A stretch of 64,000 nucleotides of DNA, from contig CAYFYE010000002.1 in NCBI GenBank assembly GCA_964347285.1, positions 11,075 to 75,074 of the forward strand. The letters run 5' to 3'. The notes beneath the pieces are model-generated. The model did no database searches. It saw only the letters and a program-made list of their open reading frames with translations, and had not been told where the DNA came from. The translations under genes were made by a program, and so were the position numbers. The stretch comes from an uncultured Acidimicrobiia bacterium. GTDB taxonomy: Bacteria > Actinomycetota > Acidimicrobiia > Spongiisociales > JAOTWH01. Of this stretch, positions 1-64,000 are shown one piece after another (within the stretch, counting starts at the first letter, position 1; each line of letters opens with the position of its first letter).

Positions 1-381
1 GAGGTGGCAGCCGACGTGGCCGCCTATCCGGAGTGGGCCGACGGGGTCAAAGAAGTCGAGATCCTCTCCACGGACGAAGAGGGAAGGGCGCTGCGCGCCA
101 GGTTCGTGGTTGCGGCGATGATCAGCGAAATCACGTACGTGCTGGCGTACTCCTATCAATACCCCAATCAGATCTCGTGGGTGGCAGAGCCGGGCGCCGA
201 CATCGAGGCCATGGAGGGCTCGTACACCTTCGAGCCCTTGGAAGGGGGTGGCACCCAGGTGGTGTACGCCCTCGCCGTCCGGCCCGCCTTTCGGATTCCG
301 GGTTTCCTCCGCGGGCAGGCGGAGCGCCACATCGTGACCACTGCATTGCGCGGCCTGAAGAGGAAAGCCGAATCGGGCTGA
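1..381 (+). CDS. SRPBCC-superfamily (polyketide cyclase/dehydrase-like) protein, 5'-truncated by window edge
   Basis: Open from nt 1 in frame; motif AAYPEWADGVKEV...YTFEPLEGGGT typical of SRPBCC ligand-binding fold; stop TGA 379-381 overlaps next start. Confidence 0.55.
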   Translation, partial: EVAADVAAYPEWADGVKEVEILSTDEEGRALRARFVVAAMISEITYVLAYSYQYPNQISWVAEPGADIEAMEGSYTFEPLEGGGTQVVYALAVRPAFRIPGFLRGQAERHIVTTALRGLKRKAESG

Positions 382-1550
382 TGCGCATCCTCCTCATCAC
401 CGGCAAGGGAGGAGTCGGCAAGACCACCGTGGCGGCGGCAACCGCTCTGCGAGCAGCCGACCTCGGCCACCGCACCCTGGTCACCTCCACCGATCCCGCC
501 CACAGCCTGGCCGACGCCTTCGCCATGCCCCTCGGCGATGCCCTGGCACCCATCACCGATGGGCTATGGGGTCAGCAGATCGACACGCAGGACCGCCTCC
601 AGCAGCAATGGGGGGCGGTACGCGACTACCTCATCGAGCTCTTCGACTGGAGCGGTCTCGAGGGGGTGGAAGCCGAGGAGCTAACGGTCTTTCCCGGAAT
701 GGATGAGCTGTTCGCTCTGGCCGAGGTGCGAGAGCGGGCTCAGAGCGACGAGTTCGATGCGATCGTCGTGGACTGTGCGCCCACCGCCGAGACGCTTCGG
801 CTGCTCAGCCTTCCCGACATCTTGTCGTGGTACATGGAGAAGCTGTTCCCCACCGGGCGGCGGGTGGTCAAGGCGGTGCGGCCGGTCCTGTCCCGAATGG
901 TCTCGACCCCGATTGCCCGTGACGAGGTGTTCGACGCGGCCCAGCGCTTCTACCAGCGGATTGAGGGGCTGCGCGACCTCCTCACCGATCCCGCCACCAC
1001 CAGCGCCAGGCTGGTCATGAATCCCGAGCGGATGGTGATCAGCGAGGCGAGGCGCACCTATACCTACCTCAGCCTCTTCGGCTATGCGGTGGACGCCGCC
1101 GTCGTGAATCGGGTGCTACCCGAAGCGGTCTCCGATCCCTACTTCAAGCGGTGGCATGAGATCCAGGCCGAGCACCTGGCCACCGTCGAGGAAGGCTTCG
1201 CAGACGTGCCGACGCTCCGTTTGCGGTTGTTCGACGAGGAGATGGTCGGCATCGACAAGTTGCGGCTCGTCGGCGAGGAGCTCTACCAGGGTCGGAATCC
1301 GCTGGCCCGCCTGTCGACAAACCGGCCGTTCACCGTCGAGGAGGAGGACGACCGGGTCGTCTTGGTGATGACCGTGCCCTTCGTGGAGCGGGGCGAGGTC
1401 GACGTGCTCCGTCACGGAGACGAGCTCTACGTGACGGTCGGACCGTATCGGCGCTCGCTCACGCTCCCCGACTCGCTGAAGCGCCGCCAGGTGGGCCGGG
1501 CTCGACTGTCCGGCGGTGTGCTGAGACTGACGTTCGTGGACAAAGCATGA
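381..1550 (+). CDS. ArsA/GET3-family P-loop ATPase with C-terminal HSP20-like (ArsA_HSP20) domain
   Basis: ATG at 381 (aa 117 of ORF 33..1550; upstream part R/G-rich artefact); Walker A ITGKGGVGKTT near N-terminus, DTAPT/DCAPTAET switch region; C-terminal beta-rich VVLVMTVPFVERGEVDV...LRLTFVDKA. Confidence 0.85.
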   Translation: MRILLITGKGGVGKTTVAAATALRAADLGHRTLVTSTDPAHSLADAFAMPLGDALAPITDGLWGQQIDTQDRLQQQWGAVRDYLIELFDWSGLEGVEAEELTVFPGMDELFALAEVRERAQSDEFDAIVVDCAPTAETLRLLSLPDILSWYMEKLFPTGRRVVKAVRPVLSRMVSTPIARDEVFDAAQRFYQRIEGLRDLLTDPATTSARLVMNPERMVISEARRTYTYLSLFGYAVDAAVVNRVLPEAVSDPYFKRWHEIQAEHLATVEEGFADVPTLRLRLFDEEMVGIDKLRLVGEELYQGRNPLARLSTNRPFTVEEEDDRVVLVMTVPFVERGEVDVLRHGDELYVTVGPYRRSLTLPDSLKRRQVGRARLSGGVLRLTFVDKA

Positions 1551-1747
1551 ACGAAGCGGATCTCCCGGTCATCAGGGCCGTGTGGAAGGGCCTGAAGCGC
1601 TCTTCCATCCATCTGATTCGGGCCGGGTACGAGGTGGCGTCGAGTGCGGTCGTGTTCGTGGAAGAGGTGGCGGCTGCGCTGCGGCCGGCCGAGGAAGAGG
1701 CCGAGGCCCGACACGTTCCCGTCGAGGACGACGAGGGAGACGACTAG
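1547..1747 (+). CDS. small hypothetical protein, acidic C-terminus
   Basis: ATGA overlap with upstream ArsA-like stop; 66 aa; no recognisable domain. Confidence 0.3.
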   Translation: MNEADLPVIRAVWKGLKRSSIHLIRAGYEVASSAVVFVEEVAAALRPAEEEAEARHVPVEDDEGDD

Positions 1748-1786
1748 CAGCTCATCGAGGGCCGTCCCACCGAGTACCGTACGCCC

Positions 1787-2182
1787 ATGGCCCGTCCTTC
1801 CCGTCGTTCCGTTCCCGCCACCGACCGGGGCAACCAGGACGTGCTGATGATCCTTCCCAACCTGGTCAAGCTGGTGACTCGCCTTGTCCGTGATCCGCGG
1901 GTGCCGCGCCGCCACCGAATGCTGGCCCTGGGAGCGCTCGCCTACGTTGTCTCTCCCATCGACCTCATTCCCGACGCCGTGCCGCTGCTCGGTCCGCTGG
2001 ACGACGTGCTGGTGGTGGCGCTCGCTCTGCGCCGGCTCATCCATGGGGCCGGGCCCGAGATCGTGGACGAGCACTGGGACGGCGGCGACTCGGCACTCGA
2101 GACCGTCGACACCGTCATCGATTGGGTCGTCGGCCTGGCCCCTCCGCCGTTGCAGAGGGCCATGGATCGCCTCGCTCCGTGA
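1787..2182 (+). CDS. DUF1232 (YkvA-like) membrane protein
   Basis: Motif [29 protein letters not shown] is the DUF1232 signature; alternative start at internal Met (1847). Confidence 0.7.
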
Positions 2183-2889
2183 GCACCGGTCGGGTGTTGG
2201 TGGGGGGAGCCTTCCTGGCACTGGGGATTCTCCTGGCCGTAGGCGGGGCCTCCGACTTCGATGGCGGAGGCCTGGTGGCCCGGTGGTGGCCGGTGGCGGC
2301 GATCGTCTTGGGCATGGCCCAGCTGAGCGCCGGGGGAAGAACCGGCGGTGGGATGCTCATCGGCACCGGTGCAGTGCTGCTCGGGTTCACGACCGGTGTC
2401 CTCGAGGGGATGGCGGCACGGTTGGTGGGCCCACTCGTCCTCGTCCTCGTCGGGTGGTGGGTGCTTTCGGGCCGTCGCCTCCGAGGAGAGGCCGAGGCGG
2501 CCGGGCCGCGCCTGAACGCATTTGCCGCCCTGGGCCGGGGAAGGATGACCTTCACCGGCTCGGTCCTGAACCGCGCCTCGGCAACCGCGATCCTCGCCGG
2601 CCTCGAACTCGATCTCAGAAGGGCCCGGCCGGCCGAGGAGGGGGCCCGGCTCATCGCAACGGTGGTGCTCGGGTCGCTCAACGTCATCGTTCCCGAGGGA
2701 TGGCGGGTGCGGATCAGAGGCCTCCCCCTGCTGGGCGTGTGGGACGATACGACCCGGCGGAACGCGATCCGGCCGGAGGCGCCGGTGCTCGACGTGAACG
2801 CGGTGGTTGCCCTGGGGGGCCTGGAGGTACGGCACGCCTATCGCTGGCAGCGTTCGGAGATCCGCAGGCCGACGGGGAGCGAGGGCTAG
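2179..2889 (+). CDS. LiaF-like / DUF2154-type membrane protein (cell-envelope stress-associated fold)
   Basis: GTG 2179 forms GTGA overlap with upstream stop; N-terminal TM helices then beta-rich C-terminal region ([21 protein letters not shown]...[12 protein letters not shown]); longer ATG start at 2122 would overlap 61 nt. Confidence 0.5.
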
Positions 2890-2905
2890 CCTTTCGGGGA
2901 GAGCC

Positions 2906-4078
2906 ATGGATTTCCGCCGCATCGGCAACCTTCCCCCGTACGTCTTCGCTCAGATCGATCAGCTGAAGCTCGACAAGCGACGCTCGGGTGAGGACATCAT
3001 CGATCTCGGCTTCGGCAATCCAGACATACCGTCACCCCCGGTTGTGGTCGACAAGCTGGTCGAGGCCACCCGCCGGCCGACCAACCACGCCTACTCGGCA
3101 TCGCGGGGAATCCCCAACCTGCGCAAAGGGGTGGCCGACCGCTATCGAAGGCGCTTTGGGGTCGAGATCGATCCGGAGACTGAGGTCATCAACACGATCG
3201 GCGCCAAAGAAGGTCTGTCCCACTTGATGTGGGCGCTCGTCGAGCCGGGTGACGTGGCGTTGGTGCCGGAACCGTCGTATCCGATTCACATCTACGCACC
3301 GGCGCTGGCCGGGGCCGAAGTGTTGCGGGTGCCGCTCTCTCTCGACGTCGACTTCTTCGAACGGATGCGGCATTCGTTCGTGGAGTCGTGGCCCCGCCCT
3401 CGGGTCATTTTGACCTCATTCCCTCACAACCCGACGACGGTTTGTGTAGAGATCGACTTCTTCGAAAAACTGGTGGACTTCGCCGCGACCAATGAAGTGA
3501 TGCTGATACATGACTTCGCCTATGCAGACATCATCTTCGACGACTATCGGCCCCCGAGTCTGCTCGAGGTGCCGGGCGCCAGGGAGGTCGGGGTCGAGCT
3601 CTACACGCTGTCGAAGGGCCATTCGATGCCGGGTTGGCGGGTGGGCTTTGTCGTCGGGAATGCCGAGATGGTGGCAGCCCTGGCCAAGCTCAAGTCGTAC
3701 CTCGACTACGGGACCTTCCAGCCCATCCAAATAGCCTCGATCATCGCTCTCAACGAGTGCGACGACTATCCGAGAGCGGTTTCGGAGGTGTACCGGAGGC
3801 GCCGCGATGCGCTGGTGGAGGGCCTCAATCGCAACGGATGGAAGGTCACCAAGCCACGGGGAACCATGTTCGTCTGGGCCCAGATTCCCGGTCCCTACGA
3901 GAACATGGGGTCGCTCGACTTCGCCGTCTACCTGCTCGAGGAGGCCAAGGTGGCGGTCAGTCCCGGCATCGGCTTCGGGCCGTCCGGCGACGGCTTCGTC
4001 CGGTTCGCTCTCGTCGAGAACGAACAGCGGATCGCCCAGGCCGTCCGGGGCATCCGCAAGAGCCTCGATCGCCTGTAG
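2906..4078 (+). CDS. PLP-dependent aminotransferase, class I/II (alanine/aspartate aminotransferase-like)
   Basis: ATG 2906 (aa 34 of ORF 2807..4078); motifs [19 protein letters not shown] (PLP-lysine region), 390 aa. Confidence 0.85.
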
Positions 4079-4109
4079 GAGGGGCTAGGCCTCGATCGCT
4101 ATAGGAGAC

Positions 4110-6227
4110 CTAGAGGAACTCGTTCGATCCGAGCGGAACGTAGGCGCGACCCGTGTACTCGAGGAGCATGCGGTGGGCCGAGAACGGCGCCACCAGGGTC
4201 GCCAGCGATTCCTTCATGCGCGCCACCCACCCAGTCGGGATGCCGTCGGCGTCTCTTTCGTAGTACAGCGGGATGACGTCCTGCTCCAGCAGGTCGTAAA
4301 GCTCGGCAGCCGCTTCGTCGTCGGTGGCCGCGTCGGCGCCGAATCCCCAGCCGTTGAGACGGTTCCATCCCTCCACCCACCAGCCGTCGAGGACACTCAG
4401 GTTGAGTCCACCGTTGGCCGCCGCCTTCATGCCCGATGTACCGCTCGCTTCGAGCGGCGGTCGGGGCGTGTTGAGCCACACATCGGCCCCGACGACGAGC
4501 ATCCGGGCCAGCTCCATGTTGTAGTCCTCGATGAAGAAGATGTGCTCGCCCAGCTCGTCGGTCAGGGACAGGTCGACAACGCCCCGGATGATCCCCTGGC
4601 CCTCTCGGTCGGCCGGATGGGCCTTGCCGGCGAAGATCACCTGGACCGGGCGCTCGGAGTCGGTGAGCAGGCGGGTGAGTCGATCCGGATCCATGAGCAG
4701 CAGGCCGGCCCGCTTGTAGGAAGCGAATCGCCGGGCGAACACCAGCGTCAGTCGTTCGGGGGGGAGCTGGTCGGCCACATGGCGCAGCCGGCCGGGAGCG
4801 AAGCCGTGCCGGGCTCGCTGGGCCTGGATGCGTCGCCTCAGGTCGCGCACCATCCGCTCCTTCTCGCGAACGTGGGCTCGCCACACCTCGGCGTCGTCGA
4901 CATCGTGGATGGCCTTCCATGCGTCGGGATCTCCGAGCGCCTCCGGCCAATCGGGTCCCAGGGCCCTTTCGAAGACGGTGTGGATTCGAGGGCCGGCCCA
5001 GGTGGGGATGTGAACGCCGTTGGTGATGCCGATCGCCGGACCACCGATCAGCTGGTGCCAGTCGCCGGTGGCAATCTCGGCGTGACGCTGACTGACGGCG
5101 TTGGTGATGGAGGTACTTCGTATGGCCAGACCGCTCATGTTGAAACCGTCGTCGCCGTCGACTCGACCCAGTCGCTCCATCGCAGACCACTCCAGGCCGG
5201 GGATGGCATCTTCGAGGTAGTAGCGCACCAGCGCTGGGTCGAATACCTCGTTGCCGGCCGGGACCGGGGTGTGGAGGGTGAACAGGGTATTGGCTCGAAT
5301 CCGGGCCAATGCTTCCTCCTCGGCCAGGCCCTCTTCTACGTACCGGGAGAGCCTCTCCAGCAGGCTGAAGGCGGCATGTCCTTCGTTGACGTGCCAGACC
5401 TTCGGCTTGAGGCCAAGCGCCTGCAACAGGCGCACCGCCCCGATGCCGAGGACCACTTCCTGACACAGCCTCATTTCCCGGCCACGGACGTAGAGGATGT
5501 GGGAGATGGGTCGATCGGCCGGATCGTTCTCGGCAACATCCGTGTCGAGAAGCAGGAGCGGTACCCGACCGACGTCGATGCGCCAAACCGCGGTGGCGAT
5601 CGTTCGACCGGGGAGGTCGACCTCGATCCGAATGGGTCTGCCATCGGTGCCGATGACCGGGCGCACCGGCCGGCGGGTCATCTCGATGTGGTGGTAGTGG
5701 TGCTGCTGCTCGCCGTCGTGGTCGACCTCCTGACGGAAATAGCCGCGTCGATAGAACAAGCCGATCCCGAGGAGCGGGAGGCCGAGGTCGGAGGCGGCCT
5801 TGGCGTGGTCACCGGCCAGCACGCCCAACCCTCCCGAGTAGAACGGCAGGGTGTGGTCGACGCCGAACTCTGCCGAGAGGTAGGCGATGCCATCGTCGAG
5901 GGCGGGGGCGTGATGGCGCTGATACCAGGTGTTCTGAGAAGACAGATAGAAGTCGAACTGCGCAAGGACCTCGTCGTACAGGTCGAGGAAGCGGGCGTTG
6001 TCCTGGAGCGCTTCCCAGGTTTCCGGTTCGACGCCGGCCATGACGCTGAGCGGGTTGCGGTTGTCGGTCCAGCGGACCGGGTCGATCCGGCTCCACAGGT
6101 CCCGTGCCTTCGGGTTCCACGTCCACCACAGGTTGTGGGAGAGGTCGTACAGGCGCGGGAACGCCCGGGGAACCTGGATCGGGCTGCCTGGTCCCGCTGG
6201 GATGCGATTGAAGAGTCTCTCGGCCAT
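4110..6227 (-). CDS. glgP: alpha-glucan (glycogen/maltodextrin) phosphorylase, GT35 family
   Basis: 705 aa; N-terminal [27 protein letters not shown], lysine/PLP region; convergent with aminotransferase. Confidence 0.9.
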
Positions 6228-6360
6228 GCGGAGTTTTCGCGGGTTGCCGACTCGTCATTTTGGACCCGGCGAGGCCGCGAGGCAAGCAACTCCGGGTAGC
6301 ATCGACCGGAGCCTGCTCGAAAGGTCACAGGGGGCACGAGAAAACGGGCCGAGGGAGAGT

Positions 6361-7404
6361 ATGGCTTTCGACGACGGTGTCGCCGATTTCCGGTCCGACA
6401 CGGTAACCCGGCCGACTGCGGCCATGCGCTCTGCGATGGCGGAGGCCGCCGTGGGCGACGACGTCTTCGGGGACGATCCCACCGTCAACCGCCTCGAGGA
6501 AGAGTCGGCGTCGATGCTCGGCAAAGAGGCGGCTGTGTTCGTTCCCAGCGGGACGATGGGCAACCAGCTGGCGGTGGCGGTGCACACCGAACGGGGCCAG
6601 GACGTCCTCTGCCCGCGCGATGCCCACCTCCGCTACGCCGAGCGCGGAGCGGCCAGTGCCTGGAGCGGCGTGTCCCTGCGCCCGGTCGGAGATGAGCGCG
6701 GGCTGATCCGAGCCGAGGAGGTCGAGTCTGCTGTGGAGGCCGCCCGCTCCTACGTCCCCCCGTTTCCTCCCATCGCCTTGCTCACCTGGGAGAACACCCA
6801 CAACTTCTCCGGCGGTTCCATCGTCCAGATGGACCCGATGGAGGAGACCGTCGCCGCCGCCCGCCGGATCGGCCTGGCCGTCCATCTCGACGGGGCCCGG
6901 CTGTGGAACTCAGTGGCGGCCACCGGGATACCGGCGGAGCGGTACGCGGCGGCGGCAGACTCGGTGATGTTCTGCTTCTCGAAGGGACTGGGGGCGCCGG
7001 TGGGCTCGGTCTTGTGCGGCAATGCTCAATTCGTTGCCGAAGCCAGGGCCTGGCGCAAGAGAATGGGCGGCGGCATGCGCCAGGTCGGCGTGCTGGCGGC
7101 CCCGGCCCTCATCGCCCTGGCCGAGCGGGAGCGGCTGGTCGAAGATCATCACACCGCCCGTCGGTTGGCCGAAGGGATCGCCCAGCGGTATCCCGGTGCA
7201 GTCGACCTCGAGGGCGTGCAAACCAACATGGTCCTGGTGACAGAGGCGGCGCTGCCACATCCTCCCGGGACGTTTCTCGATGCGCTGGAGCGGGCCGCCG
7301 TCCTGGCGACTCCGGTCGCACCGGGGATTCTGCGATTCGTCACTCATCGCGACGTCGATCTCGACGATGTGGGCCGGGTGCTCGAGGTGCTGGACCGGTT
7401 GTGA
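6361..7404 (+). CDS. ltaE: low-specificity L-threonine aldolase
   Basis: ATG 6361 (aa 122 of ORF 5998..7404); [32 protein letters not shown] (PLP-Lys) motifs. Confidence 0.85.
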
Positions 7405-8048
7405 AGAACGAGAGCCTTTACACGGCCGCCGTCATCGGCCTGGTTCGACGGCTGTTCGCACACGAGGATCCGGCCCTGGCGGGGGCTCGGGAGCGGGCCG
7501 CGGCGGCCGGCCTGCCGCTCATCGAAGTGGCGCCCGAAGATGGGGCGCTGCTCGGGTTCCTGGTGGCGTCGATCGGTGCTCGGCGGGTCGTGGAGATCGG
7601 AACGCTGTTCGGCTACTCGGCCATCTGGATGGCCCGGGCACTGCCTCCCGAGGGTCGCATCATCACGCTCGAGGCCAATGCGCGCCATGCCGAGGTGGCC
7701 GAGCGCAATCTGGAGATCGCCGGTGTCGGCGACTTCGTCGAAGTCCGCGTCGGCCCGGCCCTCGAGCTGCTCGCCGGGGTGGAGATGCCGGTGGATTTCG
7801 TCTTCATCGATGCCGACAAGGAGTCCTATCCCGCCTACCTGAAGTGGGCCAGGGGAGGTCTGCGACCGGGCGGACTGGTCGCGGTGGACAACGCCTTTCT
7901 CAGAGGCCAGGTGGCCGACCCGACAGATAGTGAGTCGGCGGCGGTGCGACGTCTCCTCGACGATCTGGCCGGAGATCCGGCCTGGCACCCGGCGATCGTA
8001 CCGACCCTGGCCGGAATGGCGCTGGCCATTCGAACCGCAGCCGACTGA
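7401..8048 (+). CDS. class I SAM-dependent O-methyltransferase (family 3, caffeoyl-CoA OMT-like)
   Basis: GTG 7401 overlaps ltaE stop (GTGA); [11 protein letters not shown] (SAM motif I), DFVFIDADK, 215 aa. Confidence 0.75.
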
Positions 8049-8049
8049 G

Positions 8050-8730
8050 TCAACGGGCCAGGCAGCCGTCGGCCACGACGCCGGCCACGGCGCGCTGGGC
8101 CGCCCGGAAGTGGGTCCCGGACACGACGTCGGTGATCTCGCCGTGGTACTGGGTGTGGGCCTGTACCTCGAGCAGTTCCAGGTGATCGATGACGCTCTCC
8201 ACGAGCGCAGTGCCGGTCCTACCGCGTTCGATCTCGGCTCGGACCACCGCTGCGCTGCACGCCTCGACGACCTCGTTGTTGATGTAGGCGTGGCCGTCCT
8301 CATGGTCCCGGCTGATGCCTTCGTGGCGCCCGCGCGGCAACAGCTCGATCGTCACAGCGATCACGGTGACCGTATCTCCCCGCCCGTACACCGCGTGGCT
8401 GCCGTACGCCAAGGCTGCGGCGTCGGTTTCGAGGCGAGCAAGGCCGTTGGCGGCCAGATCGGTCACGTACTCGTAGTCGTCGGCGAGGTCCACGAGCTCG
8501 GCTGCCATGTCCTCGTCGACCGCCCGATCGGCCGCGTCGAGGAGGGCGGCCCGGATGCCGCGCCGGACGTACTCGACGTCCGGGTCTTCGGTGAGCCACA
8601 CCACCACCGGCTCGGTGGTGAGGACCTGCACCTCGACCCCTTCTCCCGGATCGAAGACGATGGCCCGATCCCACAGGTAGTAGGTGAGCACTCCGGTGAT
8701 CAGCAGTGCTACGGCGAAGAACGGGCGCAT
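8050..8730 (-). CDS. hypothetical protein with single N-terminal TM anchor
   Basis: ATG at 8730 (aa 96 of ORF 8050..9015; upstream R/P-rich artefact); hydrophobic MRPFFAVALLITGVLTYYLW then acidic soluble domain; no recognised family. Confidence 0.45.
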   Translation of the reverse strand: MRPFFAVALLITGVLTYYLWDRAIVFDPGEGVEVQVLTTEPVVVWLTEDPDVEYVRRGIRAALLDAADRAVDEDMAAELVDLADDYEYVTDLAANGLARLETDAAALAYGSHAVYGRGDTVTVIAVTIELLPRGRHEGISRDHEDGHAYINNEVVEACSAAVVRAEIERGRTGTALVESVIDHLELLEVQAHTQYHGEITDVVSGTHFRAAQRAVAGVVADGCLAR

Positions 8731-8807
8731 CGCAACACCATCGGCACCGGTCGGACACCGGTGAAGCGCGCCGGTAACGGAATCGCCCCGGAGTGGGTCT
8801 GAACGGT

Positions 8808-9743
8808 ATGCGCTACGCCGTCCTCTTTCCCGGGCAGGGGAGTCAGTTCGTGGGCATGGGGGCCGACCTGTTCGCGGCTCGTCCCGACCTGCTGGGGCGG
8901 CGAGCCGACGACATCCTCGGATGGTCTCTGGAGTGGCTGTGCCTGGAGGGGCCCGAGGAAGAGCTGACCAGGACCGAGGTGGCCCAGCCGGCCCTGTACG
9001 CCCTGGCCTACGCATTGTGGGATCTGTGGTCGGAACGCGTTGCCGATGTGCCGGCGGCCGCCGCCGGCCACTCCCTCGGCGAGTACACCGCCTTGGCCGC
9101 CTCCGGCCGCTTCAGCTATGAGGAGGGACTCCAGTTGGTCGCCGCCCGCGGGCAGGCCATGGCGGCGGCCGCCCGGCGGGAGCCCTCGGGAATGGCCGCC
9201 CTCGTCGGCGCCGACGTCGATCTGGCCGAGGGCATCGCCGCACAGCGGCGGTCCATGGGGGGACGCTTGTGGGTGGCCAACATCAACGCCCCCGGCCAGG
9301 TGGTGGTGGCCGGCGCGATGGACGACATCGCCTGGCTACAGGCCGAGGGGAGCGCACGGGGGGTGCGGCGGGTCGTGCCCTTGAAGGTGGCCGGAGCCTT
9401 TCACACACCGATGATGGAAACGGCGGGCCCCCGGCTGGCGGAGGCGTTGAGCGGCGTCACCTTTCGAGCGGGCTCGTTTCCCGTCTGGGCCAACACCGAC
9501 GCCTCTCCCCATGGAAGCGGGGTAGCCGATGGACTGTTGACCCAGCTGACGGCTCCGGTCCGCTTCTCCGAGAGCATGACTGCCATGGCGGCGGCTGGAG
9601 TCGAGATGTTCGTGCACGTTGGACCCGGTGACGTCACCGCCGGGCTGGCCAGGCGCTCGGTGGCTGATGCCTCCGTCCTGGTGGTGAACGACGTCGCCTC
9701 GGTCGATGAGGCTGCGGCGGCGATGGGCGCCTCCATAGAATGA
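8808..9743 (+). CDS. fabD: malonyl CoA-ACP transacylase
   Basis: LFPGQGSQ, GHSLGEY (active-site Ser), AFHT motifs; start at Met6 of ORF. Confidence 0.9.
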   Translation: MRYAVLFPGQGSQFVGMGADLFAARPDLLGRRADDILGWSLEWLCLEGPEEELTRTEVAQPALYALAYALWDLWSERVADVPAAAAGHSLGEYTALAASGRFSYEEGLQLVAARGQAMAAAARREPSGMAALVGADVDLAEGIAAQRRSMGGRLWVANINAPGQVVVAGAMDDIAWLQAEGSARGVRRVVPLKVAGAFHTPMMETAGPRLAEALSGVTFRAGSFPVWANTDASPHGSGVADGLLTQLTAPVRFSESMTAMAAAGVEMFVHVGPGDVTAGLARRSVADASVLVVNDVASVDEAAAAMGASIE

Positions 9744-9761
9744 CCCGGCGAAGGGAGCCCC

Positions 9762-10838
9762 ATGCGACACGCCATGATCACCGGTTGGGGTAAGTGTGTT
9801 CCCCCGGCGGTCCTGTCGAACACGGACCTCGAGAAGCTCACCGACACCTCGGACGACTGGATCACCACCCGGACCGGGATCAAAGAGAGGCGAATCAGTC
9901 ACGTAGAGACCTCGGATCTGGCGACGGTCGCCGGCCTGCGGGCCATTGCCGCCGCCGGCCTGGAGCCCAACGACATCGACCTCGTGGTCCTGGCCACCTG
10001 CTCGCCGGATCGCCTCATTCCCAGTGCGGCCTCGTTCGTCCAGGAGAAGCTGGGCGCATCGCGAGCCGGGGCATTCGATATCAACGCCGCCTGTTCGGGC
10101 TTCATCTATGGATATGCCACGGCCGACCAGATGGTGCGGGCCGGCGGCGTCGACCGGGTGGTGGTGATCGGAGCCGAGAAACTGTCCTATTGGCTCGACT
10201 TCTCGGACCGATCCACGGCGGTGCTGTTCGGCGACGGCGCCGGCGCCGTCGTGGTCGAGGCCGCCGAAGGGGAGGGCGGACTGCTCGCGTTCGAGCTGGG
10301 ATCGGATGGATCTGCCGCCGGCATCCTGTGTGTGGCCAATACCGGCACCGAGGGGGTTCCGGCGACGGACCGGCCCCCGCTGTTGCGCATGGACGGCCCG
10401 GAGGTCTTCAAGCGGGCAGTCAAGGCGATGGGAGACACCTCGGTTCGTGTCGTCGAGCGGGCCGGGCTGGGACTCGACGACATCGATCTGCTCATCCCGC
10501 ACCAGGCCAACGTCCGCATCATCGATGCCACTGCCCGTCGCCTCAAGCTGCCCCCGGACAAGGTGTACGTCAACATCGCCTCCTACGGCAACACGTCGGC
10601 CGCCACCATCCCGATCGCACTCACCGAGGCCCTGGATGAGGGGCGCATCTCCCCGGGGGATCACATCGTCTTCGCCGCGTTCGGTGGAGGGCTCACCTGG
10701 GCCGCCTCCGTCATGCAATGGGGGGCGCGGGTGACGCCGTTGGGTCGCAGCAACGCCGAACTCCCGGCCAGCAATGCCGACGCGCTCGATCTGCTCCGCC
10801 CCAACGTCGAGGTCTACGGACCCGGCTTCCAGCCTTGA
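9762..10838 (+). CDS. fabH: 3-oxoacyl-ACP synthase III
   Basis: AACSGF (Cys), HQANVRI (His), GNTSAAT (Asn) catalytic triad context; about 35 aa C-terminal extension beyond usual FabH end. Confidence 0.9.
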   Translation: MRHAMITGWGKCVPPAVLSNTDLEKLTDTSDDWITTRTGIKERRISHVETSDLATVAGLRAIAAAGLEPNDIDLVVLATCSPDRLIPSAASFVQEKLGASRAGAFDINAACSGFIYGYATADQMVRAGGVDRVVVIGAEKLSYWLDFSDRSTAVLFGDGAGAVVVEAAEGEGGLLAFELGSDGSAAGILCVANTGTEGVPATDRPPLLRMDGPEVFKRAVKAMGDTSVRVVERAGLGLDDIDLLIPHQANVRIIDATARRLKLPPDKVYVNIASYGNTSAATIPIALTEALDEGRISPGDHIVFAAFGGGLTWAASVMQWGARVTPLGRSNAELPASNADALDLLRPNVEVYGPGFQP

Positions 10839-11572
10839 GCTCCCGGGTTGCCCTCGTCACCGGGGCGTCGCGAGGGATCGGGCGCAGCATCGCCGAAGTG
10901 CTGGCCGGGGGCGGTCATCGGGTGGCGGTGAACTTCGTAGCGCGTCCCGATGCCGCCGAGGAGGTGGTCCGCTCCATCCAGGCCTCCGGGGGAGAGGCGA
11001 TTGCTGTGGCCGCCGACGTCGGCGACGAGGAGTCGGTGGCCGGCATGTTCGAGGAGGTGGCTGCCAAGCTGGGACCGGTCGAGGTGCTGGTCAACAATGC
11101 CGGGGTGACGCGTGACGGACTGGCGGTCCGGATGTCCAGCGCGGACTGGGACGAGGTGGTGCGCACCGATCTTCGCTCGGTGTTTCTGTGTAGCCGGGCG
11201 GCGCTGCGCAATATGCTGCGGGCCAAATGGGGACGGGTCGTGTCGCTGGCCTCGGTGGCCGGACTGGTGGGCAATGCCGGTCAATCGAACTACGCGGCCG
11301 CCAAGGCCGGCATCGTGGGCTTCTCCAAGTCACTCGCGAAAGAAGTCGGCTCGCGCGGCATCACCGTGAATGTGGTGGCGCCCGGTTTCATCGAGACCGA
11401 TCTCACCTCGGGAATGAGCGACGAATTGACCGAACAGGCCCGGCGAGCTATCAGCGTGGGCCGGTTCGGCGTGCCGAGTGAGGTGGCGTCCCTGGTCGGC
11501 TATCTTGCCTCGGACGAGGCGTCGTACCTCACCGGCCAGGTGCTGCGAGTCGACGGTGGGCTGACGCTGTGA
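10835..11572 (+). CDS. fabG: 3-oxoacyl-ACP reductase (SDR)
   Basis: TTG 10835 overlaps fabH stop; ALVTGASRGIGRSIA, NNAG, YAAAKAG (Y-x3-K). Confidence 0.85.
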   Translation: MSSRVALVTGASRGIGRSIAEVLAGGGHRVAVNFVARPDAAEEVVRSIQASGGEAIAVAADVGDEESVAGMFEEVAAKLGPVEVLVNNAGVTRDGLAVRMSSADWDEVVRTDLRSVFLCSRAALRNMLRAKWGRVVSLASVAGLVGNAGQSNYAAAKAGIVGFSKSLAKEVGSRGITVNVVAPGFIETDLTSGMSDELTEQARRAISVGRFGVPSEVASLVGYLASDEASYLTGQVLRVDGGLTL

Positions 11573-11591
11573 ACACGAGCAAGGAGAGAGG

Positions 11592-11837
11592 ATGGAGCGT
11601 TCCGACATCGAGTCCAAGCTGACCGACCTGCTCGTCGACGAGCTGGGCCTGGACCGGGAGGCTGTGAATCCCGACGCCACCTTCGAGGGAGACCTCGAGG
11701 TCGACTCGCTGGGAGTGGTGGAGCTGCTGATGGCTCTCGAGGACACGTTCGGCATCAAGATCGCCGACGAAGAAGCCGAGCAGATCTCCACGGTCGGCCA
11801 GGCAGTCGACATGGTGCAAGACAAGCTCGGGTCCTGA
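11592..11837 (+). CDS. acpP: acyl carrier protein
   Basis: 81 aa, LEVDSLGVVELLMALED phosphopantetheine-Ser motif (DSL). Confidence 0.9.
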   Translation: MERSDIESKLTDLLVDELGLDREAVNPDATFEGDLEVDSLGVVELLMALEDTFGIKIADEEAEQISTVGQAVDMVQDKLGS

Positions 11838-11838
11838 C

Positions 11839-13089
11839 GTGGAACGGCGGCGGGTAGTCGTCACCGGCCTCGGCACCATCAACCCCCTGGGCTTGGACGT
11901 GGCCGGGTTCTGGAAGAACGCACTCGACGGCGCCTCCGGCATCGCGACCATACGCTCGTTCGACGCTTCCCATCTGCCGGTTCGGTTTGCCGGCGAGGTC
12001 AACGACTTCGATCCGGAGGAGTACCTGTCGCGCCGGGACGCCCGCCATATGGATCGATACGCCCAGCTCTTCTATGCCGCCTCGATGCAGGCCCTCGAAG
12101 ACGCCGGCCTCCGGATCGAAGCCGACTCCGAAGAGGCGACCCGGGCCGGGGTGATGGTGGGTACCGGGATCGGCGGGATCATCGCGTTCCAGGAGAACAT
12201 GGATCTCATGCGAGAGCGGGGACCCGACCGGGTGAGCCCTTACGCCATCACTCAGATCATCGCCAACATGGCCGGAGGGCAGGTGTCGATCGGGTTCAAT
12301 CTCTTCGGCCCGAACGTCGCTACGGTGACCGCCTGTGCCGCGTCTGCGAATGCCATCGGCGAGGCGGCCGAAGTGATCCGCCGTGACGCCGCCGATGTGA
12401 TGGTGGCCGGTGGCTCAGAGGCGGCCGTGTGCGAGTTCGCCATGGCCGGCTTCGCCAGAGCGAGGGCGCTCAGCACCCGGAACGACGACCCGGCGGGCGC
12501 CTCGCGGCCTTTCGATTCGGGAAGGGACGGGTTCGTCCTGGCGGAAGGGGCGGCGGTGCTGATCCTGGAGGAACGCTCGAGGGCCCTCGAGCGGGGGGCG
12601 CGGGTCTACGGCGAAGTGGCCGGCTACGGCATGTCGGCCGACGGATACCACATCACCCTGCCGCGGCCCGGAGGCGGCGGCGCCGCCATGGCCATGGAGC
12701 GGGCGCTCGCCGACGCGGCTCTGGAGCCGGTCGACATCGACTACATCAACGCCCACGGAACGTCGACCCCGGCCAACGACATCACCGAGACCGAGGCTGT
12801 GAAGTCCGTCTTCGGCGACGCCGCCTACCGGATACCGATCTCCTCTACGAAGTCGATGACCGGGCACCTTCTCGGGGGGGCGGGAGCGCTGGAGTCGATC
12901 GTGTGCCTGCTGGCCATGCGGGACGGCATCCTCCCGCCGACGATCAATCACGAAGATCCCGACCCGGAGTGTGATCTGGACTACGTGCCCAACGCCGCCC
13001 GTGAGGCCGAGTCCCGGGCCACGATGACGAACTCGTTCGGCTTCGGCGGGCACAACGTCGCCCTGGTCTTTACCCGGGACGACGCGTAG
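11839..13089 (+). CDS. fabF: 3-oxoacyl-ACP synthase II
   Basis: VVVTGLG, TACAAS (active Cys), NAHGTST (His), GHLLGGAGA (His) motifs; 416 aa. Confidence 0.9.
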   Translation: MERRRVVVTGLGTINPLGLDVAGFWKNALDGASGIATIRSFDASHLPVRFAGEVNDFDPEEYLSRRDARHMDRYAQLFYAASMQALEDAGLRIEADSEEATRAGVMVGTGIGGIIAFQENMDLMRERGPDRVSPYAITQIIANMAGGQVSIGFNLFGPNVATVTACAASANAIGEAAEVIRRDAADVMVAGGSEAAVCEFAMAGFARARALSTRNDDPAGASRPFDSGRDGFVLAEGAAVLILEERSRALERGARVYGEVAGYGMSADGYHITLPRPGGGGAAMAMERALADAALEPVDIDYINAHGTSTPANDITETEAVKSVFGDAAYRIPISSTKSMTGHLLGGAGALESIVCLLAMRDGILPPTINHEDPDPECDLDYVPNAAREAESRATMTNSFGFGGHNVALVFTRDDA

Positions 13090-13098
13090 GCGGCGCGG

Positions 13099-13410
13099 CT
13101 ACTCGCGTTCCTCTTCCTCGACGGGCTCGGCCTCACAACCGGGACCGGGAGCCTCGGGGAGAGCCCCGGAACGATGCTGGTGCCATTCGGCCATCGACCT
13201 GATCACGAGCACGATCACGATGGCCACTCCCACCGCCGCCCCGAGGAAGCCGATCACGGCAAAGGTCACCTCACGCCCCGGGCACGATTCGGCAACGGCG
13301 GACGTCGTGGAGAGGCAGGACACCCGGGCCAGGTTGCGCCCGATCAGGGCTCCGGTGGCGGCCGCCGCCAGCACCGGCACCAGGAACCACGGGTTGGGGT
13401 AGCGCTTCAC
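13099..13410 (-). CDS. small hypothetical membrane protein (2 TM)
   Basis: GTG at 13410 overlapping upstream stop (GTGA); only the C-terminal 104 aa of ORF 13099..14106 look protein-like, rest R/G-rich artefact. Confidence 0.4.
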   Translation of the reverse strand: MKRYPNPWFLVPVLAAAATGALIGRNLARVSCLSTTSAVAESCPGREVTFAVIGFLGAAVGVAIVIVLVIRSMAEWHQHRSGALPEAPGPGCEAEPVEEEERE

Positions 13411-14156
13411 CGGCGCGGCCGCCCCCGCTCGTCGAGGCCGGCGGCCTCGAACACCTCGGGGGGCACGAGCTCGGGCGGTATCGGGTAACCCCGGGCCCGC
13501 TGTGGGAGCAGCGCTACCGCCGAGCGGGCCACGGCCCGACTCCACGACAGGCCGCCCAGGATGATCACGGCGGCCGCCAGGCCCACCCTTCCCGGCATCG
13601 GAGAGAACGCCACGGCGGCGCCCCCGAGCAGCGGTAGGAGGAGCCGCCCCAGCCACAGGCCCAGAGGCCCGCCCCGTCCGAGGAGAAGAGCGAGCACCGG
13701 CCCCGCAGCCGCCGCGACCCAGTGGATCGGTCCCAGGCCGGACGGAACCATCAGCGCCGCCCAGCCTGGCAGGGCCACGAGACCGATCAGCAGTACCACG
13801 GCCTGCGGGGGCGGACCGTCGGCCGAGGGCAGCCGGCGCAGCCAGTGGGCCCGGGCTATGGCGGCGACGGCGGCGGCCGCTGCAACCGTCGTCGACGCGG
13901 CCGGCCACGCGGAGTCGAGGCCCACCACCGCCGCCAGCACCACTTCGGTAGCGACGATGGCGATGGTGAGGCGCAGCGCCCATCGGGCCCGGGCCAGCAG
14001 CACGCCGGCGACGGCGACGACCGTCACGAGGAGGAGGTCGGTACCTAGCAGGATCGCCGAGCCCTCCGAGAAGGGCTCCGGGGCAAAGGCGAGGAGGACC
14101 GACCATGCAGCGGCCGAGATGACGAGTGCTACGGCGGCAATCGCAGGGCGGACCAT
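13407..14156 (-). CDS. hypothetical polytopic membrane protein
   Basis: ATG at 14156 (aa 62 of ORF 13407..14339); about 6 hydrophobic helices, A/L/V-rich; translationally coupled to downstream small membrane gene. Confidence 0.45.
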   Translation of the reverse strand: MVRPAIAAVALVISAAAWSVLLAFAPEPFSEGSAILLGTDLLLVTVVAVAGVLLARARWALRLTIAIVATEVVLAAVVGLDSAWPAASTTVAAAAAVAAIARAHWLRRLPSADGPPPQAVVLLIGLVALPGWAALMVPSGLGPIHWVAAAAGPVLALLLGRGGPLGLWLGRLLLPLLGGAAVAFSPMPGRVGLAAAVIILGGLSWSRAVARSAVALLPQRARGYPIPPELVPPEVFEAAGLDERGRPRR

Positions 14157-14236
14157 GACCCGATTATGGCGCCGGTCCGGGCGTGCCGGATGGGGGTCGG
14201 CAATCGAGGTGGGCGGCTCACCGGAGCCGACGGAGC

Positions 14237-14860
14237 TCATGGAGGCGGTGGGAACGGTGCTCCGCCGAGGTCGGGTGCCGGGGTCCACCGGCCGGCCTCG
14301 CGCCAGAGCGTCCCAGGAGACAACGAGATGATCGTGCAATGGTGCGGCTTGTCGGTCGGGAACTCCGAGGGGGCCCGTCCGGTGAGCATGATCAAACCGG
14401 CTTGGATGGGGTCCTGGTGCGATACCAGCACCAGATCGCCGCCCGGGTGGGCCCGAGCGTGATCGCGTACCGCTGCCGCAACACGTCGTGCCACGTCGGC
14501 GAGCGGCTCGGGCGAGAACGGGAGGCGAAACGGATCACGGTGGTAGGCGTCGATCTCGCCCGGGAACCGATCGGGGATCTCCCCCCAAGGCAGGCCCGCC
14601 CAGCGGTCGGCGAGGCCCCATTCCGTCAGCCGGACGTCCTCGACGACCGCATCGTCGGCGAGGACCACGGCCGTTTCCAGAGCTCGCTGCAGCGGGGACG
14701 AGATCACGGCCACCACCGTTCGCTGGGCGAGATGCCGGGCTGCCGCTTCGGCCTGGAGGCGCCCGGCCCGACTGAGCCCGAAGCCGGGAAGGGAGGCATA
14801 CACGATTCCTCCGGGGTTGTGCACCTCGCCATGGCGGACGAGATGGATGAGCCGTGACAC
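14237..14860 (-). CDS. histidine phosphatase family protein (phosphoglycerate mutase-like)
   Basis: N-terminal LVRHGE (RHG catalytic motif), second His region LVVSHQDPI. Confidence 0.75.
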   Translation of the reverse strand: MSRLIHLVRHGEVHNPGGIVYASLPGFGLSRAGRLQAEAAARHLAQRTVVAVISSPLQRALETAVVLADDAVVEDVRLTEWGLADRWAGLPWGEIPDRFPGEIDAYHRDPFRLPFSPEPLADVARRVAAAVRDHARAHPGGDLVLVSHQDPIQAGLIMLTGRAPSEFPTDKPHHCTIISLSPGTLWREAGRWTPAPDLGGAPFPPPP

Positions 14861-14906
14861 CCGGCGAGTCTATGAATCCGAAGGTGCGCGGCGGTACCGT
14901 GACGCC

Positions 14907-16091
14907 GTGACGACGATCAGCGAACCCATCCTCCACGTCGACATGGACGCCTTCTTCGTGGAGGTGGAGCGCCTGGAGCGTCCCGAGCTGCGGGGTGTCC
15001 CGGTGGTCGTCGGGGGGCTGGGCAACCGGGGGGTGGTTTCGTCGGCGAGCTACGAGGCGCGCCGCCATGGGGTGCGATCGGCCATGCCGACGGTAGAGGC
15101 TCGACGCCGCTGTCCCCAGGCCCGCTTCGTGCCTCCCGATCACGTCAAGTACCGGCGGGCCTCGGCCCGGGTGTTCGCCGTCCTCGAGTCGTTCACGCCG
15201 CACGTGGAGGCGCTGTCGGTCGACGAGGCGTTCCTCGATGTAACCGGACTGTCCCTGCACTTCGAATCGGCTGCCCAGGTGGGCGAGTCGGTTCGGCAGC
15301 GGCTGCGCGCTGAGCTCGGTCTCCCCGCCTCGGTTGGTTCCGCCGCCTCCAAGTTCATCGCCAAGCTTGCCAGCGAGAGGGCCAAGCCCGACGGGCTGGT
15401 CGTGGTCCCGGCCGGGGAAGAACTGGAGTTCCTGCACCCTCTCGGGGTCCGGGCCCTGTGGGGAGTGGGCGAGGCCACCTACGCCGCCCTCGAACAGCTC
15501 GGAGTGGAAACGGTGGGCGACCTGGCCGCCCTACCGCAGGCGCTGATCGTTCGTCGACTGGGCGAGGCCCTGGGCACTCACCTCTATGAGCTGGCATGGG
15601 CCCGGGACGAGCGCCCGGTGGTTCCGCGAGCCGAGCCCAAGTCGATCTCGGTGGAGCACACGTACGACGAGGATCTCAGGGATCCGGACACCATCGATAA
15701 CGAGCTGTTCCGACACTGTGATCGGCTGGCCCGTCGCCTGCGCAGCGCTGGGATGACCGGCCGCACGCTGACTCTCAAGGTCCGCTTCTCGGACTTCGAG
15801 ACCATGACCAGGAGCCACTCGCTCGATGCGCCGGTCGATCGGGCTCACCCGTTGTACCGGGCGGCACGCCGGCTGGCCGATCGAGTCTCGCTGAGCGGAA
15901 GGGCGGTCCGGTTGCTGGGCGTGGGAGCGACGAGTCTCGCTCCGGCCGACGCTCCCCGCCAGCTCGGCTTCGGGGGAGATCAGGGTGAGCGACTGGCCCG
16001 AGCCACCGACGACGTGCGCCGGCGCTTCGGCGAGGAGGCGGTGCGGCCGGCCCGGCTCATCGACGACCCGTCCCGCCCGGCCGAGGATTGA
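14907..16091 (+). CDS. dinB: DNA polymerase IV (Y-family)
   Basis: ILHVDMDAFFVEVE, SVDEAFLDV, SAASKFIAK motifs; GTG 14907 chosen, alternative ATG 14847 would overlap divergent phosphatase start. Confidence 0.85.
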   Translation: MTTISEPILHVDMDAFFVEVERLERPELRGVPVVVGGLGNRGVVSSASYEARRHGVRSAMPTVEARRRCPQARFVPPDHVKYRRASARVFAVLESFTPHVEALSVDEAFLDVTGLSLHFESAAQVGESVRQRLRAELGLPASVGSAASKFIAKLASERAKPDGLVVVPAGEELEFLHPLGVRALWGVGEATYAALEQLGVETVGDLAALPQALIVRRLGEALGTHLYELAWARDERPVVPRAEPKSISVEHTYDEDLRDPDTIDNELFRHCDRLARRLRSAGMTGRTLTLKVRFSDFETMTRSHSLDAPVDRAHPLYRAARRLADRVSLSGRAVRLLGVGATSLAPADAPRQLGFGGDQGERLARATDDVRRRFGEEAVRPARLIDDPSRPAED

Positions 16092-16164
16092 TGCCTCGGC
16101 TACCGAAAACGCTCGCTCGGTATACTGGCGCCCGCTAGCCGCGAGCCGGTGCAGGAAGAAGCCC

Positions 16165-16500
16165 ATGCCGCTGGACGACAGAGAGCAACGGATCCTCGAG
16201 GAGATCGAGCGACAGTTCTATCAAGAGGACCCGAAGCTGGCGGAGACCGTCCGCGACACGACATTGGCCACCGTTACTGCCCGCAGGGTGCGCTGGGCTT
16301 CTCTGGGTCTCATCGTCGGCCTCGTCGTCATGCTGGTGTTCTTCACGCGGAACCGTTTCATCGCATTGGCCGGTTTCCTCGGGATGGTGCTGGCGACGTT
16401 CTGGATCGTGTCTGTTCTCCGTAGCCGGGGAGGAGACGGGCGCGAATCACTGGCGACGCGGCTGAACCGCACTCGGCAGCGGTGGAAGCGCGACGGCTAG
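16165..16500 (+). CDS. DUF3040 family membrane protein
   Basis: N-terminal MPLDDREQRILEEIERQFYQEDPKLA is the DUF3040 signature, followed by two TM helices. Confidence 0.7.
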   Translation: MPLDDREQRILEEIERQFYQEDPKLAETVRDTTLATVTARRVRWASLGLIVGLVVMLVFFTRNRFIALAGFLGMVLATFWIVSVLRSRGGDGRESLATRLNRTRQRWKRDG

Positions 16501-16588
16501 AGTACGGCGCCGCTGGAAGGAGGAGACCAAGCCGGGGAGTCGTCCGGGCGGGCTCGCCTCTCCGCCGGGGAGATCGAGGAAGGGCAAC

Positions 16589-17083
16589 GTGGAGGAAGGG
16601 TTCACCGCACAGCAGGCATCGCGACTCACAGCCTGCACTGCGCATCAGCTGCGTTATTGGGACCGGGTCGGATTGATCCGGCCGAGCATCCAGAGCACCG
16701 GCGGCCGACCGGGTCGCCGTCGCTTGTACTCATTCCGCGACCTGGTCGCCTTGCGGGTGGTGAGGAGTCTCCTGGACAACGGCATGTCGGTGCAGCGAGT
16801 GCGGCGGGCCTGGGACTATTTGCGCCGCACGGCCCACATGGATGATCACCTGGCCGAGGTGAAGCTCGTCACCGACGGCCAATCCATCTTTCGGATCGCC
16901 TCAGACGAAGCCGAGCTCCTCGATGCCCTCAGAGAGGGCCAGCTCGCCTTCTTCGTTGCCATCAACGAGATCACCCAAGAGGTCGCCGAGGACGTGTCGC
17001 GTTTCGAGCTGGACCGGGATCGGTTCCTCGAGATGCTGCGCCGGGTCGAAGAGGACGTCGTCTCCGAAGCCTCCGGGTCCTAA
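16589..17083 (+). CDS. MerR-family transcriptional regulator
   Basis: N-terminal HTH (FTAQQASRLTACTAHQLRYWDRVGLIRP), strong SD GAGGAAGGG before GTG. Confidence 0.7.
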   Translation: MEEGFTAQQASRLTACTAHQLRYWDRVGLIRPSIQSTGGRPGRRRLYSFRDLVALRVVRSLLDNGMSVQRVRRAWDYLRRTAHMDDHLAEVKLVTDGQSIFRIASDEAELLDALREGQLAFFVAINEITQEVAEDVSRFELDRDRFLEMLRRVEEDVVSEASGS

Positions 17084-19452
17084 CGCTTCTTGCGCAGCAA
17101 CGACTTGAGTCGATAAGCGGCCAGGAATCTCTCGGTGGGCCCGTAGCGAGTCCTGAGCTGTTGCTCGGCCTCAGTGAACGACCGGGTCGCAGCGCGCAGT
17201 CCGCCTGAATCGAGAGGCTCTTTGCCGTAGATCGCCTCGCCGTAGTGGGCCGCCAACGGGGCCAGCGTGGGGTGGGTGGCCGCGGCGTATTCGGCCGGCG
17301 TCTGGGAGAGCTCGGGGGCTGCCCCCAGGTCGGTCAGCCGCGAGGTGATCTCTGACCAAGCCGCGGCGACATCGCCCCGGGCCAGCCGCCCCAGCCGCCT
17401 CCGCCGCCGCGCCCACTTGAACGCCGGCAACGCCAGCACCGCGATGCCGCCCAGGACTGCCACGGGCACCACCGACGTGAGCCATCCCGGCAGTCTGATG
17501 GCGATTTCCTCGTCACTCCCGCTCTGACCGACGAGCCGCAGGTTCTCCTCATCGATCAATGGGGGCGGCACGAGCGGAGAGATTGCAAAGGGGACGTTTT
17601 CCACCTCGAGAATCTCGAGATGCGGCGTGATGTCGAACGGCAGCGCACTAGCCGCGGAGGGGTTGACACCGTCGAGGCGCGGCGTGGCGTCGAAGCGGAC
17701 CCAACCCTGGGAGGGCATCCAGAACTCGACCCAGGCATGGGCATTGTTGTCTCGGACTACCACCCGGCCCTCACCGATGTCGGTGCCGGGCGTGAAGCCG
17801 AGCACGATCCGGCTGGGAATGCCCGCCGCTCGCCCCATGACCCCCAATGCTCCGGCGTACTGTTCGCAGTAGCCGGATCGCCAATCGGGGTTGGTGTCAT
17901 CGAACAGCCAGGTGCCCAGATCCTCGGCACCACCGGCGGGAGCGACCGTGGTGTCGTAGCGAAAGCCGTTGGACGGGTTGCGCAGGTAGCTCTCGAGTGC
18001 CAGGGCCTTCTCGTAGTCGGAGTCGAGGCCATTCGTGATGTCTTCGGCCAGCTCGGTGATGCGGGGATCGAGTTCTTCCGGCAGTGCCAGGAACCGGTCG
18101 CGGTCCGGGGGACCATCGCGAAGGGGCGGGGCCTCGACGAACTCGGGCGGCTCGTAGTCACCCTCTTCGATCGCCGCTTGAAAGACCCGGGTCGGCTCGC
18201 CCTCGGCGTCGACGGCCAGGGCCGCCAGATCGGGGACCGGGACCTCCGACGTTACCCGGTAGGTCATGCTCTCGAAGCTGAGGGATCCGAAGCGCAGGGA
18301 GCCGTCTCCGGCGACCCGGATTCCTCGATCGACCTGGCGGATGGAAGAGGAAACCTCCACCGGCGCGTACGCAGCCGGGAGCCAATCCATGCTCAAGCCC
18401 AGGATCGTGATCTCCTGGCCGACGGTTTCGGTCGGGCCGGCGAAGGCGTGGTCCGAATCCTCGAGCGGACCGTCGTCGTCGGGGAGTGACAGCTCGGGCC
18501 CCGAGGCGAACCACCAGGCTCCGTTGAATGTGTCCAGGGTGAGCAACCGCCAATAGAGCTCGTCGCCATCGATATTGCCTTCGGTCTGGGCGACGAACAC
18601 CGGGGTGTTGGTGGGGTTGATCAGGTCCTTCTGAACGTTGACGAACGGGTTGTAGGAAACGCTCCCGTAGAAATCGCCGGTGAGACCGCTCTGGTACCTC
18701 CACGAGACGACGCCTGTGGGCGGCACGGAGCCGCTCAAACCTGCTGTGGTGAGCAGCGCCAGTGCTCCTACGCCGGCTGCCACAGCCAGCGACCAGCCCG
18801 GCAAGGCAAACCAGTTCGCTCCCCGGGCGGCTCCCGCCAGTCTCCCCACCCCAGCGGTTCGCTCGTCGAGGGTCACCGCAGCCAGCCCGACGGCGATGAG
18901 CGCCAGGAGGCCGAGCGACCAACTCAACCGCAATCCGATCCGATCGACCGTTGCCAGATGCAGGTACAGGGCAGCCGGCGGAATCAGTGCTACGAAGGGA
19001 TGGCCCCTCTGCAGACCCCAGACGGCCAGGGCTCCGATCGCCCAGAAGACCACCATGAGCAGGACCATCAGCCCTGTGGAGGGGAGCACCGGTGCCGACC
19101 CGCTGCGGATGATGTCGGCGGCGTACCTCAGCTCGGTGGCCAGGGTCCGGGCCGTCTCCCACGTCGGGATGATGAACCAGGTAGTGGCGGGGGCGGCGAT
19201 ACGAACGACGACCAGGAGCGCCGCGGCCAGGTTCGCGGCGATGAGGAGGGGGAGCTTCTTGCGAAAAGCGAGAACGGTCCAGGTGACCGCCCCGCCGAGC
19301 AGGAGCGCCGCCACCAGGAGCAACTGCCAGGGCGCTCCCTCCACCGACGGGCGAATCAGTCGGTTCAGCCTGGCGAGGGCCAGGAGTACTCCGAGCGCGG
19401 CGGCTAGCCAGCTGAAGCGGTAGACCATGGCGCTTCGGTCACTCGGGTCCAC
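17080..19452 (-). CDS. transglutaminase-domain membrane protein (TgpA-like: DUF3488 N-term, transglutaminase core, DUF4129 C-term)
   Basis: Multi-TM N-terminus, core with GYCEQYAGALGVMGRAAGIPSRIVLGF...NNAHAWVEFW (Cys-His-Asp transglutaminase triad context); start 19452 or Met9 19428. Confidence 0.85.
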   Translation of the reverse strand: MDPSDRSAMVYRFSWLAAALGVLLALARLNRLIRPSVEGAPWQLLLVAALLLGGAVTWTVLAFRKKLPLLIAANLAAALLVVVRIAAPATTWFIIPTWETARTLATELRYAADIIRSGSAPVLPSTGLMVLLMVVFWAIGALAVWGLQRGHPFVALIPPAALYLHLATVDRIGLRLSWSLGLLALIAVGLAAVTLDERTAGVGRLAGAARGANWFALPGWSLAVAAGVGALALLTTAGLSGSVPPTGVVSWRYQSGLTGDFYGSVSYNPFVNVQKDLINPTNTPVFVAQTEGNIDGDELYWRLLTLDTFNGAWWFASGPELSLPDDDGPLEDSDHAFAGPTETVGQEITILGLSMDWLPAAYAPVEVSSSIRQVDRGIRVAGDGSLRFGSLSFESMTYRVTSEVPVPDLAALAVDAEGEPTRVFQAAIEEGDYEPPEFVEAPPLRDGPPDRDRFLALPEELDPRITELAEDITNGLDSDYEKALALESYLRNPSNGFRYDTTVAPAGGAEDLGTWLFDDTNPDWRSGYCEQYAGALGVMGRAAGIPSRIVLGFTPGTDIGEGRVVVRDNNAHAWVEFWMPSQGWVRFDATPRLDGVNPSAASALPFDITPHLEILEVENVPFAISPLVPPPLIDEENLRLVGQSGSDEEIAIRLPGWLTSVVPVAVLGGIAVLALPAFKWARRRRRLGRLARGDVAAAWSEITSRLTDLGAAPELSQTPAEYAAATHPTLAPLAAHYGEAIYGKEPLDSGGLRAATRSFTEAEQQLRTRYGPTERFLAAYRLKSLLRKKR

Positions 19453-20582
19453 GCCGCCGCCCAGCTCTCGCCGGGTTCGACGACCACGGTCGTAGCCCCA
19501 CTGCGGCGGATCATGGCCAGTGAGGCCTCGCCGGCGTCGGTCACGGCCAGGACCGTCGACCTTCCGAACGATCTGGTGAGGTTGCGGTAGCCGGCCAGGA
19601 TCGCCTCATCGGGCTCTCCCGTGAGCAGATAGAGGGCCCCCCCGCCGATATCGCCCTGACGGAGCCGGAACAGCTCTCGGCGCAAGTCCAGTTTCACCGG
19701 TTGCACCGTGGCCAGGCTGCTCATCGCAGCCAGGTAGCCGATCTGTGTCGGCGTGCTGCCGTGGGGAACGCCGCTCCACAAGTGTGGGCTGAAACCGCCT
19801 TCGTGGAGGTGGCGCACCACTGAAGCAGCGCCGCGCACCGCGTGCTCGAAGGCTTCCGGGGAGCCGTAGGAAGAGGAGCGCGGATCGAACACGATCAGCG
19901 CCCGGGACTGCCATGGGATCTCGAGCTGGCGGATCATCAGCTCGTCCCGTTTCGCCGTGCTCGGCCAGTGAACTCGACGCAGGTCGTCGCCGACCTGGTA
20001 CTCGCGGAGCGTGAAGAACTCCTCTCCTCCATAGGGCGAGTAGCTGGGCCGATTCGACTGGACGGACGGGTCTCGTCCCCGTACCTGCGGGAAGCCCTCC
20101 AGCTCTTCGACGGCGGGGAAGACGATCAAGTGATCCACCAGCCCGGCCCGGCCTCCGGCCTCGGCGAGACCGAACGGGTCACCGGCGGCAACAGTCGCCG
20201 GACCAACCTGGTAGACGCCCCGAGGGCGGCACAGCACCTCGTACCGGGCTACGAGGGGAGTATGAGCGTCGATGCGAGCGGCGGCGAACCTGGCCGTGCC
20301 CAACCCACCGACGGTGTCGTCGACGATGACGTTCCGCAGAGTCGTGGGCGAGGTGATGGTGACCTCGACGACGGCCCGGTCCCCCTCGTGGACGTTCTCG
20401 GGGGCGATGCGGCGGTGTACGTCGACTCGAGGGGATCTCATTCTGACCAGGGCGACTCCGGCGAGCGTGGCGGCTGCCAGAAAGAGAGCGGCGGCCAGCA
20501 ACTCCCTCTCCCCGAAGGCGACCCAGAGGATCACCAATGCGACGGCGGCCCCGAGGGCCGCCCATCCACGACCGCTAGGCAC
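19404..20582 (-). CDS. DUF58 domain protein (MoxR partner)
   Basis: Hallmark REYQVGDDLRRVHWPSTAKRDELMIRQLE; N-terminal TM. Confidence 0.8.
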   Translation of the reverse strand: MPSGRGWAALGAAVALVILWVAFGERELLAAALFLAAATLAGVALVRMRSPRVDVHRRIAPENVHEGDRAVVEVTITSPTTLRNVIVDDTVGGLGTARFAAARIDAHTPLVARYEVLCRPRGVYQVGPATVAAGDPFGLAEAGGRAGLVDHLIVFPAVEELEGFPQVRGRDPSVQSNRPSYSPYGGEEFFTLREYQVGDDLRRVHWPSTAKRDELMIRQLEIPWQSRALIVFDPRSSSYGSPEAFEHAVRGAASVVRHLHEGGFSPHLWSGVPHGSTPTQIGYLAAMSSLATVQPVKLDLRRELFRLRQGDIGGGALYLLTGEPDEAILAGYRNLTRSFGRSTVLAVTDAGEASLAMIRRSGATTVVVEPGESWAAAWTRVTEAPWSTASAG

Positions 20583-20591
20583 GTTTGACCC

Positions 20592-21557
20592 TCATGTCAC
20601 CGTTCCCGGTACGGGTACTCCCTGGGCGATGGCTTCGACGATCTTCTGCACCTGGACGCCGCGCATCTGCGCCTCCGGGCGCAGGATGAGCCGGTGGGAG
20701 AGGATCGGCTGCAACACGGCTTTGACATCGTCGGGAGACACGAAGTCGCGTCCCAGCGTCGCCGCCCGGGCCCGGGCCGCCCGTTGCAGAAACAGCGTGG
20801 TCCGGGGTGATGCGCCCAGCAACAAATCGGGGTCGTACCGGGTGGCCTCGGCCACGTCGACGAGGTAGCCCTTCACTGCATCGGAAACGTGTACCGACTT
20901 CACGACTTCGGTCATGACGGCCACGTCTTCAGCAGACACGACCGGCTTGAGGTCCTCGTATGTGGATCGGATGCCGTGGATGTCCAACATCTCCAGCTCT
21001 TTGGAGCGGTCCGGGTAGCCGACGATGAGGCGCATCATGAAGCGATCCAGCTGGGCCTCAGGCAGGGGATAAGTGCCTTCATGCTCGATCGGGTTCTGGG
21101 TGGCGACGACCATGAACGGCACGGGTAGGGGCCTGGTGGCAGCGTCGACCGTGACCTGGCGTTCCTCCATGGCTTCGAGGAGGGCCGACTGGGTCTTGGG
21201 GCTGGCCCGGTTGATCTCGTCGCCGAGCACGATGTTGGCAAATACCGGCCCGGCCCGGAACACGAAGTCGCCCCGCTCCCGATCCCACACCGACACTCCG
21301 GTCACGTCCGAGGGGAGAAGGTCGGGGGTGAACTGGAGGCGATGGAAGGTGCAGTCGATGGACCGGGCCAGGGATTTCGCCAGCAGGGTCTTGCCGACCC
21401 CGGGAACGTCTTCGACGAGGGCATGACCCTGGGCGAGGAGGCAAAGAGCGGTCAGTTCGATGACTTCTCGCTTGCCCTGGATGACCCGCTCGATGTTCGA
21501 CGCAATCTCATCGAAACGCTCAGCGAACCACGCTGTGCCGGGCAGGGGCGTCGTCAC
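20592..21557 (-). CDS. moxR: MoxR-family AAA+ ATPase
   Basis: Walker A GVPGVGKT, Walker B DEINRASP, 321 aa. Confidence 0.9.
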   Translation of the reverse strand: MTTPLPGTAWFAERFDEIASNIERVIQGKREVIELTALCLLAQGHALVEDVPGVGKTLLAKSLARSIDCTFHRLQFTPDLLPSDVTGVSVWDRERGDFVFRAGPVFANIVLGDEINRASPKTQSALLEAMEERQVTVDAATRPLPVPFMVVATQNPIEHEGTYPLPEAQLDRFMMRLIVGYPDRSKELEMLDIHGIRSTYEDLKPVVSAEDVAVMTEVVKSVHVSDAVKGYLVDVAEATRYDPDLLLGASPRTTLFLQRAARARAATLGRDFVSPDDVKAVLQPILSHRLILRPEAQMRGVQVQKIVEAIAQGVPVPGTVT

Positions 21558-21670
21558 CAGTTCCTCCAGGCTCGGGTGGGGACCGATGGTCAGCCTAATA
21601 GTGGCCGCTGGTTGCGCGTTCCGGCCGGTGATGGGACGGCGGGTACCATGCCGGATCCGGAAAGGGCGAG

Positions 21671-22309
21671 ATGATCGACGCCGACGAGCTCCGCGGCCAA
21701 CTCCTGAGCGTCGGGGGTGTGACCGAAGCCGAGGTGACTACTTCTGCGGATGGCGGCCTGGCCGGTATTCGCATCAGGCTCGAGGAAGGCGCAGACGGCG
21801 AGGACGTCGGCCGTCGCGTTCAAGAGATACTGGCCGGCCACAGGGTCCGGGGCCGAATGGAAGGCTCGGGACAGCAGTCGGGCCCCCCACCTCCTCCCGG
21901 GGCCCCGACGGAGACTCCGACAATTGTTGCCCTGGCCGACTTCGAGCAGGCCTCCCGGCCGGTGCCGGCCCCGGTGACGGATGCAGCGTTGGACTCGGTG
22001 ACGGTGGAAGAGTCTCCGGAAGGCCTTGTGGTTACGGCATCGGCCGTCGACGGCCGGACCGTTGTCCGCCCGGCGCGCTCGCACGACACCGGGACGGTCG
22101 AGGCGGTGGTCGCCGCTGCCGCCGAGCTGGCGGGTGGACCTCAGCCCACCCTCTCCGGATGGCACGACGCCGAGGTGGGCGGTGTGCGGGTGGTGACGGT
22201 CGTTCTGGAACTCTCCGCCGGTCGTCGGGCTGCCGGGGCCGCGGTGGTGAGTGGGGGTCTTCCTTTTGCGGTGGCCGCGGCCGTTTGGCAGGCCCTCGAT
22301 TCAGCGTGA
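21671..22309 (+). CDS. hypothetical protein
   Basis: 212 aa, D/E/A/V-rich, low Arg unlike surrounding artefact frames; no recognised domain. Confidence 0.4.
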   Translation: MIDADELRGQLLSVGGVTEAEVTTSADGGLAGIRIRLEEGADGEDVGRRVQEILAGHRVRGRMEGSGQQSGPPPPPGAPTETPTIVALADFEQASRPVPAPVTDAALDSVTVEESPEGLVVTASAVDGRTVVRPARSHDTGTVEAVVAAAAELAGGPQPTLSGWHDAEVGGVRVVTVVLELSAGRRAAGAAVVSGGLPFAVAAAVWQALDSA

Positions 22310-22819
22310 ACGCCGCCGCCGCCCCGCCTTCGTTTGGGCAGGGATGATCTCTACCGGGACCTCAGGCGGCGCCTCGCTGATCGGAAGGGGCCGGCCAGTG
22401 CCGTGAGCCACGGCGTCCAGGTACTGGCCGACTCGTGCCAGGACGTCGCGAACCAGCTGCCGGCTGCGATCGAGGGGAGGGTCCGACAGGGCCGGAACGT
22501 CATCGGGCTCGGCCGACAACACCTTGACTCGTCGCGAGCGCAGATCCCACATCATGATCTCCTGGACGATCTTGTCCGGGGAAAGGGTTTGGAGGGAGGC
22601 GATGAGCACTCCATCGACCTGACCGGCGTCGACGATGCCGACCAGCGCCTGGTACCCATCCCGGTTCAGGGCCGAACCCGGCTGACGAAGATCCTGGCAG
22701 ACCGCCACCAGTTGATGACCGCCCTCGGCAACGGCCCGCCGGACCTTTTCGGCCTGGGCGTAGGCGGTATCGGCGTCCTGCGGGCTTGGGGATTCGCGCA
22801 CGTAGCCGACCACTCGCAC
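22301..22819 (-). CDS. serine-recombinase (resolvase) catalytic-domain protein lacking a C-terminal DNA-binding domain
   Basis: GTG start; N-terminal VVGYVRESPSPQD aligns to resolvase AIYARVSTDEQ (Ser retained), central GYQALVGIVDAGQVDGVLIASLQTLS matches resolvase helix; no HTH after aa 120. Confidence 0.55.
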   Translation of the reverse strand: MRVVGYVRESPSPQDADTAYAQAEKVRRAVAEGGHQLVAVCQDLRQPGSALNRDGYQALVGIVDAGQVDGVLIASLQTLSPDKIVQEIMMWDLRSRRVKVLSAEPDDVPALSDPPLDRSRQLVRDVLARVGQYLDAVAHGTGRPLPISEAPPEVPVEIIPAQTKAGRRRRSR

Positions 22820-22938
22820 GGCTCACCTTTCCCGCTCGGCAGCACCTCCAGTTTGGTCGCCGTCACCAAAAGCGTCAACAGTTCACCCAGAGTGTCAACA
22901 CCTTTGCCGGCTCCACCACCTGGTACTCTCGCCGCCGT

Positions 22939-23439
22939 ATGGGACGTGCCCTCGTTCTCAACGCCACATACGAGCCGCTCTCGATCGTTTCGTCGCGGCG
23001 GGCGGTGGTGCTCGTGCTGCGACAGAAGGCCGATATGGTGGAACCGGGCGACGGGGACTGGCGCTCGGCCCGTATGTCGCTTCCAGTGCCGGCGGTCATC
23101 CGTCTCCGTACGTTCGTCAAGGTCCCCTACGCCCGGCGGGTGCCGCTCAACCGGAAGGCGGTGTTCGCCCGGGACAGAGGACGCTGTCAGTACTGCAGAA
23201 AGGCGGCCGAGAACCTCGACCACGTCGTGCCGCGCTCCCGGGGCGGTACCCACACCTGGGAAAACGTGGTGGCGGCGTGTCGGCGCTGCAATACCCGCAA
23301 AGGCAACCGCACCCCCTCCGAGTCCGGTCTCAGTCTTCAACGGGCTCCCACTGCGCCTCGTCGGCATGGCTGGGTCCTGGTGACCGTTGGGGGCGCTCCC
23401 CACCCCAGCTGGCAGCGCTATCTCTTCGACGGGTTCTAG
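22939..23439 (+). CDS. HNH endonuclease
   Basis: ATG 22939; C-x2-C...H-x...N...C-x2-C HNH core (RCQYCRK...LDHVVPRSRGGTHTWENVVAACRRCN). Confidence 0.8.
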   Translation: MGRALVLNATYEPLSIVSSRRAVVLVLRQKADMVEPGDGDWRSARMSLPVPAVIRLRTFVKVPYARRVPLNRKAVFARDRGRCQYCRKAAENLDHVVPRSRGGTHTWENVVAACRRCNTRKGNRTPSESGLSLQRAPTAPRRHGWVLVTVGGAPHPSWQRYLFDGF

Positions 23440-23454
23440 CGGGCCTGCCGGCTG

Positions 23455-25128
23455 CTACGTTCCGGCCTCGTCCCCGTCGGTACCGCCGGTTCCGGCCCCT
23501 TCTGTTCCTTCGGTCCCCTCTTCGGCCGGCGGCTCCTCTTCTTCGGCCGGCGGCTCCTCTTCGACTTGCGGCAAGAGACAGGTGTCGCGGGCTGCGGCCT
23601 CGTCTTCAGCCGACAACAGTTCGACCTGGCCGTCCGGGTTGGCGACGTCGCAGAACCAGGTGCCGGTAGCGCTGACGGTGATCAGCACCACCCGGGCGGG
23701 CTCCTGGACGACACCTTCGTCGTCGACGACCGGCGCCTGGCGGTCCACGCCGACCACCCCGACACCGGCACCGGCGAAGCCCTGGTTGAAGTCCACACCG
23801 CTCCACAAGGGTTGGAGGGCTGCCGCGCTCACCTGGTCGTACGTACCGACTTCGGCAACATAGTCGCCGGCCACCACCAGGGCGGTACTCAGGAGCTCTT
23901 GAGCGGCGTTGTCCGCGGCGACCGGATCCACCGGCACCAGGCCGGGCGCCACCTCGAAGGCCGGGCCCGGTCCGAAGGCATAGGGGATGGGAAAGTCGAA
24001 GTTGCCGGTATCGCAGTAGGCCGGATTGATGGCGAGTTCCCCCGGACCGCTCATTTCCAGCCATCTCTGGGTGCCGTCGGGGATGTTGAGCAGCACCCCG
24101 GCCGGAGGGTCCGCCACCGGCCCCAAGCGCCCATCGCGGGGCACCCCGAATATGAAGGCCCGCGAATAGCGGACCGAAGCGCTGTCCGGCTGGCCCGGGA
24201 CGCCCGAGGCGGGGATGGTGACGGCATCGATGGCCCACTTGAAGAGAAGCTCGGCATCGCCTGCGAACGTGTCGCTGTGCAGCCGGGCCGATGCTCCGTT
24301 GGGCCATTGCGCCACTGCGGCGACGTCCGGGTACCGGGCGCCGGGCCAGGTGGCATCGATGTCGGTGACGTTTCCGACGTCGATAGCCAGGGCAAACACT
24401 TGGGTGACGACCTCGCTATCGGGGTCACCGCACACCACGGATCCGTATTCGACGGCCCGGGCCACGAACGTTTCTCCCCAGGAGATGTCCTGACCCATGG
24501 CCACGGCCGGCACCTGCGGAGGCTCGAAGGTCTGCTCCTCGATCGGGGATTCGAGGTCGAACTCGGCCGCGGTCCCCTCCGAGCGGGCAATCAGCGTCAA
24601 GTCTCCCGAGTAGACGGTGGGGACCTGGAAGCCGACCGTCCAGCGCCCGGACAGGCCCACCGGGATGTCGATCAGCATCGAACCCGTGGTCAGGGCCTGG
24701 GTGCCCAATTCCTCCGGCAGCGGGTACTCCACTCCGGCCGCGTCGCGTACCGCCAACCGGGGGTACACGGAGGGAGATGACCCGAAGCCGTCGGCCAGAT
24801 ACGGCAAGGGCTCTGGTCCCAGGCTGCGCAGGGTGATCGCGATGCGGACGTCGGTGTAGCCGGCCCGGGTCGGCGACGGAGCCAGGAACACGTCGCCCAC
24901 GGCCAGTTCCCAGGCCTCGGCTGTGAATCGGTCGCCCCGAGTCAGGGGGACGACCTCTTCGCCGGGAGTCTCGATCTCCTCGGCCTGGACGCTCTCGGTC
25001 TGTTCCGGCTCCTCGTCCTGCGCCAGCACGCCGGGAGGGCCGATGGCAATCAGCAGCGCGGCGACGAGGGCGCAGGCAAGCGCAACGGCGAGTGTTGCCT
25101 TGCGACGGGCGACAGGGTCTTCGGGCAT
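23455..25128 (-). CDS. secreted/exported hypothetical protein with acidic repeat C-terminus
   Basis: ATG 25128 (aa 154 of ORF; upstream R/P-rich artefact); N-terminal RRKATLAVALACALVAALLIAIGPPGVLAQ signal/anchor; C-terminal EEEPPAE x2 then TEGTEG... Confidence 0.6.
   Translation of the reverse strand: MPEDPVARRKATLAVALACALVAALLIAIGPPGVLAQDEEPEQTESVQAEEIETPGEEVVPLTRGDRFTAEAWELAVGDVFLAPSPTRAGYTDVRIAITLRSLGPEPLPYLADGFGSSPSVYPRLAVRDAAGVEYPLPEELGTQALTTGSMLIDIPVGLSGRWTVGFQVPTVYSGDLTLIARSEGTAAEFDLESPIEEQTFEPPQVPAVAMGQDISWGETFVARAVEYGSVVCGDPDSEVVTQVFALAIDVGNVTDIDATWPGARYPDVAAVAQWPNGASARLHSDTFAGDAELLFKWAIDAVTIPASGVPGQPDSASVRYSRAFIFGVPRDGRLGPVADPPAGVLLNIPDGTQRWLEMSGPGELAINPAYCDTGNFDFPIPYAFGPGPAFEVAPGLVPVDPVAADNAAQELLSTALVVAGDYVAEVGTYDQVSAAALQPLWSGVDFNQGFAGAGVGVVGVDRQAPVVDDEGVVQEPARVVLITVSATGTWFCDVANPDGQVELLSAEDEAAARDTCLLPQVEEEPPAEEEEPPAEEGTEGTEGAGTGGTDGDEAGT
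23520..23561. repeat. perfect 2 x 21-nt tandem repeat (cttcggccggcggctcctctt) encoding EEEPPAE x2
   Basis: Read directly from sequence at 23520-23540 and 23541-23561. Confidence 0.8.
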
Positions 25129-25187
25129 GGTGTGTGGGTTGTGGATCGTCAGCCTAACCAAGCTTCGGCCGTCGCCACCGGACGATT

Positions 25188-25217
25188 GAGGAAAAACCTC
25201 GGCGCCTGCCACCGAGG
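25188..25217 (-). terminator. candidate rho-independent terminator downstream of usp
   Basis: On minus strand CCUCGG-UGGCAGGCG-CCGAGG hairpin followed by UUUUUCCUC. Confidence 0.4.
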
Positions 25218-25277
25218 GTCGCCTACCAAGCCATTCCGGCGACGTTGAGTGGGGATGGGCACCCACCGGGGGCCGGG

Positions 25278-25811
25278 TCAGCGGGTCGATGAACCTCGTG
25301 CCTCGAGCGGCACCAGCAGCACCGGGCAGGGGGCATGGCGCATCAGCTTGGTCCCGGTGCCCCCGATGAGGTCGGGGAAGAGGCCTCGGCCGTGGCTGCC
25401 GACGCAGACGACATCGGGTTGCAGGTCGTCGATGGTTTCCAGGATCGTAGCCGCCGCGTTCTCCCCTTCGCGCGCCTCTATGACCACGTCGAGGCCGGCC
25501 GTCCGCAAGGCGTGGCCCAGCGCTGCCGTGCGCCGATCGCGCTGGTCGTCCAGATAGCGGGAGAGGATGGCATCGTCCCCCGGCCATCTCTGGGCAGAGG
25601 CTCCACCGCTCGGAGCCTGTACGTACTCGGCGTCTCGGTCGATGGGGGGATCCACCTGCTCGCCGAAGACCTCGCGCAGCTCGGCCAAGAGAGTGCGCGG
25701 TATCTCGACCACCGTGAGGACGGTTACCGGGCTGCCACCGGCCAGGCCGGCGACGAAGGGCACGACCCTATCGGGCTCGAGTCGGCCGTCGGTGGCAATC
25801 AACACGTGCAT
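25278..25811 (-). CDS. universal stress protein (UspA family)
   Basis: ATG 25811 with GAGGAG SD; HVLIATDG...VCVGSHGRG...PCPVLLV Usp motifs. Confidence 0.75.
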   Translation of the reverse strand: MHVLIATDGRLEPDRVVPFVAGLAGGSPVTVLTVVEIPRTLLAELREVFGEQVDPPIDRDAEYVQAPSGGASAQRWPGDDAILSRYLDDQRDRRTAALGHALRTAGLDVVIEAREGENAAATILETIDDLQPDVVCVGSHGRGLFPDLIGGTGTKLMRHAPCPVLLVPLEARGSSTR

Positions 25812-25836
25812 GGGCTCATCTCCTCGTCGAGCGAGC

Positions 25837-26625
25837 TTAGGCGACCGGCTCGGGGCGGCGCCGCTCCCGGATGGCCCGGAGGCCGGGAACATCCAGGCCG
25901 AGAGTATCGGCATGTGACAGGGCGCGGGCCAGACGCTCCGGTCCGCTGCGGCCCATCGCCTGGTGCTCTGGATCGGCGGCAAAGGCCTCGGCCATTCCCT
26001 CGATGAGGATCTCTCGGGGAAGCTCTCGTTCCACGAGCCGTTCCTGGATGTCGAGTATCTCCTCGGTCACGCGCCGGGCCAGATCCTGGTGTTGAGTCCA
26101 CAGCTCGCCGACCGTACCCCCAGTCTCCAAGCCGACGATGTTGGCAACCAGGACGTACAGGTTCTTGCGCACCAACTCGAGCGTCATCGCCTCCGAATCC
26201 ATCACCGGCACAGACGGAACGCCGATGGCCGAGAGAGCCTCGACCACGAGACCGGCAGTGGGCCCACCGACCCGGGTGGGCAGGATCACCCGGACGTCAC
26301 GTCCCGGCTTCTTCTCGAACCACACCGCCATCACGGTGGGCTCCTCGATGTGGTGAGCCTTCCAGTCACGGGGCAGGAGCTCGTTCTGGAGGAGACCGAC
26401 CCGGGGTCGCCACGGGGCCGGCAACCCGCCGAGCACTTCGTGGAGGTCCTTCTCGGCCACCGCCACGAGTACCAGTGCTGGTCCGGGTAGCTCGGCGGCC
26501 ATCGATCCGGGGTCGGTCTCCCGGGTGACCGGGTAGATCGGCCGACCGATACGGAGGAAGCCTCGGGCAAACACGCCGGCCATCTCTCCGATACCGATGA
26601 TGACGATGGGTGCGTGCCGCTTCAC
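25837..26625 (-). CDS. NAD(P)-binding Rossmann-fold protein (ketopantoate reductase/ProC-like)
   Basis: N-terminal IVIIGIGEMAG Rossmann motif; overall family uncertain. Confidence 0.55.
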   Translation of the reverse strand: MKRHAPIVIIGIGEMAGVFARGFLRIGRPIYPVTRETDPGSMAAELPGPALVLVAVAEKDLHEVLGGLPAPWRPRVGLLQNELLPRDWKAHHIEEPTVMAVWFEKKPGRDVRVILPTRVGGPTAGLVVEALSAIGVPSVPVMDSEAMTLELVRKNLYVLVANIVGLETGGTVGELWTQHQDLARRVTEEILDIQERLVERELPREILIEGMAEAFAADPEHQAMGRSGPERLARALSHADTLGLDVPGLRAIRERRRPEPVA

Positions 26626-26703
26626 CGGTCCCTCGAGTGCTGTTGCCCCGACACTAGCCCCGCAGTTCCGCGAGTCGCCCTGCTTCGGACGTCAGTGAGC
26701 CGA

Positions 26704-26790
26704 TGGCGGGCGGTGGCGACATGGGCCATAAAGTGGTTGACATGGGTAACAAAATGGGGCAAAGTGGTTGATCAATGGAGGACGATGGAC
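26704..26790 (+). promoter_or_regulatory. candidate MraZ operator / dcw promoter region: nine phased (A/G)TGG(G) repeats at about 10-11 bp spacing
   Basis: TGG cores at 26704, 26714, 26722, 26734, 26743, 26755, 26765, 26776, 26786; includes repeated GTGGTTGA; immediately upstream of mraZ. Confidence 0.45.
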
Positions 26791-26801
26791 GGGGCTGAGC
26801 A

Positions 26802-27233
26802 GTGTTTCTCGGCGAGTTCCAGCACAACCTGGACGGCAAGGGTCGCCTCGTGCTGCCCCGCAAGTTTCGTGACGCCCTGGCGGGCGGATGCGTCATCACC
26901 AAAGGCCAGGAGCGCTGCCTCTACCTGTTCCCCATGTCGCGTTGGGACGAAGAGGTGGAAAGGGTGAAGAAGCTGCCCCGCACCGACCGCAAGGCCCGCA
27001 ACTTCGCCCGTTCCTTCTTTGCCGGAGCCAGCGATCAGGTACCGGACGGGCAGGGGAGGATCGCCGTCCCCCCGGCGCTGCGCGCCTATGCGTCGTTGGA
27101 GAAAGAAATCACGGTCGTCGGCGTCGCCGAGCGGGTAGAGATCTGGTCCACGCCGAACTGGGAGCGGCTCTCCGCCGAGGCCGACGAGTACTACGCCGAT
27201 ATCGAGGAGACACTGACCGAGGAAGGAATCTGA
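26802..27233 (+). CDS. mraZ: transcriptional regulator MraZ
   Basis: GTG start; FLGEFQHNLDGKGRLVLP and second SpoVT/AbrB-like repeat DGQGRIAVP. Confidence 0.9.
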   Translation: MFLGEFQHNLDGKGRLVLPRKFRDALAGGCVITKGQERCLYLFPMSRWDEEVERVKKLPRTDRKARNFARSFFAGASDQVPDGQGRIAVPPALRAYASLEKEITVVGVAERVEIWSTPNWERLSAEADEYYADIEETLTEEGI

Positions 27234-27333
27234 GCGGCGATGCCTGGTCCATCGTCAGCCCCCCGGATGCCATATGGAAGGCCCCTTACTCCGCCCGCTT
27301 CCATGTTGGCGCCAGCGCTCCGGGGGGCTGACC

Positions 27334-28281
27334 ATGGATCAGAGCACTCAGCACGAACCGGTGATGGTGGCCGAAGTGGTCGCCCTCCTGCGGCCGATCG
27401 GGAGCGGCCCGGTAGTGGACGCGACGTTCGGCGGAGGCGGTCACACCCGGGCACTCGTCGCATCGATCCCCGACGTCCAGATCCTGGCTCTCGATCGCGA
27501 CCCGGAGAGCCGATTCCGAACCGCGGGATTGCCGGCACGGGTGCACTTCGTGCAGGCAAACTTCGCCGCCCTGGTCTCGGTGTGCGCCCAGGAGGGTATC
27601 GATGAGTTGGGGGGCGCACTCTTCGACTTGGGTGTCTCCTCTTTCCAACTGGAGCAACCGGAACGGGGATTCTCGTTTCGGGAAAAGGGCCGGCTCGACA
27701 TGCGCATGGGGCCGGATGCAGCTCGGACCGCCTCCGACGTCGTCAACACCCTCGCTCGCGACGATCTGGCCGAGATCATCCGCCGCTTCGGTGAAGAGCC
27801 GAATGCCGGCCGCATCGCCGGCGCCATCGTGGCGGCTCGGCCCATCGAGGACACCGCCCGGCTGGCCGAGGTCGTTGCCAGTGCCGTACCGACCTCGGCC
27901 CGCCGGCGAAGGCATCCGGCCCGCCGCACCTTCCAGGCGATCCGCATCTTCGTTAACGACGAGCTCGAGGCTTTACAGCGAGGGCTCGACGGTGCGATCG
28001 ATCTGCTTCGACCGGGAGGCCGCATCGTGGTGATCTCCTACCACTCGCTCGAGGACCGCATCGCCAAACGGAGGTTGGCCGCTGGTTCCAAGGACTGCTC
28101 GTGTCCCCCCGACCTCCCCGAATGTCGGTGTGAGCAGGTCGCCGAGCTGCGACTGCTGACGCGCAAGGGCCTGCAGCCGTCCGCAGAGGAGGTGGCCGCC
28201 AATCCACGAGCCCGAAGTGCCCGCTTGCGGGCTGCGGAGAAGCTGGGGACGCTGCCGTCAGGCAGCGGCGATGCGGCGTGA
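27334..28281 (+). CDS. rsmH: 16S rRNA (cytosine1402-N4)-methyltransferase
   Basis: HEPVMVAEVV, DATFGGGGHT, ISYHSLEDR motifs. Confidence 0.9.
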   Translation: MDQSTQHEPVMVAEVVALLRPIGSGPVVDATFGGGGHTRALVASIPDVQILALDRDPESRFRTAGLPARVHFVQANFAALVSVCAQEGIDELGGALFDLGVSSFQLEQPERGFSFREKGRLDMRMGPDAARTASDVVNTLARDDLAEIIRRFGEEPNAGRIAGAIVAARPIEDTARLAEVVASAVPTSARRRRHPARRTFQAIRIFVNDELEALQRGLDGAIDLLRPGGRIVVISYHSLEDRIAKRRLAAGSKDCSCPPDLPECRCEQVAELRLLTRKGLQPSAEEVAANPRARSARLRAAEKLGTLPSGSGDAA

Positions 28282-28679
28282 GCGCTCTTCCCCGGGCCGC
28301 CCCCGCACGGGGTTTGGAGCTGGTGGTCAACCGCAGACCGAGGCCGGCGCCTCGATTGCGGGGCTGGGTGATGTTCACTGCTGCAGTAATCGCCTGCTTC
28401 CTGGCGATCATCTACTCCCGGGTTGCCCTGGATCGGACGGCATTCGTGCTCCAGGAAATCGAGACTGCCTCGCTCGCCGAGGAGACCCGGTATTGGCAGC
28501 TGCGCCTGGAGGTGGCCGAGTTGGAGTCTCCCGATCGGGTCATTCGGGCCGCCGAGGGCATGGGGATGGTGTACCCGGAGGGGCGCCGCACCCTGCACGT
28601 GTCGGGCATGTCGCCGGAGGCCCCCGACATCGATCAGGGCTGGATCGAGCTCAAGACTCTGCTGAGCGCCCAGCCATGA
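28278..28679 (+). CDS. ftsL: cell division protein FtsL-like (septum formation initiator)
   Basis: GTG overlapping rsmH stop; single TM then coiled-coil (RYWQLRLEVAELES); position in dcw cluster. Confidence 0.65.
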   Translation: MSALPRAAPARGLELVVNRRPRPAPRLRGWVMFTAAVIACFLAIIYSRVALDRTAFVLQEIETASLAEETRYWQLRLEVAELESPDRVIRAAEGMGMVYPEGRRTLHVSGMSPEAPDIDQGWIELKTLLSAQP

Positions 28680-28743
28680 GCGACCGGTCGAGCGCTGGCG
28701 ACCTGAGGAGTGGGGGCTTCTCGGCTCGTCCCGGCGGCTAGCT

Positions 28744-30441
28744 ATGGGCCGTCCGGCCCGACGCGCACTGAACATTCGATTGCTGGCGATCGGGACCGTG
28801 CTGCTGCTGGCCTGGATCGCGGTAGCTGCTCGTTTGTTCGAGGTGCAGGCGGTACGTGCCGAGGCATACGCAGCTCGTGGCATGGAGCAGCGTCTGCGCC
28901 GGGAGGTCCTGGCCGCCGACCGGGGGACGATCTTCGATCGGGACGGCAACGAGCTGGCCGTCACCGTGGATGCCATCACGGTGTACGCCAACCCGCTCCA
29001 GGTGGAAGATCCAGCCGCAGCGGCTCGGCTGATTGCGCCATTCGCCGGCGTCGAAACCGAGGACCTGGAGGAGCGCCTGCGGCGCGACGCCGGGTTCGTC
29101 TACGTAACCCGCCAGCTGGACCGGCGCCGGGCCGAGGTGATCGGTGATTTCGATCTGCCCGGTATCTATCTCACTCAGGAGCCACGTCGGACTTACCCAT
29201 CGGGTCGGCTGGCAGCCAACGTCATCGGGTTCGTGCGCAAGGACGACAACGTCGGACTGGAGGGCCTGGAGCTGGCGCACAATGAGGTACTCCAGGGACG
29301 TCCTGGGGAGCTGCTCGTCGAAAAGGACCGGGCCGGGGAGGTGGATATTCCCTTGGGGGAATACGAACTCGTGCCACCGGAGCCGGGAGGAGACCTGGTG
29401 CTCACCATCGATCGTGAAATCCAGTTCCAGGCCGAGCAGACGCTGGCTCGGACGGTGGATCGATTCGGGGCGGCCGGGGGCTCGGTGGTCGTTCTCCAGC
29501 CCGAGACCGGTGAGATCCTGGCGATGGCTAACCTGCCGACGTTCGATCCCAACGAGCGTTCCGGAGTGGATCCGGAGGCGTTTCGCAATCGAGCCGTCAC
29601 CGACCTGTATGAGCCGGGATCGACGCAGAAGCTGATCACGGTGACCGCAGCCATCGAAGAGGGCCTCGTCAAGCCCGCTGATGTGTTTCACATTCCCGAC
29701 GAGCTGGTGATCAACGACAAGGTGTACGAGGACGTTGGTGGTCATCCACCCGACCTGACTGTGTCCGACATCGTGACCTACTCCTCGAACGTGGGGACGA
29801 TCCTCCTTCAGCGCCGGGTGGGTAACGAGGTGCTCCACCGCTATCTGGCCGATTTCGGCTTCGGGCGGCCGTCCGGGGTGGGGTTTCCGGGCGAGGCCCG
29901 AGGCGTGCTCCACTCGCCCGAGGATTGGTGCCACTCCACCTGTGGCGCCAGCACCGCCATTGGCTACGGCGTCTCGGTCACTGCGCTGCAGATGGCCTCG
30001 GCGTTTGCAATCATCGCCAACGACGGTGTCTGGGTCGGCCCGCAACTCGTTGCCGAGATCGTGAACGGGGACGGCAGCCGGGAGAGCGGACCCCGCCTGG
30101 AGCGACGGGTGGTCTCGGAGGAGACCGCGGTACAGATGCGGGTGATGCTGGGAGGGGTGGTCGAACGGGGTACCGGGGTCAACGCCCGGATCACCGGCTA
30201 TCAGGTGGGCGGCAAGACCGGGACCACCGAGAAGTTCGTTGCCGAGCTCGGCGAGTACGGGGACGACGTCGTGTCCAGTTTCATCGGAATGGCTCCGCTC
30301 GACGACCCGAAGGTCGTGATTGCGGTGACAATCGACGCGCCGGCCGGCGGCGAGTTCGGTGGGACGGTCGCCGCGCCGGCCTTTGCCGAGATCGCCCTTT
30401 CGTCGCTACACCAGCTGGGGGTACCTCCCGATGCTGACTGA
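28744..30441 (+). CDS. ftsI: peptidoglycan D,D-transpeptidase FtsI (class B PBP)
   Basis: N-terminal TM, PBP dimerisation domain, SxxK (PGSTQK), SSN, KTGT motifs. Confidence 0.9.
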   Translation: MGRPARRALNIRLLAIGTVLLLAWIAVAARLFEVQAVRAEAYAARGMEQRLRREVLAADRGTIFDRDGNELAVTVDAITVYANPLQVEDPAAAARLIAPFAGVETEDLEERLRRDAGFVYVTRQLDRRRAEVIGDFDLPGIYLTQEPRRTYPSGRLAANVIGFVRKDDNVGLEGLELAHNEVLQGRPGELLVEKDRAGEVDIPLGEYELVPPEPGGDLVLTIDREIQFQAEQTLARTVDRFGAAGGSVVVLQPETGEILAMANLPTFDPNERSGVDPEAFRNRAVTDLYEPGSTQKLITVTAAIEEGLVKPADVFHIPDELVINDKVYEDVGGHPPDLTVSDIVTYSSNVGTILLQRRVGNEVLHRYLADFGFGRPSGVGFPGEARGVLHSPEDWCHSTCGASTAIGYGVSVTALQMASAFAIIANDGVWVGPQLVAEIVNGDGSRESGPRLERRVVSEETAVQMRVMLGGVVERGTGVNARITGYQVGGKTGTTEKFVAELGEYGDDVVSSFIGMAPLDDPKVVIAVTIDAPAGGEFGGTVAAPAFAEIALSSLHQLGVPPDAD

Positions 30442-31882
30442 CGGCCCCACCCTCGAGGCCCTGGCCGCCATGGTGGAGGGGAGGGTGATCGGCGACCCCG
30501 ATCGCCGGGTGACCGATGTCACCCACGACAGTCGGCAATGCTCCGCTGCGACTCTGTTCGTCGCTGTGCGGGGACACACGTCCGACGGCCACACCTTCGC
30601 CGCTCGGGCCGCAGACGCCGGCGCTGCATTGTGCGTCGATCACGAGATGGAGGGAGTGGCCGCCGATCAGCTGATCGTGGCCGACACCAGGCGATCGATG
30701 GGGCCCCTGGCGTCCGCCGTACACGGCGATCCCTGGATGCAGCTCGAGATGGTCGGGGTGACCGGCACCAATGGGAAGACGATGGTCACGCATCTGCTGG
30801 AGTCCATCGCCGGTGCGGCCGGCCGCAGGGCGGCGGTGGTAGGCACGCTCGGCGCGCGAATCGGAGGGCGGGCGGTGCCCATCGCCCGAACGACCCCGGA
30901 AGCAACCGATCTCCAGAGGCTGTTGGCGGGAATGGTCTCCGCCGGGGTCGAGCTGGCGGCCATCGAGGTCTCGTCCCACGGCTTGGCCCTGCGAAGGGTG
31001 GATGGGATGCGCTTCGACGTCGCCGCGTTCACCAACCTGAGCCAGGACCATCTGGATTTCCACGGAGACCTGGAAACCTACTTCGCCGCCAAGGCCTCGA
31101 TGTTCGAAGAGGAGCGGGCGGCCCGGGCGGTGGTGTGGATCGATGATCCGTGGGGGGAACGGCTGGCGGCCACGACGGCCCTGCCGGTGACCACTGTTGG
31201 TTTGACCGCTGCCGACGTCGGCGCCCGGGACGTGGAGTTGCGTCTAGACGGCAGCCGGTTCACGCTCGACGCTCCCGCCGGAAGGGCACCGATCGACTTC
31301 TCGCTGGGTGGTGACTTCAACGTGGCCAACGCCCTGGTTGCCGCTGCTTGTGCTCTGGAGTTGGGGATATCGCTCGAGGAGGTGGTGAGCGGACTCGAGG
31401 CCCTGGACCGGGTCCCGGGGAGGTTTGATCGGGTCGATGTCGGCCAACCCTTCGACGTGATCGTGGACTATGCCCACACCCCGGACGGCATCGCAGCGGT
31501 ATTGGGAGCGGTGCGCCGCATGGGTCCCCGGCAAGTGGTCGCGGTCGTGGGCGCCGGTGGGGATCGCGATCCCGACAAGAGGCCCCGGATGGGAGCAGCG
31601 GCCGCCGGCGCCGACCTCGTTGTGGTGACGTCCGACAACCCGCGCAGCGAAGACCCCCTCGACATCATCAGCGCCGTGGCGGCAGGAGCACGCGCCGCCG
31701 GTGCCGAGGTGCTGGAGGATCCCGATCGGCGGACGGCCATCCGGGCCGCCGTGCACCGAGCCCGCCCCGGCGATGTGGTCCTGATTCTCGGCAAGGGGCA
31801 CGAGGAGGGGCAGGAGTTCGCCGATCACGTCGAACCCTTCAGCGATCGCACCGTGGCGCAGGAGGAGGTCTTAGCTCTGTGA
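30431..31882 (+). CDS. murE: UDP-N-acetylmuramoyl-L-alanyl-D-glutamate--2,6-diaminopimelate ligase
   Basis: GVTGTNGKT, DYAHTPD, DNPR motifs. Confidence 0.9.
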   Translation: MLTDGPTLEALAAMVEGRVIGDPDRRVTDVTHDSRQCSAATLFVAVRGHTSDGHTFAARAADAGAALCVDHEMEGVAADQLIVADTRRSMGPLASAVHGDPWMQLEMVGVTGTNGKTMVTHLLESIAGAAGRRAAVVGTLGARIGGRAVPIARTTPEATDLQRLLAGMVSAGVELAAIEVSSHGLALRRVDGMRFDVAAFTNLSQDHLDFHGDLETYFAAKASMFEEERAARAVVWIDDPWGERLAATTALPVTTVGLTAADVGARDVELRLDGSRFTLDAPAGRAPIDFSLGGDFNVANALVAAACALELGISLEEVVSGLEALDRVPGRFDRVDVGQPFDVIVDYAHTPDGIAAVLGAVRRMGPRQVVAVVGAGGDRDPDKRPRMGAAAAGADLVVVTSDNPRSEDPLDIISAVAAGARAAGAEVLEDPDRRTAIRAAVHRARPGDVVLILGKGHEEGQEFADHVEPFSDRTVAQEEVLAL

Positions 31883-33228
31883 ACCGGCTGGTGGCGACGC
31901 CCTTGGAGTGGAATCTGGCCACGGTGGTCGATGCCACCGGCGGCGATGCTCACGGCAGCCTGCTGGTCCCGGTGCACGCCATTGTGACCGATTCCCGCTC
32001 GGTGACCCCCGATGCCGTCTTCGTGGCACTGCGTGGTGAACACCGCGACGGGCACGACTTCGCCGGTGCGGCGCTGGAGGCCGGAGCCGCGGCCGTCATC
32101 GTCGGCACCGGTAGGGGAGGCGGTCTCGAGCCGCGCATCGAGGTGGACGATCCTCTCCAGGCGCTGATCGACCTGGCCGTCCGCCGCCGGGCCGAGATCG
32201 ACGCCCGGGTGGTGGCAATCACCGGGAGCACCGGAAAGACGTCCACGAAGGATTTGCTGGCCGCCGGACTCGGTCCTGATACCTGGGCATCTCCATACTC
32301 GTACAACAACGAGATCGGCGTGCCGCTCACGGTCCTGGGGACCCCGGAAGGCTGCCGTCGTCTGGTGATCGAGGTGGGCAGCAGAGGGCTGGGGCACATT
32401 GCCCGACTGGCGCCGGCGGTACGGCCCCATGTGGCTGTGATCACCAACCTCGGTTTGGTGCATCTCGAGACGTTCGGTACCCCCGAGGCCCTGGCCGCGG
32501 CCAAATGGGAGTTGGTCGCTTCGCTCGGTCCGAACGGCGTGGCCGTCTTGCCCGAGGGAGAGGAGCGGCTGCCCGACCATCGGGGACGGTGCCTCACCTT
32601 CGGTCTCGATGGAGGCGACGTTGCGGTGCGGGATCTCGTTTTGGACAGCGACGGCCGGCCGGCCTTCACCGTGCACACGCCACAAGGACGGCACCGTATG
32701 CGGCTCCGCCTGTCGGGGGCCCACCATGCTCTCAACGCTGCTGCCGCCTGCGCCGCCGTTGCCGGCCTCGGCGAGGATCTGGCCGCCGCCTGCGCCGCAA
32801 TGGAATCGGCCTCGGGATCGCCCTGGCGGATGGAGGTCCACCACGGTTCTTTCACGATCGTCAACGACGCGTACAACGCCAATCCCACCTCTACCGAGTC
32901 GGCCCTGCGGACCGTGGCCGCCATGCCGGGACGGCACATGGCCGTGCTCGGCCTCATGGCAGAGCTGGGTGTGGCCGAGGAAGAGCAGCACCTGCGGATC
33001 GGTCGGCTGGCCGCCGAACTGGGCTTCAACCCGGTGGTCGTGGTAGGTACCGATCCGGGATTGGCCGCCGGTGCCGGAGACGTTGCCGTTCCGGTGGCGA
33101 CGATGGCCGAGGCCCGAGCCGTCGTGTTGGAGGCAGTTACTCCCGGCGACGTCGTGCTGGTGAAGGGCTCGCGGGTGGTGGGCCTCGAGGCATTGGCCGC
33201 CGGTCTCGCCGAGGAGGCGTCCCAGTGA
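31879..33228 (+). CDS. murF: UDP-N-acetylmuramoyl-tripeptide--D-alanyl-D-alanine ligase
   Basis: GTG overlapping murE stop; ITGSTGKTSTK, DAYNANP. Confidence 0.9.
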   Translation: MNRLVATPLEWNLATVVDATGGDAHGSLLVPVHAIVTDSRSVTPDAVFVALRGEHRDGHDFAGAALEAGAAAVIVGTGRGGGLEPRIEVDDPLQALIDLAVRRRAEIDARVVAITGSTGKTSTKDLLAAGLGPDTWASPYSYNNEIGVPLTVLGTPEGCRRLVIEVGSRGLGHIARLAPAVRPHVAVITNLGLVHLETFGTPEALAAAKWELVASLGPNGVAVLPEGEERLPDHRGRCLTFGLDGGDVAVRDLVLDSDGRPAFTVHTPQGRHRMRLRLSGAHHALNAAAACAAVAGLGEDLAAACAAMESASGSPWRMEVHHGSFTIVNDAYNANPTSTESALRTVAAMPGRHMAVLGLMAELGVAEEEQHLRIGRLAAELGFNPVVVVGTDPGLAAGAGDVAVPVATMAEARAVVLEAVTPGDVVLVKGSRVVGLEALAAGLAEEASQ

Positions 33229-34277
33229 TCGCCCTCCTGGTATCCGGGAGCGTGGCATTCGGGATTGCCATCCTGCTGACGCCCTGGGCAATGCGGCTGC
33301 TGCGTCGCTTGGACATCGGACAGTTCATTCGTGAAGAGGTGGAAGATCACTTCCACAAGCGGGGTACCCCCACCATGGGCGGACTGGTGGTGTTGGCGGC
33401 GCTGGGCATCGGCTATCTCGTCGGCCACCTCAGCATGTGGACCCCGGGCGAGGGCTTCGACTTCTCGGTGCGGCCGTTCACCGCTCCGGGAGGCCTTGCG
33501 TTGGGTGCCGTTGCCGGCATGGGATTCATCGGCTTCCTGGACGACTTTTCCAAGGTTCGCCGGGAGCGCAACCTCGGTCTCAACAAACGGTGGAAATTCC
33601 TCGGCCAGGTGGTCGTCGCCGGTCTGTTTGCGTGGGGCGCAGTCGAAGCGGGGGTGAGCACCGAGCTCTCCTTCACGCGCGAGCTCGGATTCGATCTCGG
33701 TCCCTTCTACGTTGTCTGGGTGCTCGTCATGCTCATTGCCACCGCCAACGCGGTCAATCTCACCGACGGTCTGGATGGCCTGGCCGCCGGGTCCGGATCG
33801 CTCGTGTTCGGCGCCTTCGTGATCATGGCTTTCTGGCAATTCCGGAATCCGGACTTCTACCCCATCTCCGGAGGCCTCGACCTGGCGGTGATGGCAGCGG
33901 CATTGCTGGGAGCCACCCTCGGGTTCCTGTGGTGGAACGCGGCGCCGGCACAGATCTTCATGGGCGATACCGGTTCGCAGGCTCTGGGCGGCGCCATGGC
34001 CGCCCTGGCCCTGCTCACCAATACCCACCTGCTGCTCGTCGTGCTCGGCGGCCTCTACGTGATCGAGACCGGCTCGGTCATTCTTCAAGTGATTTCGTTC
34101 CGGGGGTGGGGCAAACGCATCTTCCGGATGGCGCCGATCCACCACCACTTCGAGTTGGCGGGGTGGCCGGAGACGATGATCATCGTTCGCTTCTGGATCC
34201 TGGCCGCGCTCTTCGTGGCGGTGGGCCTAGGCCTCTTCTACGGCGACTTCATCACCACAACAGGGGGTCTCGAATGA
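33225..34277 (+). CDS. mraY: phospho-N-acetylmuramoyl-pentapeptide-transferase
   Basis: GTG 33225 (GTGA overlap); NAVNLTDGLDGLA, PIHHHFE motifs. Confidence 0.9.
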   Translation: MIALLVSGSVAFGIAILLTPWAMRLLRRLDIGQFIREEVEDHFHKRGTPTMGGLVVLAALGIGYLVGHLSMWTPGEGFDFSVRPFTAPGGLALGAVAGMGFIGFLDDFSKVRRERNLGLNKRWKFLGQVVVAGLFAWGAVEAGVSTELSFTRELGFDLGPFYVVWVLVMLIATANAVNLTDGLDGLAAGSGSLVFGAFVIMAFWQFRNPDFYPISGGLDLAVMAAALLGATLGFLWWNAAPAQIFMGDTGSQALGGAMAALALLTNTHLLLVVLGGLYVIETGSVILQVISFRGWGKRIFRMAPIHHHFELAGWPETMIIVRFWILAALFVAVGLGLFYGDFITTTGGLE

Positions 34278-35560
34278 GGTATCTGGTGCTCGGGGCCGGG
34301 GTGAGCGGCACCGCGGCAGCCGGCCTGGCTCGTCGCCGGGGCTATGAGGCGGTCGTGTTCGACGAAGATCCTGCGGCCCTCGGCCCGTTGCGATCCGACG
34401 GTTTCGAGGTGCACGGCGGCGTCTGGTCCCGCCGTCTGCTGGCCAGGGCGGATGCGGTGGTTGCCAGCCCCGGCATCCGGGAGCACTCCCCGCTGATCCA
34501 GGACACGCTTCGGTCCGGGCTCCCGTTGTGGAGCGAGCTCGAATTCGGCTTCCGGCACCTCTCGGCGCCCCTGGTGGCGGTGACCGGAACAAACGGCAAG
34601 ACGACGGTTACCGGTCTCGTGGCCGGCATGGCGCACCGCGCCGGGCTGAGGAGCGCCGCCGCCGGAAACATCGGTACGGCCTTGTCTGAGGTGGCCGACG
34701 GCGACTGGGATCTCGTGGTGGCCGAGGCCTCGAGTTTTCAGCTCCGCTTCGTCGAAGCGTTTCGACCGGTGGTGGCGGTCCTCCTGAACGTCGCCCCCGA
34801 TCACCTCGATTGGCACGGCGGCTTCGAGGCTTACGCTGCCGCCAAGGCCAACGTGTTCGCCGCCCAGGGCCCCAATGACGTGCTCGTCTATGACGGCGAC
34901 GACGTCGGGGCGGCCGAGCTGGCTGCAGGAGCACCGTCCCGGCGTGTTCCGGTGAGCGGAGTACGCCGTCTCGAGGCAGGAGGCGTGGAGGGGGGCAAGC
35001 TCTGGCTGGGGGATGTGGCTCTCGAAGTGGCCACCGCCGACGCCGCCTATGGAGTCGACCTGGTTGCCGCCGGCGTCGCCGCCTCGGAAGCGGGTATCCC
35101 GGACGATGCGGTGGAGGCCGCAATCTCGGCCTTTCGCCCCGGTCCCCACCGCCGAACGGTGGTCGAAGAGCGGGGCGGGGTGACGTTCGTAGATGATTCG
35201 AAGGCCACCAATCCGCATGCCGCCCTGGCCTCGCTTGCGGCGTACGGTCCGGTGGTGCTGATCGCCGGGGGACGCAACAAAGGTCTCGACCTGACGCCTC
35301 TGGTCACCGCAGCGAACGTGCGTGCGGTGGTGGCCCTGGGGGAGGCGGCCGGAGAGCTGGTGGCGGCCGACCCCTCCAAGGTGACGCGGGCAGCCGACAT
35401 GGCTGAAGCGGTTGCGGTGGCCGCTGCAATGGCCGAGGCGGGCGACACCGTTCTCCTGGCACCGGGCTGCGCCAGCTTCGACATGTTCGAGTCGTATGCC
35501 GCCCGCGGCGAAGCCTTTGCCGCCGCAGTGGTTGGGAGGAATCCGTGGCCGGACGGGTGA
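34274..35560 (+). CDS. murD: UDP-N-acetylmuramoylalanine--D-glutamate ligase
   Basis: ATGA overlap; VTGTNGKTT, DDSKATN motifs. Confidence 0.9.
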   Translation: MRYLVLGAGVSGTAAAGLARRRGYEAVVFDEDPAALGPLRSDGFEVHGGVWSRRLLARADAVVASPGIREHSPLIQDTLRSGLPLWSELEFGFRHLSAPLVAVTGTNGKTTVTGLVAGMAHRAGLRSAAAGNIGTALSEVADGDWDLVVAEASSFQLRFVEAFRPVVAVLLNVAPDHLDWHGGFEAYAAAKANVFAAQGPNDVLVYDGDDVGAAELAAGAPSRRVPVSGVRRLEAGGVEGGKLWLGDVALEVATADAAYGVDLVAAGVAASEAGIPDDAVEAAISAFRPGPHRRTVVEERGGVTFVDDSKATNPHAALASLAAYGPVVLIAGGRNKGLDLTPLVTAANVRAVVALGEAAGELVAADPSKVTRAADMAEAVAVAAAMAEAGDTVLLAPGCASFDMFESYAARGEAFAAAVVGRNPWPDG

Positions 35561-36705
35561 TCTCGATTACGTCGGCCCGCCGTCTGGCCCGGACCAGGTC
35601 GGAACGAGCCGGTTACAGGGCCCGCCTCATCGTTTTCGTGTTGGTACCGGTGGCACTCCTGGTGATCGTCGGACTGGGCACCCTGCTGTCGGCTTCGTCG
35701 GTGACTTCGATCCGGGAGACGGGAGACTCTCTCTATTACTTCAAGCGACAGGCACTATGGGCCATTCTCGGTGTGGTTGCTCTGCTGGTTGTGGCCCGCA
35801 TTCCCTACCGCACCTATCAGCACCTGGCCGTACCGCTGCTCTTCGCCACCATCGCCGCCCTGGTCGTCGTGTTGGCCGTCGGAGACGTTCGAGGGGGATC
35901 GCAGCGTTGGCTCTCGATCGGTTCGATGAGCGTACAGCCCTCCGAATTCGCCAAGTTCAGCGTGGTCGCCTTCTTGGCCATGATCATGACGCGGCGAGAA
36001 GGCTCACTGCGGAGCTTCGGGGACTTCTTCTGGCCGGTATTGCTGTCGCTGGGCGTCGTGGGAGCGCTGGTGATGAAGCAGCCCGATATGGGAACGACCC
36101 TCATCATCGGAGGAGCAGCCTTTGCGGTTCTGATGGCCTCTGCGGCTCCCTTTCGGTACGTGTTCGGCTCGGCGGCGCTGGCTTCGGTAGCCGCCGCCGT
36201 GCTGGCGGCCGTGGCTCCGTATAGATGGGCCCGCATCACCAGCTTCCTCGATCCCTTCGCCGACAGTCTCGACACGGGTTTCCAGGCGGTCCAGAGCCTC
36301 GTGGCGCTGGGGACGGGGGGTATCTTCGGCGTCGGTCTTGGTCTGAGTCGGGCCCGGTGGTCCTTTCTCCCCAATGCTCACACCGATTTCATCTTCGCCA
36401 TCATCGGCGAAGAAACCGGCTTTGTCGGGGTCCTCGGCGTGATCGTGCTCTTCGTCTCTTTCACGGTGGCCGGAACGCTCATCGCCTTGCGGGCCGCCGA
36501 CCGCTTCGGCCGACTCTTGGGGATAGGCATCGTGGCTTGGTTGTCGCTTCAGGCGGTGGTCAATATCGGCGGCGTCGCCGGGATCGTTCCGATCACGGGC
36601 GTTCCGCTGCCCTTCATGTCGTTCGGCGGCAGCGCTTTGATGACCAACCTGGCAGCCGTGGGCGTGCTGGTGGCCATCGCCAGGGAGTCCCGGGAGGCGC
36701 GATGA
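35545..36705 (+). CDS. ftsW: peptidoglycan glycosyltransferase FtsW (SEDS family)
   Basis: GTG start; 10-TM SEDS pattern, QPSEFAKF, PFMSFGGSA motifs. Confidence 0.9.
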   Translation: MAGRVISITSARRLARTRSERAGYRARLIVFVLVPVALLVIVGLGTLLSASSVTSIRETGDSLYYFKRQALWAILGVVALLVVARIPYRTYQHLAVPLLFATIAALVVVLAVGDVRGGSQRWLSIGSMSVQPSEFAKFSVVAFLAMIMTRREGSLRSFGDFFWPVLLSLGVVGALVMKQPDMGTTLIIGGAAFAVLMASAAPFRYVFGSAALASVAAAVLAAVAPYRWARITSFLDPFADSLDTGFQAVQSLVALGTGGIFGVGLGLSRARWSFLPNAHTDFIFAIIGEETGFVGVLGVIVLFVSFTVAGTLIALRAADRFGRLLGIGIVAWLSLQAVVNIGGVAGIVPITGVPLPFMSFGGSALMTNLAAVGVLVAIARESREAR

Positions 36706-37781
36706 GTTACGCCATCGCCGCCGCCGGCACGGGCGGCCATGTCTATCCGGGCCTGGCCGTCGCCGACGCGTTGGTGGCCGAGGGGATCGATCAGGACGAC
36801 ATCGTGTTCTTCGGCGGCGATCGACTGGCCGCAGATGTGGTCCCCCCTGCCGGGTACCCCTATGTGCGGCTGACGCTCCAGGGTCTGCGCCGCTCGTTGA
36901 GCCCCGCCAATTTCCGGCTCCCGGGCGTGGTCGTGGCCGCGGCGAAACGGATACGCGAAGAGTTGGTCGAACGGAAAGTGGGCGCTCTCCTCGCCGTGGG
37001 AAGCTACGTGACGGTGAGCGCCGCCTTGGCGGCCCGGCGGGCCCGGGTCCCGCTGGTGATCCACGAACAAAACGCGTCGCCGGGCCTTGCCAATCGGCTG
37101 AGTGCCCCCTTGGCGAGCCGGGTCCTCGTAGCCTTTGCTCCGGCAGCCGCTCGCCTCAAGCGGGCCGAGGTGGTCGGGAACCCACTCCGGCCTCAATTCA
37201 TGGACTTCAACAGAGAAGCCCTGCGTCTCGGAGCCCGGGCTCGTTACGGACTCCCCTCGGACGCCATGGTCGTGGGCGTGCTGGGCGGAAGCCTGGGAGC
37301 CAGGGTTCTCAATGATGCGGCGGCGGCGCTGGTCGCTGGGCGCTTGCCGGGCCGTGCCGCCGTTCTCCATGTGGCCGGCCCGTCCGCCGCTGCCGAGATG
37401 CAACGGCGCGCTGAAGGCGCGTCGGTACCCTGGGTCGTTCTCTCGTTCGAGGAGGCGATGCAGGACTTCTACGCGGCATCAGACTTGGTCGTAGCCCGCG
37501 CCGGCGCTATGACCGTGAGCGAGCTGGCCGCAACCGGCACACCTTCGGTGCTCGTGCCGTTGGCCGCAGTGGCCCAGGAAGGAAATGCCGAAGTGCTGGC
37601 CGAGACGGACGGTGCCCGGATCGTCGCCGAGGACGAGGTGGAGTCGCTGCCGGAGGTGGTGGCCGAGCTGTTGGCCGATGCCGAGAGATTACGGGAGATG
37701 TCGTCCGGCGCCCTCGCCGTTGCCAGGAGCGACGCGGCACGCTGCGTGGCCGACGTGATGATCGAGGTGGCGGGTGACTGA
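36702..37781 (+). CDS. murG: undecaprenyldiphospho-muramoylpentapeptide beta-N-acetylglucosaminyltransferase
   Basis: ATGA overlap with ftsW; GGTGGHV N-terminal motif, HEQN. Confidence 0.9.
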   Translation: MSYAIAAAGTGGHVYPGLAVADALVAEGIDQDDIVFFGGDRLAADVVPPAGYPYVRLTLQGLRRSLSPANFRLPGVVVAAAKRIREELVERKVGALLAVGSYVTVSAALAARRARVPLVIHEQNASPGLANRLSAPLASRVLVAFAPAAARLKRAEVVGNPLRPQFMDFNREALRLGARARYGLPSDAMVVGVLGGSLGARVLNDAAAALVAGRLPGRAAVLHVAGPSAAAEMQRRAEGASVPWVVLSFEEAMQDFYAASDLVVARAGAMTVSELAATGTPSVLVPLAAVAQEGNAEVLAETDGARIVAEDEVESLPEVVAELLADAERLREMSSGALAVARSDAARCVADVMIEVAGD

Positions 37782-39141
37782 GCTCGGAGGCTTCCACCAC
37801 ATTCACCTGGTCGGCGTGGGGGGCGCCGGAATGAGCGGCCTTGCCAAGCTGCTGGCTCAGAAGGGTTACTCGGTGAGCGGCTCCGATTTGAAGCCGGCCG
37901 CCGCCCTCGACGCCCTCAGGGACCTGGGGGTGGATACCTGGGTGGGGCACCGCCCCGAAGAGGCCCGGCGGTGGGATCTGGTGGTGTCTTCTTCGGCGGT
38001 GCCCGCTTCCGATCCCGAGCTGGTTGCCGCCGAGGTCGCCGGGATCCCCTCCTGGAAGCGGCCTCGGCTGCTTGGCGTGCTCAGCAGAGAGACCCCGGCT
38101 CTGGGATTTGCCGGCACGCACGGAAAGACCACCAGCACGGCCATGGCGGTGGCCGGGCTCAGGGGTTTGGGTCGTGACCCGTCCTTCCTGGTGGGAGGGG
38201 ATCTGGTCGACCTCAACACCAACGCCCATCTCGGCGAGCCCGGGCTTTTCGTCGTCGAAGCGGACGAGGCGTTTGGGACCTTCTTGGAGCTTCGTTTGGC
38301 GGCGCTGATGGTGTCCAACGTCGAAGCCGACCACCTGGATCACTACGGATCGGTCGGCGCCTTGGAGGAGGCTTTTGCCGAGGTCGGTGGCGGAGTCGAG
38401 GGTCCGGTGGTGGTGTGCATCGATGATCCGGGGGGACGCCGTCTGGCTAATCGGATCGGGGCCGTTACCTACGGCATCAGCCCCGAGGCAGACTGGACGA
38501 TCGAGATCGCCGAGCACGGGCCGTCTCAGGCTCGTTTCACGTTGCGGGGACGGGGGGAGGCGGCCGACGTAGAGGTGCCCCGCCCCGGCCTTCACGTCGT
38601 GCAGAATGCCGCCGGCGTGTTGGCCACTCTGGCCGAAGTGGGCCATGACCTGGGAGCCACAGCCGCCGGGCTCAAGGATTTCATGGGCGTACGCCGTCGT
38701 TTCGAGGTCCGGGCCAGGATCGCCGGGGTCACCGTCGTCGACGACTATGCCCACCATCCCACCGAGGTCGAAGCCACCCTGGCCGCTGCCCGTCTCGGAC
38801 CGTGGCACACGATCTGGGCGGTGTTCCAGCCGCATCGGTATTCCCGAACCGCCGAGCTGGCGAGCGCCTTCGGACCGGCCCTGGCCCGAGCCGATCGAGT
38901 CGTCGTAACCGACGTCTACGGAGCCGGCGAGGCCCCGGTGCCGGGAATCACCGGAAGGCTGGTGGCCGACGCCGTTACGGCCGCCGGGACCCCGCGGGTG
39001 GTGTACGTCCCCAAGCGGCGAGAGCTCGCCTCCTACCTGTCCCGGCGGACCGAGGAGGGCGATCTCGTGGTCCTGCTCGGTGCCGGAGACGTCACGGCTG
39101 TGGCCGACGAACTGGCCGCCCTGTTGGCTGAGCGGCGATGA
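37774..39141 (+). CDS. murC: UDP-N-acetylmuramate--L-alanine ligase
   Basis: GTG start overlapping murG by 8 nt; HLVGVGGAGMSGLA, GTHGKTTST, DDYAHHP. Confidence 0.9.
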   Translation: MTELGGFHHIHLVGVGGAGMSGLAKLLAQKGYSVSGSDLKPAAALDALRDLGVDTWVGHRPEEARRWDLVVSSSAVPASDPELVAAEVAGIPSWKRPRLLGVLSRETPALGFAGTHGKTTSTAMAVAGLRGLGRDPSFLVGGDLVDLNTNAHLGEPGLFVVEADEAFGTFLELRLAALMVSNVEADHLDHYGSVGALEEAFAEVGGGVEGPVVVCIDDPGGRRLANRIGAVTYGISPEADWTIEIAEHGPSQARFTLRGRGEAADVEVPRPGLHVVQNAAGVLATLAEVGHDLGATAAGLKDFMGVRRRFEVRARIAGVTVVDDYAHHPTEVEATLAAARLGPWHTIWAVFQPHRYSRTAELASAFGPALARADRVVVTDVYGAGEAPVPGITGRLVADAVTAAGTPRVVYVPKRRELASYLSRRTEEGDLVVLLGAGDVTAVADELAALLAERR

Positions 39142-40064
39142 CGACGCTGGCTGACCTCGTGGGCGCCGGTCGGGTGGCCGAGGACGTGCCGCTGGCCCCA
39201 TTGACTACCTACAAGTTCGGGGGGCCGGCCGACTACTTCGCCGAGGTCGACTCCGAGGAGGATCTGTTGGAGCTCACGGAGGCCGCTGCAGAAGAGGGGC
39301 TGGCCGTGCTGGTGGTGGGGCGGGGCAGCAATCTGGTCATCGCCGACGATGGATTCCGGGGCCTGGCAATGCGCCTCGGCACCGGCCTGGGGAGGGTGGA
39401 GGTGACCGACGGTGGCGAGGTCGTGGCCGGCGGGGCGGCTTCGCTTCCGACCTTGGCCAGGACGTCGGTACGGGCGGGACGTTTGGGATTGGAGTGGTGT
39501 GTCGGCGTGCCCGGTTCGGTGGGGGGAGCGGTGCGCATGAACGCCGGTTGTCACGGAAGCGATATCTCGAAGTGCCTGACGGCGGCCCGGGTCGTGGACA
39601 TCGACCGATCCCGTGCCGAGGAGCGGACCGTGGACGACCTGGGCTTGGGCTATCGCACCAGCCGCCTCACCGACAACGATGTGGTCACGTCGGCCCGGTT
39701 CCATACCGTTCCCGGCAGCAGCGAGGAGGGCGAGCGACGCATACGCGAGGTCACTCAGTGGCGGCGTAAGCACCAGCCCGGGGGCACGCTGAACGCTGGG
39801 AGTGTGTTCAAGAATCCGCCGGGCGACGCGGCCGGTCGGATCATCGACGAGACGGGCCTGAAGGGATTCCGGGTCGGCTCGGTAGCCGTATCCGACAAGC
39901 ATGCCAACTTCTTCGTCGCCGACCCCGGCGCCCGCGCTCAAGACCTCTTCGACTTGGTGTGGGCGGTCCGCTCCCGGGTGGGCCGGGCCACCGGAACATG
40001 GCTCGAGCCCGAGATCCACTTTGCCGGCGCGTTCCGCCCTTCTCCGGACCGGGCCGATCCATGA
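39138..40064 (+). CDS. murB: UDP-N-acetylenolpyruvoylglucosamine reductase
   Basis: ATGA overlap; FAD-binding VVGRGSNL, GSVFKNP motifs. Confidence 0.9.
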   Translation: MTTLADLVGAGRVAEDVPLAPLTTYKFGGPADYFAEVDSEEDLLELTEAAAEEGLAVLVVGRGSNLVIADDGFRGLAMRLGTGLGRVEVTDGGEVVAGGAASLPTLARTSVRAGRLGLEWCVGVPGSVGGAVRMNAGCHGSDISKCLTAARVVDIDRSRAEERTVDDLGLGYRTSRLTDNDVVTSARFHTVPGSSEEGERRIREVTQWRRKHQPGGTLNAGSVFKNPPGDAAGRIIDETGLKGFRVGSVAVSDKHANFFVADPGARAQDLFDLVWAVRSRVGRATGTWLEPEIHFAGAFRPSPDRADP

Positions 40065-40861
40065 CCATCACCATGGACCCGCGTCTCCAACAGCGTCGCC
40101 GCCGGGTGGCCGAGCACGGGGCGCGCCGGCGGCTGCGGGCCATGGCATGGATGGCGATGATCCTGGTGGTCGTCGGCCTCGCAGTTTGGGTTTCGCAGTC
40201 GACGCTGCTCGACGTCGATGAAGTGACATCGAGCGGCATCGAGAATTCTGATGCATTGCGGCTGCTCGAGGAAGCGGGGATCTCACCAGGTACGCCGATC
40301 GTATCGGCTATTTGGCGGGCGGGCCGAGCGGAGCGGGCCATCGAGGAGGATCCGTGGGTCAGCGACGCCGCGGTGTCGGCTGTTTTGCCCGATAGGGTGG
40401 AACTGGTCGTGGTCGAGCGGCATCCGGCGGCGTGGGCGGAAGCCGATGACGGCTGGCTGCTGCTCGGGGGCGATGGCGTGGTGGTCGAGCAGGCGGCGGC
40501 CCCCCGGTCCGGCCTGGCGACGATCCGGCTTCCCGGGGTGACGGGTTCGGTGGGGGAGGCCGTGCAGCATGCCGAGGCCGCCGGCGTCCTCGAATTTGCC
40601 AACACCCTGGTCCCCGACGTGGCCGCCGATCTGGAAGTCGGGGTCCGGGACGGGGCCCTGTGGGCCGAGGCCGGCGCTCTCTCCGCGAAGCTGGGCCGGG
40701 CCCGGGAGATGACGGCCAAGGCCACGGCGTTCATGGCCTTCCTAGCCGAGGACGTGCCTGAGGGGTGGGCCGTCAATCTGGTCGCCCCGAGTCGGCCGGC
40801 CTTGTTCGAGCACGCATTGGGAGACGGGGCCGGGGGCGGGGAGCAGACGCCGGATCAGTAA
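40061..40861 (+). CDS. ftsQ: cell division protein FtsQ/DivIB
   Basis: ATG 40061 (ATGA overlap with murB); single TM then POTRA-like region; cluster position. Confidence 0.8.
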   Translation: MTITMDPRLQQRRRRVAEHGARRRLRAMAWMAMILVVVGLAVWVSQSTLLDVDEVTSSGIENSDALRLLEEAGISPGTPIVSAIWRAGRAERAIEEDPWVSDAAVSAVLPDRVELVVVERHPAAWAEADDGWLLLGGDGVVVEQAAAPRSGLATIRLPGVTGSVGEAVQHAEAAGVLEFANTLVPDVAADLEVGVRDGALWAEAGALSAKLGRAREMTAKATAFMAFLAEDVPEGWAVNLVAPSRPALFEHALGDGAGGGEQTPDQ

Positions 40862-40953
40862 AGTGAGGGTCGACCCTGGACTCTCAACCTGAAGTTGAAG
40901 GTGAGTCGGCCACGTTTTTTCGCGTTCTTGTATCGGGTAACCTGGCGGGCATC

Positions 40954-42012
40954 ATGACGAGTGAGCGAAGGACCCCGCAAACGTACCTAGCGGTGATCAA
41001 AGTAGTCGGCGTTGGTGGGGGAGGCGTCAATGCCGTCAACCGAATGCTCGACGCCGGAGTGGGTGGTGTGGAGTTCGTTGCCATCAACACCGATGCTCAG
41101 GCGTTGCTCATGTCCGACGCCGATATCAAGCTCGACATCGGCAGGGATCTGACTCGCGGCCTGGGCTCGGGGGCCGACCCCGAGCTGGGGCGCCAAGCCG
41201 CCGAGTCCCACCGCGCCGACATCGAGGACGCCCTCAAGGGTGCCGATATGGTGTTCATCACGGCCGGGGAGGGAGGCGGTACCGGTACCGGTGGTGCTCC
41301 GGTCGTGGCGGAAATCGCCCGGGAACTCGGAGCGCTGTCTGTTGGTGTGGTCACCCGCCCATTCGGTTTCGAGGGCCGTCGCCGTTCGGTGCAGGCCGAA
41401 CAGGGGATACAGGATCTCAAGCAGGCGGTCGACACCCTGATCATCATTCCCAACGATCGACTGCTGGAGGTGGCCGAGCCCAGCACGACGGTGGTCGAGG
41501 CTTTCCAGCTGGCCGACGAGGTGCTTACGAGCGGGGTCGCCGGCATCACCGGCATCATCACGACCCCTGGGTTGATCAATGTCGACTTCGCCGACGTCAA
41601 GGCGGTGATGCAGGGGGCCGGATCCGCGGTGATGGGTATCGGCCGCTCGACGGGGGAGCAGCGGGCCCAGCAGGCTGCCGACAAAGCCATCTCGAGTCCG
41701 CTGTTGGAGACATCGATGGAGGGTGCCACCGGTGTGCTCATGTCGGTGGCCGGTCCCACCGATTTGACCTTGCTCGAGGTGAATCAAGCCGCCGGGGCCA
41801 TCGCCGAACATTGCGATCCAGACGCCAATGTGATCTTCGGGGCCGTCATCGATGATGCGTTCGATGACGAGGTACGGGTGACGGTCATCGCCGCCGGATT
41901 CGAGGCGGGCCGTCCTTCCCGGCTGTGGAGCTATGAGGACCTGGAAGAGGAACCCGGCTTCGCACCGGGCCGGGAAGACGACCTCGACATTCCATCCTTC
42001 GTAGAAGGATGA
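40954..42012 (+). CDS. ftsZ: cell division GTPase FtsZ
   Basis: GGGGVNA, tubulin signature GGGTGTG, NTDAQAL. Confidence 0.95.
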
Positions 42013-42638
42013 TCCGCCCGCCCGGGTTCCGTGGGGCGGCCTTTGGCACCGCCCGAGACGGCGACGCCCGCGCCTCTGCCGAGGCTCGTGCTGCCATTTC
42101 CCGAGAGCTGGGCATCAGCTCGAAATGGGCCTTCGCTCGGCAGGTCCATGGAACCGATGTGTTGACGGCTCGGGGTCCGGGGTTGGCGGGAGAGGGTGAC
42201 GCCCTGATGACGAGCACACCGGGGTTGCCGCTGGTGGTGGGAACGGCCGACTGCGTCCCGGTGATCGTGGAGGGTCGGGCGGTCGTAGCGGTGATCCACG
42301 CCGGGTGGAGGGGTCTGGCGGCCGGCGTGATCGGCGCGACCCTCGACCACATGGCCCGATCGGGCGCGGAACCGGAACGGGCCGCCGTCGGGCCGGCCAT
42401 AGGACCATGTTGCTACGAGGTGGGAGAGGAAGTTCTGGCCGCCCTGGAGGGGTACGCCGTCACGACTCGCTCCGGCGCCCCGGGGGTGAATCTTTCGTCG
42501 GCGGCCGTAGCGCAGTTGGGGAGCCTGGCCGTGTGGAGGGATGAGCACTGCACCAGTTGTGGCGCCGGCTTCCACTCGTACCGGCGCACCGGAACGCCAT
42601 CGCGCCAGGTGGCGGTAGGTTGGTTGCCGAGCGCCTGA
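42009..42638 (+). CDS. pgeF: peptidoglycan editing factor PgeF (YfiH/laccase-domain family)
   Basis: ATGA overlap with ftsZ; QVHGTDV, TADCVPV, HAGWRG, C..H Zn-site motifs. Confidence 0.85.
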
Positions 42639-43285
42639 AGCAGGTACTGGAGCGGATCGGAGCGGCCGCGATCCGAGGCGGCCGAAACCCCGACGAGATC
42701 ACCCTGGTGGCGGTCACCAAAGGGCGATCCGTCGACCAGGTCCTCGAAGCCTATGGAGCCGGCCAGCGCCACTTCGGAGAGAATCGGGCCCAAGAGTTGG
42801 TGGCCAAGGCGCCGCTGCTTCCCTCCGACATCCACTGGCATTTCATCGGACCCCTACAGCGCAACAAGGTGGGGAAGGTCCGTCCGCTGACCGTGCTCCT
42901 GCACTCGCTGGACCGGATTTCCCTGGCCCAGAGCTGGGCCCGTGGTGGCGCCGCGCCGCCGGCTCTGCTGGAGGTCAATGTCGGGGGGGAGCCTCAAAAG
43001 CACGGCTTTCGTCCCCTAGAGGCCCGGGAAGCGGCCTCGATCTGTATCGATCTCGGCATCGATCTGTTGGGGGTGATGACGATGCCGCCCCAGGTGGCCA
43101 GCCCGGATCAGGCCCGGCCATGGTTCGAGGCCTTGGTGGGCGTGCGCGATCAGTTGGCCAAGGAGTGGCCCGAAGTCCGGGAGCTCTCGATGGGTATGAC
43201 CGACGATTTCGAGGTGGCCGTGGAGATGGGAGCCACACTCGTCCGCGTGGGACGGGCTATCTTTGGCGCCGCACGGGGAACGTGA
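42620..43285 (+). CDS. yggS: YggS-family PLP-binding (PLP homeostasis) protein
   Basis: TTG 42620 chosen by alignment to E. coli YggS N-terminus; AVTKGR (PLP-Lys), HFIGPLQRNK, SMGMTDD motifs. Confidence 0.85.
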   Translation: MVAERLKQVLERIGAAAIRGGRNPDEITLVAVTKGRSVDQVLEAYGAGQRHFGENRAQELVAKAPLLPSDIHWHFIGPLQRNKVGKVRPLTVLLHSLDRISLAQSWARGGAAPPALLEVNVGGEPQKHGFRPLEAREAASICIDLGIDLLGVMTMPPQVASPDQARPWFEALVGVRDQLAKEWPEVRELSMGMTDDFEVAVEMGATLVRVGRAIFGAARGT

Positions 43286-43318
43286 TGCCGGCGGGCCCTG
43301 GCCACGACGAACCGGAAG

Positions 43319-43912
43319 GTGAACATGGCATCACTCTGGCAGAAGACCCTCTACTACTTGGGGTTGGTCGACGAGGAAGAGGGGCCCGAAGCCGAGCCGG
43401 GGGACGGCGAGGTGCCGGCCAAAGCACCCCCGCCGCAAGCGCCGCCACGACGGACCGCGAAGAGTGTGCAGCACGTCGGAACACCCACCGGAACGATTCC
43501 CGGTCAGCGAGTCGAGCCGCCGCCCCGGTCCCGGCGGCGAATCGCTGCCGATCCGGCGTTGGCCGAGGCGGGTGTGTACATTTCCAACGAGAGCGAAGAG
43601 TCGGCGGTGCGCCCCACCTCGACGACCGCCGAGTCGGAGGTCATTTCCGCCAACAGCTTCTCGGATGCCCAATTACTCGCCGACCTGATTCGGGAGAGGA
43701 CTCCGGTGGTCCTCGATTTGCGGACGACCGAGCCGGAAATGGTGCGGCGGCTCGTGGACTTTGCCTCCGGTCTGACCTATGCCCTCGACGGCACGATGAG
43801 GCGGGTCGCACAAGGTGTGATATTGGTGACTCCGCCCCGGGTGACTGTGAGCCGCGACGAGCGGCGCCGCCTGGCCTCTCTCGGTCTCTACGAAGGCCGC
43901 GACCTGAGCTGA
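43319..43912 (+). CDS. sepF: cell division protein SepF
   Basis: N-terminal SLWQKTLYYLGLVDEEE, P-rich linker, conserved C-terminal SepF domain. Confidence 0.85.
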   Translation: MNMASLWQKTLYYLGLVDEEEGPEAEPGDGEVPAKAPPPQAPPRRTAKSVQHVGTPTGTIPGQRVEPPPRSRRRIAADPALAEAGVYISNESEESAVRPTSTTAESEVISANSFSDAQLLADLIRERTPVVLDLRTTEPEMVRRLVDFASGLTYALDGTMRRVAQGVILVTPPRVTVSRDERRRLASLGLYEGRDLS

Positions 43913-43918
43913 GCCGGT

Positions 43919-44182
43919 TTGGACCTCGTCTGCTCGCTTCTTCGCATCTACTACTTCGTAGTCATAGGGCGCATCGTGCTGCGCCTGATCGTCGACTTCG
44001 GACGGATGCCGTGGGGGCACCCCGTTCGGCGCGTCGAGGAGCTGTTCGGTAAGGCGGTCGATCCCTTGCTACGGCCGATCAGAGCCGTGGTCCCGGCCGT
44101 GCCGGTGGGCGGGATCTCATTGGACCTCTCACCATTGATCCTCATCGTCGGATTGAGCATCGTCGTAGGAGTAGTGTGCTGA
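43919..44182 (+). CDS. yggT: YggT-family membrane protein
   Basis: 87 aa, two TM helices; conserved position after sepF. Confidence 0.7.
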   Translation: MDLVCSLLRIYYFVVIGRIVLRLIVDFGRMPWGHPVRRVEELFGKAVDPLLRPIRAVVPAVPVGGISLDLSPLILIVGLSIVVGVVC

Positions 44183-44186
44183 GCCG

Positions 44187-47100
44187 CTAGCCACCGGCCG
44201 GTGCCAGCTCGAGCAGCAGCCGCCTTCCCCCTATTTCGACGGTGCTCGCTTCGGGCCCGGTGCCTTCAGAGATTCGCTGAGCCAGGATCTCGGCTGCGAT
44301 GAACGCCTGGTGGCTCCGGATGGCGGCCGCCAGCGCATCATCATCGGTGGCCCAGCGCAGCTCGATGCGGTCGCTCACGGCCAGTCCGGCTTCCCTGCGC
44401 AGCGCTTGAGTGCGGTTGACGACCTCGCGGGCCAAGCCCTCGGAGATCAGCTCGTCCGAGAGGGCGCAATCGAGGACCACCACCAACGAGCCTTCCGCTG
44501 CAACGACCTGGCCCCGACGCGGGATCCTGGTCACCACCACATCGCCTCCGCTGATGGTTTCGCCCTCTACTTGGACGGCCCCTCCTTCGACGAGCCGATC
44601 GACGTCCTCGTCGCCCAGGGCGGCAATAGCGGCGGCCACTTGCTTCACCCGGGCGCCCAGGCGGGGTCCGAGCACCCTGAAGTCGGCCTTGGCGCTGAGG
44701 TGAACCAGATCCGCCTCGTGCTCGCCGAGGCGCACCTCCTTGACGTTGAGCTCTTCGCCGATGAGGTCGAGATGGCCGGCGATTGCGGCGCGGGACGCCG
44801 GGTCTCTGGTCACCACGGTCATGCTGGGAAGCGGCTGGCGGACCCGGATCCTCTCGGATACCCGCAGGCCCCGACCCAGATTGACCACCCGGCGGACGAC
44901 GGCCATTGACCGTTCGAGCTGGGCATCGATGAGTGCCGGGTCGGCTTCCGGATAGTCGGTGTGGTGGACGCTGTCGGGGCCATCACCGTCCTCCGGCCGC
45001 TGCCGGACCACGAGGTGGAGGAAGATCTCTTCGGTGACGAACGGAAGGAGGGGTGCCAGGACGCCGGCGAACGTCACCAGCACCTCGTACAGGGTGGCGA
45101 AGGCGGCCGTCTTGTCCCTGTCGTCGCCGGTCTTGGTGCGCCAGAACCGGCGGCGAGAACGGCGGATGTACCAATTGGTGAGGTCGTCGATGAAGGCCAG
45201 CATCGGCGGGACGACCGCATACAGGTAGTAGCCCTCCATCTGCTCGTTTACCCGTTTGATGAGGCTCTGGAGCACGGAAAGGATCCAGCGGTCCACTTCG
45301 GGCCGCTCTGCCGGGGGCGGGGCCGAGGCGAGGTCCTCGGGACCGATGCGGTCGGCCTCGGCATACGTCGTGAAGAACGAATAAGCGTTCCAAAGCGGAA
45401 GCATGACGGTGCGCACCACCTCACGCACACCCTTCTCCGAGAAACGCAGGGTCTCGGCCCGCATCACCGGTGAGTTGATCAGGAAGGCCCGCAAGGCATC
45501 GGCGCCGTTGCGGTTGATGACGTCGATCGGATCCTCGTAGTTCCTCAGGCTCTTCGACATCTTCCGCCCGTCCTCGGCCAGGATCAGCCCGTTGACCACG
45601 CAGTTGCGAAACGGCACCTCGTCGAACAACGCCGTTGCCAAGACCACCAGCGTGTAGAACCACCCGCGGGTCTGGTCGAGGCCCTCGGCGATGTAGTCGG
45701 CCGGAAACAGGGCGGCGAACTCCTCTCGGTTTTCGAAGGGGTAGTGCTGCTGGGCGTAAGGCATCGAGCCCGATTCAAACCAGCAATCCAACACCTCCGG
45801 TATCCGCCTCATCGTTCCGTCGCACCGGGTGCACGGGAAGGTGACCGGATCCACGAAGTGCTTGTGGAGGTCGGTCAGCCGGATCCCCGAGCGCTCTTCC
45901 AGCTCGTCGATCGAGCCGATGCAAACCGTCTCGTCGCACTCCTCACATTCCCATATCGGTATGCAGCTTCCCCAGTAACGGTTGCGACTGATGGCCCAAT
46001 CGCGGGCCTCCTCGAGCCAGTTGCCGAAGCGGCGGGTGCCCACGTAGCCGGGCACCCAGTGAATGGTCTTGTTCAGCTCGACCATGCGGTCCCGGAACGC
46101 CTCGACTCGGACGTACCAGGTGGGAATGGCCTTGTAGATGAGGGGCGTTTCGGTGCGCCAGCAGAACGGGTAGGAGTGGACCAATCGCTCGGAGCGCACC
46201 AGGAGATCGGCCTCGTCCAGCATCTCGACCAGTCGGGCGTCGGCGTCCTTGACGTTCTGGCCGGCTACGTCGGGGACGGCGTCGGTGAACCGACCCTCGG
46301 CATCGACCGGATCGAGCATCACGTCGAGGCCGGCGTCCTGGAGGGCGAAGAAGTCGGCCTCGCCGTAGGCCGGCGCCATGTGCACGAGGCCGGTTCCCTC
46401 TTCCGTGTTTACGTCGTCGGAGGCGATGATCCGAAATGCCCCCCGGTCGCGCTCTTCGGCGAAATACTCGAAAGGCGGCTGGTAGGCCACTCCCAGCAAC
46501 TCGGCGCCGGTGGCCTCATCTGTGATCAGGCCCCCATTCGTGAAATAGCGTTCCACTAGGTCGGCAGCGATCCAGTAGGTGCCCGGATGCCCGTCGATGG
46601 GGCCCTCGACCCGGGCGTACCGGACGTCTTCGGCGACTGCGATGGCCAGATTGCCCGGAAGTGTCCAGGGCGTCGTGGTCCAGATGAGCAGGTGGTCCCC
46701 GGGGCGGACCGGACCGGGGCCGGCGACGACCGGCAGCCGCACGGTGATCGATGGATCCTCGACGTCGCGGTAGTCAAGGTTGGCCTCGAAGTTGGACAGA
46801 GGGGTGGTGGCCCCCCACGAGTAGGGGACGACCTTGAAGTCCTTGTAGATCAGTCCCTTGTTCCACAACTGCTTGAACACCCACCACACCGATTCCATGA
46901 AGTCGACGTCCATGGTCTTGAAGTCGTTCTCGAAATCGACCCAACGGCCGATCCGGCGGGTGACCCTCTCCCAATTCTCGGTGTTGGCCTGGACACGGAG
47001 GCGGCACGCCTCGTTGAACCGATCCTCGCCGAAGGAGGCGATGGCGCTCGGACCGGACAGGCCGAGATCCTGCTGCACCTCCATCTCGATGGGCAGGCCG

Positions 47101-47375
47101 TGCGTGTCCCAGCCGAACCGGCGCTCGATGCGATAGCCGCGCATCGTCCAGTAGCGGGGGACGACGTCCTTGAGTACCCCGGCCAGCAGGTTTCCAAAGT
47201 GAGGACTTCCGGTTGGGAAGGGCGGGCCGTCGTAGAAGGTGTATTCCCGCCCCGGCGGACGCAGTTCCACCGACCGGGCAAAGGCGTCGATCTCGTCCCA
47301 GAACTCGAGGATGCGCTCTTCGAGCGCGGGAAAGTCGACGTCGGGAGCGACTCGACGAAACGGTGTACTGCTCAT
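44187..47375 (-). CDS. ileS: isoleucine--tRNA ligase
   Basis: 1062 aa; HIGH-class (PTGSPHFGN), KMSKS, Zn-finger C-x2-C motifs; actinobacterial/type-2 length. Confidence 0.95.
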   Translation of the reverse strand: MSSTPFRRVAPDVDFPALEERILEFWDEIDAFARSVELRPPGREYTFYDGPPFPTGSPHFGNLLAGVLKDVVPRYWTMRGYRIERRFGWDTHGLPIEMEVQQDLGLSGPSAIASFGEDRFNEACRLRVQANTENWERVTRRIGRWVDFENDFKTMDVDFMESVWWVFKQLWNKGLIYKDFKVVPYSWGATTPLSNFEANLDYRDVEDPSITVRLPVVAGPGPVRPGDHLLIWTTTPWTLPGNLAIAVAEDVRYARVEGPIDGHPGTYWIAADLVERYFTNGGLITDEATGAELLGVAYQPPFEYFAEERDRGAFRIIASDDVNTEEGTGLVHMAPAYGEADFFALQDAGLDVMLDPVDAEGRFTDAVPDVAGQNVKDADARLVEMLDEADLLVRSERLVHSYPFCWRTETPLIYKAIPTWYVRVEAFRDRMVELNKTIHWVPGYVGTRRFGNWLEEARDWAISRNRYWGSCIPIWECEECDETVCIGSIDELEERSGIRLTDLHKHFVDPVTFPCTRCDGTMRRIPEVLDCWFESGSMPYAQQHYPFENREEFAALFPADYIAEGLDQTRGWFYTLVVLATALFDEVPFRNCVVNGLILAEDGRKMSKSLRNYEDPIDVINRNGADALRAFLINSPVMRAETLRFSEKGVREVVRTVMLPLWNAYSFFTTYAEADRIGPEDLASAPPPAERPEVDRWILSVLQSLIKRVNEQMEGYYLYAVVPPMLAFIDDLTNWYIRRSRRRFWRTKTGDDRDKTAAFATLYEVLVTFAGVLAPLLPFVTEEIFLHLVVRQRPEDGDGPDSVHHTDYPEADPALIDAQLERSMAVVRRVVNLGRGLRVSERIRVRQPLPSMTVVTRDPASRAAIAGHLDLIGEELNVKEVRLGEHEADLVHLSAKADFRVLGPRLGARVKQVAAAIAALGDEDVDRLVEGGAVQVEGETISGGDVVVTRIPRRGQVVAAEGSLVVVLDCALSDELISEGLAREVVNRTQALRREAGLAVSDRIELRWATDDDALAAAIRSHQAFIAAEILAQRISEGTGPEASTVEIGGRRLLLELAPAGG

Positions 47376-47650
47376 AGGGGCTCACGCCTCCTGCCCGGCT
47401 CTCTGCCGGGACGGGGCGGCAGCCCCGCGGTACCACCCGGCTTGCCGGGCCGAGGCCCGGCCGCTCGTTGCGCCCGGATGTCGGTGGGCCACCGGCGGGT
47501 TCTACTCCCTACTCCATTTGGCGGAGGGTTTCTTCCCGCGGCTCGGGGATGATGTCCGCCCGGGGCCGCGGCACCGTCCTCGCACCAAGCGACGGCTCGC
47601 TGGGCCGGGTGATCCCGGGCGGCGCCGTTCCCGTCGACGCCGTGGTCGGA
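47376..47650 (-). promoter_or_regulatory. T-box riboswitch leader (isoleucine specifier) upstream of ileS
   Basis: Minus-strand sequence AAGCCGGGUGGUACCGCGGGGC (T-box consensus GGGUGGUACCGCGG) ends about 50 nt upstream of AUG; downstream GGGGC...GCCCC alternative helix, no U-tract, SD GGAGG; upstream GACAUCAUCC offers AUC-A specifier. Confidence 0.6.
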
Positions 47651-47759
47651 AGAGTACCGCGGGAGCACGTGGAAATCAGAGGAAGAAACCTCTGGGTGGG
47701 CGCGTTGCCTAGGGGTCGGGCCGACCGGTGCTATGGTCCGCCCGCTCCGGAGATTGTCG

Positions 47760-48131
47760 ATGGCCAGAAAACTCGCCAAATCAACCGTGAACCGTTTCCG
47801 CAGGAAGTTGGACGACGAAGCCGAGCGGCTCTCGGCAATGATCGAGGAGCTGGAGCAGGAGCGCGAGGAGGTACGTATCTCGGAAACCTCCTCGGAGCGC
47901 AGTCCCGATCCCAACACCGCCGAAGGGGGCTCCTTGGCATTCGAGCTGGAGAAGGAGCTCTCGATCGCCCAGAACGCGGTGGACCTGCTCGCCAAGGTGA
48001 ATAGGGCCAAGGAACGCCTCGAGGCGGGTAAGTTCGGCGTGTGCGAGGTGTGCGGGAAATCGATCCCGGTGGCCCGGTTGGACGTGCTTCCCTACGCCAC
48101 CACCTGCGTTGAGTGCGCCGCCGAGCGTTGA
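47760..48131 (+). CDS. DksA/TraR-family C4 zinc-finger protein
   Basis: ATG 47760; C-terminal CEVCGKSI...CVECA C4 finger; coiled-coil N-terminal part. Confidence 0.75.
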   Translation: MARKLAKSTVNRFRRKLDDEAERLSAMIEELEQEREEVRISETSSERSPDPNTAEGGSLAFELEKELSIAQNAVDLLAKVNRAKERLEAGKFGVCEVCGKSIPVARLDVLPYATTCVECAAER

Positions 48132-48612
48132 GCGCAGGAGCGCGCGACTCTCGGCACTCCTGATCGCCGCCGGCGTCGTCGCCCTTGACCAAGCCACCAA
48201 GGCCTGGGCCCTGGCCGCTCTCGACGAGGGCCCCATCCGTCTGATCGATGACTTCCTACGCCTGGCGCTGGCCCGCAATTCCGGAGCCGCCTTCGGACTC
48301 CTGCGCGGAGTCGGGTCGTGGCTGGCTCTCCTGGCCGTGATCATCATCGTCACTATCTTCATGGGCCTCCGAGTCGACCTCGACCGCCCCTCCACGATTG
48401 CGCTTGGTCTCATCCTGGGGGGAGCGATCGGCAATCTCATCGATCGACTGTTTCGGGGCTCGGGCCTCGCCGACGGGCTGGTCGTCGATTTCATCGACTT
48501 CAATTTCTGGCCCACCTTCAACGTGGCCGACAGCGCCATTACGGTGGGCGCCTTGATCATCGTGTGGGAGGGCCTACGGAGCTTTGCCGCTACACCGTCG
48601 GAGCCGAGCTAG
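48109..48612 (+). CDS. lspA: lipoprotein signal peptidase II
   Basis: TTG start; 4 TM, NSGAAFG, FNVAD motifs. Confidence 0.85.
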   Translation: MSAPPSVERRSARLSALLIAAGVVALDQATKAWALAALDEGPIRLIDDFLRLALARNSGAAFGLLRGVGSWLALLAVIIIVTIFMGLRVDLDRPSTIALGLILGGAIGNLIDRLFRGSGLADGLVVDFIDFNFWPTFNVADSAITVGALIIVWEGLRSFAATPSEPS

Positions 48613-49505
48613 CCGGCGAGCGCCTCGACAAAGCCGTGGCCGTGCTGGCCGGTCTCAGCCGGACCCAAGCACGTAGGCTCGTCGAAGACCACGCCGCCCT
48701 TGTCGATGGCTCTCCGGCCCGGCCCACCGATCGGGTGACGCCCGGGGCGGTGATCGAGGTGGGGCTTCCCCCAGCCCCGGGCCGCCTCCTGCCCGAGCCG
48801 GTGCCGTTCGACGTGATCTGGGAAGACGAGTACTTGGCGATCGTCGCCAAGCCCTCCGGGGTCGTCGTGCATCCGGGTTCAGGCGCCCGGCGGGGCACCC
48901 TGGCGGCCGGATTGCTGCACCGTTGGCCCCAGCTGGAGGGGGTGGGGGAGCCGGATCGATGGGGCATCGTCCACCGCCTCGATCGGGAGACTTCGGGATG
49001 CCTGCTGGTGGCGAAGACCTCCGAGACGCTCGGAGCGTTGCGGGCGGCGCTGGCGCGCCGCGAGATCGAACGATCGTATTGGGTGCTCGTGCGAGGAGGA
49101 TTCGATGTCCCGGCCGGCACGGTGGATGCTCCGATCGGCCGCGACCGCCGTCATCCGACCCGCTTTGCCGTCGACCCGGCCGGCCGGCCGGCCCGCACCC
49201 ACTACCGGGTGGCGGCGCAATGGGATGAGCCGGCGGTTTCGCTCCTCGAGGTGCACCCCGAAACCGGGCGGACCCATCAGATCCGGGTACACCTGCTGTC
49301 CATCGGGCACCCCGTCGTCGGCGACCGCACCTACGGACGGGTCCCCGGCCTGGGCTCGAAACGGGTATGGCTCCACGCCTTCCGCCTGGAACTGAGGCAC
49401 CCGATCAGCGGCCAACCCATCGACGCCGGCGCACCTCTCCCCGACGAATTGCGCGACGATCTCCGCAATCTGGGTCCCCCCGACCGGGGTGAGCTGCCCG
49501 ACTAG
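48564..49505 (+). CDS. rluD: RluA-family 23S rRNA pseudouridine synthase (RluD-like)
   Basis: GTG 48564 aligns with E. coli RluD N-terminus (TVGAELAGERLDKAV vs TVSENQLGQRLDQAL); HRLDRETSG catalytic Asp motif; S4 domain; overlaps lspA by 49 nt. Confidence 0.85.
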   Translation: MGGPTELCRYTVGAELAGERLDKAVAVLAGLSRTQARRLVEDHAALVDGSPARPTDRVTPGAVIEVGLPPAPGRLLPEPVPFDVIWEDEYLAIVAKPSGVVVHPGSGARRGTLAAGLLHRWPQLEGVGEPDRWGIVHRLDRETSGCLLVAKTSETLGALRAALARREIERSYWVLVRGGFDVPAGTVDAPIGRDRRHPTRFAVDPAGRPARTHYRVAAQWDEPAVSLLEVHPETGRTHQIRVHLLSIGHPVVGDRTYGRVPGLGSKRVWLHAFRLELRHPISGQPIDAGAPLPDELRDDLRNLGPPDRGELPD

Positions 49506-50527
49506 CCGAAGAAGGTGCGGGCCACGTCGTAGAGGCTCTGGGGCACGCCCCGCACCTCGGCACAGGCCTCCTCGAGTGGAACGGCCGTGATGTTCGGGCC
49601 GCGCGAGGCGACCATGACGCCCGAGGCTCCGTCGGCGGCGAAATCGGCGGCCCATACTCCGAGGCGAGTGGCTAGGACTCGGTCGAACGCGGTCGGGACC
49701 CCGCCCCGTTGCACGTGCCCGAGAACGGTGACCCGGCTCTCAAAGCCGGTCAGCTTTTCCAGCTCGGGGGCGATCTGGTAGGCGACCCCGCCGAGGCGGG
49801 CGAAGCCGAAGACGTCGGTCTCCACCGCCCGCTCGTGGCCCGGGGGCGGCTCGACCCCTTCGGCAACGACGACGATCGAGTACGTCCGGCCCCGGCGGTG
49901 CCGCCTCTTGATCGTGGTGGCCACCTCGTCGAGGTCGTAGGGGATCTCCGGGACGAGAATGGCATCGGCCCCGGCTGCGATACCGGAGTGGACGGCAATC
50001 CAACCCTTGGTGCGGCCCATCACCTCCACGATCATCAGGCGGTTGTGCGCCTCGGCGGTGGTGGTGATGCGGTCGATCGCCTCGGTAGCGATCTCCACGG
50101 CGGTGGTGAAGCCGAAGGTGATGTCCGTGCCGGCGATGTCGTTGTCGATGGTCTTGGGGACTCCGACGACGGCCAGGCCCTCTTTGGCGAGGCGAAGGGC
50201 GGTGCGCAGGGTGCCGTCACCTCCGATCACGATGAGACGCTCGATGCCGTTGCGCTCGATCGTGGCCCGGATGCTCTCATAGCCTTCGCCCTGCTCGTAG
50301 GGGTCGCGACGCGATGTGCCCAGGATCGTTCCGCCCCGCTGCAGGATGCCCCGCACGTCATCGCGATCGAGTGGACGGACGTTCCCCTCCATGAGGCCGT
50401 CCCAGCCGTTCAGTACGCCGACCACCTCGGCGTCGTGGACCTCGGTGGCGCGCGATACCACCCCGCGGATGACGGCGTTCAGACCGGGGCAGTCCCCGCC
50501 GGCTGTGAGTACCCCGATGACATCCAT
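49502..50527 (-). CDS. pfkA: 6-phosphofructokinase, actinobacterial ATP-type signature (Gly104/Lys124 equivalents)
   Basis: GGDGT and PKTIDND motifs, 341 aa. Confidence 0.85.
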   Translation of the reverse strand: MDVIGVLTAGGDCPGLNAVIRGVVSRATEVHDAEVVGVLNGWDGLMEGNVRPLDRDDVRGILQRGGTILGTSRRDPYEQGEGYESIRATIERNGIERLIVIGGDGTLRTALRLAKEGLAVVGVPKTIDNDIAGTDITFGFTTAVEIATEAIDRITTTAEAHNRLMIVEVMGRTKGWIAVHSGIAAGADAILVPEIPYDLDEVATTIKRRHRRGRTYSIVVVAEGVEPPPGHERAVETDVFGFARLGGVAYQIAPELEKLTGFESRVTVLGHVQRGGVPTAFDRVLATRLGVWAADFAADGASGVMVASRGPNITAVPLEEACAEVRGVPQSLYDVARTFFG

Positions 50528-50535
50528 CGGTCGGT

Positions 50536-51684
50536 CTAATACAGGAACATGGGCTTGCCGGGGACGTGGCGCACCTTGGGCCGATACTGCCGGACGTCGT
50601 AGAGCTCTTCGACATCGACGTGCTTGGCCCCCGCGCCGGTCACGGTGATGGGCACGTTCGTGTAGATGCCGCTGCGCAGTGAGACCATCCGCCCCGCCGA
50701 GCCCTCGACGGCCAGATCGGCCGCCATGACCGCATAGTTGGAAGCCACCATCAGATCGAGCGAGTCGGGACTCCCGGACCGCATGAGGTAGGCGAGCCGC
50801 TGATTGATGACGTTGACCCCGGTCAGCTCCTTGATCATCTCCCCGCAGATGACCCCGATGCCGCCCAGCTTGCGATGCCCAAAGGCGTCTTCCTCGCCCG
50901 AAAGGACCAGGTCTCCTCCCTCGATGACGGCGCCCTCGGAGATCGTCAGCATCGCATAGTTCGACGGGTTGGCCGCCCGGTCTTCCATGAGGAGGTCGGA
51001 CAGCCGCTTGATGTCCACGGGCACTTCCGAGATCACGGCTCGATCGACTCCGGCCAGGTAGGCGGTGACCAGGGAGGTCTCGCCGCTGTACCGGCCGAAC
51101 AGCTCGACGACTGCGATGCGCTCGTGGGACCCGGCGCTGGTCCGCAGGTTGTGGATGAACTCCACGCCGCGGGTGATGGCGGTGGAGAAGCCGATGCAGT
51201 AGTCGGTGCCGTGGACGTCGTTGTCCATGGTCTTGGGGATGCCCACGATCGGCACGCCCTCCTGGTGGAGGCGGAGCGCGTACGACAGGGTGTCGTCCCC
51301 ACCGATGGGGATCAGGACGTCGAGCTTCAGTGACTCGATGACCGCCAAAACGTGGTCGGTGAAGTCGAAGGGACCCTCTCCGGTCGCCTCGTCCGCCAGG
51401 AACTCGGGGACCTCGGCGGGGCGTACGTTGCTCGGGTTGGTGCGCGAAGTGTGAAGAACGGTCCCGCCGCTGCGATCGATCGTGCGCACCACTCCTTTGT
51501 CGAGAGGGACGATGTTGGCCGCAGCACTGTCCGGGTCGTCGAGGTTGGTGCTCAGCAGCCCGTCCCAGCCCCGGCGGATGCCGATGGTCTCGTGTTCGTC
51601 GTCGGTCACGCGGTACACCGCCGCCTTGATGCAGGCATTCAGGCCGGGCACGTCACCGCCTCCGGTGAGGATCCCGATGCGCAT
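50536..51684 (-). CDS. phosphofructokinase paralog with PPi-type signature (Asp104/Lys124 equivalents)
   Basis: ATG 51684 (aa 40 of ORF); GGDDT and PKTMDND motifs, 382 aa. Confidence 0.8.
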
Positions 51685-52604
51685 TAGCCGGCCGCCTCTT
51701 CGTATACGGCGTGGAAGCGGCGGTAGGCCTCGCCGATCTTGGCGGCCGCCGCCTCGCGTCCCAGGTCGCCCTTGACGAACTCGTCTATTCCCGGGCCCCA
51801 AATCGTCCTTCCTATGGCGAACCCGATATAGCCGTCGACCCCGGCTCCCATCTTCAGCCAGTGCTCGACGGCCCCATCATCGGCTCCCCGGCCGAGCACG
51901 ACCGCCTTGACATCGTCCCGGCCCCCACCTCGGATCAGCCCGGCCAGGAGTTCGCAGCTGCGGCTGCGGTCGAGGCCCTCGATCTTCCAGATGTCGGGTT
52001 CGATGCCGGCCGTCTGGATCTCGCTGATCGACTCCAGGGTGAGGGCGGGACGGAGCTCGGTGTCGTAGGCGGCGGCATCGCCTCCCACCAGCTCGAGCTG
52101 GCGGTCGCTGGCGGGCACCAACAGCTCGAAGAGGAACTTGCGGTCGTGCTGATGAAGCCAATCCGACAGGCGCTTGAGCCGTTCCGACTGGGCCGACTTG
52201 TCGGCAGGGTCGTCGTCCGGATTCCATCGCACCAGCACTTTGGCAAACGAGGGGTCGTACTTCTCGATGTGAGCCGCGAAGTCCTCTCCGAACTCGAAGT
52301 CGAAGACGTCTTGGCCCGACTTCTCCACGGGCATGGCCAGCGTGATGTCCAGCTCCTTGGCCCGGAAGGCGACGTCGGCTCCCATCTCTTCGTCGACCAG
52401 GATGCCGGCACCGGGAAGGGAGCCGTTTCCGGCTGCCGTCAGGAAACCCTCGAAGACGAGCATCTTGGCGTCGCGCAACCTCTCCTGATCCTCGGCTGAT
52501 GGTGTTCCTTCGATGCCGAAGCGCTTGCGAAAACTGCCCCGATGGTCGAACGCGAGGATGAAGAGCTTGCCCTGGTACCCGAGTTGCATGTCCCACTCCT
52601 TCAT
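51684..52604 (-). CDS. class I aldolase-fold protein (LacD/DUF2090-like)
   Basis: N-terminal [14 protein letters not shown] resembles LacD ISALAFDQRGAL region; TIM-barrel-like composition; 4-nt overlap (ATGA) with downstream PFK paralog. Confidence 0.5.
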
Positions 52605-52745
52605 CGAGTGCGGCGCCGAGGATACCGCCGTCGAGAGCGGCGACTGGGACCGGGCCCCTCAGATGATGGAGCCTCGACCCGAGGAGGGGGTGGGGGCCTG
52701 GTAGCCTCGAATTGCCCGACCGGGCACGGATGACTGTGGGGAACG

Positions 52746-52883
52746 GTGGAAGGCGAGGCCGAGCCGACCGAGGCCAGTGAGGAGGAGCATCCCAAGGGCA
52801 CGCTGGTGCTGCTCGTCGGCTTCATTCTCCTCATCGTCGTGCTCTGGCTGTGGACGTACGCCACCTTGCTGGTGCGGGCTTAG
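52746..52883 (+). CDS. cbaD: cytochrome ba3 oxidase subunit IIa (CbaD-like) small single-TM protein; not in supplied ORF track (sub-threshold length, most likely)
   Basis: Frame opened after TGA 52731-33; EEEHPKGTLVLLVGFILLIVVLWLWTYATLLVRA closely parallels Thermus CbaD MEEKPKGALAVILVLTLTILVFWLGVYAVFFARG (from memory); stop TAG 52881-83 is 2 nt before subunit II ATG; start codon uncertain (GTG 52746 or downstream). Confidence 0.55.
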   Translation: MEGEAEPTEASEEEHPKGTLVLLVGFILLIVVLWLWTYATLLVRA

Positions 52884-52885
52884 AC

Positions 52886-53359
52886 ATGGCCCTCAAGGTG
52901 GAGAGATACGAGCGGATCTTCCTCTACCTCACCGTGGTCGTGCTCGTCGCCGGCATCGTTGCGATCGTCCTCAGCGTCGCCGAGGCCAACATCCACCTCC
53001 CCTCGACCGAAGACCGGATCGATCCGCGCCGGGTCGAGGAGACGCCGCCATTCGACGACCCCGGCGTCTTCCAGGCCGGGCCCGACGAGTTTCAGGCGGT
53101 CGTCATCGCTCGGGCCTGGTCATTCGAACCGGCTGAAGTGCGGGTCCCGGCCGGGGCGGAGGTGGAATTCGTCATCACCTCGGCCGACGTCCTGCACGGG
53201 TTTCTGATCCTGGACACCTCGGTCAATGCGATGGTGATCCCCGGCCAGGTGACCAGGGTGACTACGACGTTCGACGAAGCCGGTGAGTACGAGATCGTGT
53301 GCCACGAGTACTGCGGGATCGGCCATCAAGGTATGTTCGGAAAGGTGGTGGCGGAATGA
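52886..53359 (+). CDS. cbaB: cytochrome ba3-type oxidase subunit II (CuA)
   Basis: Single TM then cupredoxin domain; CuA ligands H...CHEYCGIGHQGM; about 157 aa like Thermus CbaB. Confidence 0.85.
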   Translation: MALKVERYERIFLYLTVVVLVAGIVAIVLSVAEANIHLPSTEDRIDPRRVEETPPFDDPGVFQAGPDEFQAVVIARAWSFEPAEVRVPAGAEVEFVITSADVLHGFLILDTSVNAMVIPGQVTRVTTTFDEAGEYEIVCHEYCGIGHQGMFGKVVAE

Positions 53360-55020
53360 CGTCGGCCGCCCCGGCGGCATCGTCTGTCCTGGACACGCTC
53401 GACGTCGACCAGCGGAAGTGGATTCGCCGGCAGCTCTACCTCGCCTTCGCCGGACTGGCGGTGGGCGTGCTGATGGGGCTGCTCCAGGTGCTGGAACGTC
53501 TCAACATAGACCTGTACGACGAGGTCCAGCTACAGAGCTACTACCAGGGCCTCACCATGCACGGCGTGGCGACGGCCATCGTGTTCACGTTTACGTTCTC
53601 CAATGCGTTCCTGGCGCTCGCCACGGCTCGGGGACTGGGCCGGCCCCTCGCCTCCACCAACCTCGTCATCGGTTCGTTCGTCACGGCGGCCCTGGGCCTG
53701 GTGCTGGCACTGGCGGCGATGGTGACCAACTCGGCCACCGTCCTCTACACGTTCTACGCCCCCTTGGAAGCCAGTTCGCTGTTCTATCTGGGGGCGGTGC
53801 TGTTGGTGGTGTCGACGTGGCTGGTCTCGGTCAATCAGCTGCTCACCCTCCGGGCCTGGCGGCGCCAGCATCCCGGTGAGCGAATCCCGCTCCTGGCTTT
53901 CACGTCGATCGTCACCTATTTGATGTGGGATCTGGCTTCGGTGGGAATCGCCGTCGAGGTGGTGGTCTTCCTGTTGCCGTGGGCCCTGGGCTGGGTGGCG
54001 GGCACCGATCCCTTGCTGACCAGGACCCTGTTCTGGTTCACCGGCCATCCGATCGTCTACTTCTGGCTGCTGCCCGCCTACGTGAGCTGGTACATGATGG
54101 TGCCCCGGCGGGCCGGAGGGAAGCTGTACAGCGACGCCATCGTGAGAGCGGTCTTCATCATGTTCCTCTTGCTCTCCACGCCGGTCGGCCTGCACCACCA
54201 GTTCACCGACCCGGGCGTGGACAGCGGCTTGAAGTTCGTGCACGCCATCCTCACCTTCGCCGTCTTTTTCCCGTCCATGGTCACCGCCTTCACCCTCCTC
54301 GCCGCATTCGAGAACGGGGGCCGGGCCCGGGGGGGCAAGGGATTGTTCGGCTGGATCCGCAAGCTTCCTTGGCGGGAGCCCTTCGTCGCCCCACAGCTGC
54401 TGGCCATGCTGGCCTTCACGGTGGGAGGGGCTACCGGGCTCATCAACGCCAGCTTTACCGTCAATCTCGTGGTCCACAACACCGCGTACATACCGGGCCA
54501 CCTCCATCTGACCGTCGGCACGGCGGTGGCCCTGTCGTTCATGGGCATCTCCTACTGGCTGGTGCCTCACCTCACCGGTCGGCGGCTGTTCTCCGATGGG
54601 ATGGCCGTTCTCCAGGCCTGGCTCTATTTCGCGGGGGTGCTGTTGATGTCCCGGGGTCTGATGGGTGCCGGCCTCGAAGGGCAGCCCCGGCGGGTGCCCG
54701 CCAACTCCATTCCCTACCGCCAGGAGGGCTGGTCGACGTTCGATGCGCTCACCGGCCTCGGGGGCGTGCTCATGGTGATCAGCGCCGCCCTGTTCTTCTG
54801 GAACATCATCGCTACGGTGCGCAACCGGGAGCCGGCCCAGGGTGAGGAGCTCACGTTCTCCCTCAGCGAGACCATTCACGGTGCCGACGTGGCTCCTCCA
54901 GCGTTGGATCGCCTCGGCGTGTGGGTCCTGGCGGCGGTCGCCCTGGTGCTCGTTGCCTATCTGCCGGCGCTGGTCACCCAAGGCATCGATCTGAGCTCGC
55001 CCGGCTTCTCCCTGTTCTGA
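53356..55020 (+). CDS. cbaA: cytochrome ba3-type (B-family) oxidase subunit I
   Basis: ATGA overlap with cbaB; 554 aa 13-TM; heme/CuB His motifs (WFTGHP, HHQF, HNTAYIPGHLHL). Confidence 0.9.
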   Translation: MTSAAPAASSVLDTLDVDQRKWIRRQLYLAFAGLAVGVLMGLLQVLERLNIDLYDEVQLQSYYQGLTMHGVATAIVFTFTFSNAFLALATARGLGRPLASTNLVIGSFVTAALGLVLALAAMVTNSATVLYTFYAPLEASSLFYLGAVLLVVSTWLVSVNQLLTLRAWRRQHPGERIPLLAFTSIVTYLMWDLASVGIAVEVVVFLLPWALGWVAGTDPLLTRTLFWFTGHPIVYFWLLPAYVSWYMMVPRRAGGKLYSDAIVRAVFIMFLLLSTPVGLHHQFTDPGVDSGLKFVHAILTFAVFFPSMVTAFTLLAAFENGGRARGGKGLFGWIRKLPWREPFVAPQLLAMLAFTVGGATGLINASFTVNLVVHNTAYIPGHLHLTVGTAVALSFMGISYWLVPHLTGRRLFSDGMAVLQAWLYFAGVLLMSRGLMGAGLEGQPRRVPANSIPYRQEGWSTFDALTGLGGVLMVISAALFFWNIIATVRNREPAQGEELTFSLSETIHGADVAPPALDRLGVWVLAAVALVLVAYLPALVTQGIDLSSPGFSLF

Positions 55021-55802
55021 TGAAAAGGGGAACAACTGCGCTGGTGTTGGCCCTCGTGGCGGTGCTCTCTGGGGCCTCGCCCGCCGCCGGTCAGGACGGG
55101 GAGGAGGTCTACCGGACGAACTGTGCCGGCTGTCACGGCCCCGATGGAGAGGGAGCGGAGGGAGTGTTCCCGCCCTTGGCCGGCAATGAGCGTATCCAGG
55201 ATTCCTCCTATGTGGGCCGGGTGCTGGCAGAGGGCCTGGCCGGCGAGCTCGAGGTAGATGGCGTCACCTACGACGGACAGATGCCGGCGTTCCCCACCCT
55301 GGGCCCGGCCGAGGTCGATGCGGTCATCGCCTACATCCAGGGTTTCGAAGCGGCGGTACCGGCCACCACCGCCGCTCAGGCCATCGTCGTCGATGGCGTC
55401 GGGGACGCTGCCCGGGGCCGAAATTTGTTCGAGGGCCGGGACGGATTGGTCAACGGGGGACCGGCGTGCGTCGCCTGTCATACCGCCGGCGACGTCGGCA
55501 ACCCGGCCGGGGGAGGCTTTGGGGGAGACCTCACCGACGCCTTCGAGCGTCTCGGCAGCGACGCGCTGGCGGCCGCAATCGTCCAGCCGGCGGGGGGCTC
55601 GATGGAGACGCTGTACGGGCCCGACCCGGCGACGCCCCAGGAGGTGGCCGACCTGGTGGCCTTCCTCGGAGGAGCAGCCACCCAGGGGCGAGGGCTCGAC
55701 GCAATCGTGCTGATCGGATTGATCGGACTCGGGGTCGCCCTTGCTGCCACCGCCTTCGCGCTGAAACCGCCACGGACTGAATCGGTGGGAGCAGAGCGAT
55801 GA
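55020..55802 (+). CDS. membrane-anchored diheme cytochrome c
   Basis: Signal peptide; two CxxCH (CAGCHG, CVACHT); C-terminal TM IVLIGLIGLGVALAATAFAL; start overlaps cbaA stop (TGATG). Confidence 0.8.
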   Translation: MKRGTTALVLALVAVLSGASPAAGQDGEEVYRTNCAGCHGPDGEGAEGVFPPLAGNERIQDSSYVGRVLAEGLAGELEVDGVTYDGQMPAFPTLGPAEVDAVIAYIQGFEAAVPATTAAQAIVVDGVGDAARGRNLFEGRDGLVNGGPACVACHTAGDVGNPAGGGFGGDLTDAFERLGSDALAAAIVQPAGGSMETLYGPDPATPQEVADLVAFLGGAATQGRGLDAIVLIGLIGLGVALAATAFALKPPRTESVGAER

Positions 55803-56692
55803 CCGGCGACGAGCTCCTCTACGGGGCCCTGCCCGGCGCGGCGATGATCGTCGCCTTGGTCACCTTGTTGTGGCGGCTGTTCGTCTCGGAGCAACCGCTG
55901 ACGGAGCGAATCCCGCCCGGCGACGACCGGGCGGCGCGGTGGGGATGGTTCTCGGTGCGATGGGGGCTGGGGCTGGCGCTGGCCACCCATCTGGTGGCGC
56001 TGGTGGTTCCCCGGAGCATCGCCGGGTGGAATGCCGTCGAGGCCCGCTTGTATCTCCTCGAAGGCACCGGCCTGGCCATAGGACTGTGGGCCGCAGTGGG
56101 CATCGTCATCCTCGGGGTGCGCTTCGTTCGGGGCCGGGCATCGAAACCGTCCTGGGCCGACTCAGTCGTGGTGGGCCTGGTGGTCGTCGTCGTGTTTTCC
56201 GGGATCGTCATCGCCGTCTTCCACCGCTTCGGATCGTTCTGGGGGGTCGAGGTGATGGTGCCCTACCTCTTTTCGCTGGCAGGTGGCGAACCCCGCCCCG
56301 AGCTGGTCGCCGACCTGCCGGTGGCGGCGAGGATCCACCTACTGGCCGGCTTCGCCCTGGTGGCGGTGTTCCCGTTGTCGCGGTGGCTGGCCGTGCCCGC
56401 TTCCTACGTGGTCGGGGCGTGGCAGATGCTGGCCGGGCCGATCCCGGCCGAAATCCCCCCCGAGGGTCGACGGGGAGGCGATCGTCTCGGCTGGGCGGCG
56501 GCCTGGGTGCGGGGGATCGCCATCGTGGCCTACTTCATCGTGGCCACGGTGTGGCTGCCCTCGTTGGTGTTCGATCGCATGGCCGACGCTCCCCAGTGGG
56601 CCCGCGATGTTGCCGGGTCAGGAGTGTGGCTGGTGGCGGTCGCGATCGGGGTGGCCCTGCTGAGGCGGTTGCAGCAGGCCGCCGAGATCTGA
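55799..56692 (+). CDS. hypothetical polytopic membrane protein (possible heme-b or oxidase-assembly subunit)
   Basis: ATGA overlap with cytochrome c gene; 6-7 TM, conserved His in helices (HLVALVVP, RIHLLAGF). Confidence 0.5.
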   Translation: MTGDELLYGALPGAAMIVALVTLLWRLFVSEQPLTERIPPGDDRAARWGWFSVRWGLGLALATHLVALVVPRSIAGWNAVEARLYLLEGTGLAIGLWAAVGIVILGVRFVRGRASKPSWADSVVVGLVVVVVFSGIVIAVFHRFGSFWGVEVMVPYLFSLAGGEPRPELVADLPVAARIHLLAGFALVAVFPLSRWLAVPASYVVGAWQMLAGPIPAEIPPEGRRGGDRLGWAAAWVRGIAIVAYFIVATVWLPSLVFDRMADAPQWARDVAGSGVWLVAVAIGVALLRRLQQAAEI

Positions 56693-56735
56693 CCGGCTCC
56701 GCCGGCGGTGCTACCGTTGCTTACACTCGTGTAAC

Positions 56736-59700
56736 TTGACCGTACGGAGGACCGTGGCCGACACCTTCGCCCACCTGCACCTGCATACCGAGTTCTCGAT
56801 GCTCGACGGAGCGGCCCGGGTCCGGGATGTCGTGGCCGCCGCCGCGGCCGATGGTCAGCCGGCGGTGGCCATCACCGATCACGGCGTCCTCTACGGAGCC
56901 GTCGACTTCTATCAGGCGGCAGTAGCCGCGGGGGTGAAGCCGATCATCGGCATCGAGGCCTATGTGACTCCCGGATCGCGCTACGACCGTCCGCCTCGGC
57001 GCGACGACATCCGCTATCACGTGACGTTGCTGGCCGAGAACGACGCCGGCTACCGCAACCTCATCGCCCTCGCCTCCCGCGGCTATCTCGACGGCTTCTA
57101 CTACAAGCCCCGCATCGACCTCGAGCTGCTCGCCGAGCATGCCGAGGGCCTCATCGGCACGTCGGGCTGCTTGGGAGGGCCGGTGGCCCAGCACCTGGCT
57201 CCGGACGCCTCCCGCGAGGAGGGCAACGTCGGGGGCGAACCCGACTACCGGGCCGCCCTCGAGGCGGCGGCGACCTACCAGGACATCCTCGGCAAGGACT
57301 CCTTCTTCATAGAGATCCAGGATCACGGTCTCGAGCCGCAGCGGCGCATCATGGGCGACCTCCTCTCTATCTCTGCCGAGATCGGCGCCCCCCTGCTGGC
57401 AACCAACGACTGCCACTACACCCAGGCCGACGAGGCCGAGGCCCACGACGTGTTGTTGTGCATTCAGACCGGAACGACGATGGACGACCAGGACCGTTTC
57501 CGGTTCGACGCCCAGGAGTTCTACCTGAAGAGCGCCGCCCAGATGAGGGCTCTCTTCCCCGACGACCAGTACCCGGGCGCCTGCGACAACACGCTCCTCG
57601 TGGCGGAGCGAGCCCAGGTGGAGCTGGAGTTCGGGCAGATCTTGCTTCCCCATTTTCCCGTGCCGGAGGGAGAGACCGAGGCCAGTTACCTGCGCCGCCT
57701 CGTCTACGAGGGGGCCGAGGCCCGCTACGGGGATCCGGCTCCGGAGGCGGTCGTCGAGCGCATCGAGCACGAGCTGGCGGTCATCGAGGAGATGGGCTTC
57801 CCGGCCTACTTCCTGGTGGTGTGGGATCTCATCCGCTACGCCAGGAGCCGCAACATCCGGACCGGACCGGGGCGGGGCAGTGCTCCGGGAGCGATCGTCT
57901 CCTACTGCCTGGGCATCACCGGCCTCGATCCGCTCCAGTACGGGCTCATCTTCGAGCGCTTCCTCAATCCGGGCCGAAGACAGATGCCCGACATCGACAT
58001 GGACTTCGACGAGCGCTATCGGGGCGAGATGATCCGGTACTGCGCCGAGCGCTACGGCACCGATCACGTCGCCCAGATCGTGACCTTCTCGACGATCAAG
58101 GGGCGCCAGTCGGTGCGCGACGCGGCCCGGGTGCTCGGCTATCCCTACGGGCTGGGCGATCGAATCGCCAAGCTGATGCCGCCCCCGATTCTGGGCATAG
58201 AGGCGTCACTGACCCAATGCCTGGAGGCCCCCGGCGCCGACGCCGAACCGGCCGTCAAAGACTTCTACTCCAACGCCGCCGGGCTACGGGAGCTCTACGC
58301 CACCGATCCCGATGCGGCGCGGGTCATCGACACGGCGCGGGGGCTCGAAGGCCTGCGGCGCCAGGACTCCATCCATGCGGCAGCCGTGGTCATCTCCCCC
58401 AAGCCCCTCATCGAGATCGTTCCCGTGCAGCGCAAGGGCGACGGCGGTGAGGTCGTCACCCAGTACGAGATGCACGCCATCGAGGATCTCGGCCTCCTCA
58501 AGATGGACTTCCTGGGATTGCGCAACCTGTCGACGATCGAGAGGGCGCTAGAGCTCATCGCGGCCAATCGAGGGCAACAGGTGGACATCGACGCCGTCGA
58601 CCTCGACGACGAGGCCGTGTACGAAATGCTGCAGCACGGCGACTCGATGGGAGTGTTCCAGCTGGAGGGTCCGGCGATGCGCTCCCTGATGCGCAACCTG
58701 CGCCCCGACCGGTTCACGGACCTGGTCGCTCTGGTGGCCCTGTATCGGCCCGGGCCTCTGGGCGCCGGCATGCATACCGAGTACGCCGACCGCAAGAACG
58801 GCCGCACCGAGGTCGACTACCTCCACCCCGACCTCGAGGAGATCCTTGCCGACACCTACGGGATCATGGTGTTCCAGGAGCAGGTCATGCAGGTGGCCCA
58901 GAAGATGGCCGGCTTCTCGATGGCGGAGGCCGACGATCTCCGCAAGGCCATGGGCAAGAAGATTCCTGAAGTCATGGCTGCTCAGGAGGACAAGTTCGTT
59001 CGCGGCTGTGCCGCTCGGGGGTACGCAGAGCAATTGGGCCGCGAGCTCTTCGGGTTCATCGAGCACTTCGCCGGCTACGGTTTCAACAAGCCCCATTCGG
59101 CCGCGTACGCGCTCGTCGCCTACCAGACCGCGTGGCTCAAGGCCCATTACCCCGCCGAGTACATGGCGGCGCTGCTCACGGCGGTCAAGCGCGACAAGGA
59201 CCGCACCGCCCTCTATCTGAACGAATGTCGGACCATGGGGGTGAGGGTCCTGGCGCCCGACGTCAACCGCTCCGAGACGGATTTCACGGCCGACGACGAG
59301 GCCATCACCTTCGGCCTGAGCGCCATCCGCAACGTGGGGGAGGGCGTCGTCGAGCTGATTCTCCAGGAGCGCAGCAAGAATGGCCCCTTTGCCGACTTCG
59401 GGGATTTCGTCAATCGGGTCGACGTTGCCGTCCTCAACCGGCGGACGATCGAGTCCCTGATCAAAGCCGGGGCGTTCGACGGCCTGGGCCATACCCGTCG
59501 CGGCCTCACCGAGACGTTCGAGGCGATGCTCGATGCAGTCCTGGCCCGCCGGCGAGCCGAAGAGATGGGCCAGTATTCGCTCTTCGGTGAGGACGAGGCC
59601 GCCGTGCAGAACGGTGTCGTCGAGATCCCCGAGATCTCCTGGGACCGCAAGATCCGACTCGGCTTCGAGAAGGAGATGCTGGGCCTTTATGTGAGCGACC

Positions 59701-60260
59701 ACCCGCTCTTCGGGGTCAACGACGTGCTGCAGTCGATGGCCACCACCACAATGGCCGGATTGTGGGAGCTCGAGGACGGCGCCACGGTCAAAGTGGGCGG
59801 CATCGTGGGCCCGATCATGCGCCGCTACACCCGGAACGGCGAACCGATGCTGTTCTTCCAGCTGGAGGATCTGGACGGCTCCGCCGAGGTGGTGTGCTTC
59901 CCAAGGGTGGTGGTCGAGTCCGGACCGCTGATCCGTGAGGACGCCGTGCTGCTGGTGGGCGGTCGCCTGGATCACCGGGGCGATTCGGTCAAGCTGGTTG
60001 CCGACGAGATCCGAGAGCCCGATCTCGGTTCGGAGGCCACGGTGCGGCTCCGCGTCCCGGCGACGAGGCTGTCGCGGGCCATGGTCGATAGCCTCAAGAC
60101 GGCGCTCGCCAACCATCCCGGCCGGGCGGCGGTGATCCTGCACATGACCGGAGAGCAGGGCGAGAAGGTGATCCGCTTGGGCGACGAGTTCCGGGTCGAG
60201 CCCCGCAGTGCCCTCTACGCCGAGCTCCGCGAGTTGCTGGGACCGTCGGCAGTGGTCTGA
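56736..60260 (+). CDS. dnaE: DNA polymerase III alpha subunit
   Basis: N-terminal PHP FAHLHLHTEFSMLDGA, polymerase core, OB-fold; 1174 aa; start TTG 56736 or GTG 56751. Confidence 0.95.
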   Translation: MTVRRTVADTFAHLHLHTEFSMLDGAARVRDVVAAAAADGQPAVAITDHGVLYGAVDFYQAAVAAGVKPIIGIEAYVTPGSRYDRPPRRDDIRYHVTLLAENDAGYRNLIALASRGYLDGFYYKPRIDLELLAEHAEGLIGTSGCLGGPVAQHLAPDASREEGNVGGEPDYRAALEAAATYQDILGKDSFFIEIQDHGLEPQRRIMGDLLSISAEIGAPLLATNDCHYTQADEAEAHDVLLCIQTGTTMDDQDRFRFDAQEFYLKSAAQMRALFPDDQYPGACDNTLLVAERAQVELEFGQILLPHFPVPEGETEASYLRRLVYEGAEARYGDPAPEAVVERIEHELAVIEEMGFPAYFLVVWDLIRYARSRNIRTGPGRGSAPGAIVSYCLGITGLDPLQYGLIFERFLNPGRRQMPDIDMDFDERYRGEMIRYCAERYGTDHVAQIVTFSTIKGRQSVRDAARVLGYPYGLGDRIAKLMPPPILGIEASLTQCLEAPGADAEPAVKDFYSNAAGLRELYATDPDAARVIDTARGLEGLRRQDSIHAAAVVISPKPLIEIVPVQRKGDGGEVVTQYEMHAIEDLGLLKMDFLGLRNLSTIERALELIAANRGQQVDIDAVDLDDEAVYEMLQHGDSMGVFQLEGPAMRSLMRNLRPDRFTDLVALVALYRPGPLGAGMHTEYADRKNGRTEVDYLHPDLEEILADTYGIMVFQEQVMQVAQKMAGFSMAEADDLRKAMGKKIPEVMAAQEDKFVRGCAARGYAEQLGRELFGFIEHFAGYGFNKPHSAAYALVAYQTAWLKAHYPAEYMAALLTAVKRDKDRTALYLNECRTMGVRVLAPDVNRSETDFTADDEAITFGLSAIRNVGEGVVELILQERSKNGPFADFGDFVNRVDVAVLNRRTIESLIKAGAFDGLGHTRRGLTETFEAMLDAVLARRRAEEMGQYSLFGEDEAAVQNGVVEIPEISWDRKIRLGFEKEMLGLYVSDHPLFGVNDVLQSMATTTMAGLWELEDGATVKVGGIVGPIMRRYTRNGEPMLFFQLEDLDGSAEVVCFPRVVVESGPLIREDAVLLVGGRLDHRGDSVKLVADEIREPDLGSEATVRLRVPATRLSRAMVDSLKTALANHPGRAAVILHMTGEQGEKVIRLGDEFRVEPRSALYAELRELLGPSAVV

Positions 60261-60269
60261 GAGGTGGCC

Positions 60270-61277
60270 TCAGCGCTCACGGATGGTGGCACTGATCTCG
60301 AGGACCCGCCGGCCCCGGACGACCTCGAGGGCCAACGTAGCGCCCACATCGGCCCTTTCGATCTCGGCGACCACATCGTCGACATCGCCGACCTCCTTCC
60401 CATCGATGCCCACGATGATGTCGCCGATCCGGAGTCCGGCGTCGGCGGCCGGCGTCCCCCCGAACACTTCGACCACGAGGACCCCCACGTCGACCGGCAG
60501 GCCGAACTGCGCAGCCGTGCCCGGGCTGTTGGGGAACATCTGGATACCCAGATAGGGCTGGCCTTGGCGGGCCACAGCGGCTTCGACGAACGGCATCGCT
60601 TCGTCGATGAGAATGGCGAATCCGATGTTCTCGGCGCCGCCGGCTACTGCGGTGTTGATGCCGATCACCTCCCCGGCAGCGTTCAGGAGGGGGCCGCCGG
60701 AGTTGCCGGGGTTGATGGCCGCATCGGTCTGGAGGAGATTGCGCAGTGGACCGGTATCGGTCGAGACGGCCCTCCCCAGCGCGGAGACGATACCCACCGA
60801 GACCGAGATGCCGAGGCCGAGTGCGTTGCCGATGGCCACCACCGGATCACCGACCCGGAGTTGCGACGAGCTTCCCAGCGGGATCGGTTCGAGCCCTTCG
60901 TTCTGTTCCACCAGGAGGAGCGCCAGATCGTTGTCGGGAAAAGCGGTGCCGACCACGACGCCGTCCCGTTGGCTGCCGTCGGCTCCGATGACGATCACAT
61001 TGCGAGCCCCGGTGATCACATGGTCGTTGGTGAGTACGTGGCCCTGATCGTCGATGACGATGCCGGTGCCGGTTCCGGCCGGCACCTCGGTGGGCTGCAG
61101 CAGAGCGTCGAGCTGGATCTGGGTACTGGTCACGGTCACCACCCCGTTGCCGACCCGCTCGACGAGATCGGACACGTCGGTGAGCACCAGGTCCCCGCCC
61201 GGCCCGGGTGCATCCGTCGTGGTACTGGTCGAGCACGCGACAGCGGCGACACAGAGGACCACGACGGCACGCTTCAC
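60270..61277 (-). CDS. htrA: HtrA/DegP-family (S1C) serine protease with PDZ domain
   Basis: GTG 61277 (aa 50 of ORF); signal peptide VVLCVAAVAC; triad contexts HVLTNDHVI, DLALL, GNSGGPL; C-terminal PDZ. Confidence 0.85.
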   Translation of the reverse strand: MKRAVVVLCVAAVACSTSTTTDAPGPGGDLVLTDVSDLVERVGNGVVTVTSTQIQLDALLQPTEVPAGTGTGIVIDDQGHVLTNDHVITGARNVIVIGADGSQRDGVVVGTAFPDNDLALLLVEQNEGLEPIPLGSSSQLRVGDPVVAIGNALGLGISVSVGIVSALGRAVSTDTGPLRNLLQTDAAINPGNSGGPLLNAAGEVIGINTAVAGGAENIGFAILIDEAMPFVEAAVARQGQPYLGIQMFPNSPGTAAQFGLPVDVGVLVVEVFGGTPAADAGLRIGDIIVGIDGKEVGDVDDVVAEIERADVGATLALEVVRGRRVLEISATIRER

Positions 61278-61287
61278 GATCGGCAGG

Positions 61288-62319
61288 CTAGGGGAGTCCC
61301 AGTCGGTCGATGTCCAAGCCGGCGGCCGCTTCGACGAGCCCGGCCAGATCCTCCAGTCCGGTGGGAGCCTCCGGCAGCCACGGGATGGTGGCCGGGGCCA
61401 CGCCGTAGCGGGCCGCCAGCTCACGGCGGGCGTGCTCTTGACGAAGCGCTTCTGATCCCCACCGGTCCAGATTGGTGCGCAGGGCCTCCGACGAGCTCGT
61501 TGCTTCGCCGGGGTGAGCCCAGGTCACCGGGAGCGTTCTATTGAAGACGACGAGAGCGGGGGGAGCGGCCACCTCCGGCAGCGCCGTGAAGAACCGGACC
61601 GTCTCCGCCAGCGGGGCCGGGTCGGCGGTGGTGATCACGATCGTGGTGGCGCCCCTCAGTCGACGTTCGACGTGACGAGCCCGGCGGGTCACCCCGTCGT
61701 AGGCAGAGCGCAGATCGAGGAGGAATTCGGCCACCTCTTCCAAAAGCCGGCTTCCCAGGACGGCGTCCGCCAGGCGGAGAGCCGGCCCGGCGGTGAGGCG
61801 GTACAGGCGCCGGCGGGCCGGGAGGCGGGCGCCGGTCAGCCAGCGGAGCAGGCGTCCTCCTACGAGCTTGCGGATGCCGGCGGGAGCCTGGAAGAAGTCG
61901 ATGCCTCCTCCGGCCGGGGGGGTGTCCACGACGACCAGGTCCCATCGTCCCTCCTCGAGGTGGGCGGTCATCTGCTCGGCGGCGGCGTAGGCCTGACCGG
62001 CCGGGAAGCGGGCCGCAATCGCCTGGAAGAAAGGGCTGGCCACGATCCGCTCCGCTGCTTCCGGCGGGGCGTTGCGGCGAATGACGTCGTGCCACGACGA
62101 CTCGGCGTCGAGCATGGCCGCCTGCAGCCCCGGCTGCGGAGTGTCGGTCGGGTCGTTGCCGATGTCGGCCAGGCCCATGGCATCCGCCAATCGCCGGGCC
62201 GGGTCCACCGTCAGGACCAGCGTCCGGCTCCCGGTTCGCGAGGCGGCGACGCCCAGAGCGGCGGCCAGGGTCGTTTTGCCGACGCCGCCGGCCCCGGTCA
62301 CGATCACCGCCCGGGTCAT
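61288..62319 (-). CDS. ArsA/GET3-family ATPase (Rv3679-like member of paired ATPases)
   Basis: ATG 62319 (aa 35 of ORF); IVTGAGGVGKTT, DTPPAG. Confidence 0.8.
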   Translation of the reverse strand: MTRAVIVTGAGGVGKTTLAAALGVAASRTGSRTLVLTVDPARRLADAMGLADIGNDPTDTPQPGLQAAMLDAESSWHDVIRRNAPPEAAERIVASPFFQAIAARFPAGQAYAAAEQMTAHLEEGRWDLVVVDTPPAGGGIDFFQAPAGIRKLVGGRLLRWLTGARLPARRRLYRLTAGPALRLADAVLGSRLLEEVAEFLLDLRSAYDGVTRRARHVERRLRGATTIVITTADPAPLAETVRFFTALPEVAAPPALVVFNRTLPVTWAHPGEATSSSEALRTNLDRWGSEALRQEHARRELAARYGVAPATIPWLPEAPTGLEDLAGLVEAAAGLDIDRLGLP

Positions 62320-63221
62320 GCGTCCTCCCACAGCTCGGCGAGGCGGGCGGCCACCTCGCCCGGTGTGAGCAGGCCGAACAGGTGGGGCAGGGCGGGTCCC
62401 GGCGGCAGGCGCTTGCGCCACAGCTCCTGCTCGCGCTGGAGGCCCAGATGGAGCCGGGCGGCGGCTCCGTAGGGATCGTCGCCCAGAGCGGCCTCATCGA
62501 CATCGAGGGGCTCCAGCATTCGATTGACGACCACGGCAGCCACGTCGATGGCCTGCTCGGCGTCAACCTCTTCGAGCGCTTCGAGGGTCTCGGCGACCGG
62601 GAGCTCCTCGGGAGTGGTGGTGATGACCAGACCGGCGGCACTGCGATCTTCGAGCAATGCCCGCATTCGGGCGGCCTGGTCGCGCACCGGTCCGGCCGGG
62701 ACCAGGCCGGCGATCACCGTCGGGGCCCGCAGGTAGGAGGTCACCTGGCCGAGGGGGGGTCCGTCGGCCACCACGAGGTCCCACTGATCCTCCCAGGTCT
62801 CGAAGATCACCTTGCCCACAGTGATGATGTCGCGTATTCCGGGCACGGTGTCGGCGAGAACGTTCAGCGCCCGGCCCAGCGGTCCCAGCGGGGCGAAGCG
62901 AGGGGCGTGCAGCTGGACGTGGAGATACTCGTCGAGGGCGCTGGAACGGTCGATCGCCATGGCCCACAATCCGGGACGGACCTGGGCGGCGTTGTACCGC
63001 AACTCGGGAGCTCCCAGGTGGAGTCCGAGGCCCTCCCGTTCGAGCATGGCCACGGCCAGCACTCGCTTGCCCTCCGCCGCGGCCCTGATGGCCAGGGCTG
63101 CGGTAGCGGCCGACCGGCCGGTTCCGCCCTTTCCGGTGACGATGAGGAGGCGCCGCTCGAGCACGACCCGGAGCGTAGATCGATCGATACTCTGGTGCGG
63201 GCACGGCGAGCCAAGGAGCAA
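62316..63221 (-). CDS. ArsA/GET3-family ATPase (Rv3680-like member of paired ATPases)
   Basis: IVTGKGGTGRS deviant Walker A, ADGPPLG; ATGA overlap with downstream paralog; alternative GTG start 63164. Confidence 0.8.
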   Translation of the reverse strand: MLLGSPCPHQSIDRSTLRVVLERRLLIVTGKGGTGRSAATAALAIRAAAEGKRVLAVAMLEREGLGLHLGAPELRYNAAQVRPGLWAMAIDRSSALDEYLHVQLHAPRFAPLGPLGRALNVLADTVPGIRDIITVGKVIFETWEDQWDLVVADGPPLGQVTSYLRAPTVIAGLVPAGPVRDQAARMRALLEDRSAAGLVITTTPEELPVAETLEALEEVDAEQAIDVAAVVVNRMLEPLDVDEAALGDDPYGAAARLHLGLQREQELWRKRLPPGPALPHLFGLLTPGEVAARLAELWEDA

Positions 63222-63223
63222 GC

Positions 63224-63439
63224 GTGGCGGAGTTCGACGTAGACGCGTTCATCTCCCGATTCCGGAGCCGGGCCGAGGCGGTGCGGGAACGGGGGATCCC
63301 GCCCCTGGAGGGCGAGGCCCGGCGCAAGTTCATCGAGCAGGCCGAGCTGGACCACACCGACTACAGCCTCGTCGGGTCGGCATCGTGGAGCGTCGAGGAG
63401 GGGGACCTGGTGCTGAGGATCACGCTCGGCGGCGAGTAG
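63224..63439 (+). CDS. small hypothetical protein
   Basis: 71 aa; start only 2 nt from divergent ArsA-like start if the latter begins at 63221. Confidence 0.35.
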   Translation: MAEFDVDAFISRFRSRAEAVRERGIPPLEGEARRKFIEQAELDHTDYSLVGSASWSVEEGDLVLRITLGGE

Positions 63440-63507
63440 AAACCGAGCTCCGCCGGGAACTACTCTCCTTCTTCGGTGTCTTACTGACGAAATCGAGAGG
63501 AGGGAAC

Positions 63508-64000
63508 ATGTCCTTTTGGGACCAGCTCCGCGACGGGTTAGAGGAGATCGGCAGCAAGATCGCCGATTTCCTTCCCAAGCTCGTCGCCGCAGTTCTGATC
63601 CTGCTTGTTGGATGGTGGATTGCGCGCTGGATCCGACGTCTGGCGCATCGCCTTCTGGAGAGCTCGCCGGTGAAAGCCGTGCTCGATCGGGCCGGAATAA
63701 CCGGCCTGATGGAGAACGCCGGTTACTCGGCCTCGGCACTGGTGGCGAACATCATCTATTTCGTGGCGTTGCTCATCGTCTTTTTGCTGGCGGCCCAAGC
63801 GCTGGGTGCGGACACACTCACGACCCTGATCCAGGATTTGATCGCGTACCTGCCCCTGGTGATCGCCGGCATACTGATCTTGGTGCTGGCCGGCTGGGTG
63901 GGAGCCTTCCTGGCCGACCTGGTCAGGCCGTGGGCCCAGCAGCGTCAGATGGGGTGGATCGCCGAGGCCGCCAAGTACGCAGTGCTGGTGTTCGGCGTTC
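63508..64000 (+). CDS. mechanosensitive-channel-like membrane protein (conserved TM-helix repeats), 3'-truncated by window end
   Basis: Strong SD GAGAGGAGGG before ATG 63508; open to end of window; repeated hydrophobic helices with AxxLxxAAxxLI pattern; not in ORF track because no stop. Confidence 0.45.
   Translation, partial: MSFWDQLRDGLEEIGSKIADFLPKLVAAVLILLVGWWIARWIRRLAHRLLESSPVKAVLDRAGITGLMENAGYSASALVANIIYFVALLIVFLLAAQALGADTLTTLIQDLIAYLPLVIAGILILVLAGWVGAFLADLVRPWAQQRQMGWIAEAAKYAVLVFGV

Follow-up and report, generated by a model that had tools for sequence, protein, structure and literature searches.

A conserved stand-alone serine-recombinase domain with a degenerate catalytic site in a core locus of Acidimicrobiia

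The window, the 64-kb stretch of DNA that was analysed, contains a compact locus (Table 1) in which a serine-recombinase-like protein (ResN) lies between an acidic protein (hyp212) and a basic HNH protein. A preliminary description of this DNA had reported a minus-strand protein that shows the resolvase N-terminal fold but lacks an HTH, converging with a short overlap on an acidic ORF and diverging from an HNH ORF, and all of these elements were recovered with the same sizes and spacings. It had also placed the genes inside an otherwise core region, and this holds: a MoxR–DUF58–TgpA operon flanks the locus on one side and mraZ, rsmH and the dcw cluster on the other. The ResN neighbourhood is upstream of mraZ, with mraZ/rsmH about 4 kb away. 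The GC content of ResN equals that of the window, and its GC3 is 0.78. A scan of the window against Rfam, spacer included, returned 0 structured-RNA matches. As reported before, there are no credible inverted repeats around the window genes; the best arms are imperfect, 12–21 nt long with 75–92% complementarity, which is chance level in DNA of 67% GC. The MAG annotation gives ResN 170 aa, but the 172-aa form is favoured because M1 and R2 are conserved in the family alignment.

Table 1. Features of the ResN locus and its surroundings (positions in the window)
Feature	Position	Strand	Basis
ResN, stand-alone, degenerate serine-recombinase catalytic domain, 172 aa, GTG start	22301..22819	-	ORF and PF00239
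hyp212, acidic two-domain protein, 212 aa, pI 4.5	21671..22309	+	ORF
HNH protein, basic, 166 aa, pI 11.4, two CxxC pairs	22939..23439	+	ORF and Pfam
ResN/hyp212 coding overlap, tail-to-tail, 9 nt	22301..22309	.	Coordinates
ResN–HNH divergent spacer, 119 bp	22820-22938		Coordinates
Predicted ResN promoter: -35 TTGACG (22873-22878), 17-nt spacer, -10 CAAACT (22850-22855)	22850..22878	-	Orthologue comparison; TSS inferred
18-nt direct repeat, two copies, 20-nt period, candidate operator	22863..22900	-	Sequence
Extended -10-like element CTGGTACTCT, 9 nt before HNH ATG	22920..22929	+	Sequence; inferred
Context operon (MoxR, DUF58 protein, TgpA-like transglutaminase), outside the feature proper	17080..21557	-	Pfam
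MoxR AAA+ ATPase	20592-21557	-	Pfam AAA_3 at 1e-64
DUF58 protein	19404-20582	-	Pfam DUF58
TgpA-like transglutaminase	17080-19452	-	Pfam Transglut_core/TgpA_N

By homology, ResN belongs to the serine-recombinase superfamily: residues 3–107 match positions 1–102 of the 145 in the Resolvase profile PF00239, above the gathering score (E = 1.1e-9, 39 bits). No second domain, HTH or any other, was detected with Pfam and NCBIfam. The resolvase and HNH assignments of the preliminary description were both confirmed by Pfam, with PF00239 in ResN and PF01844 in the HNH protein. C-terminal to the catalytic core and helix E, ResN has a linker that is disordered and a short motif in the tail, which reads EVPVEII in the window protein; residues 141–172 are without secondary structure in the AF2 model. 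A tail motif of the DVxVELI type occurs in at least 139 of 179 distinct family sequences. The basic RRRRSR tail end is found in the window protein only and is not a family trait.

ResN is not the orphan that it had been called, as there are more than 100 orthologues of the same length in fixed synteny. We found 105 homologues (clusters) of 160–226 aa, each with PF00239 only, in Acidimicrobiia-type MAGs. A ResN profile HMM searched against 1.84e9 representatives retrieved 42 clusters at E ≤ 1e-30, 40 of them of 116–191 aa, one of 221 aa and one a 90-aa fragment; the next tier consists of intact recombinases of ~240 aa. A pattern-based scan of genome contigs, which sets a lower bound and is not a phyletic profile, gave at least 106 species with ResN. 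The loci found come from MAGs throughout, with 0 cultured carriers identified. The gene order HNH/ResN/hyp212/MoxR/DUF58/TGase is common to 80 species-level genome loci, bearing out the conservation and synteny of the locus, with MoxR present in 71, DUF58 in 65 and the TGase in 58 of the 80. Orientation relative to MoxR varies by lineage, and the HNH, ResN and hyp212 side is each seen both ways. A small W/R-rich ORF also occurs in most relatives of the locus.

No full-length recombinase with an HTH was found at the orthologous loci. The only long ORF (254 aa, in L048) comes from a long-read MAG and represents a second copy with a frameshift, and a frameshift or pseudogene origin was rejected. 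The dN/dS of ResN is ~0.14, compared with 0.18 for MoxR, and 16 alignment columns are invariant in a sample of 32 sequences. The median pI of the family is 4.8. No relatives were found in IMG/VR. ResN is a vertically inherited core gene in a clade of the Acidimicrobiia and is under purifying selection. The preliminary description had raised the possibility of a universal housekeeping gene of known function; ResN is conserved within its clade but has no known function.

Six residues are crucial for catalysis by Tn3 resolvase (Y6, R8, S10, D36, R68 and R71), and mutants in R68 or R71 are strongly reduced in cleavage (PMC2794168). We surveyed the equivalent positions in the 179 distinct ResN-family sequences, with Tn3 numbering as reference. 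Y6, R8 and D43 (D36 in Tn3) are kept in all 179, and R53 (R45) in 174. The nucleophile position 10 is Ser in 108 (60%), Ala in 51, Thr in 13, Gly in 5 and Glu in 1, a mixture suggesting that this position is not selected as a nucleophile. The equivalents of R68 and R71 (positions 78 and 81) are never Arg: position 78 is T, A, V, S or I and position 81 is S, P, A, D or G, whereas 10 out of 10 active relatives have R at both. The ER of helix E (E124/R125) is lost in the family. The window protein reads Y6 V7 R8 E9 S10 and retains the D36 equivalent. Based on the loss of R68/R71 and E124/R125, and with Ser in only 60%, the family appears catalytically dead as a recombinase, and ResN is predicted to be unable to cut or rejoin DNA. 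Residual or altered phosphoryl chemistry may persist in the window protein, where S10, Y6, R8 and D36 are present. Catalytic R68/R71 and a DNA-binding domain, which a functional serine recombinase would have, are absent from ResN; recombination sites, terminal inverted repeats or a mobile context were not found for it, and its gene neighbourhood is constant across 80 genomes. The earlier view that this is not a functional transposon resolvase is upheld.

The closest relatives outside the family are actinobacterial serine recombinases of ~240 aa (for example P0197, P0201 and P0244; 70–100 bits against the ResN profile), in which PF00239 is joined to the N-terminal half of PF07508, the Recombinase domain. 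They share with ResN the motifs MRVVGYxR, GH..V..C.D, R-x-G, QE and, at the start of helix E, DPSR.LIR.VL. Whereas these recombinases have YxRVST, RLDRLARD, an intact helix E ER and a C-terminal DNA-binding region, in ResN position 9 is E or D, position 10 varies, LDRLARD is replaced by LxTLSxD, and helix E is followed by just a linker and a motif of 7 residues. Compared with Tn3/gamma-delta resolvase, ResN is without the C-terminal HTH, the res site, inverted repeats, R68 and R71, its S10 is not conserved, and the protein is acidic and encoded by a vertically inherited chromosomal gene. The best matches among solved structures are the catalytic domains of IS607-family TnpA (ISC1926, IS1535) and MJ0014 (3lhk); against 6dgc, the profile search gives an E-value of 2.3e-4 and Foldseek one of 7.5e-7. 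As in ResN, the catalytic domain is compact and its helix-E region is short. IS607 proteins possess a catalytic serine and, at the N-terminus, a DNA-binding domain of the MerR-like type, and they belong to transposons with tnpB (PMC6188088). ResN, in contrast, begins at beta-1 and lies outside mobile elements.

The pattern of the predicted ResN promoter has a single match in the window, compared with 0.04 expected, and its architecture recurs in 45 out of 78 orthologous upstream regions, compared with 0.03 in shuffles. A generic promoter/terminator scanner returned nothing for 21500–23600; it missed this promoter because the -10 is non-canonical, and only the orthologue comparison revealed it. 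The preliminary description had noted two GTCAACA copies 23 bp apart in the spacer, reading TGTTGAC, -35-like, on the other strand. The copies are real, but their starts (22874 and 22894) are 20 nt apart, with 13 nt between them; one of them does provide the -35. Both heptamers lie inside the 18-nt repeats, which read TGTTGACaCTcTgGGTGA (22883–22900) and TGTTGACgCTtTtGGTGA (22863–22880) on the minus strand, with 15 out of 18 positions identical when read by eye, and the -35 lies in the downstream copy. The number of heptamers by itself lacks significance: the window has 7 where 3.7 are expected, and 9 out of 100 shuffles reach 7. CACTC at a spacing of 20±1 nt is found in 14 orthologous loci, compared with 0.02 in shuffles; for further CACTC-type motifs in the window, 10 matches against 11.5 expected give no regulon signal. 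These comparisons show that ResN has its own conserved, predicted promoter of the sigma70 type, and that a direct repeat with a 20-nt period flanks or overlaps it. On the HNH side, CTGGTAnnnT (reverse complement) recurs by the HNH start in divergent orthologous spacers, and the position of the element implies an HNH mRNA that would be near-leaderless.

Two candidate repeat-binding factors were considered. The mraZ promoters of the clade carry AGTGG boxes with a period of 10–11 nt; the ResN motif reversed is (A/T)GAGTG(G/T), but its period is 20 nt and it faces the other way, and the resemblance to a MraZ site is too short to carry weight, so that MraZ is no more than an idea here. WhiA was rejected: the window copy contains its GACAC motif, but most orthologues read GACCAC or CCACTC instead.

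The hyp212 protein has zero family matches. Its N-terminal part is an alpha-beta-beta-alpha domain, a disordered linker rich in Pro comes next, and the C-terminal part is a (beta-beta-beta-alpha)x2 domain, the fold of which is like that of the LeuA/citramalate-synthase regulatory domain. The likeness is at the level of fold only (10–13% identity), which counts against a LeuA-like reading. LeuA_dimer (PF08502) has no match in hyp212 in Pfam, and unlike LeuA, hyp212 has no enzyme fusion and has an added N-terminal domain and poly-Pro linker. At least 4 homologues were retrieved with a single-sequence query and at least 30 with a profile built from locus-derived sequences; the median pI among relatives is 4.6. 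hyp212 adjoins ResN in 74 out of 80 loci. The 66 convergent pairs have a median stop-to-stop gap of 2 nt, with 31 overlapping and 51 separated by 30 nt or less. This mostly convergent orientation is atypical for subunits of one complex and counts against a partnership. A tblastn match to hyp212 is missing in L028, L034 and L035, where the ResN–MoxR gap is ~1.1–1.3 kb; in L079 the gap is ~1 kb, and a divergent hyp212 copy may fit in each of these gaps.

The HNH protein matches PF14279 (3.2e-15) and PF01844 (1.1e-13), and its core matches 4h9d and the HNH domains of IscB/Cas9, the latter over the span CQYC...DHVVP...N...CRRCN, consistent with a predicted beta-beta-alpha-metal motif with paired CxxC zinc ligands. 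We take this type, with a length of about 165 aa, to be COG1403-like; such proteins are widespread in bacteria without ResN. Across loci the median pI is 10.5. The HNH gene adjoins ResN in 66 out of 80 loci, in either orientation. In 41 loci the two share a divergent promoter region of 100–130 bp, and four loci have hyp212, ResN and HNH all pointing the same way in an operon-like arrangement, with ~25–55 nt between ResN and HNH. The link is looser than that of hyp212, because at least six loci with room for an HNH gene have none up to 6 kb from ResN (L004, L006, L014, L033, L048 and L070); in L015 it is 4.8 kb away. The suggestion of a recombinase/nuclease module finds weak support in the adjacency, but the constant partner is hyp212. 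PADLOC gave no match for ResN or hyp212, and for HNH only generic HNH models (PtuB, PDC-M01B) at 1e-8. A defence island, toxin–antitoxin system or mobile element was rejected, given this PADLOC result, the lack of inverted repeats and of IMG/VR relatives, the syntenic core locus and the host-like GC.

The preliminary description had left open whether the gene is domesticated or a decayed remnant. A lone recombinase domain without a DNA-binding domain and with a weak Pfam score (39 bits) would suit a truncated pseudogene from a decaying mobile element. However, the length is held across 105 clusters, dN/dS is low, invariant columns persist, the promoter is conserved, synteny is fixed in 80 species-level genomes, base composition is host-like and viral contigs have no relatives. 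The pseudogene reading is effectively refuted, and domestication stands. A recombinase or invertase that is still active and borrows the DNA binding of a partner would explain the varied orientations of the small genes relative to MoxR, and the window protein does keep Y6, R8, S10 and D36. We regard this as extremely improbable: R68 and R71 are absent in 179 out of 179 sequences, equivalent Tn3 mutants cleave far less (PMC2794168), position 10 is Ala, Gly or Glu in 57 and Thr in 13, and no inverted repeats surround the window genes.

By analogy with nuclease–immunity pairs, ResN, maybe with hyp212, could be an acidic protein that regulates the very basic HNH protein or inhibits it much as an immunity protein would. 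The frequent adjacency, the opposite charges of HNH and the other two proteins, the common divergent promoter region and the four operon-like loci agree with this, but we consider it unlikely given the loci without a nearby HNH, its variable orientation relative to ResN, the wide occurrence of this HNH type in ResN-free bacteria and the absence of a PADLOC/toxin–antitoxin signature for ResN and hyp212. Resolvases and similar serine recombinases repress their own promoters at res sites, and ResN might likewise be a sequence-specific autoregulator, or another DNA-binding protein, at the 20-nt-period repeats, one of which covers the -35 of its promoter; the phosphate-binding pocket residues R8, Y6 and R45 are retained. 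Such a role is very unlikely, as site recognition by resolvases resides in the C-terminal domain that ResN is missing, ResN has neither an HTH nor another kind of DNA-binding domain, the DNA-contacting residues of the helix-E C-terminus and arm (E124, R125 and the next R) are lost, and the family is acidic.

On balance we lean, by a modest degree, towards ResN as a descendant of an actinobacterial serine recombinase that was recruited by the host and is now non-enzymatic, with hyp212 as the likeliest partner. After the host took the gene over, ResN would have kept the fold of the catalytic domain and the dimerising helix E while shedding the DNA-binding domain, R68, R71, E124/R125 and, in ~40% of members, the nucleophilic Ser. 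It would act as an acidic scaffold or regulator, probably dimeric, with the Y6/R8/D36/R45 pocket and the C-terminal DVxVELI-type peptide as putative binding surfaces; the family charge fits a role that is not DNA binding. The C-terminal fold of hyp212 resembles that of a small-molecule-binding regulatory domain, and the pair would act in the setting of the MoxR–DUF58–transglutaminase operon, the HNH gene and the dcw cluster.

A more specific and rather unlikely proposal is that ResN, hyp212 and the small W/R-rich ORF form a pseudoenzyme-based module, in which the dead recombinase domain would be a ligand- or partner-binding switch controlled via the 20-nt-period operator. The switch could, for example, sequester or license the HNH nuclease; alternatively, the LeuA-like domain could sense a small molecule and couple the signal to MoxR/transglutaminase and the cell-division neighbourhood. 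If true, this would be, within a limited literature search, the first case in which a serine recombinase was exapted for a non-catalytic role as a core gene throughout a class.

Serine recombinases derived from mobile elements and kept for host functions, such as Hin-type invertases and developmental excisases, are covered in part of a review (PMC8987985). In that part, the host-recruited cases retain catalysis and DNA binding, and exaptation of a dead serine recombinase does not appear. In contrast to these active enzymes, ResN would be a pseudoenzyme-type recruitment, adding a bacterial case of a mobile-element enzyme turned pseudoenzyme. Pipelines tag ResN genes as 'recombinase family protein' or 'DNA invertase Pin-like', and in Acidimicrobiia MAGs these labels would mislead by being read as mobile elements or phase variation, a reading that ResN as a conserved dead derivative corrects. 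The practical impact is modest pending functional assignment of ResN. In a class that has received little study, ResN, hyp212, HNH and the conserved promoter/operator are a small, tractable gene set by the cell-division cluster. The neighbouring operon has a counterpart in the actinobacterial aaa-atp(MoxR)-duf58-tgm cluster, part of the bifidobacterial PFNA cluster, with which it agrees in all three genes and in their order; the description of the PFNA cluster lists pkb2 and fn3, and genes for ResN, hyp212 or HNH are absent from it (PMC8430577). The association of ResN/hyp212 with the MoxR–DUF58–tgm operon was seen here only in Acidimicrobiia-type MAGs.

The open reading frames of ResN, the serine-recombinase catalytic-domain protein, of hyp212, the acidic protein that converges on it, and of HNH, the endonuclease gene that diverges from it, lie exactly where the preliminary description had placed them. 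The 3' ends of ResN and hyp212 overlap by 9 nt, and the divergent spacer between ResN and HNH is 119 bp long. In the Pfam search ResN matched PF00239 (Resolvase N-terminal domain, E 1.1e-9, residues 3-107, profile 1-102 of 145) and no second domain, in agreement with the earlier claim of a resolvase N-terminal domain without a DNA-binding domain. The proposed HNH identity was likewise recovered (HNH_5/HNH matches), and the search with hyp212 was without a match. The public MAG annotation puts the ResN start two codons downstream, giving 170 aa (window 22813-22819; L081:2131-2643). The GTG at 22819 is the better supported predicted start because the M1-R2 / M-R-V-V-G-Y N-terminus is conserved family-wide. 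Long open reading frames in other frames overlap the region 21460-23403 on both strands (22334-23383 +, 349 aa; 22666-23403 -, 245 aa; 21460-22347 +, 295 aa) and were rejected as the usual high-GC artefacts. The three reported frames are supported by conserved protein homologues, tblastn synteny and their computed GC3 of 0.75-0.80.

Coordinates of the three genes in the window and of W/R-rich reading frames in orthologous ResN loci
Feature	Sequence	Position	Strand	Remarks
hyp212	window	21671-22309	+	212 aa, pI 4.5, ORF call
ResN	window	22301-22819	-	172 aa, GTG start, ORF call
HNH	window	22939-23439	+	166 aa, ORF call
W/R-rich ORF	L001	2266-2511	-	upstream of hyp212
W/R-rich ORF	L014	7330-7578	-	upstream of hyp212
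W/R-rich ORF	L043	7255-7488	-	upstream of hyp212

Homology places ResN in the serine-recombinase superfamily. Olorunniji and Stark showed that Tn3 resolvase cleaves and recombines far less when any of six residues (Y6, R8, S10, D36, R68 and R71) is mutated (PMC2794168). We aligned 179 distinct ResN-family sequences with ten active relatives (Tn3 numbering in brackets). Y6, R8 and D43 (D36) are kept in 179/179 sequences and R53 (R45) in 174, and D82, Q86, E87, R120 and R124 are essentially invariant. Position 9 is E or D in all family members and V in the active enzymes. Position 10 (the S10 nucleophile) is S in 108 sequences, A in 51, T in 13, G in 5 and E in one; position 77 (D67) is variable, the ER pair of helix E is lost, and arginine occurs in none of the 179 at positions 78 and 81 (R68, R71). 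The check proposed earlier, aligning the catalytic serine and arginines, recovered Ser10 and R8 in the window protein, but R68 and R71 nowhere in the family. Since two of the six crucial residues are absent everywhere, a third is dispensable and the DNA-binding domain is missing, we predict that the family cannot act as a working recombinase. What ResN lacks of a functional serine recombinase is R68/R71, the DNA-binding domain and recombination sites; the first two bear out the earlier statement that it is not a functional transposon resolvase.

Among 5.8 billion proteins searched there were 105 strong homologues (43-63% identity), all of 160-226 aa with PF00239 alone and, where the source is named, all from Acidimicrobiia MAGs; the next match was a large serine recombinase (E 5e-4). 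At E<=1e-30, a profile search that covered 1.84 billion cluster representatives exhaustively yielded 42 clusters, 40 of them of 116-191 aa, one of 221 aa and one a 90-aa fragment. The second tier (E 1e-24 to 1e-14) is largely made up of ~240-aa proteins with YxRVST and RLDRLARD intact plus the first half of the Recombinase domain, which on sequence grounds are genuine actinobacterial serine recombinases. No ResN relatives were found in IMG/VR, PADLOC gave no match for ResN, and Rfam none within the window.

Scanning one genome per GTDB species revealed at least 106 ResN loci, of which 80 were kept and compared by tblastn with the window proteins. hyp212 adjoins ResN in 74/80 loci, and the other neighbours are MoxR (71), HNH (66), DUF58 (65) and a TgpA-like transglutaminase, TGase (58), usually in the order HNH(-) ResN(+) hyp212(-) MoxR(+) DUF58(+) TGase(+). 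In the window the dcw cluster, which opens with mraZ (26802-27233) and rsmH, begins ~4 kb downstream of the block; this proximity and the shared gene order support the earlier placement in an otherwise core region. Median pairwise dN/dS (Nei-Gojobori) is 0.14 for ResN (65 pairs), 0.21 for hyp212, 0.19 for HNH and 0.18 for MoxR. The GC content of ResN is 0.678 vs 0.675 for the window, and its GC3 0.775 vs 0.80-0.83 in neighbouring genes.

The two GTCAACA copies noted earlier in the spacer start at 22874 and 22894, 20 nt start to start rather than the 23 first given; the count in the window is not significant (7 observed vs 3.7 expected). On the ResN strand the motif reads TGTTGAC and heads two 18-nt direct repeats (TGTTGACaCTcTgGGTGA and TGTTGACgCTtTtGGTGA; 15/18 identical, 20-nt period). 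The downstream copy supplies the -35 TTGACG of the putative ResN promoter, followed after 17 nt by CAAACT, the sole such match in the 64-kb window vs 0.04 expected. The TTGAC-N17-nAnACT architecture is present in 45/78 upstream regions (77 orthologous loci and the window) vs 0.03 in shuffles, and two CACTC motifs 20+-1 nt apart in 14 loci vs 0.02, the loci being phylogenetically related and so not independent trials. The GTCAACA repeat noted earlier is therefore real, and it forms a predicted promoter and candidate operator. On the HNH strand, an extended -10-like CTGGTACTCT lies 9 nt before the ATG (window 22920-22941), with equivalents in orthologues, which suggests that the HNH transcript may be leaderless or near-leaderless; this stretch contains no Shine-Dalgarno sequence for HNH.

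Comparison of orthologues identifies hyp212 as a real, conserved gene. Its AF2 model (pLDDT 85.6) shows two domains, an N-terminal alpha-beta-beta-alpha and a C-terminal (beta-beta-beta-alpha)x2, joined by a disordered linker centred on PPPPP. The genes of ResN and hyp212 converge in 66 loci; there the stop codons are a median of 2 nt apart, and in 31 loci the genes overlap. In seven others the two share a strand, with hyp212 upstream, and in four of the seven HNH comes next after ResN on it, an arrangement that looks like an operon. Directly upstream of hyp212, on its strand, 56/80 loci carry a W/R-rich ORF of ~80 aa (RRPxLWxEAxR..WWRxxPFLPxPDxxYLxWRxxTAYG..YLxWRxRQR) without a Pfam match; the window lacks this ORF and has just 113 bp between MoxR and hyp212. 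Past a variable linker of 16-46 residues, ResN carries the C-terminal peptide DV[VIL][VI][EHQ][LI][IL] in at least 139/179 sequences (EVPVEII in the window).

We consider it very probable that ResN is a dead, exapted core gene: a host-recruited serine-recombinase domain, catalytically disabled, maintained by selection and provided with its own conserved promoter. It would act non-enzymatically, probably as a helix-E dimer, and might bind through its tail peptide and through the phosphate pocket in its remodelled form (Y6/R8/E9/D36/R45). hyp212, its constant companion, would for that reason be the likeliest partner; our confidence in these specifics of partner and scaffold is low. ResN might instead regulate or inhibit the HNH nuclease as an acidic protein, which we regard as rather unlikely. 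ResN (median pI 4.8) and hyp212 (4.6) are acidic, and HNH (10.5) is very basic; HNH often adjoins ResN, in either orientation, and was not found within 6 kb of ResN in at least six loci with room for it.

That ResN binds DNA as an autoregulator at the spacer repeats is improbable. Still less credible is an active invertase that borrows DNA binding from a partner: the orientation of the small genes does vary curiously among lineages, but no repeats support it, and no meaningful inverted repeats flank the genes in the window, in line with the preliminary description. The readings in that description of an orphan or a decayed remnant are contradicted by the 105 homologues, the fixed neighbourhood and the dN/dS of 0.14, and decay carries the least weight of all. 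Known host-recruited serine recombinases such as Hin-type invertases are still active enzymes. The passages on serine recombinases that were searched in a 2022 review of how mobile elements are recruited (PMC8987985) describe no catalytically dead example, and further, limited literature searches found none. Present annotations call the ResN family only 'recombinase family protein' or 'Pin-like DNA invertase'.

Across L001-L080, the orthologous loci, ResN and HNH each occur in both orientations relative to MoxR, in all four combinations, and hyp212 and MoxR keep their divergent arrangement. The pattern points to recurrent inversion of single genes around a recombinase-derived gene, without flanking repeats in the window. 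A frameshift or pseudogene origin of ResN was rejected, the sole over-long orthologue (L048, CAWGCJ010000023.1) being a second copy with a frameshift, from a long-read MAG. The same MAG carries L014 (CAWGCJ010000006.1), and hence two copies of the ResN-hyp212-MoxR-DUF58-TGase block; in L048 ResN is frameshifted past residue ~105 and MoxR and DUF58 are poor matches. Possible explanations for this second block are indel errors of long-read sequencing, a strain variant that was mis-binned, or a duplicate in decay.

Beyond HNH, the 3' end of a large minus-strand ORF (23455-25587) contains a perfect 21-nt tandem duplication (TCTTCGGCCGGCGGCTCCTCT x2, window 23519-23560), translated as a repeated acidic/proline segment, EEEPPAE. 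This ORF, 557-570 aa long in MAG records, is without a Pfam match and conserved in just 16/80 loci. Upstream of mraZ (+ strand), window 26719-26790 holds at least five A-N-(A/G)-(G/T)-TGG(G/T)-type boxes with a 10-11 nt period (ACATGGG, AAAGTGG, ACATGGG, AAATGGG, AAAGTGG ...), overlapping a TTGACA -35. The array looks like a classic MraZ operator, and its layout TTGACAAGTGG...AAGTGGGG...GTGGAG recurs in about 40 related loci.

Follow-up and report, generated by a model that had tools for sequence, protein, structure and literature searches.

MraZ is among the most widely conserved bacterial transcription factors, and, to our knowledge, its operators have been experimentally defined only in E. 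coli, Mycoplasma, B. subtilis, and B. cenocepacia, all with three or four boxes. The 64,000-nucleotide stretch of Acidimicrobiia DNA analyzed here (hereafter the window) carries nine TGG cores closely upstream of mraZ, which a sequence-only reading had put forward as a candidate MraZ operator. Are these repeats binding sites for MraZ, and how many of them belong to the operator? Our literature search found nothing on an Acidimicrobiia MraZ operator; the kind of element is well known, and this instance in Acidimicrobiia is new. The array and its neighbors are located as follows.

25837-26625, minus strand: divergent ORF with sub-threshold similarity only, to ketopantoate-reductase-like and F420-oxidoreductase Rossmann proteins
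Between this ORF and the mraZ GTG at 26802: intergenic sequence, reading ...CCGATGGCGGGCGGTGGCGACATGGGCCATAAAGTGGTTGACATGGGTAACAAAATGGGGCAAAGTGGTTGATCAATGGAGGACGATGGACGGGGCTGAGCAGTG
26703-26788, plus strand: RTGG array, the last box ending 13 bp before the mraZ GTG
26802-27233, plus strand: mraZ, 143 aa, GTG start, Pfam MraZ match at 6e-37; first gene of the presumed regulated operon
27334-42012, plus strand: downstream dcw genes identified by Pfam and NCBIfam matches, presumed to be co-regulated

The TGG cores start at 26704, 26714, 26722, 26734, 26743, 26755, 26765, 26776, and 26786, exactly where the sequence-only reading had placed them, and A or G precedes each. The gaps of 10, 8, 12, 9, 12, 10, 11, and 10 bp (mean 10.25 bp) agree with the spacings of 8-12 bp that had been given, and the runs ATGGGT (26742-26747) and ATGGGG (26754-26759) are present as described. 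The array had also been called helically phased, which is true on average but not for the cores at 26722 and 26743, located about 2 bp ahead of register. Under a stricter rule of 9-12 bp, the chain in the window consists of seven cores and not nine, and three RTG(G/T) cores at exactly 10 bp were found nowhere in the window, the array itself included. Since a strict 10-bp period is known from other operators, the two displaced cores count against an operator reading. The repeat noticed as two copies of GTGGTTGA is present, but it is more accurately a pair of exact 11-mers, AAAGTGGTTGA, at 26730-26740 and 26761-26771, 31 bp apart. A 19-nt double-box unit (GACATGGGCCATAAAGTGG and GACATGGGTAACAAAATGG) likewise occurs in two copies 21 bp apart, and this repetition gives rise to the alternating 12-bp and 9-bp gaps.

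All nine RTGG cores are on the plus strand, which is the mraZ strand, and the whole 176-bp intergenic region between the divergent ORF and mraZ contains a single CCA. The array is thus strongly strand-asymmetric. No inverted repeats were found in the intergenic region, making a palindromic operator or a hairpin unlikely. Tandem Repeats Finder reported nothing for 26600-26850 because the array units are too short and too divergent, and a search of the whole window with Rfam at gathering thresholds matched no RNA family and hence no known leader element.

The mraZ strand is G-rich, with GGG or GGGG at 26708, 26723, 26744, 26756, and 26791. Runs of G on the non-template strand might fold into a G-quadruplex and thereby govern mraZ transcription. 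This has been proposed for S. aureus, where a G-quadruplex is reported in the G-rich region of PmraZ and G-quadruplex-forming motifs are claimed to be conserved in mraZ promoters (PMC11796246). However, the G4Hunter score peaks at 1.12 in the array and falls short of the usual threshold of 1.2, and no motif of the G3+ type with loops of up to 12 nt is present. The array holds only two matches of the G2 type, a class with 517 matches in the window, and its G-runs lie about 10-20 bp apart, as fits helical phasing and not a compact G-quadruplex. We consider control by a G-quadruplex highly improbable at this locus.

The density of TGG is 9 per 98 bp in the array against a window mean of about 2.4, and 98-bp windows with at least nine TGG account for 0.3% of the 64-kb window. 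The other TGG-dense stretches (2187-2360, 53899-54030, 55904-56065, and 63853-63985) are unrelated to the array: their spacing is irregular, and they are coding sequences of hydrophobic (membrane) proteins rich in Trp, Leu, and Gly. A chain of nine TGG at 8-12 bp spacing occurs once in the window, the runner-up on either strand having four. Since 200 first-order Markov sequences of 64 kb, simulated with the same dinucleotide transitions, also gave chains of six at most, a chance origin of the array is excluded.

The neighboring gene encodes a MraZ with the residues expected of a protein that reads such repeats. Its product scores 129 bits against the NCBIfam equivalog TIGR00242 (cut-off 98) and matches the MraZ chains in the PDB with E-values of about 1e-16, and the alignment to M. 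genitalium MraZ is gapless over residues 1-129. In the cryo-EM structures of M. genitalium MraZ, D11, K13, R15, D82, and R86 read TG(T/G), and mutation of K13, R15, or R86 abolishes binding (PMC12957436). The window MraZ keeps all five residues in the alignment to PDB 9qlr, 9qlg, and 9sx6, and its two DXXXR motifs with the base-reading K13, R15, and R86 identify it as a cognate MraZ. The genes that follow include rsmH, ftsL, ftsI, murE, murF, mraY, murD, ftsW, murG, murC, and murB among others, and the cluster ends with ftsZ. Judging from the operon organization conserved in the literature, these dcw genes are presumably co-transcribed with mraZ.

The closest mraZ loci in the genome collection belong to Acidimicrobiia metagenome-assembled genomes and share at most 80% protein identity. 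We compared the mraZ upstream regions of 80 related loci, 52 of which were anchored with the window on a conserved TTGACA; offsets are hereafter counted from the first T of this hexamer. The divergent neighbor is syntenic in only 8 of the 80 loci, and the array tracks mraZ. The array therefore belongs to mraZ, and regulation of the divergent gene was rejected as its main role. Once anchored, 30 dereplicated loci were combined into a profile in which the boxes carry much information and the spacers little, with TTGACA close to the maximum. The consensus reads ggg(-34) ... ggg(-23) ... aaggGGg(-16 to -10) ... gG(-2,-1) in the upstream part and TTGACA aGTGG(+6 to +10) ... aAaTGGgg(+15 to +22) CAaAGTGG(+23 to +30) ggc..cgtGG.aGa(+31 to +44) from the hexamer onward. 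Thus, GG is phased at eight positions in the clade (-33, -22, -12, -2, +9, +19, +29, and +39). Among the anchored sequences, the share with TGG is 81% at +8, 90% at +18, 100% at +28, and 83% at +38, which amounts to a clean 10-bp period.

The conserved TTGACA lies within the array, and together with a second hexamer it may constitute the promoter of the dcw cluster.

26737-26742, plus strand: putative -35 element TTGACA of the dcw (mraZ) promoter, called from conservation
26760-26765, plus strand: putative -10 element CAAAGT, 17 bp after TTGACA, its last T being the T of box 7

Of 58 Acidimicrobiia/Actinomycetota loci, 52 have TTGACA or a near match at 16-18 bp upstream of NANNRTGG. At the predicted -10 position, relatives read CATAGT, TATAGT, GAGAGT, or TAGAGT, with A at position 2 and T at position 6 at least 80% conserved, and the arrangement TTGACA-17 bp-NANAGT is conserved among them. 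A scan of 26400-27000 for the sigma-70 promoter and terminator consensus gave neither a promoter nor a terminator. The scanner is silent on CAAAGT because this hexamer matches TATAAT at three of six positions, below the 4-of-6 rule, and the promoter call consequently rests on conservation. Counted from the -10 position, transcription would start at about 26772. The 5' flank of box 7 is more conserved than the flanks of the other boxes, and this extra conservation fits a double constraint. On the other hand, E. coli conserves the segment GGCAAAGTGG as well, but downstream of its -10 element, so the conservation of this segment here could reflect MraZ binding alone and not a -10 function. Hexamers interleaved with the boxes were absent from the sequence-only reading.

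Each core was scored with a box matrix of 10 positions, built solely from the four core boxes of 29 dereplicated relatives, whose consensus is AAAGTGGGGC. Conservation at each box was counted as TGG within 1 bp of the offset in these relatives, for which the background is 1.4 of 29 and the troughs between boxes contain 0-1; for (T/G)GG, the background is 2.9 of 29. The nine boxes are as follows.

26703-26706, plus strand: box 1, ATGG, offset -33; 0.7 bits, empirical p 0.023; marginal
26713-26716, plus strand: box 2, GTGG, offset -23; 0.45 bits; weak score at a conserved position
26721-26724, plus strand: box 3, ATGG(G), offset -15; 4.2 bits, p 0.005; weak
26733-26736, plus strand: box 4, AAAGTGG, offset -3, abutting the putative -35 element; 10.4 bits, p 6e-5; strong
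26742-26745, plus strand: box 5, ATGG(G), offset +6; 4.6 bits; weak
26754-26757, plus strand: box 6, AAAATGGGGC, offset +18, in the predicted promoter spacer; 12.6 bits, p 8e-6; strongest
26764-26767, plus strand: box 7, AAAGTGG, offset +28, overlapping the putative -10 element; 10.4 bits; strong
26775-26778, plus strand: box 8, ATGG(AGGAC), offset +39; 6.1 bits, p 0.0016; moderate
26785-26788, plus strand: box 9, ATGG, offset +49, in the short leader; 0.9 bits; doubtful

By matrix score, six of the nine cores exceed the window's 99.5th percentile, and the other three are marginal, being about as good as 2% of random positions. The array therefore comprises three strong, one moderate, two weak, and three marginal boxes, and the two weak ones (26722 and 26743) are those displaced from the register. 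Relative to the putative promoter, box 4 lies against the -35 element, boxes 5 and 6 are in the spacer, box 7 shares its T with the -10 element, and box 8 covers about +4, that is, some 4 bp downstream of the start predicted from the -10 position.

Box 6 is the top matrix position of the whole window on either strand. At its offset, 24 of the 29 relatives have TGG and all 29 have (T/G)GG, and it is part of a 13-mer common to E. coli. Box 7 is invariant in the clade (TGG in 29/29), and box 8 is matched by TGG in 24/29, with TGGAGGAC or TGGGAGA conserved. Box 4 is contained in the first copy of the exact 11-mer, and TGG is found at -3 in 10 relatives. Box 5 is peculiar to the window in its position: no relative (0/29) has TGG at +6, and 81% have it at +8 instead. 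The canonical +8 register of the window reads GGGT (26744-26747), a degenerate box where relatives have GTGG or GTGT, and the nearest relatives, L001 and L002, show AAGGGT at this place.

Among the boxes upstream of the promoter, box 3 precedes the position usual in the clade, -13, by about 2 bp, and TGG at -15 is found in five of the 29 relatives. It forms the first half of the 21-bp double-box repeat (family D1); the -15 position is common to the loci L006 and L013, and GG at -12/-11 is at least 80% conserved in the clade. The position of box 2 has TGG in 13/29 and (T/G)GG in 19/29 relatives, with TGG at the same offset in L006, and that of box 1 has TGG in 6/29 and (T/G)GG in 14/29. At the offset of box 9, only two of the 29 relatives have TGG, which is near background, although L006 has a TGG at +49 and L017 at +48; we consider box 9 doubtful as a functional unit. 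The sequence-only reading would have been refuted by repeats that do not recur upstream of mraZ in related genomes, but they do recur: the core boxes are found in 24-29 of the 29 relatives and the upstream positions in 5-13, against a background of 1.4.

How specific is this arrangement to mraZ? The best four phased boxes sum to 30-38 bits at the array, and the next best site on either strand of the 64 kb, dcw cluster included, reaches 11.2 bits, so that no second MraZ-type site indicating a regulon member was found there. In loci outside the matrix set, searched over the whole locus and both strands, the best phased four-box site was directly upstream of mraZ and on the mraZ strand in 28 of 29, Firmicutes, Spongiisociaceae, and E. 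coli K-12 included; in the 29th, the best phased site was at -302. The proposal of a candidate MraZ operator is thus well supported at the sequence level, by the cognate mraZ, the motif match, the conservation, and this specificity.

These results also bear on functions other than MraZ binding. Upstream of the -35 position, no trinucleotides show a stronger 10-11 bp periodicity than AAA and GGG, and phased A-tracts are a classic source of DNA bending. The phased A- and G-tracts could accordingly serve DNA curvature, UP-like enhancement, or another dcw regulator such as MtrA or WhiA, and MtrA binds the mraZ promoter in Dietzia (PMC9602371). However, the motif, period, strand, and position are those of the MraZ operators of distant phyla without MtrA and WhiA, our matrix also recovers the mraZ sites of E. 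coli and Firmicutes, and no further site of the array's type exists in the 64 kb. Curvature is compatible with MraZ, since bending and MraZ binding could coexist. We regard it as improbable that the tracts serve one of these functions and not MraZ.

We consider that the repeats are very probably MraZ-binding sites that shut off the operon of MraZ itself. The explanation as a whole, an MraZ autoregulatory operator at the dcw promoter that acts by promoter occlusion and has auxiliary outer boxes, seems likely to us. Each (A/G)TGG box would be read by one MraZ subunit, whose K13, R15, and R86 reach into the major groove, and adjacent subunits of an opened MraZ oligomer would cooperatively fill successive boxes about 10 bp apart on one face of the helix. 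The conserved core, boxes 4 to 8 (26733-26778), would flank the -35 element, fill the 17-bp spacer, share the T of the -10 element, and cover the start region. Since the putative hexamers are interleaved with the boxes, the mechanism is probably direct competition with RNA polymerase: bound MraZ and the sigma-A enzyme would contend for the same base pairs, and growing amounts of MraZ would repress the mraZ-rsmH-ftsL-ftsI-mur-ftsZ operon. Boxes 1 to 3 (26703-26724) probably bind with lower affinity and play an auxiliary part, and they may lengthen the protein array in the upstream direction. It counts against this explanation that most relatives have GGG and not TGG at the upstream positions, where the T contacted in the solved complex is thus lost. 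Nor is the sign of regulation certain, as M. gallisepticum MraZ is reported to be an activator when overexpressed.

The role of the outer boxes is the point on which the readings diverge most. MraZ may bind only the three to five well-formed boxes (26733-26778), and the TGGs at 26704, 26714, 26722, and 26786 would then be non-functional by-products of G-richness, local duplication, or shared ancestry. The outer cores indeed score 0.45 to 4.2 bits against 10 to 12.6 for the strong boxes, the last position is near background in relatives, the 19-nt unit copied 21 bp apart suggests local duplication, and the literature reports three to four boxes. The typical phased TGG chain upstream of mraZ is also short, with a median of four across 82 loci under the 9-12 bp rule, where the window, L006, and L042 are at the top with seven.

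Other observations speak against a core-only operator. Upstream of the -35 position, (T/G)GG in the clade peaks at -3, -13, -24/-23, and -34/-33 with almost empty troughs between, the distances from TGG to TGG peak at about 10, 21, 31, and 40 bp, and TGG is commoner than CCA out to about -60. The L006 locus, whose MraZ is 71% identical to that of the window, carries nine TGGs at -30, -23, -15, -3, +8, +18, +28, +40, and +49; those at -23, -15, and -3 coincide with the window even though 8 of the 23 spacer positions between them differ in the anchored rows. In L042, seven well-formed TGG boxes extend from -24 to +38. On balance, we consider restriction of MraZ to the core rather unlikely. The claim that the array is longer than the three to four repeats described elsewhere needs to be qualified: the window has nine cores, relatives have eight phased G-rich positions, and L006 has a homologous nine-TGG array, but of the nine boxes in the window three are strong and three marginal.

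A more far-reaching form of the operator reading can be put forward tentatively, with somewhat greater weight than we give to the core-only operator but well short of an even chance. The dcw promoters of Acidimicrobiia may carry an extended MraZ operator of 8-9 phased boxes, about 85 bp long and reaching roughly from -70 to +15, in which the promoter hexamers are embedded. An unbroken MraZ filament, or a ring that has opened completely, would fill the whole array in place of the four-subunit arc seen on Mycoplasma DNA. MraZ forms fiber-like assemblies on concatenated four-box DNA in cryo-EM (PMC12957436), which makes continuous occupancy of a long array physically plausible. Such an array, if present, would be the natural counterpart of the cryo-EM fibers and could give a much steeper, switch-like autorepression.

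Two features appear to go beyond a routine operator, namely the hexamers interleaved with the boxes and the extension of the array to 8-9 phased positions, both conserved in the clade. If the interleaved promoter is real, MraZ and a sigma factor would read the same bases. If MraZ binds the outer boxes, the array offers a natural substrate for finding out how many members of the MraZ ring contact DNA, which the 2026 structures do not settle; if it does not, the locus is a common type of operator found in a new lineage. With this locus and its relatives, the known box, period, and orientation reach Acidimicrobiia, represented here by metagenome-assembled genomes only.

Most bacteria have three MraZ boxes, whereas some Mycoplasma have four, of the form AAAGTGT-N3 (PMC12957436). 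The published forms are AAAGTG(T/G), GTG(G/T) with 6-nt spacers, and GTGG[A/T]G, with a 10-bp period, and the consensus of our matrix matches the AAAGTG(T/G), GTGG, and GTG(G/T) boxes. The E. coli operator is placed at Pmra by Eraso et al. 2014, as cited in PMC5138195. The upstream region of E. coli K-12 mraZ (NC_000913.3) reads TTGACA-N17-TAAACT-N7-GTGGGaaattGTGGGGCAAAGTGGG, and it shares with the window the TTGACA -35 element, the 17-bp spacer, and same-strand GTGGG boxes of 10-bp period directly in front of mraZ, where the dcw cluster begins. The 13-mer TGGGGCAAAGTGG of the window (26755-26767) recurs without a mismatch in the repeats upstream of E. coli K-12 mraZ, and the matrix built from Acidimicrobiia also picks the E. 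coli site. However, the boxes of E. coli number three and all follow the -10-like TAAACT, in line with their placement downstream of the -10 box in PMC7761207, whereas those of the window straddle the putative -35 element, fill the spacer, and share a base of the -10 element, with 3-4 more phased positions upstream.

In M. genitalium, the boxes are likewise AAAGTG(T/G) with a 10-bp period, and one subunit binds each box through K13, R15, and R86, which are conserved here; binding is cooperative and autorepressive, as described with the complexes 9qlr, 9qlg, and 9sx6 (PMC12957436). M. genitalium differs in having four boxes, with the start site within box 1 and the -10 element upstream of the boxes, whereas the window has 6 to 9 boxes with a less regular spacing of 8 to 12 bp. 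In addition, F36 and F52 at the oligomer interface of M. genitalium MraZ are Q and V in the window MraZ.

The direct repeats at B. subtilis Pmra (White et al., bioRxiv 10.1101/2022.02.09.479790) are also of the GTGG type and are required for repression of the mra operon. This triple repeat occurs at mraZ alone in the B. subtilis genome, which parallels the uniqueness of the array in the window, but its three GTGG[A/T]G units are separated by 4-nt spacers and are not described as continuing upstream. The G-rich repeats of S. aureus PmraZ (PMC11796246) share their location at the mraZ promoter, whereas the array of the window stays below the thresholds for a G-quadruplex. B. cenocepacia PmraBc (PMC7761207) has four 7-nt repeats with 3-nt spacers that are bound by MraZ in gel-shift experiments; they are located downstream of the -10 element, over the start site, and are not interleaved with the -35 and -10 elements. 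Thus, the boxes lie downstream of the -10 element in E. coli, B. cenocepacia, and M. genitalium, whereas in the window they seem to be interleaved with the promoter itself.

Repeats of higher order are embedded within the array of nine (A/G)TGG boxes upstream of mraZ. A 19-nt double-box unit is present in two copies 21 bp apart with 79% identity (window 26718-26757), and the exact 11-mer AAAGTGGTTGA occurs in two copies 31 bp apart (window 26730-26771). The second copy of the 11-mer gives rise to a -35-like TTGATC at window 26768-73, for which there is no matching -10.

Outside the array, TGG trinucleotides are dense in the following stretches of the window.

TGG-dense stretches outside the array
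2187-2360, coding, hydrophobic Trp/Leu/Gly-rich segment
53899-54030, coding, hydrophobic Trp/Leu/Gly-rich segment
55904-56065, coding, hydrophobic Trp/Leu/Gly-rich segment
63853-63985, coding, hydrophobic Trp/Leu/Gly-rich segment

Their spacing is irregular, and these stretches are unrelated to the array. On the minus strand, the best phased box score of the window, obtained with the matrix built on the relatives' boxes, is weak (9.6 bits) and lies between mraZ and rsmH at 27272-27303. The mraZ stop is separated by a 100-nt gap (27234-27333) from the likely rsmH start at ATG 27334, whereas rsmH in the ORF list begins earlier, at ATG 27274.

On the opposite side of the intergenic region, the divergent ORF (25837-26625, minus strand) encodes 262 aa with an N-terminal GxGxxA motif, and it is kept beside mraZ in 8 relatives with 52-59% identity. 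Comparison with Pfam and NCBIfam gave nothing above threshold (ApbA_C, E = 0.008; F420_oxidored, E = 0.04); the product is plausibly a Rossmann protein, albeit one lacking a family-level match above threshold. With its listed coordinates (25278-25982, minus strand), the neighboring universal-stress-protein ORF shares ~146 nt with the divergent ORF. Since its Usp domain starts only at residue 59, the true start is probably located further downstream.

Four loci from Candidatus Spongiisociaceae and related MAGs (L039, L041, L043, and L052) do not contain the TTGACA anchor, the predicted -35 hexamer used for alignment; at 55-105 bp ahead of mraZ, they carry 4-5 very regular AAAGTGG/AAATGG boxes that recur every 10 bp. 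The placement of the promoter relative to the boxes seems to differ among Acidimicrobiia lineages. In an Actinomycetota MAG (L050), the best box array is found at -302 from mraZ, and two copies of the GC-rich hairpin-like element CCCCGCCATCGGCGGGG, situated ~130 bp ahead of the gene at about 2870-2990 of the locus, lie between mraZ and this array; small palindromic repeats look to have been inserted into the leader. The mraZ and promoter region of L010, labeled "uncultured Gammaproteobacteria bacterium", is nearly identical to that of the Acidimicrobiia MAG L008, and the label is probably a binning or labeling error in the public record.

The 13-mer TGGGGCAAAGTGG at window 26755-26767, which comprises two boxes and the spacer between them, is identical to positions 302-314 of the E. 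coli K-12 locus (L081, NC_000913.3), within the mraZ upstream repeats. In E. coli, the 13-mer is placed downstream of a -10-like TAAACT, whereas in the window, the CAAAGT inside the 13-mer itself appears to act as the -10.

Follow-up and report, generated by a model that had tools for sequence, protein, structure and literature searches.

Related enzymes

Fructose-1,6-bisphosphate (FBP) aldolase is a central enzyme familiar from textbooks. Its canonical forms (FBAs) are class I (PF00274), class II (FbaA, PF01116) and the archaeal-type class IA (FbaB, PF01791); the enzyme proposed below would catalyse the same reaction at the same position in the pathway, but is a member of another family within the aldolase TIM-barrel superfamily. 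LacD, the class I tagatose-1,6-bisphosphate (TBP) aldolase of S. pyogenes and S. aureus (3MHF, 5F2G, 3MYP), cleaves FBP as well as TBP, and LacD-type aldolases are stereochemically promiscuous. It has been crystallised with FBP bound (title of 5F2G), and Lys126 and Glu164 are the catalytic residues of the S. pyogenes enzyme (PMC9007349). The DUF2090 domain (PF09863) has been described as a fusion with IolC, in which it is the proposed 5-dehydro-2-deoxyphosphogluconate (DKGP) aldolase (GapMind; PMC9007349).

Among the phosphofructokinases (PFKs), Asp104 together with Lys124 is the signature of PPi as phosphoryl donor (a rule cited in PMC3608648); the rule for residues 104 and 124 is a correlation, short of proving the donor. 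The PPi-PFKs of Ca. Prometheoarchaeum (9CIR), T. vaginalis (9DQM) and Borrelia (1KZH) have GGDD(T), PKT(I/M)DND and G/A-Y-x-x-R motifs in common with one of the two kinases described here.

The locus

The window, the whole 64,000-nt stretch of DNA that was analysed, belongs to the core chromosome of an Acidimicrobiia MAG. Three ORFs, where the original prediction had placed them, are packed tightly on its minus strand:

52590..52849, no strand: intergenic region upstream of the operon, presumed promoter region
51684..52589, minus strand: gene 1, DUF2090-family class I (Schiff-base) aldolase, 301 aa, predicted FBP aldolase (PF09863, AF2, Foldseek, SD)
50536..51684, minus strand: gene 2, PFK2, divergent PFK-family kinase, 382 aa, PPi-type signature (PF00365, motifs, match to 9CIR)
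49502..50527, minus strand: gene 3, PFK3, actinobacterial-type PFK, 341 aa, ATP-type signature (PF00365, TIGR02483, NF002872)

The longest ORF for gene 1 (306 aa) begins at 52604, but the true start is probably Met6 (ATG at 52589), because AAGGAG lies 6 nt upstream, homologues begin there, and a database protein that is 100% identical across 98% of the ORF has a length of 301 aa. Genes 1 and 2 had been predicted to overlap by 4 nt (ATGA); the junction (...GGC TAA TGC...) is instead TAATG, a 1-nt overlap of the TAA stop with the ATG start (51684-51682). A TTG at 51801, which opens the longest ORF for gene 2, was rejected as its start: the orthologues are 382 aa long and share an 11-residue beginning. 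PFK2 and PFK3 are separated by an 8-nt spacer, and the end of PFK3 is convergent with rluD, overlapping its end. Upstream, region 52590..52849 separates the trio from a divergent cupredoxin/COX gene cluster; this region showed neither a consensus promoter nor any riboswitch or other Rfam element.

Tight spacing and the same gene order in other genomes support reading the three genes as a single operon. The trio is flanked by dnaE on one side and rluD-lspA-ileS on the other, and the position of DUF2090-PFK2-PFK3 between dnaE and rluD is conserved across the class Acidimicrobiia. None of the window ORFs that were scanned is a lac/gat/aga or iol gene, and the operon has no sugar transporter, regulator or isomerase nearby.

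The DUF2090 protein

The suggestion that the N-terminus of gene 1 resembles LacD and DUF2090 has held up: the 12-residue N-terminal motif on which it was based is present in the translation, and Pfam, AF2, Foldseek and residue alignment agree on a DUF2090/LacD-like class I aldolase fold. The profile match to PF09863 has an E-value of 4.6e-30 (105.2 bits against a cutoff of 27); the Pfam E-values of all three genes are far beyond chance. The AF2 model is a (beta/alpha)8 TIM barrel (pLDDT 89.4, pTM 0.88), for which Foldseek ranks LacD at the top (E 1e-13, TM ~0.75), followed by the YihT SFP aldolase and the DUF2090-named chain of 8TNF (E ~1e-12), with class I FBAs lower (E ~1e-9).

LacD is thus the best structural match, at just 16-18% identity. 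In the numbering of the 306-aa ORF, D20/R22/K122/E160/K207 align with D/R/K/E/K of S. aureus LacD, and G265-R266, part of a GR(T/A)xW motif, with LacD GRATW. All of these positions are near-invariant in 23 diverse members of the family, and K122, E160, K207 and G265-R266 also in an alignment of 17; Lys207 we take to be the counterpart of the LacD Schiff-base lysine, presumably at about Lys205. The N-terminal AFD(H/Q)RG is common to both proteins, with His21 of gene 1 where LacD has Gln; an extra conserved G-R-G (238-240) of gene 1 lies in a region outside the LacD fragment aligned. The Lys and Glu cited as catalytic are also a feature that gene 1 has in common with the IolC-fused DUF2090 domain.

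Gene 1 does not match PF00274, PF01116 or PF01791. It falls below the cutoffs of the LacD NCBIfam models (38.4 against 184 bits for NF009498, 16.3 against 458 for NF009065) and of NF047869, the bifunctional IolC/DKGP aldolase (53.3 against 600 bits). The protein is neither a LacD orthologue nor an IolC-fused inositol aldolase, although its homologues in UniRef and JGI go by the names IolC, 5-dehydro-2-deoxygluconokinase, DKGP aldolase or plain DUF2090.

Natural fusions and neighbourhoods

What do the relatives of gene 1 keep company with? DUF2090 domains that share 42-55% identity with gene 1 are found fused to a PFK (P0454, 55% identical, with GGEDT/PKTIDND, and P0251), to 1-phosphofructokinase (FruK; P0344, above the TIGR03168 cutoff) and to GlpX, the class II fructose-bisphosphatase (FBPase; P0253, above the TIGR00330 cutoff, on three contigs, of which the two shown come from one ENA and one JGI sample and have housekeeping context). 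The metabolite common to PFK, FruK and GlpX is FBP. Fusion with glucose-6-P isomerase (PGI) accounts for 25 clusters, one of which has 36 members (P0402 scores 850 bits with NF001211); other partners are a ROK kinase, 6-phosphogluconate dehydrogenase (6PGDH) and 6-phosphogluconolactonase (Pgl). The last two fit a role linked to the pentose-phosphate pathway (PPP) as well as an EMP role.

In other Actinomycetota, standalone DUF2090 genes precede purA-purD at 15 loci, follow PEP synthase at two (L015 and L023) and lie near eno (enolase) at 26. A PGI-DUF2090 fusion is found within a GK/PPP super-operon that already holds a transaldolase domain, and one PFK-DUF2090 fusion is two genes away from GAPDH. 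The P0251 fusion lies in a sugar-catabolic cluster (DeoR/epimerase/GatZ-like/MFS), showing that some DUF2090 members serve specialised ketohexose routes.

The two phosphofructokinases

That the two kinases differ at the donor-determining position is borne out by an alignment numbered on BsPFK/E. coli: PFK2 has Asp104/Lys124 (in GGDDT and PKTMDND), PFK3 Gly104/Lys124 (in GGDGT and PKTIDND). The PFK2 motifs are invariant in 120 of 120 orthologues, and the PFK3 set is conserved at all loci examined. Both proteins match PF00365 (PFK2, E 1.2e-64; PFK3, E 4.5e-109). PFK3 scores above TIGR02483 (434.5 against 430.55 bits) and NF002872 (413.8 against 253), and retains the full set of canonical F6P ligands. 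Its Gly104/Lys124 we take to be the actinobacterial ATP-PFK pattern, as presumably exemplified by the PFK_mixed enzymes PfkA of S. coelicolor and PfkA of M. tuberculosis; nothing notable sets it apart from these except that an aldolase and a PPi-type paralogue are co-transcribed with it.

PFK2 is the more divergent. Among PDB structures it is closest to 9CIR, an Asgard PPi-PFK (E 1e-42), and the 18-aa insertion that follows residue ~77 of PFK2 has a counterpart at the corresponding position of 9CIR; the [G/A]YLMR motif of PFK2 includes Tyr249, a residue also present in the T. vaginalis and Borrelia enzymes (motifs GYELR and GYEGR). The catalytic Asp127 and the Mg and substrate ligands D103, D129, R72, R162, R171, E222 and R252 are all intact. 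In contrast to the known PPi-PFKs, Arg243, the ligand of the F6P 6-phosphate, is absent, with Ile or Val in its place, and position 169 is Phe rather than Met, in the window protein and in five aligned orthologues alike. PFK2 is also below the cutoff of every curated PFK model, and far below those for PPi-PFKs (TIGR02477, NF041103, NF005121, NF010675, NF005482). The two replacements mean that its preferred sugar phosphate may be something other than F6P. The PFK2 family is known from Acidimicrobiia and related MAGs only.

A proposed role for the operon

The analysis shows the identities of the genes, the fold, the conservation of aligned residues, motifs, operon and locus, and the natural fusions; the actual substrates and phosphoryl donors of all three enzymes we infer. 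Both its operon with two PFKs and the fusions of its relatives with PFK, FruK and GlpX tie gene 1 to producers and consumers of FBP, and the balance of evidence inclines us to see in the operon the segment F6P <-> FBP <-> DHAP + GAP, with the DUF2090 protein as a non-canonical class I FBP aldolase. PFK3 would be the irreversible ATP-dependent 6-phosphofructokinase and PFK2, with its Asp104/Lys124, a reversible PPi-dependent one, which could drive glycolysis on PPi and also stand in for fructose-bisphosphatase in gluconeogenesis. On this proposal the aldolase would have replaced the canonical class I/II FBA non-orthologously. The DHAP moiety would be held by its Lys207 as a Schiff base, with assistance from Glu160 and Lys122, and the C1 phosphate would be bound by Gly265-Arg266. 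Since LacD-type enzymes are promiscuous, FBP need not be the sole bisphosphate. Sedoheptulose-1,7-bisphosphate (SBP) may also be cleaved.

The conserved housekeeping locus, the lack of lac/gat/aga/iol genes among the window ORFs scanned, and close relatives that have enzymes of the EMP/PPP trunk as fusion partners or neighbours make this look like the organism's main upper-glycolysis/gluconeogenesis module. Should a canonical FBA (PF01116, PF00274, FbaB) be present in these genomes, the DUF2090 enzyme may be auxiliary. A wider proposal is put forward only tentatively, and we would not bet on it: that the standalone DUF2090 clade (with its PGI, glucokinase, PFK and FBPase fusions) comprises unrecognised, widespread FBP(/SBP) aldolases that have taken the place of the canonical FBA in Acidimicrobiia, Thermoleophilia and other lineages, and that PFK2, its sugar-phosphate site rebuilt without Arg243, represents a new subfamily of PPi-PFKs and acts either as a hetero-oligomer with the ATP-PFK or on a substrate other than F6P, such as sedoheptulose-7-phosphate (S7P).

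Why should this matter? 1) An unrecognised family of FBP aldolases would close apparent gaps in glycolysis and gluconeogenesis in metabolic reconstructions of Actinomycetota that abound in soil, freshwater and the sea and are known chiefly from MAGs. 2) A widespread misannotation of DUF2090 proteins (as IolC, DKGP aldolase and so on) would be corrected. 3) Core metabolism would have one more case of non-orthologous displacement. 4) Co-transcribed ATP-type and PPi-type PFKs raise the question of the balance between ATP- and PPi-driven glycolysis, and of reversibility at the PFK step. 5) The natural PFK-aldolase, GlpX-aldolase and PGI-aldolase fusions are ready candidates for studying substrate channelling biochemically.

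Alternative readings

The original prediction had raised the possibility of a PPi-dependent or alternative hexose-bisphosphate branch, with tagatose and sedoheptulose as examples. In a branch for tagatose or another ketohexose, a PFK would phosphorylate tagatose-6-P, psicose-6-P or sorbose-6-P, and cleavage of the resulting 1,6-bisphosphate would fall to the LacD-like aldolase. The tagatose-bisphosphate aldolases are indeed the closest solved folds to gene 1, and the P0251 fusion does sit in a cluster of the appropriate kind; nonetheless, a dnaE-rluD housekeeping site kept by a whole class, EMP/PPP-linked relatives, surroundings devoid of sugar transporter, regulator, isomerase and lac/gat/aga genes (no lactose/galactose operon context, unlike LacD), and scores of 38 and 16 bits where the LacD models call for 184 and 458 tell against this branch, which we now consider very improbable. 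Even less credit is due to the current database label, according to which gene 1 is the DKGP aldolase of myo-inositol catabolism. The UniRef and JGI names follow an annotation that has its origin in the genetic link between IolC-fused DUF2090 and inositol use (PMC9007349), but gene 1 is a standalone protein at 53 bits of the 600 required by NF047869, it lies beside PFKs and housekeeping genes with no iol-type families among the window ORFs scanned or the flanking genes examined in related loci, and the proteins closest to it either stand alone or have EMP/PPP enzymes, not IolC, as fusion partners. The predicted co-product of its reaction is GAP, not malonic semialdehyde.

Readings that turn on PFK2 fare somewhat better. 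A transaldolase-independent pentose-phosphate route operates in cellulolytic clostridia, and such a route would exist here if PFK2 were mainly a PPi-dependent S7P kinase and the DUF2090 enzyme cleaved SBP, leaving F6P to PFK3. Phe169 and the missing Arg243 of PFK2 and the five orthologues aligned are consistent with this, as are DUF2090 domains fused to or operonic with the PPP enzymes Pgl, 6PGDH, G6PDH, RPE and TKT; a bifunctional PPi-PFK is described for a bacterium without transaldolase (10.1101/2025.04.04.647159). We nevertheless judge it unlikely: the PGI-DUF2090 super-operon already has a transaldolase-family domain, the GlpX, FruK, PGI and ROK kinase fusions point to hexose rather than heptose chemistry, and some Acidimicrobiia (L038, L045) keep DUF2090 with PFK3 only. 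A sedoheptulose branch can also coexist with the FBP aldolase that we prefer. Arg243 of bacterial PFKs is contributed by the neighbouring subunit, and its loss from PFK2 is accordingly compatible with a single hetero-oligomer of PFK2 and PFK3, like plant PFP alpha/beta or yeast PFK alpha/beta, in which PFK2 would be regulatory or would use Arg162/Arg243 of PFK3 across the interface. The conserved order and near-zero spacing of the pair in Acidimicrobiia, seen also at a locus without DUF2090 (L089), speak for such an arrangement, to which we assign a rather lower probability still: the other catalytic and substrate positions examined in PFK2 are intact, abundant lineages (L087, L088) have PFK2 by itself, DUF2090-PFK3 occurs at L038 and L045 with no PFK2 nearby, and Ilumatobacter has a 745-aa eukaryote-type PFK in place of PFK3.

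The operon and its chromosomal setting

Minus-strand open reading frames (ORFs) of three genes fill positions 49502 to 52604, as the original prediction of a three-gene operon had it:

49502-50527 (-), gene 3 (PFK3), phosphofructokinase with the ATP-type signature, 341 aa
50536-51684 (-), gene 2 (PFK2), phosphofructokinase with the PPi-type signature, 382 aa
51684-52589 (-), gene 1, DUF2090 protein, 301 aa (ORF 51684-52604)

The translation of gene 1 contains the 12-residue stretch earlier read in it, and the phosphofructokinase motifs are likewise in their predicted places: GGDDT and PKTMDND in gene 2, GGDGT and PKTIDND in gene 3. The proposed 4-nt ATGA overlap between genes 1 and 2 is not there: the sequence is GGC-TAA-TGC, in which stop codon TAA and start codon ATG have a single base in common. 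PFK2 and PFK3 are separated by 8 nt. For gene 1 the likeliest true start is Met6 (ATG at 52589): AAGGAG lies 6 nt upstream, homologues begin there, and a 301-aa database protein matches 98% of the ORF at 100% identity; the ATG at 51684 gives gene 2 its 382 aa, the same length as all its orthologues. Promoter/terminator, Rfam and tRNA scans near the operon yielded nothing informative. The PFK3 ORF converges with that of a rluD-like pseudouridine synthase (plus strand, ending at 49505); the two overlap by 4 nt (49502-49505), which leaves no space for an intervening terminator.

The window is core chromosome (~67% GC): a fab cluster, dinB, a MoxR module, the dcw cluster from mraZ to sepF, ileS, dksA, lspA and rluD are followed by the operon trio and then by a cupredoxin/COX1/cytochrome c/NarI-like cluster, dnaE and htrA. 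Homologues that bear an organism name come mostly from Acidimicrobiia MAGs, Ilumatobacter among them, and the order dnaE / DUF2090-PFK2-PFK3 / rluD-lspA-(dksA)-ileS is found again in many Acidimicrobiia genomes. There are variants: DUF2090-PFK3 without PFK2 (loci L038 and L045), PFK2-PFK3 without DUF2090 (L089) and lone PFK2 (L087, L088). Judged by gene order, this recurring arrangement and its variants mark the operon as a conserved housekeeping module rather than an accessory sugar island. An Ilumatobacter sp. MAG (L003:3568-5805, NZ_JASJCS010000009.1) has a 745-aa tandem-domain PFK directly upstream of DUF2090-PFK2, whereas elsewhere in Acidimicrobiia the 341-aa PFK3 lies downstream. The 745-aa protein reaches 970 bits on 6PF1K_euk, a eukaryotic equivalog with a cutoff of 708, so that here a bacterium carries a fused PFK of eukaryotic type.

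Other features of the window and of the related loci deserve a line each:

52850-56692 (+), between the operon and dnaE, a four-gene respiratory cluster: cupredoxin/COX2-like protein, COX1 haem-copper oxidase subunit (573-aa ORF), cytochrome c protein (two matched stretches) and NarI-like membrane protein (PF02665)
13407-14339 (-), 25837-26625 (-) and 36549-37403 (-), ORFs with gene-like GC3 and no Pfam match

Since dnaE directly adjoins the DUF2090 gene in other Acidimicrobiia (L001, L004-L006), the respiratory cluster seems to be an unusual oxidase module inserted in this lineage only. The ORF at 36549-37403 may be spurious: it runs antisense to the ftsW/murG region, which it overlaps. Three related sequences labelled Gemmatimonadota (L019), Acidobacteriota (L052) and Ornithinicoccus sp. 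(protein P0161) carry genes of Acidimicrobiia/Thermoleophilia type at 60-76% identity, and are probably mis-binned or mislabelled MAG contigs, not real taxonomic spread.

Two phosphofructokinases

Both proteins match the Pfam PFK family (PF00365; E 1.2e-64 for gene 2, 4.5e-109 for gene 3). They are only 36% identical to each other, and so ancient paralogues. Their residues were read from an alignment to B. stearothermophilus PFK (E. coli numbering), and scoring positions 104 and 124 in this way upheld the proposal of different donor signatures: Asp104/Lys124 in PFK2, Gly104/Lys124 in PFK3. The latter combination is a mark of actinobacterial ATP-PFKs, as in S. coelicolor and M. tuberculosis. 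PFK3 has D103, G104, K124, T125, D127, D129, R162, M169, G170, R171, E222, R243, H249 and R252, and is above cutoff on TIGR02483 (PFK_mixed) and NF002872. PFK2 has D103, D104 and K124, and its catalytic set is complete; it differs at 169 (Phe), 249 (Tyr) and 243 (Ile/Val) and by an 18-residue insertion after residue ~77; against every curated PFK model it scores below cutoff. We take the missing Arg243 to belong to the arginine pair that holds the F6P 6-phosphate from across the subunit interface; PFK2 may therefore differ in sugar specificity and in quaternary arrangement.

The closest solved relative of PFK2 is 9CIR (E 1e-42), with an insertion at the same place; 9CIR is the PPi-PFK of Ca. 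Prometheoarchaeum, according to a preprint. The association of Asp104 plus Lys124 with PPi is cited in PMC3608648, and roles of the GGDD and KTID motifs have been described for TvPPi-PFK. GGDDT and PKTMDND are carried by 120/120 PFK2 orthologues, and GGDG[T/S] and PKTIDND by every PFK3 orthologue found. The 104/124 pattern, this conservation and the relationship to 9CIR make PPi for PFK2 and ATP for PFK3 a well supported prediction. The AF2 model that 28 aligned sequences gave for PFK2 (pLDDT 63) was too poor for fold search.

The DUF2090 protein

A Pfam search bore out the family assignment of gene 1 (Pfam DUF2090, PF09863; E 4.6e-30), and its AF2 model is a confident TIM barrel (pLDDT 89). 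The top Foldseek matches (E about 1e-13, TM about 0.75) are LacD tagatose-bisphosphate aldolases, among them one in complex with FBP; below them rank YihT sulfofructose-phosphate aldolase, 8TNF (its chain named "DUF2090 domain-containing protein") and then the classical class I FBP aldolases (FBAs). The sulfofucose paper that is the source of 8TNF gives no detailed description of this aldolase. The LacD alignment came from a profile search of the PDB, a single-sequence search having returned only spurious DnaJ matches. By profile and MAFFT alignment, D20/R22, K122, E160 and K207 (numbered on the 306-aa ORF) occupy the positions that S. aureus LacD fills with D, R, K, E and K; G265-R266 fall, by profile alignment, on LacD GRATW. 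At these residues 17 orthologues show no variation, and 23 diverse members hardly any. We take K207 to be the equivalent of the Schiff-base lysine and R266 that of the C1-phosphate ligand of LacD structures. Sequence and model together make it well supported that gene 1 is a predicted Schiff-base aldolase releasing DHAP. In S. pyogenes LacD the catalytic residues are Lys126 and Glu164 (PMC9007349).

The suggested likeness to LacD stands for fold and aligned residues but stops short of family membership: on the LacD model the protein scores 38 bits against a cutoff of 184, and, there being no lac or gat neighbours either among the window ORFs scanned, it was rejected as a LacD orthologue. KDPG aldolase was also discarded: there is no Edd, and the protein has a DHAP-type active site.

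Fusions and neighbourhoods of DUF2090 relatives

If gene 1 specifies an aldolase, what would its substrate be? Relatives were sought among 1.8 billion representative proteins, the nearest 150 being inspected along with the relatives of one fusion. Most of the nearest 150 stand alone, at a length of about 300 aa; across both sets of relatives there are natural fusions that join DUF2090 to enzymes of sugar-phosphate metabolism:

PFK: P0251 and P0454 (the aldolase domain of P0454 shares 55% identity with the window protein; the PFK part has GGEDT/PKTIDND)
1-phosphofructokinase: P0344
class II fructose-bisphosphatase GlpX: P0253 and P0392
glucose-6-phosphate isomerase (PGI): 25 clusters in the best 120, one with 36 members
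ROK kinase, 6-phosphogluconate dehydrogenase (6PGDH) and 6-phosphogluconolactonase: further partners

P0253 (622 aa; on 3 contigs, two of which, with the gene at L083:8001-9869 and L084:1899-3767, come from an ENA and a JGI sample) is monocistronic in a housekeeping region with ribosomal-protein and rpoC genes. Fructose-1,6-bisphosphate is the only metabolite common to PFK, FruK and GlpX.

Neighbourhoods are of similar character. GAPDH lies two genes away from a PFK-DUF2090 fusion; eno is in the conserved DUF2090 neighbourhood at 26 Thermoleophilia loci; in Solirubrobacterales DUF2090 follows PEP synthase. At 15 Actinomycetota loci DUF2090 is followed by purA-purD, presumably near the site of class II fba in many Actinobacteria, which is a lead only. 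The 860-aa PGI-DUF2090 fusion P0402 (JGI 3300047160, a 74.6-kb contig) belongs to an operon ROK - PGI-DUF2090 - RPE - 6PGDH - G6PDH - Pgl - RpiB-TKT, the last a fusion to transketolase, with a phosphatase-transaldolase fusion (HAD/S6PP phosphatase plus transaldolase, 657 aa) upstream of ROK; by gene content this super-operon looks like a complete cyclic pentose-phosphate module. A second operon reads ROK-DUF2090 - 6PGDH - G6PDH - Pgl. The transaldolase domain inside the PGI-DUF2090 operon argues against DUF2090 as a transaldolase substitute, a role that was rejected.

What the operon may do

Fusions and operon contexts agree on a predicted FBP aldolase role for the window protein. The operon would then constitute the F6P-FBP-triose-phosphate segment of central metabolism: an irreversible ATP-dependent step (PFK3), a reversible PPi-dependent one (PFK2), possibly gluconeogenic too, and an FBP aldolase of class I but of non-canonical type, from the DUF2090 family. 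Expressed together, the two kinases might in principle interconvert ATP and PPi, which is pure inference.

There are four rival readings. A tagatose-type branch, put forward originally as an example of an alternative hexose-bisphosphate route, has the LacD fold match behind it, and the PFK-DUF2090 fusion P0251 sits in a DeoR/epimerase/GatZ-like cluster, a sign that some members of the family work in specialised ketohexose pathways, which fits the promiscuity of LacD-type enzymes; the operon's own locus, housekeeping and conserved, with no iol, lac or gat genes among the window ORFs scanned, speaks against such a branch here. A sedoheptulose-bisphosphate/S7P branch is compatible with the FBP aldolase reading, and the pentose-phosphate operons bring relatives of gene 1 close to it. 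A PFK2/PFK3 hetero-oligomer is a further, less likely reading, with the 8-nt spacing of the genes and the loss of Arg243 from PFK2 in its favour.

The inositol annotation starts from IolC-fused DUF2090 domains, for which a 5-dehydro-2-deoxyphosphogluconate (DKGP) aldolase function has been proposed (PMC9007349), the sole proposal for DUF2090 in the literature searched. The window protein was rejected as such an enzyme: it is standalone, has no iol neighbours among the ORFs scanned and falls short of the IolC-aldolase model (53 bits; cutoff 600). JGI names standalone 300-aa homologues (P0003, P0013, P0024 etc.) 'myo-inositol catabolism protein IolC' or '5-dehydro-2-deoxygluconokinase', which is systematic misannotation, because these proteins have no kinase domain.

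Searches of the literature on Acidimicrobiia with aldolase or PFK, on missing FBA and on LacD structure found nothing usable; DUF2090/PF09863 appears in searchable literature only in GapMind papers (inositol context) and in a single preprint on a Pseudomonas transcriptome. With the window protein every NCBIfam model stays below its cutoff. The fold and chemistry of the DUF2090 protein and the ATP/PPi signatures of PFKs are already known. What appears new, because that literature is confined to inositol and the models fall short, is the predicted assignment of a large clade of standalone and glycolysis-fused DUF2090 proteins to an FBP aldolase role; a conserved, divergent family of putative PPi-type PFKs lacking Arg243 also appears to be new.

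The same contig carries, at 4110-6227 (-), an alpha-glucan phosphorylase-like gene (DUF3417 plus Phosphorylase), a hint that the operon's pathway draws hexose phosphate from glycogen or maltodextrin.
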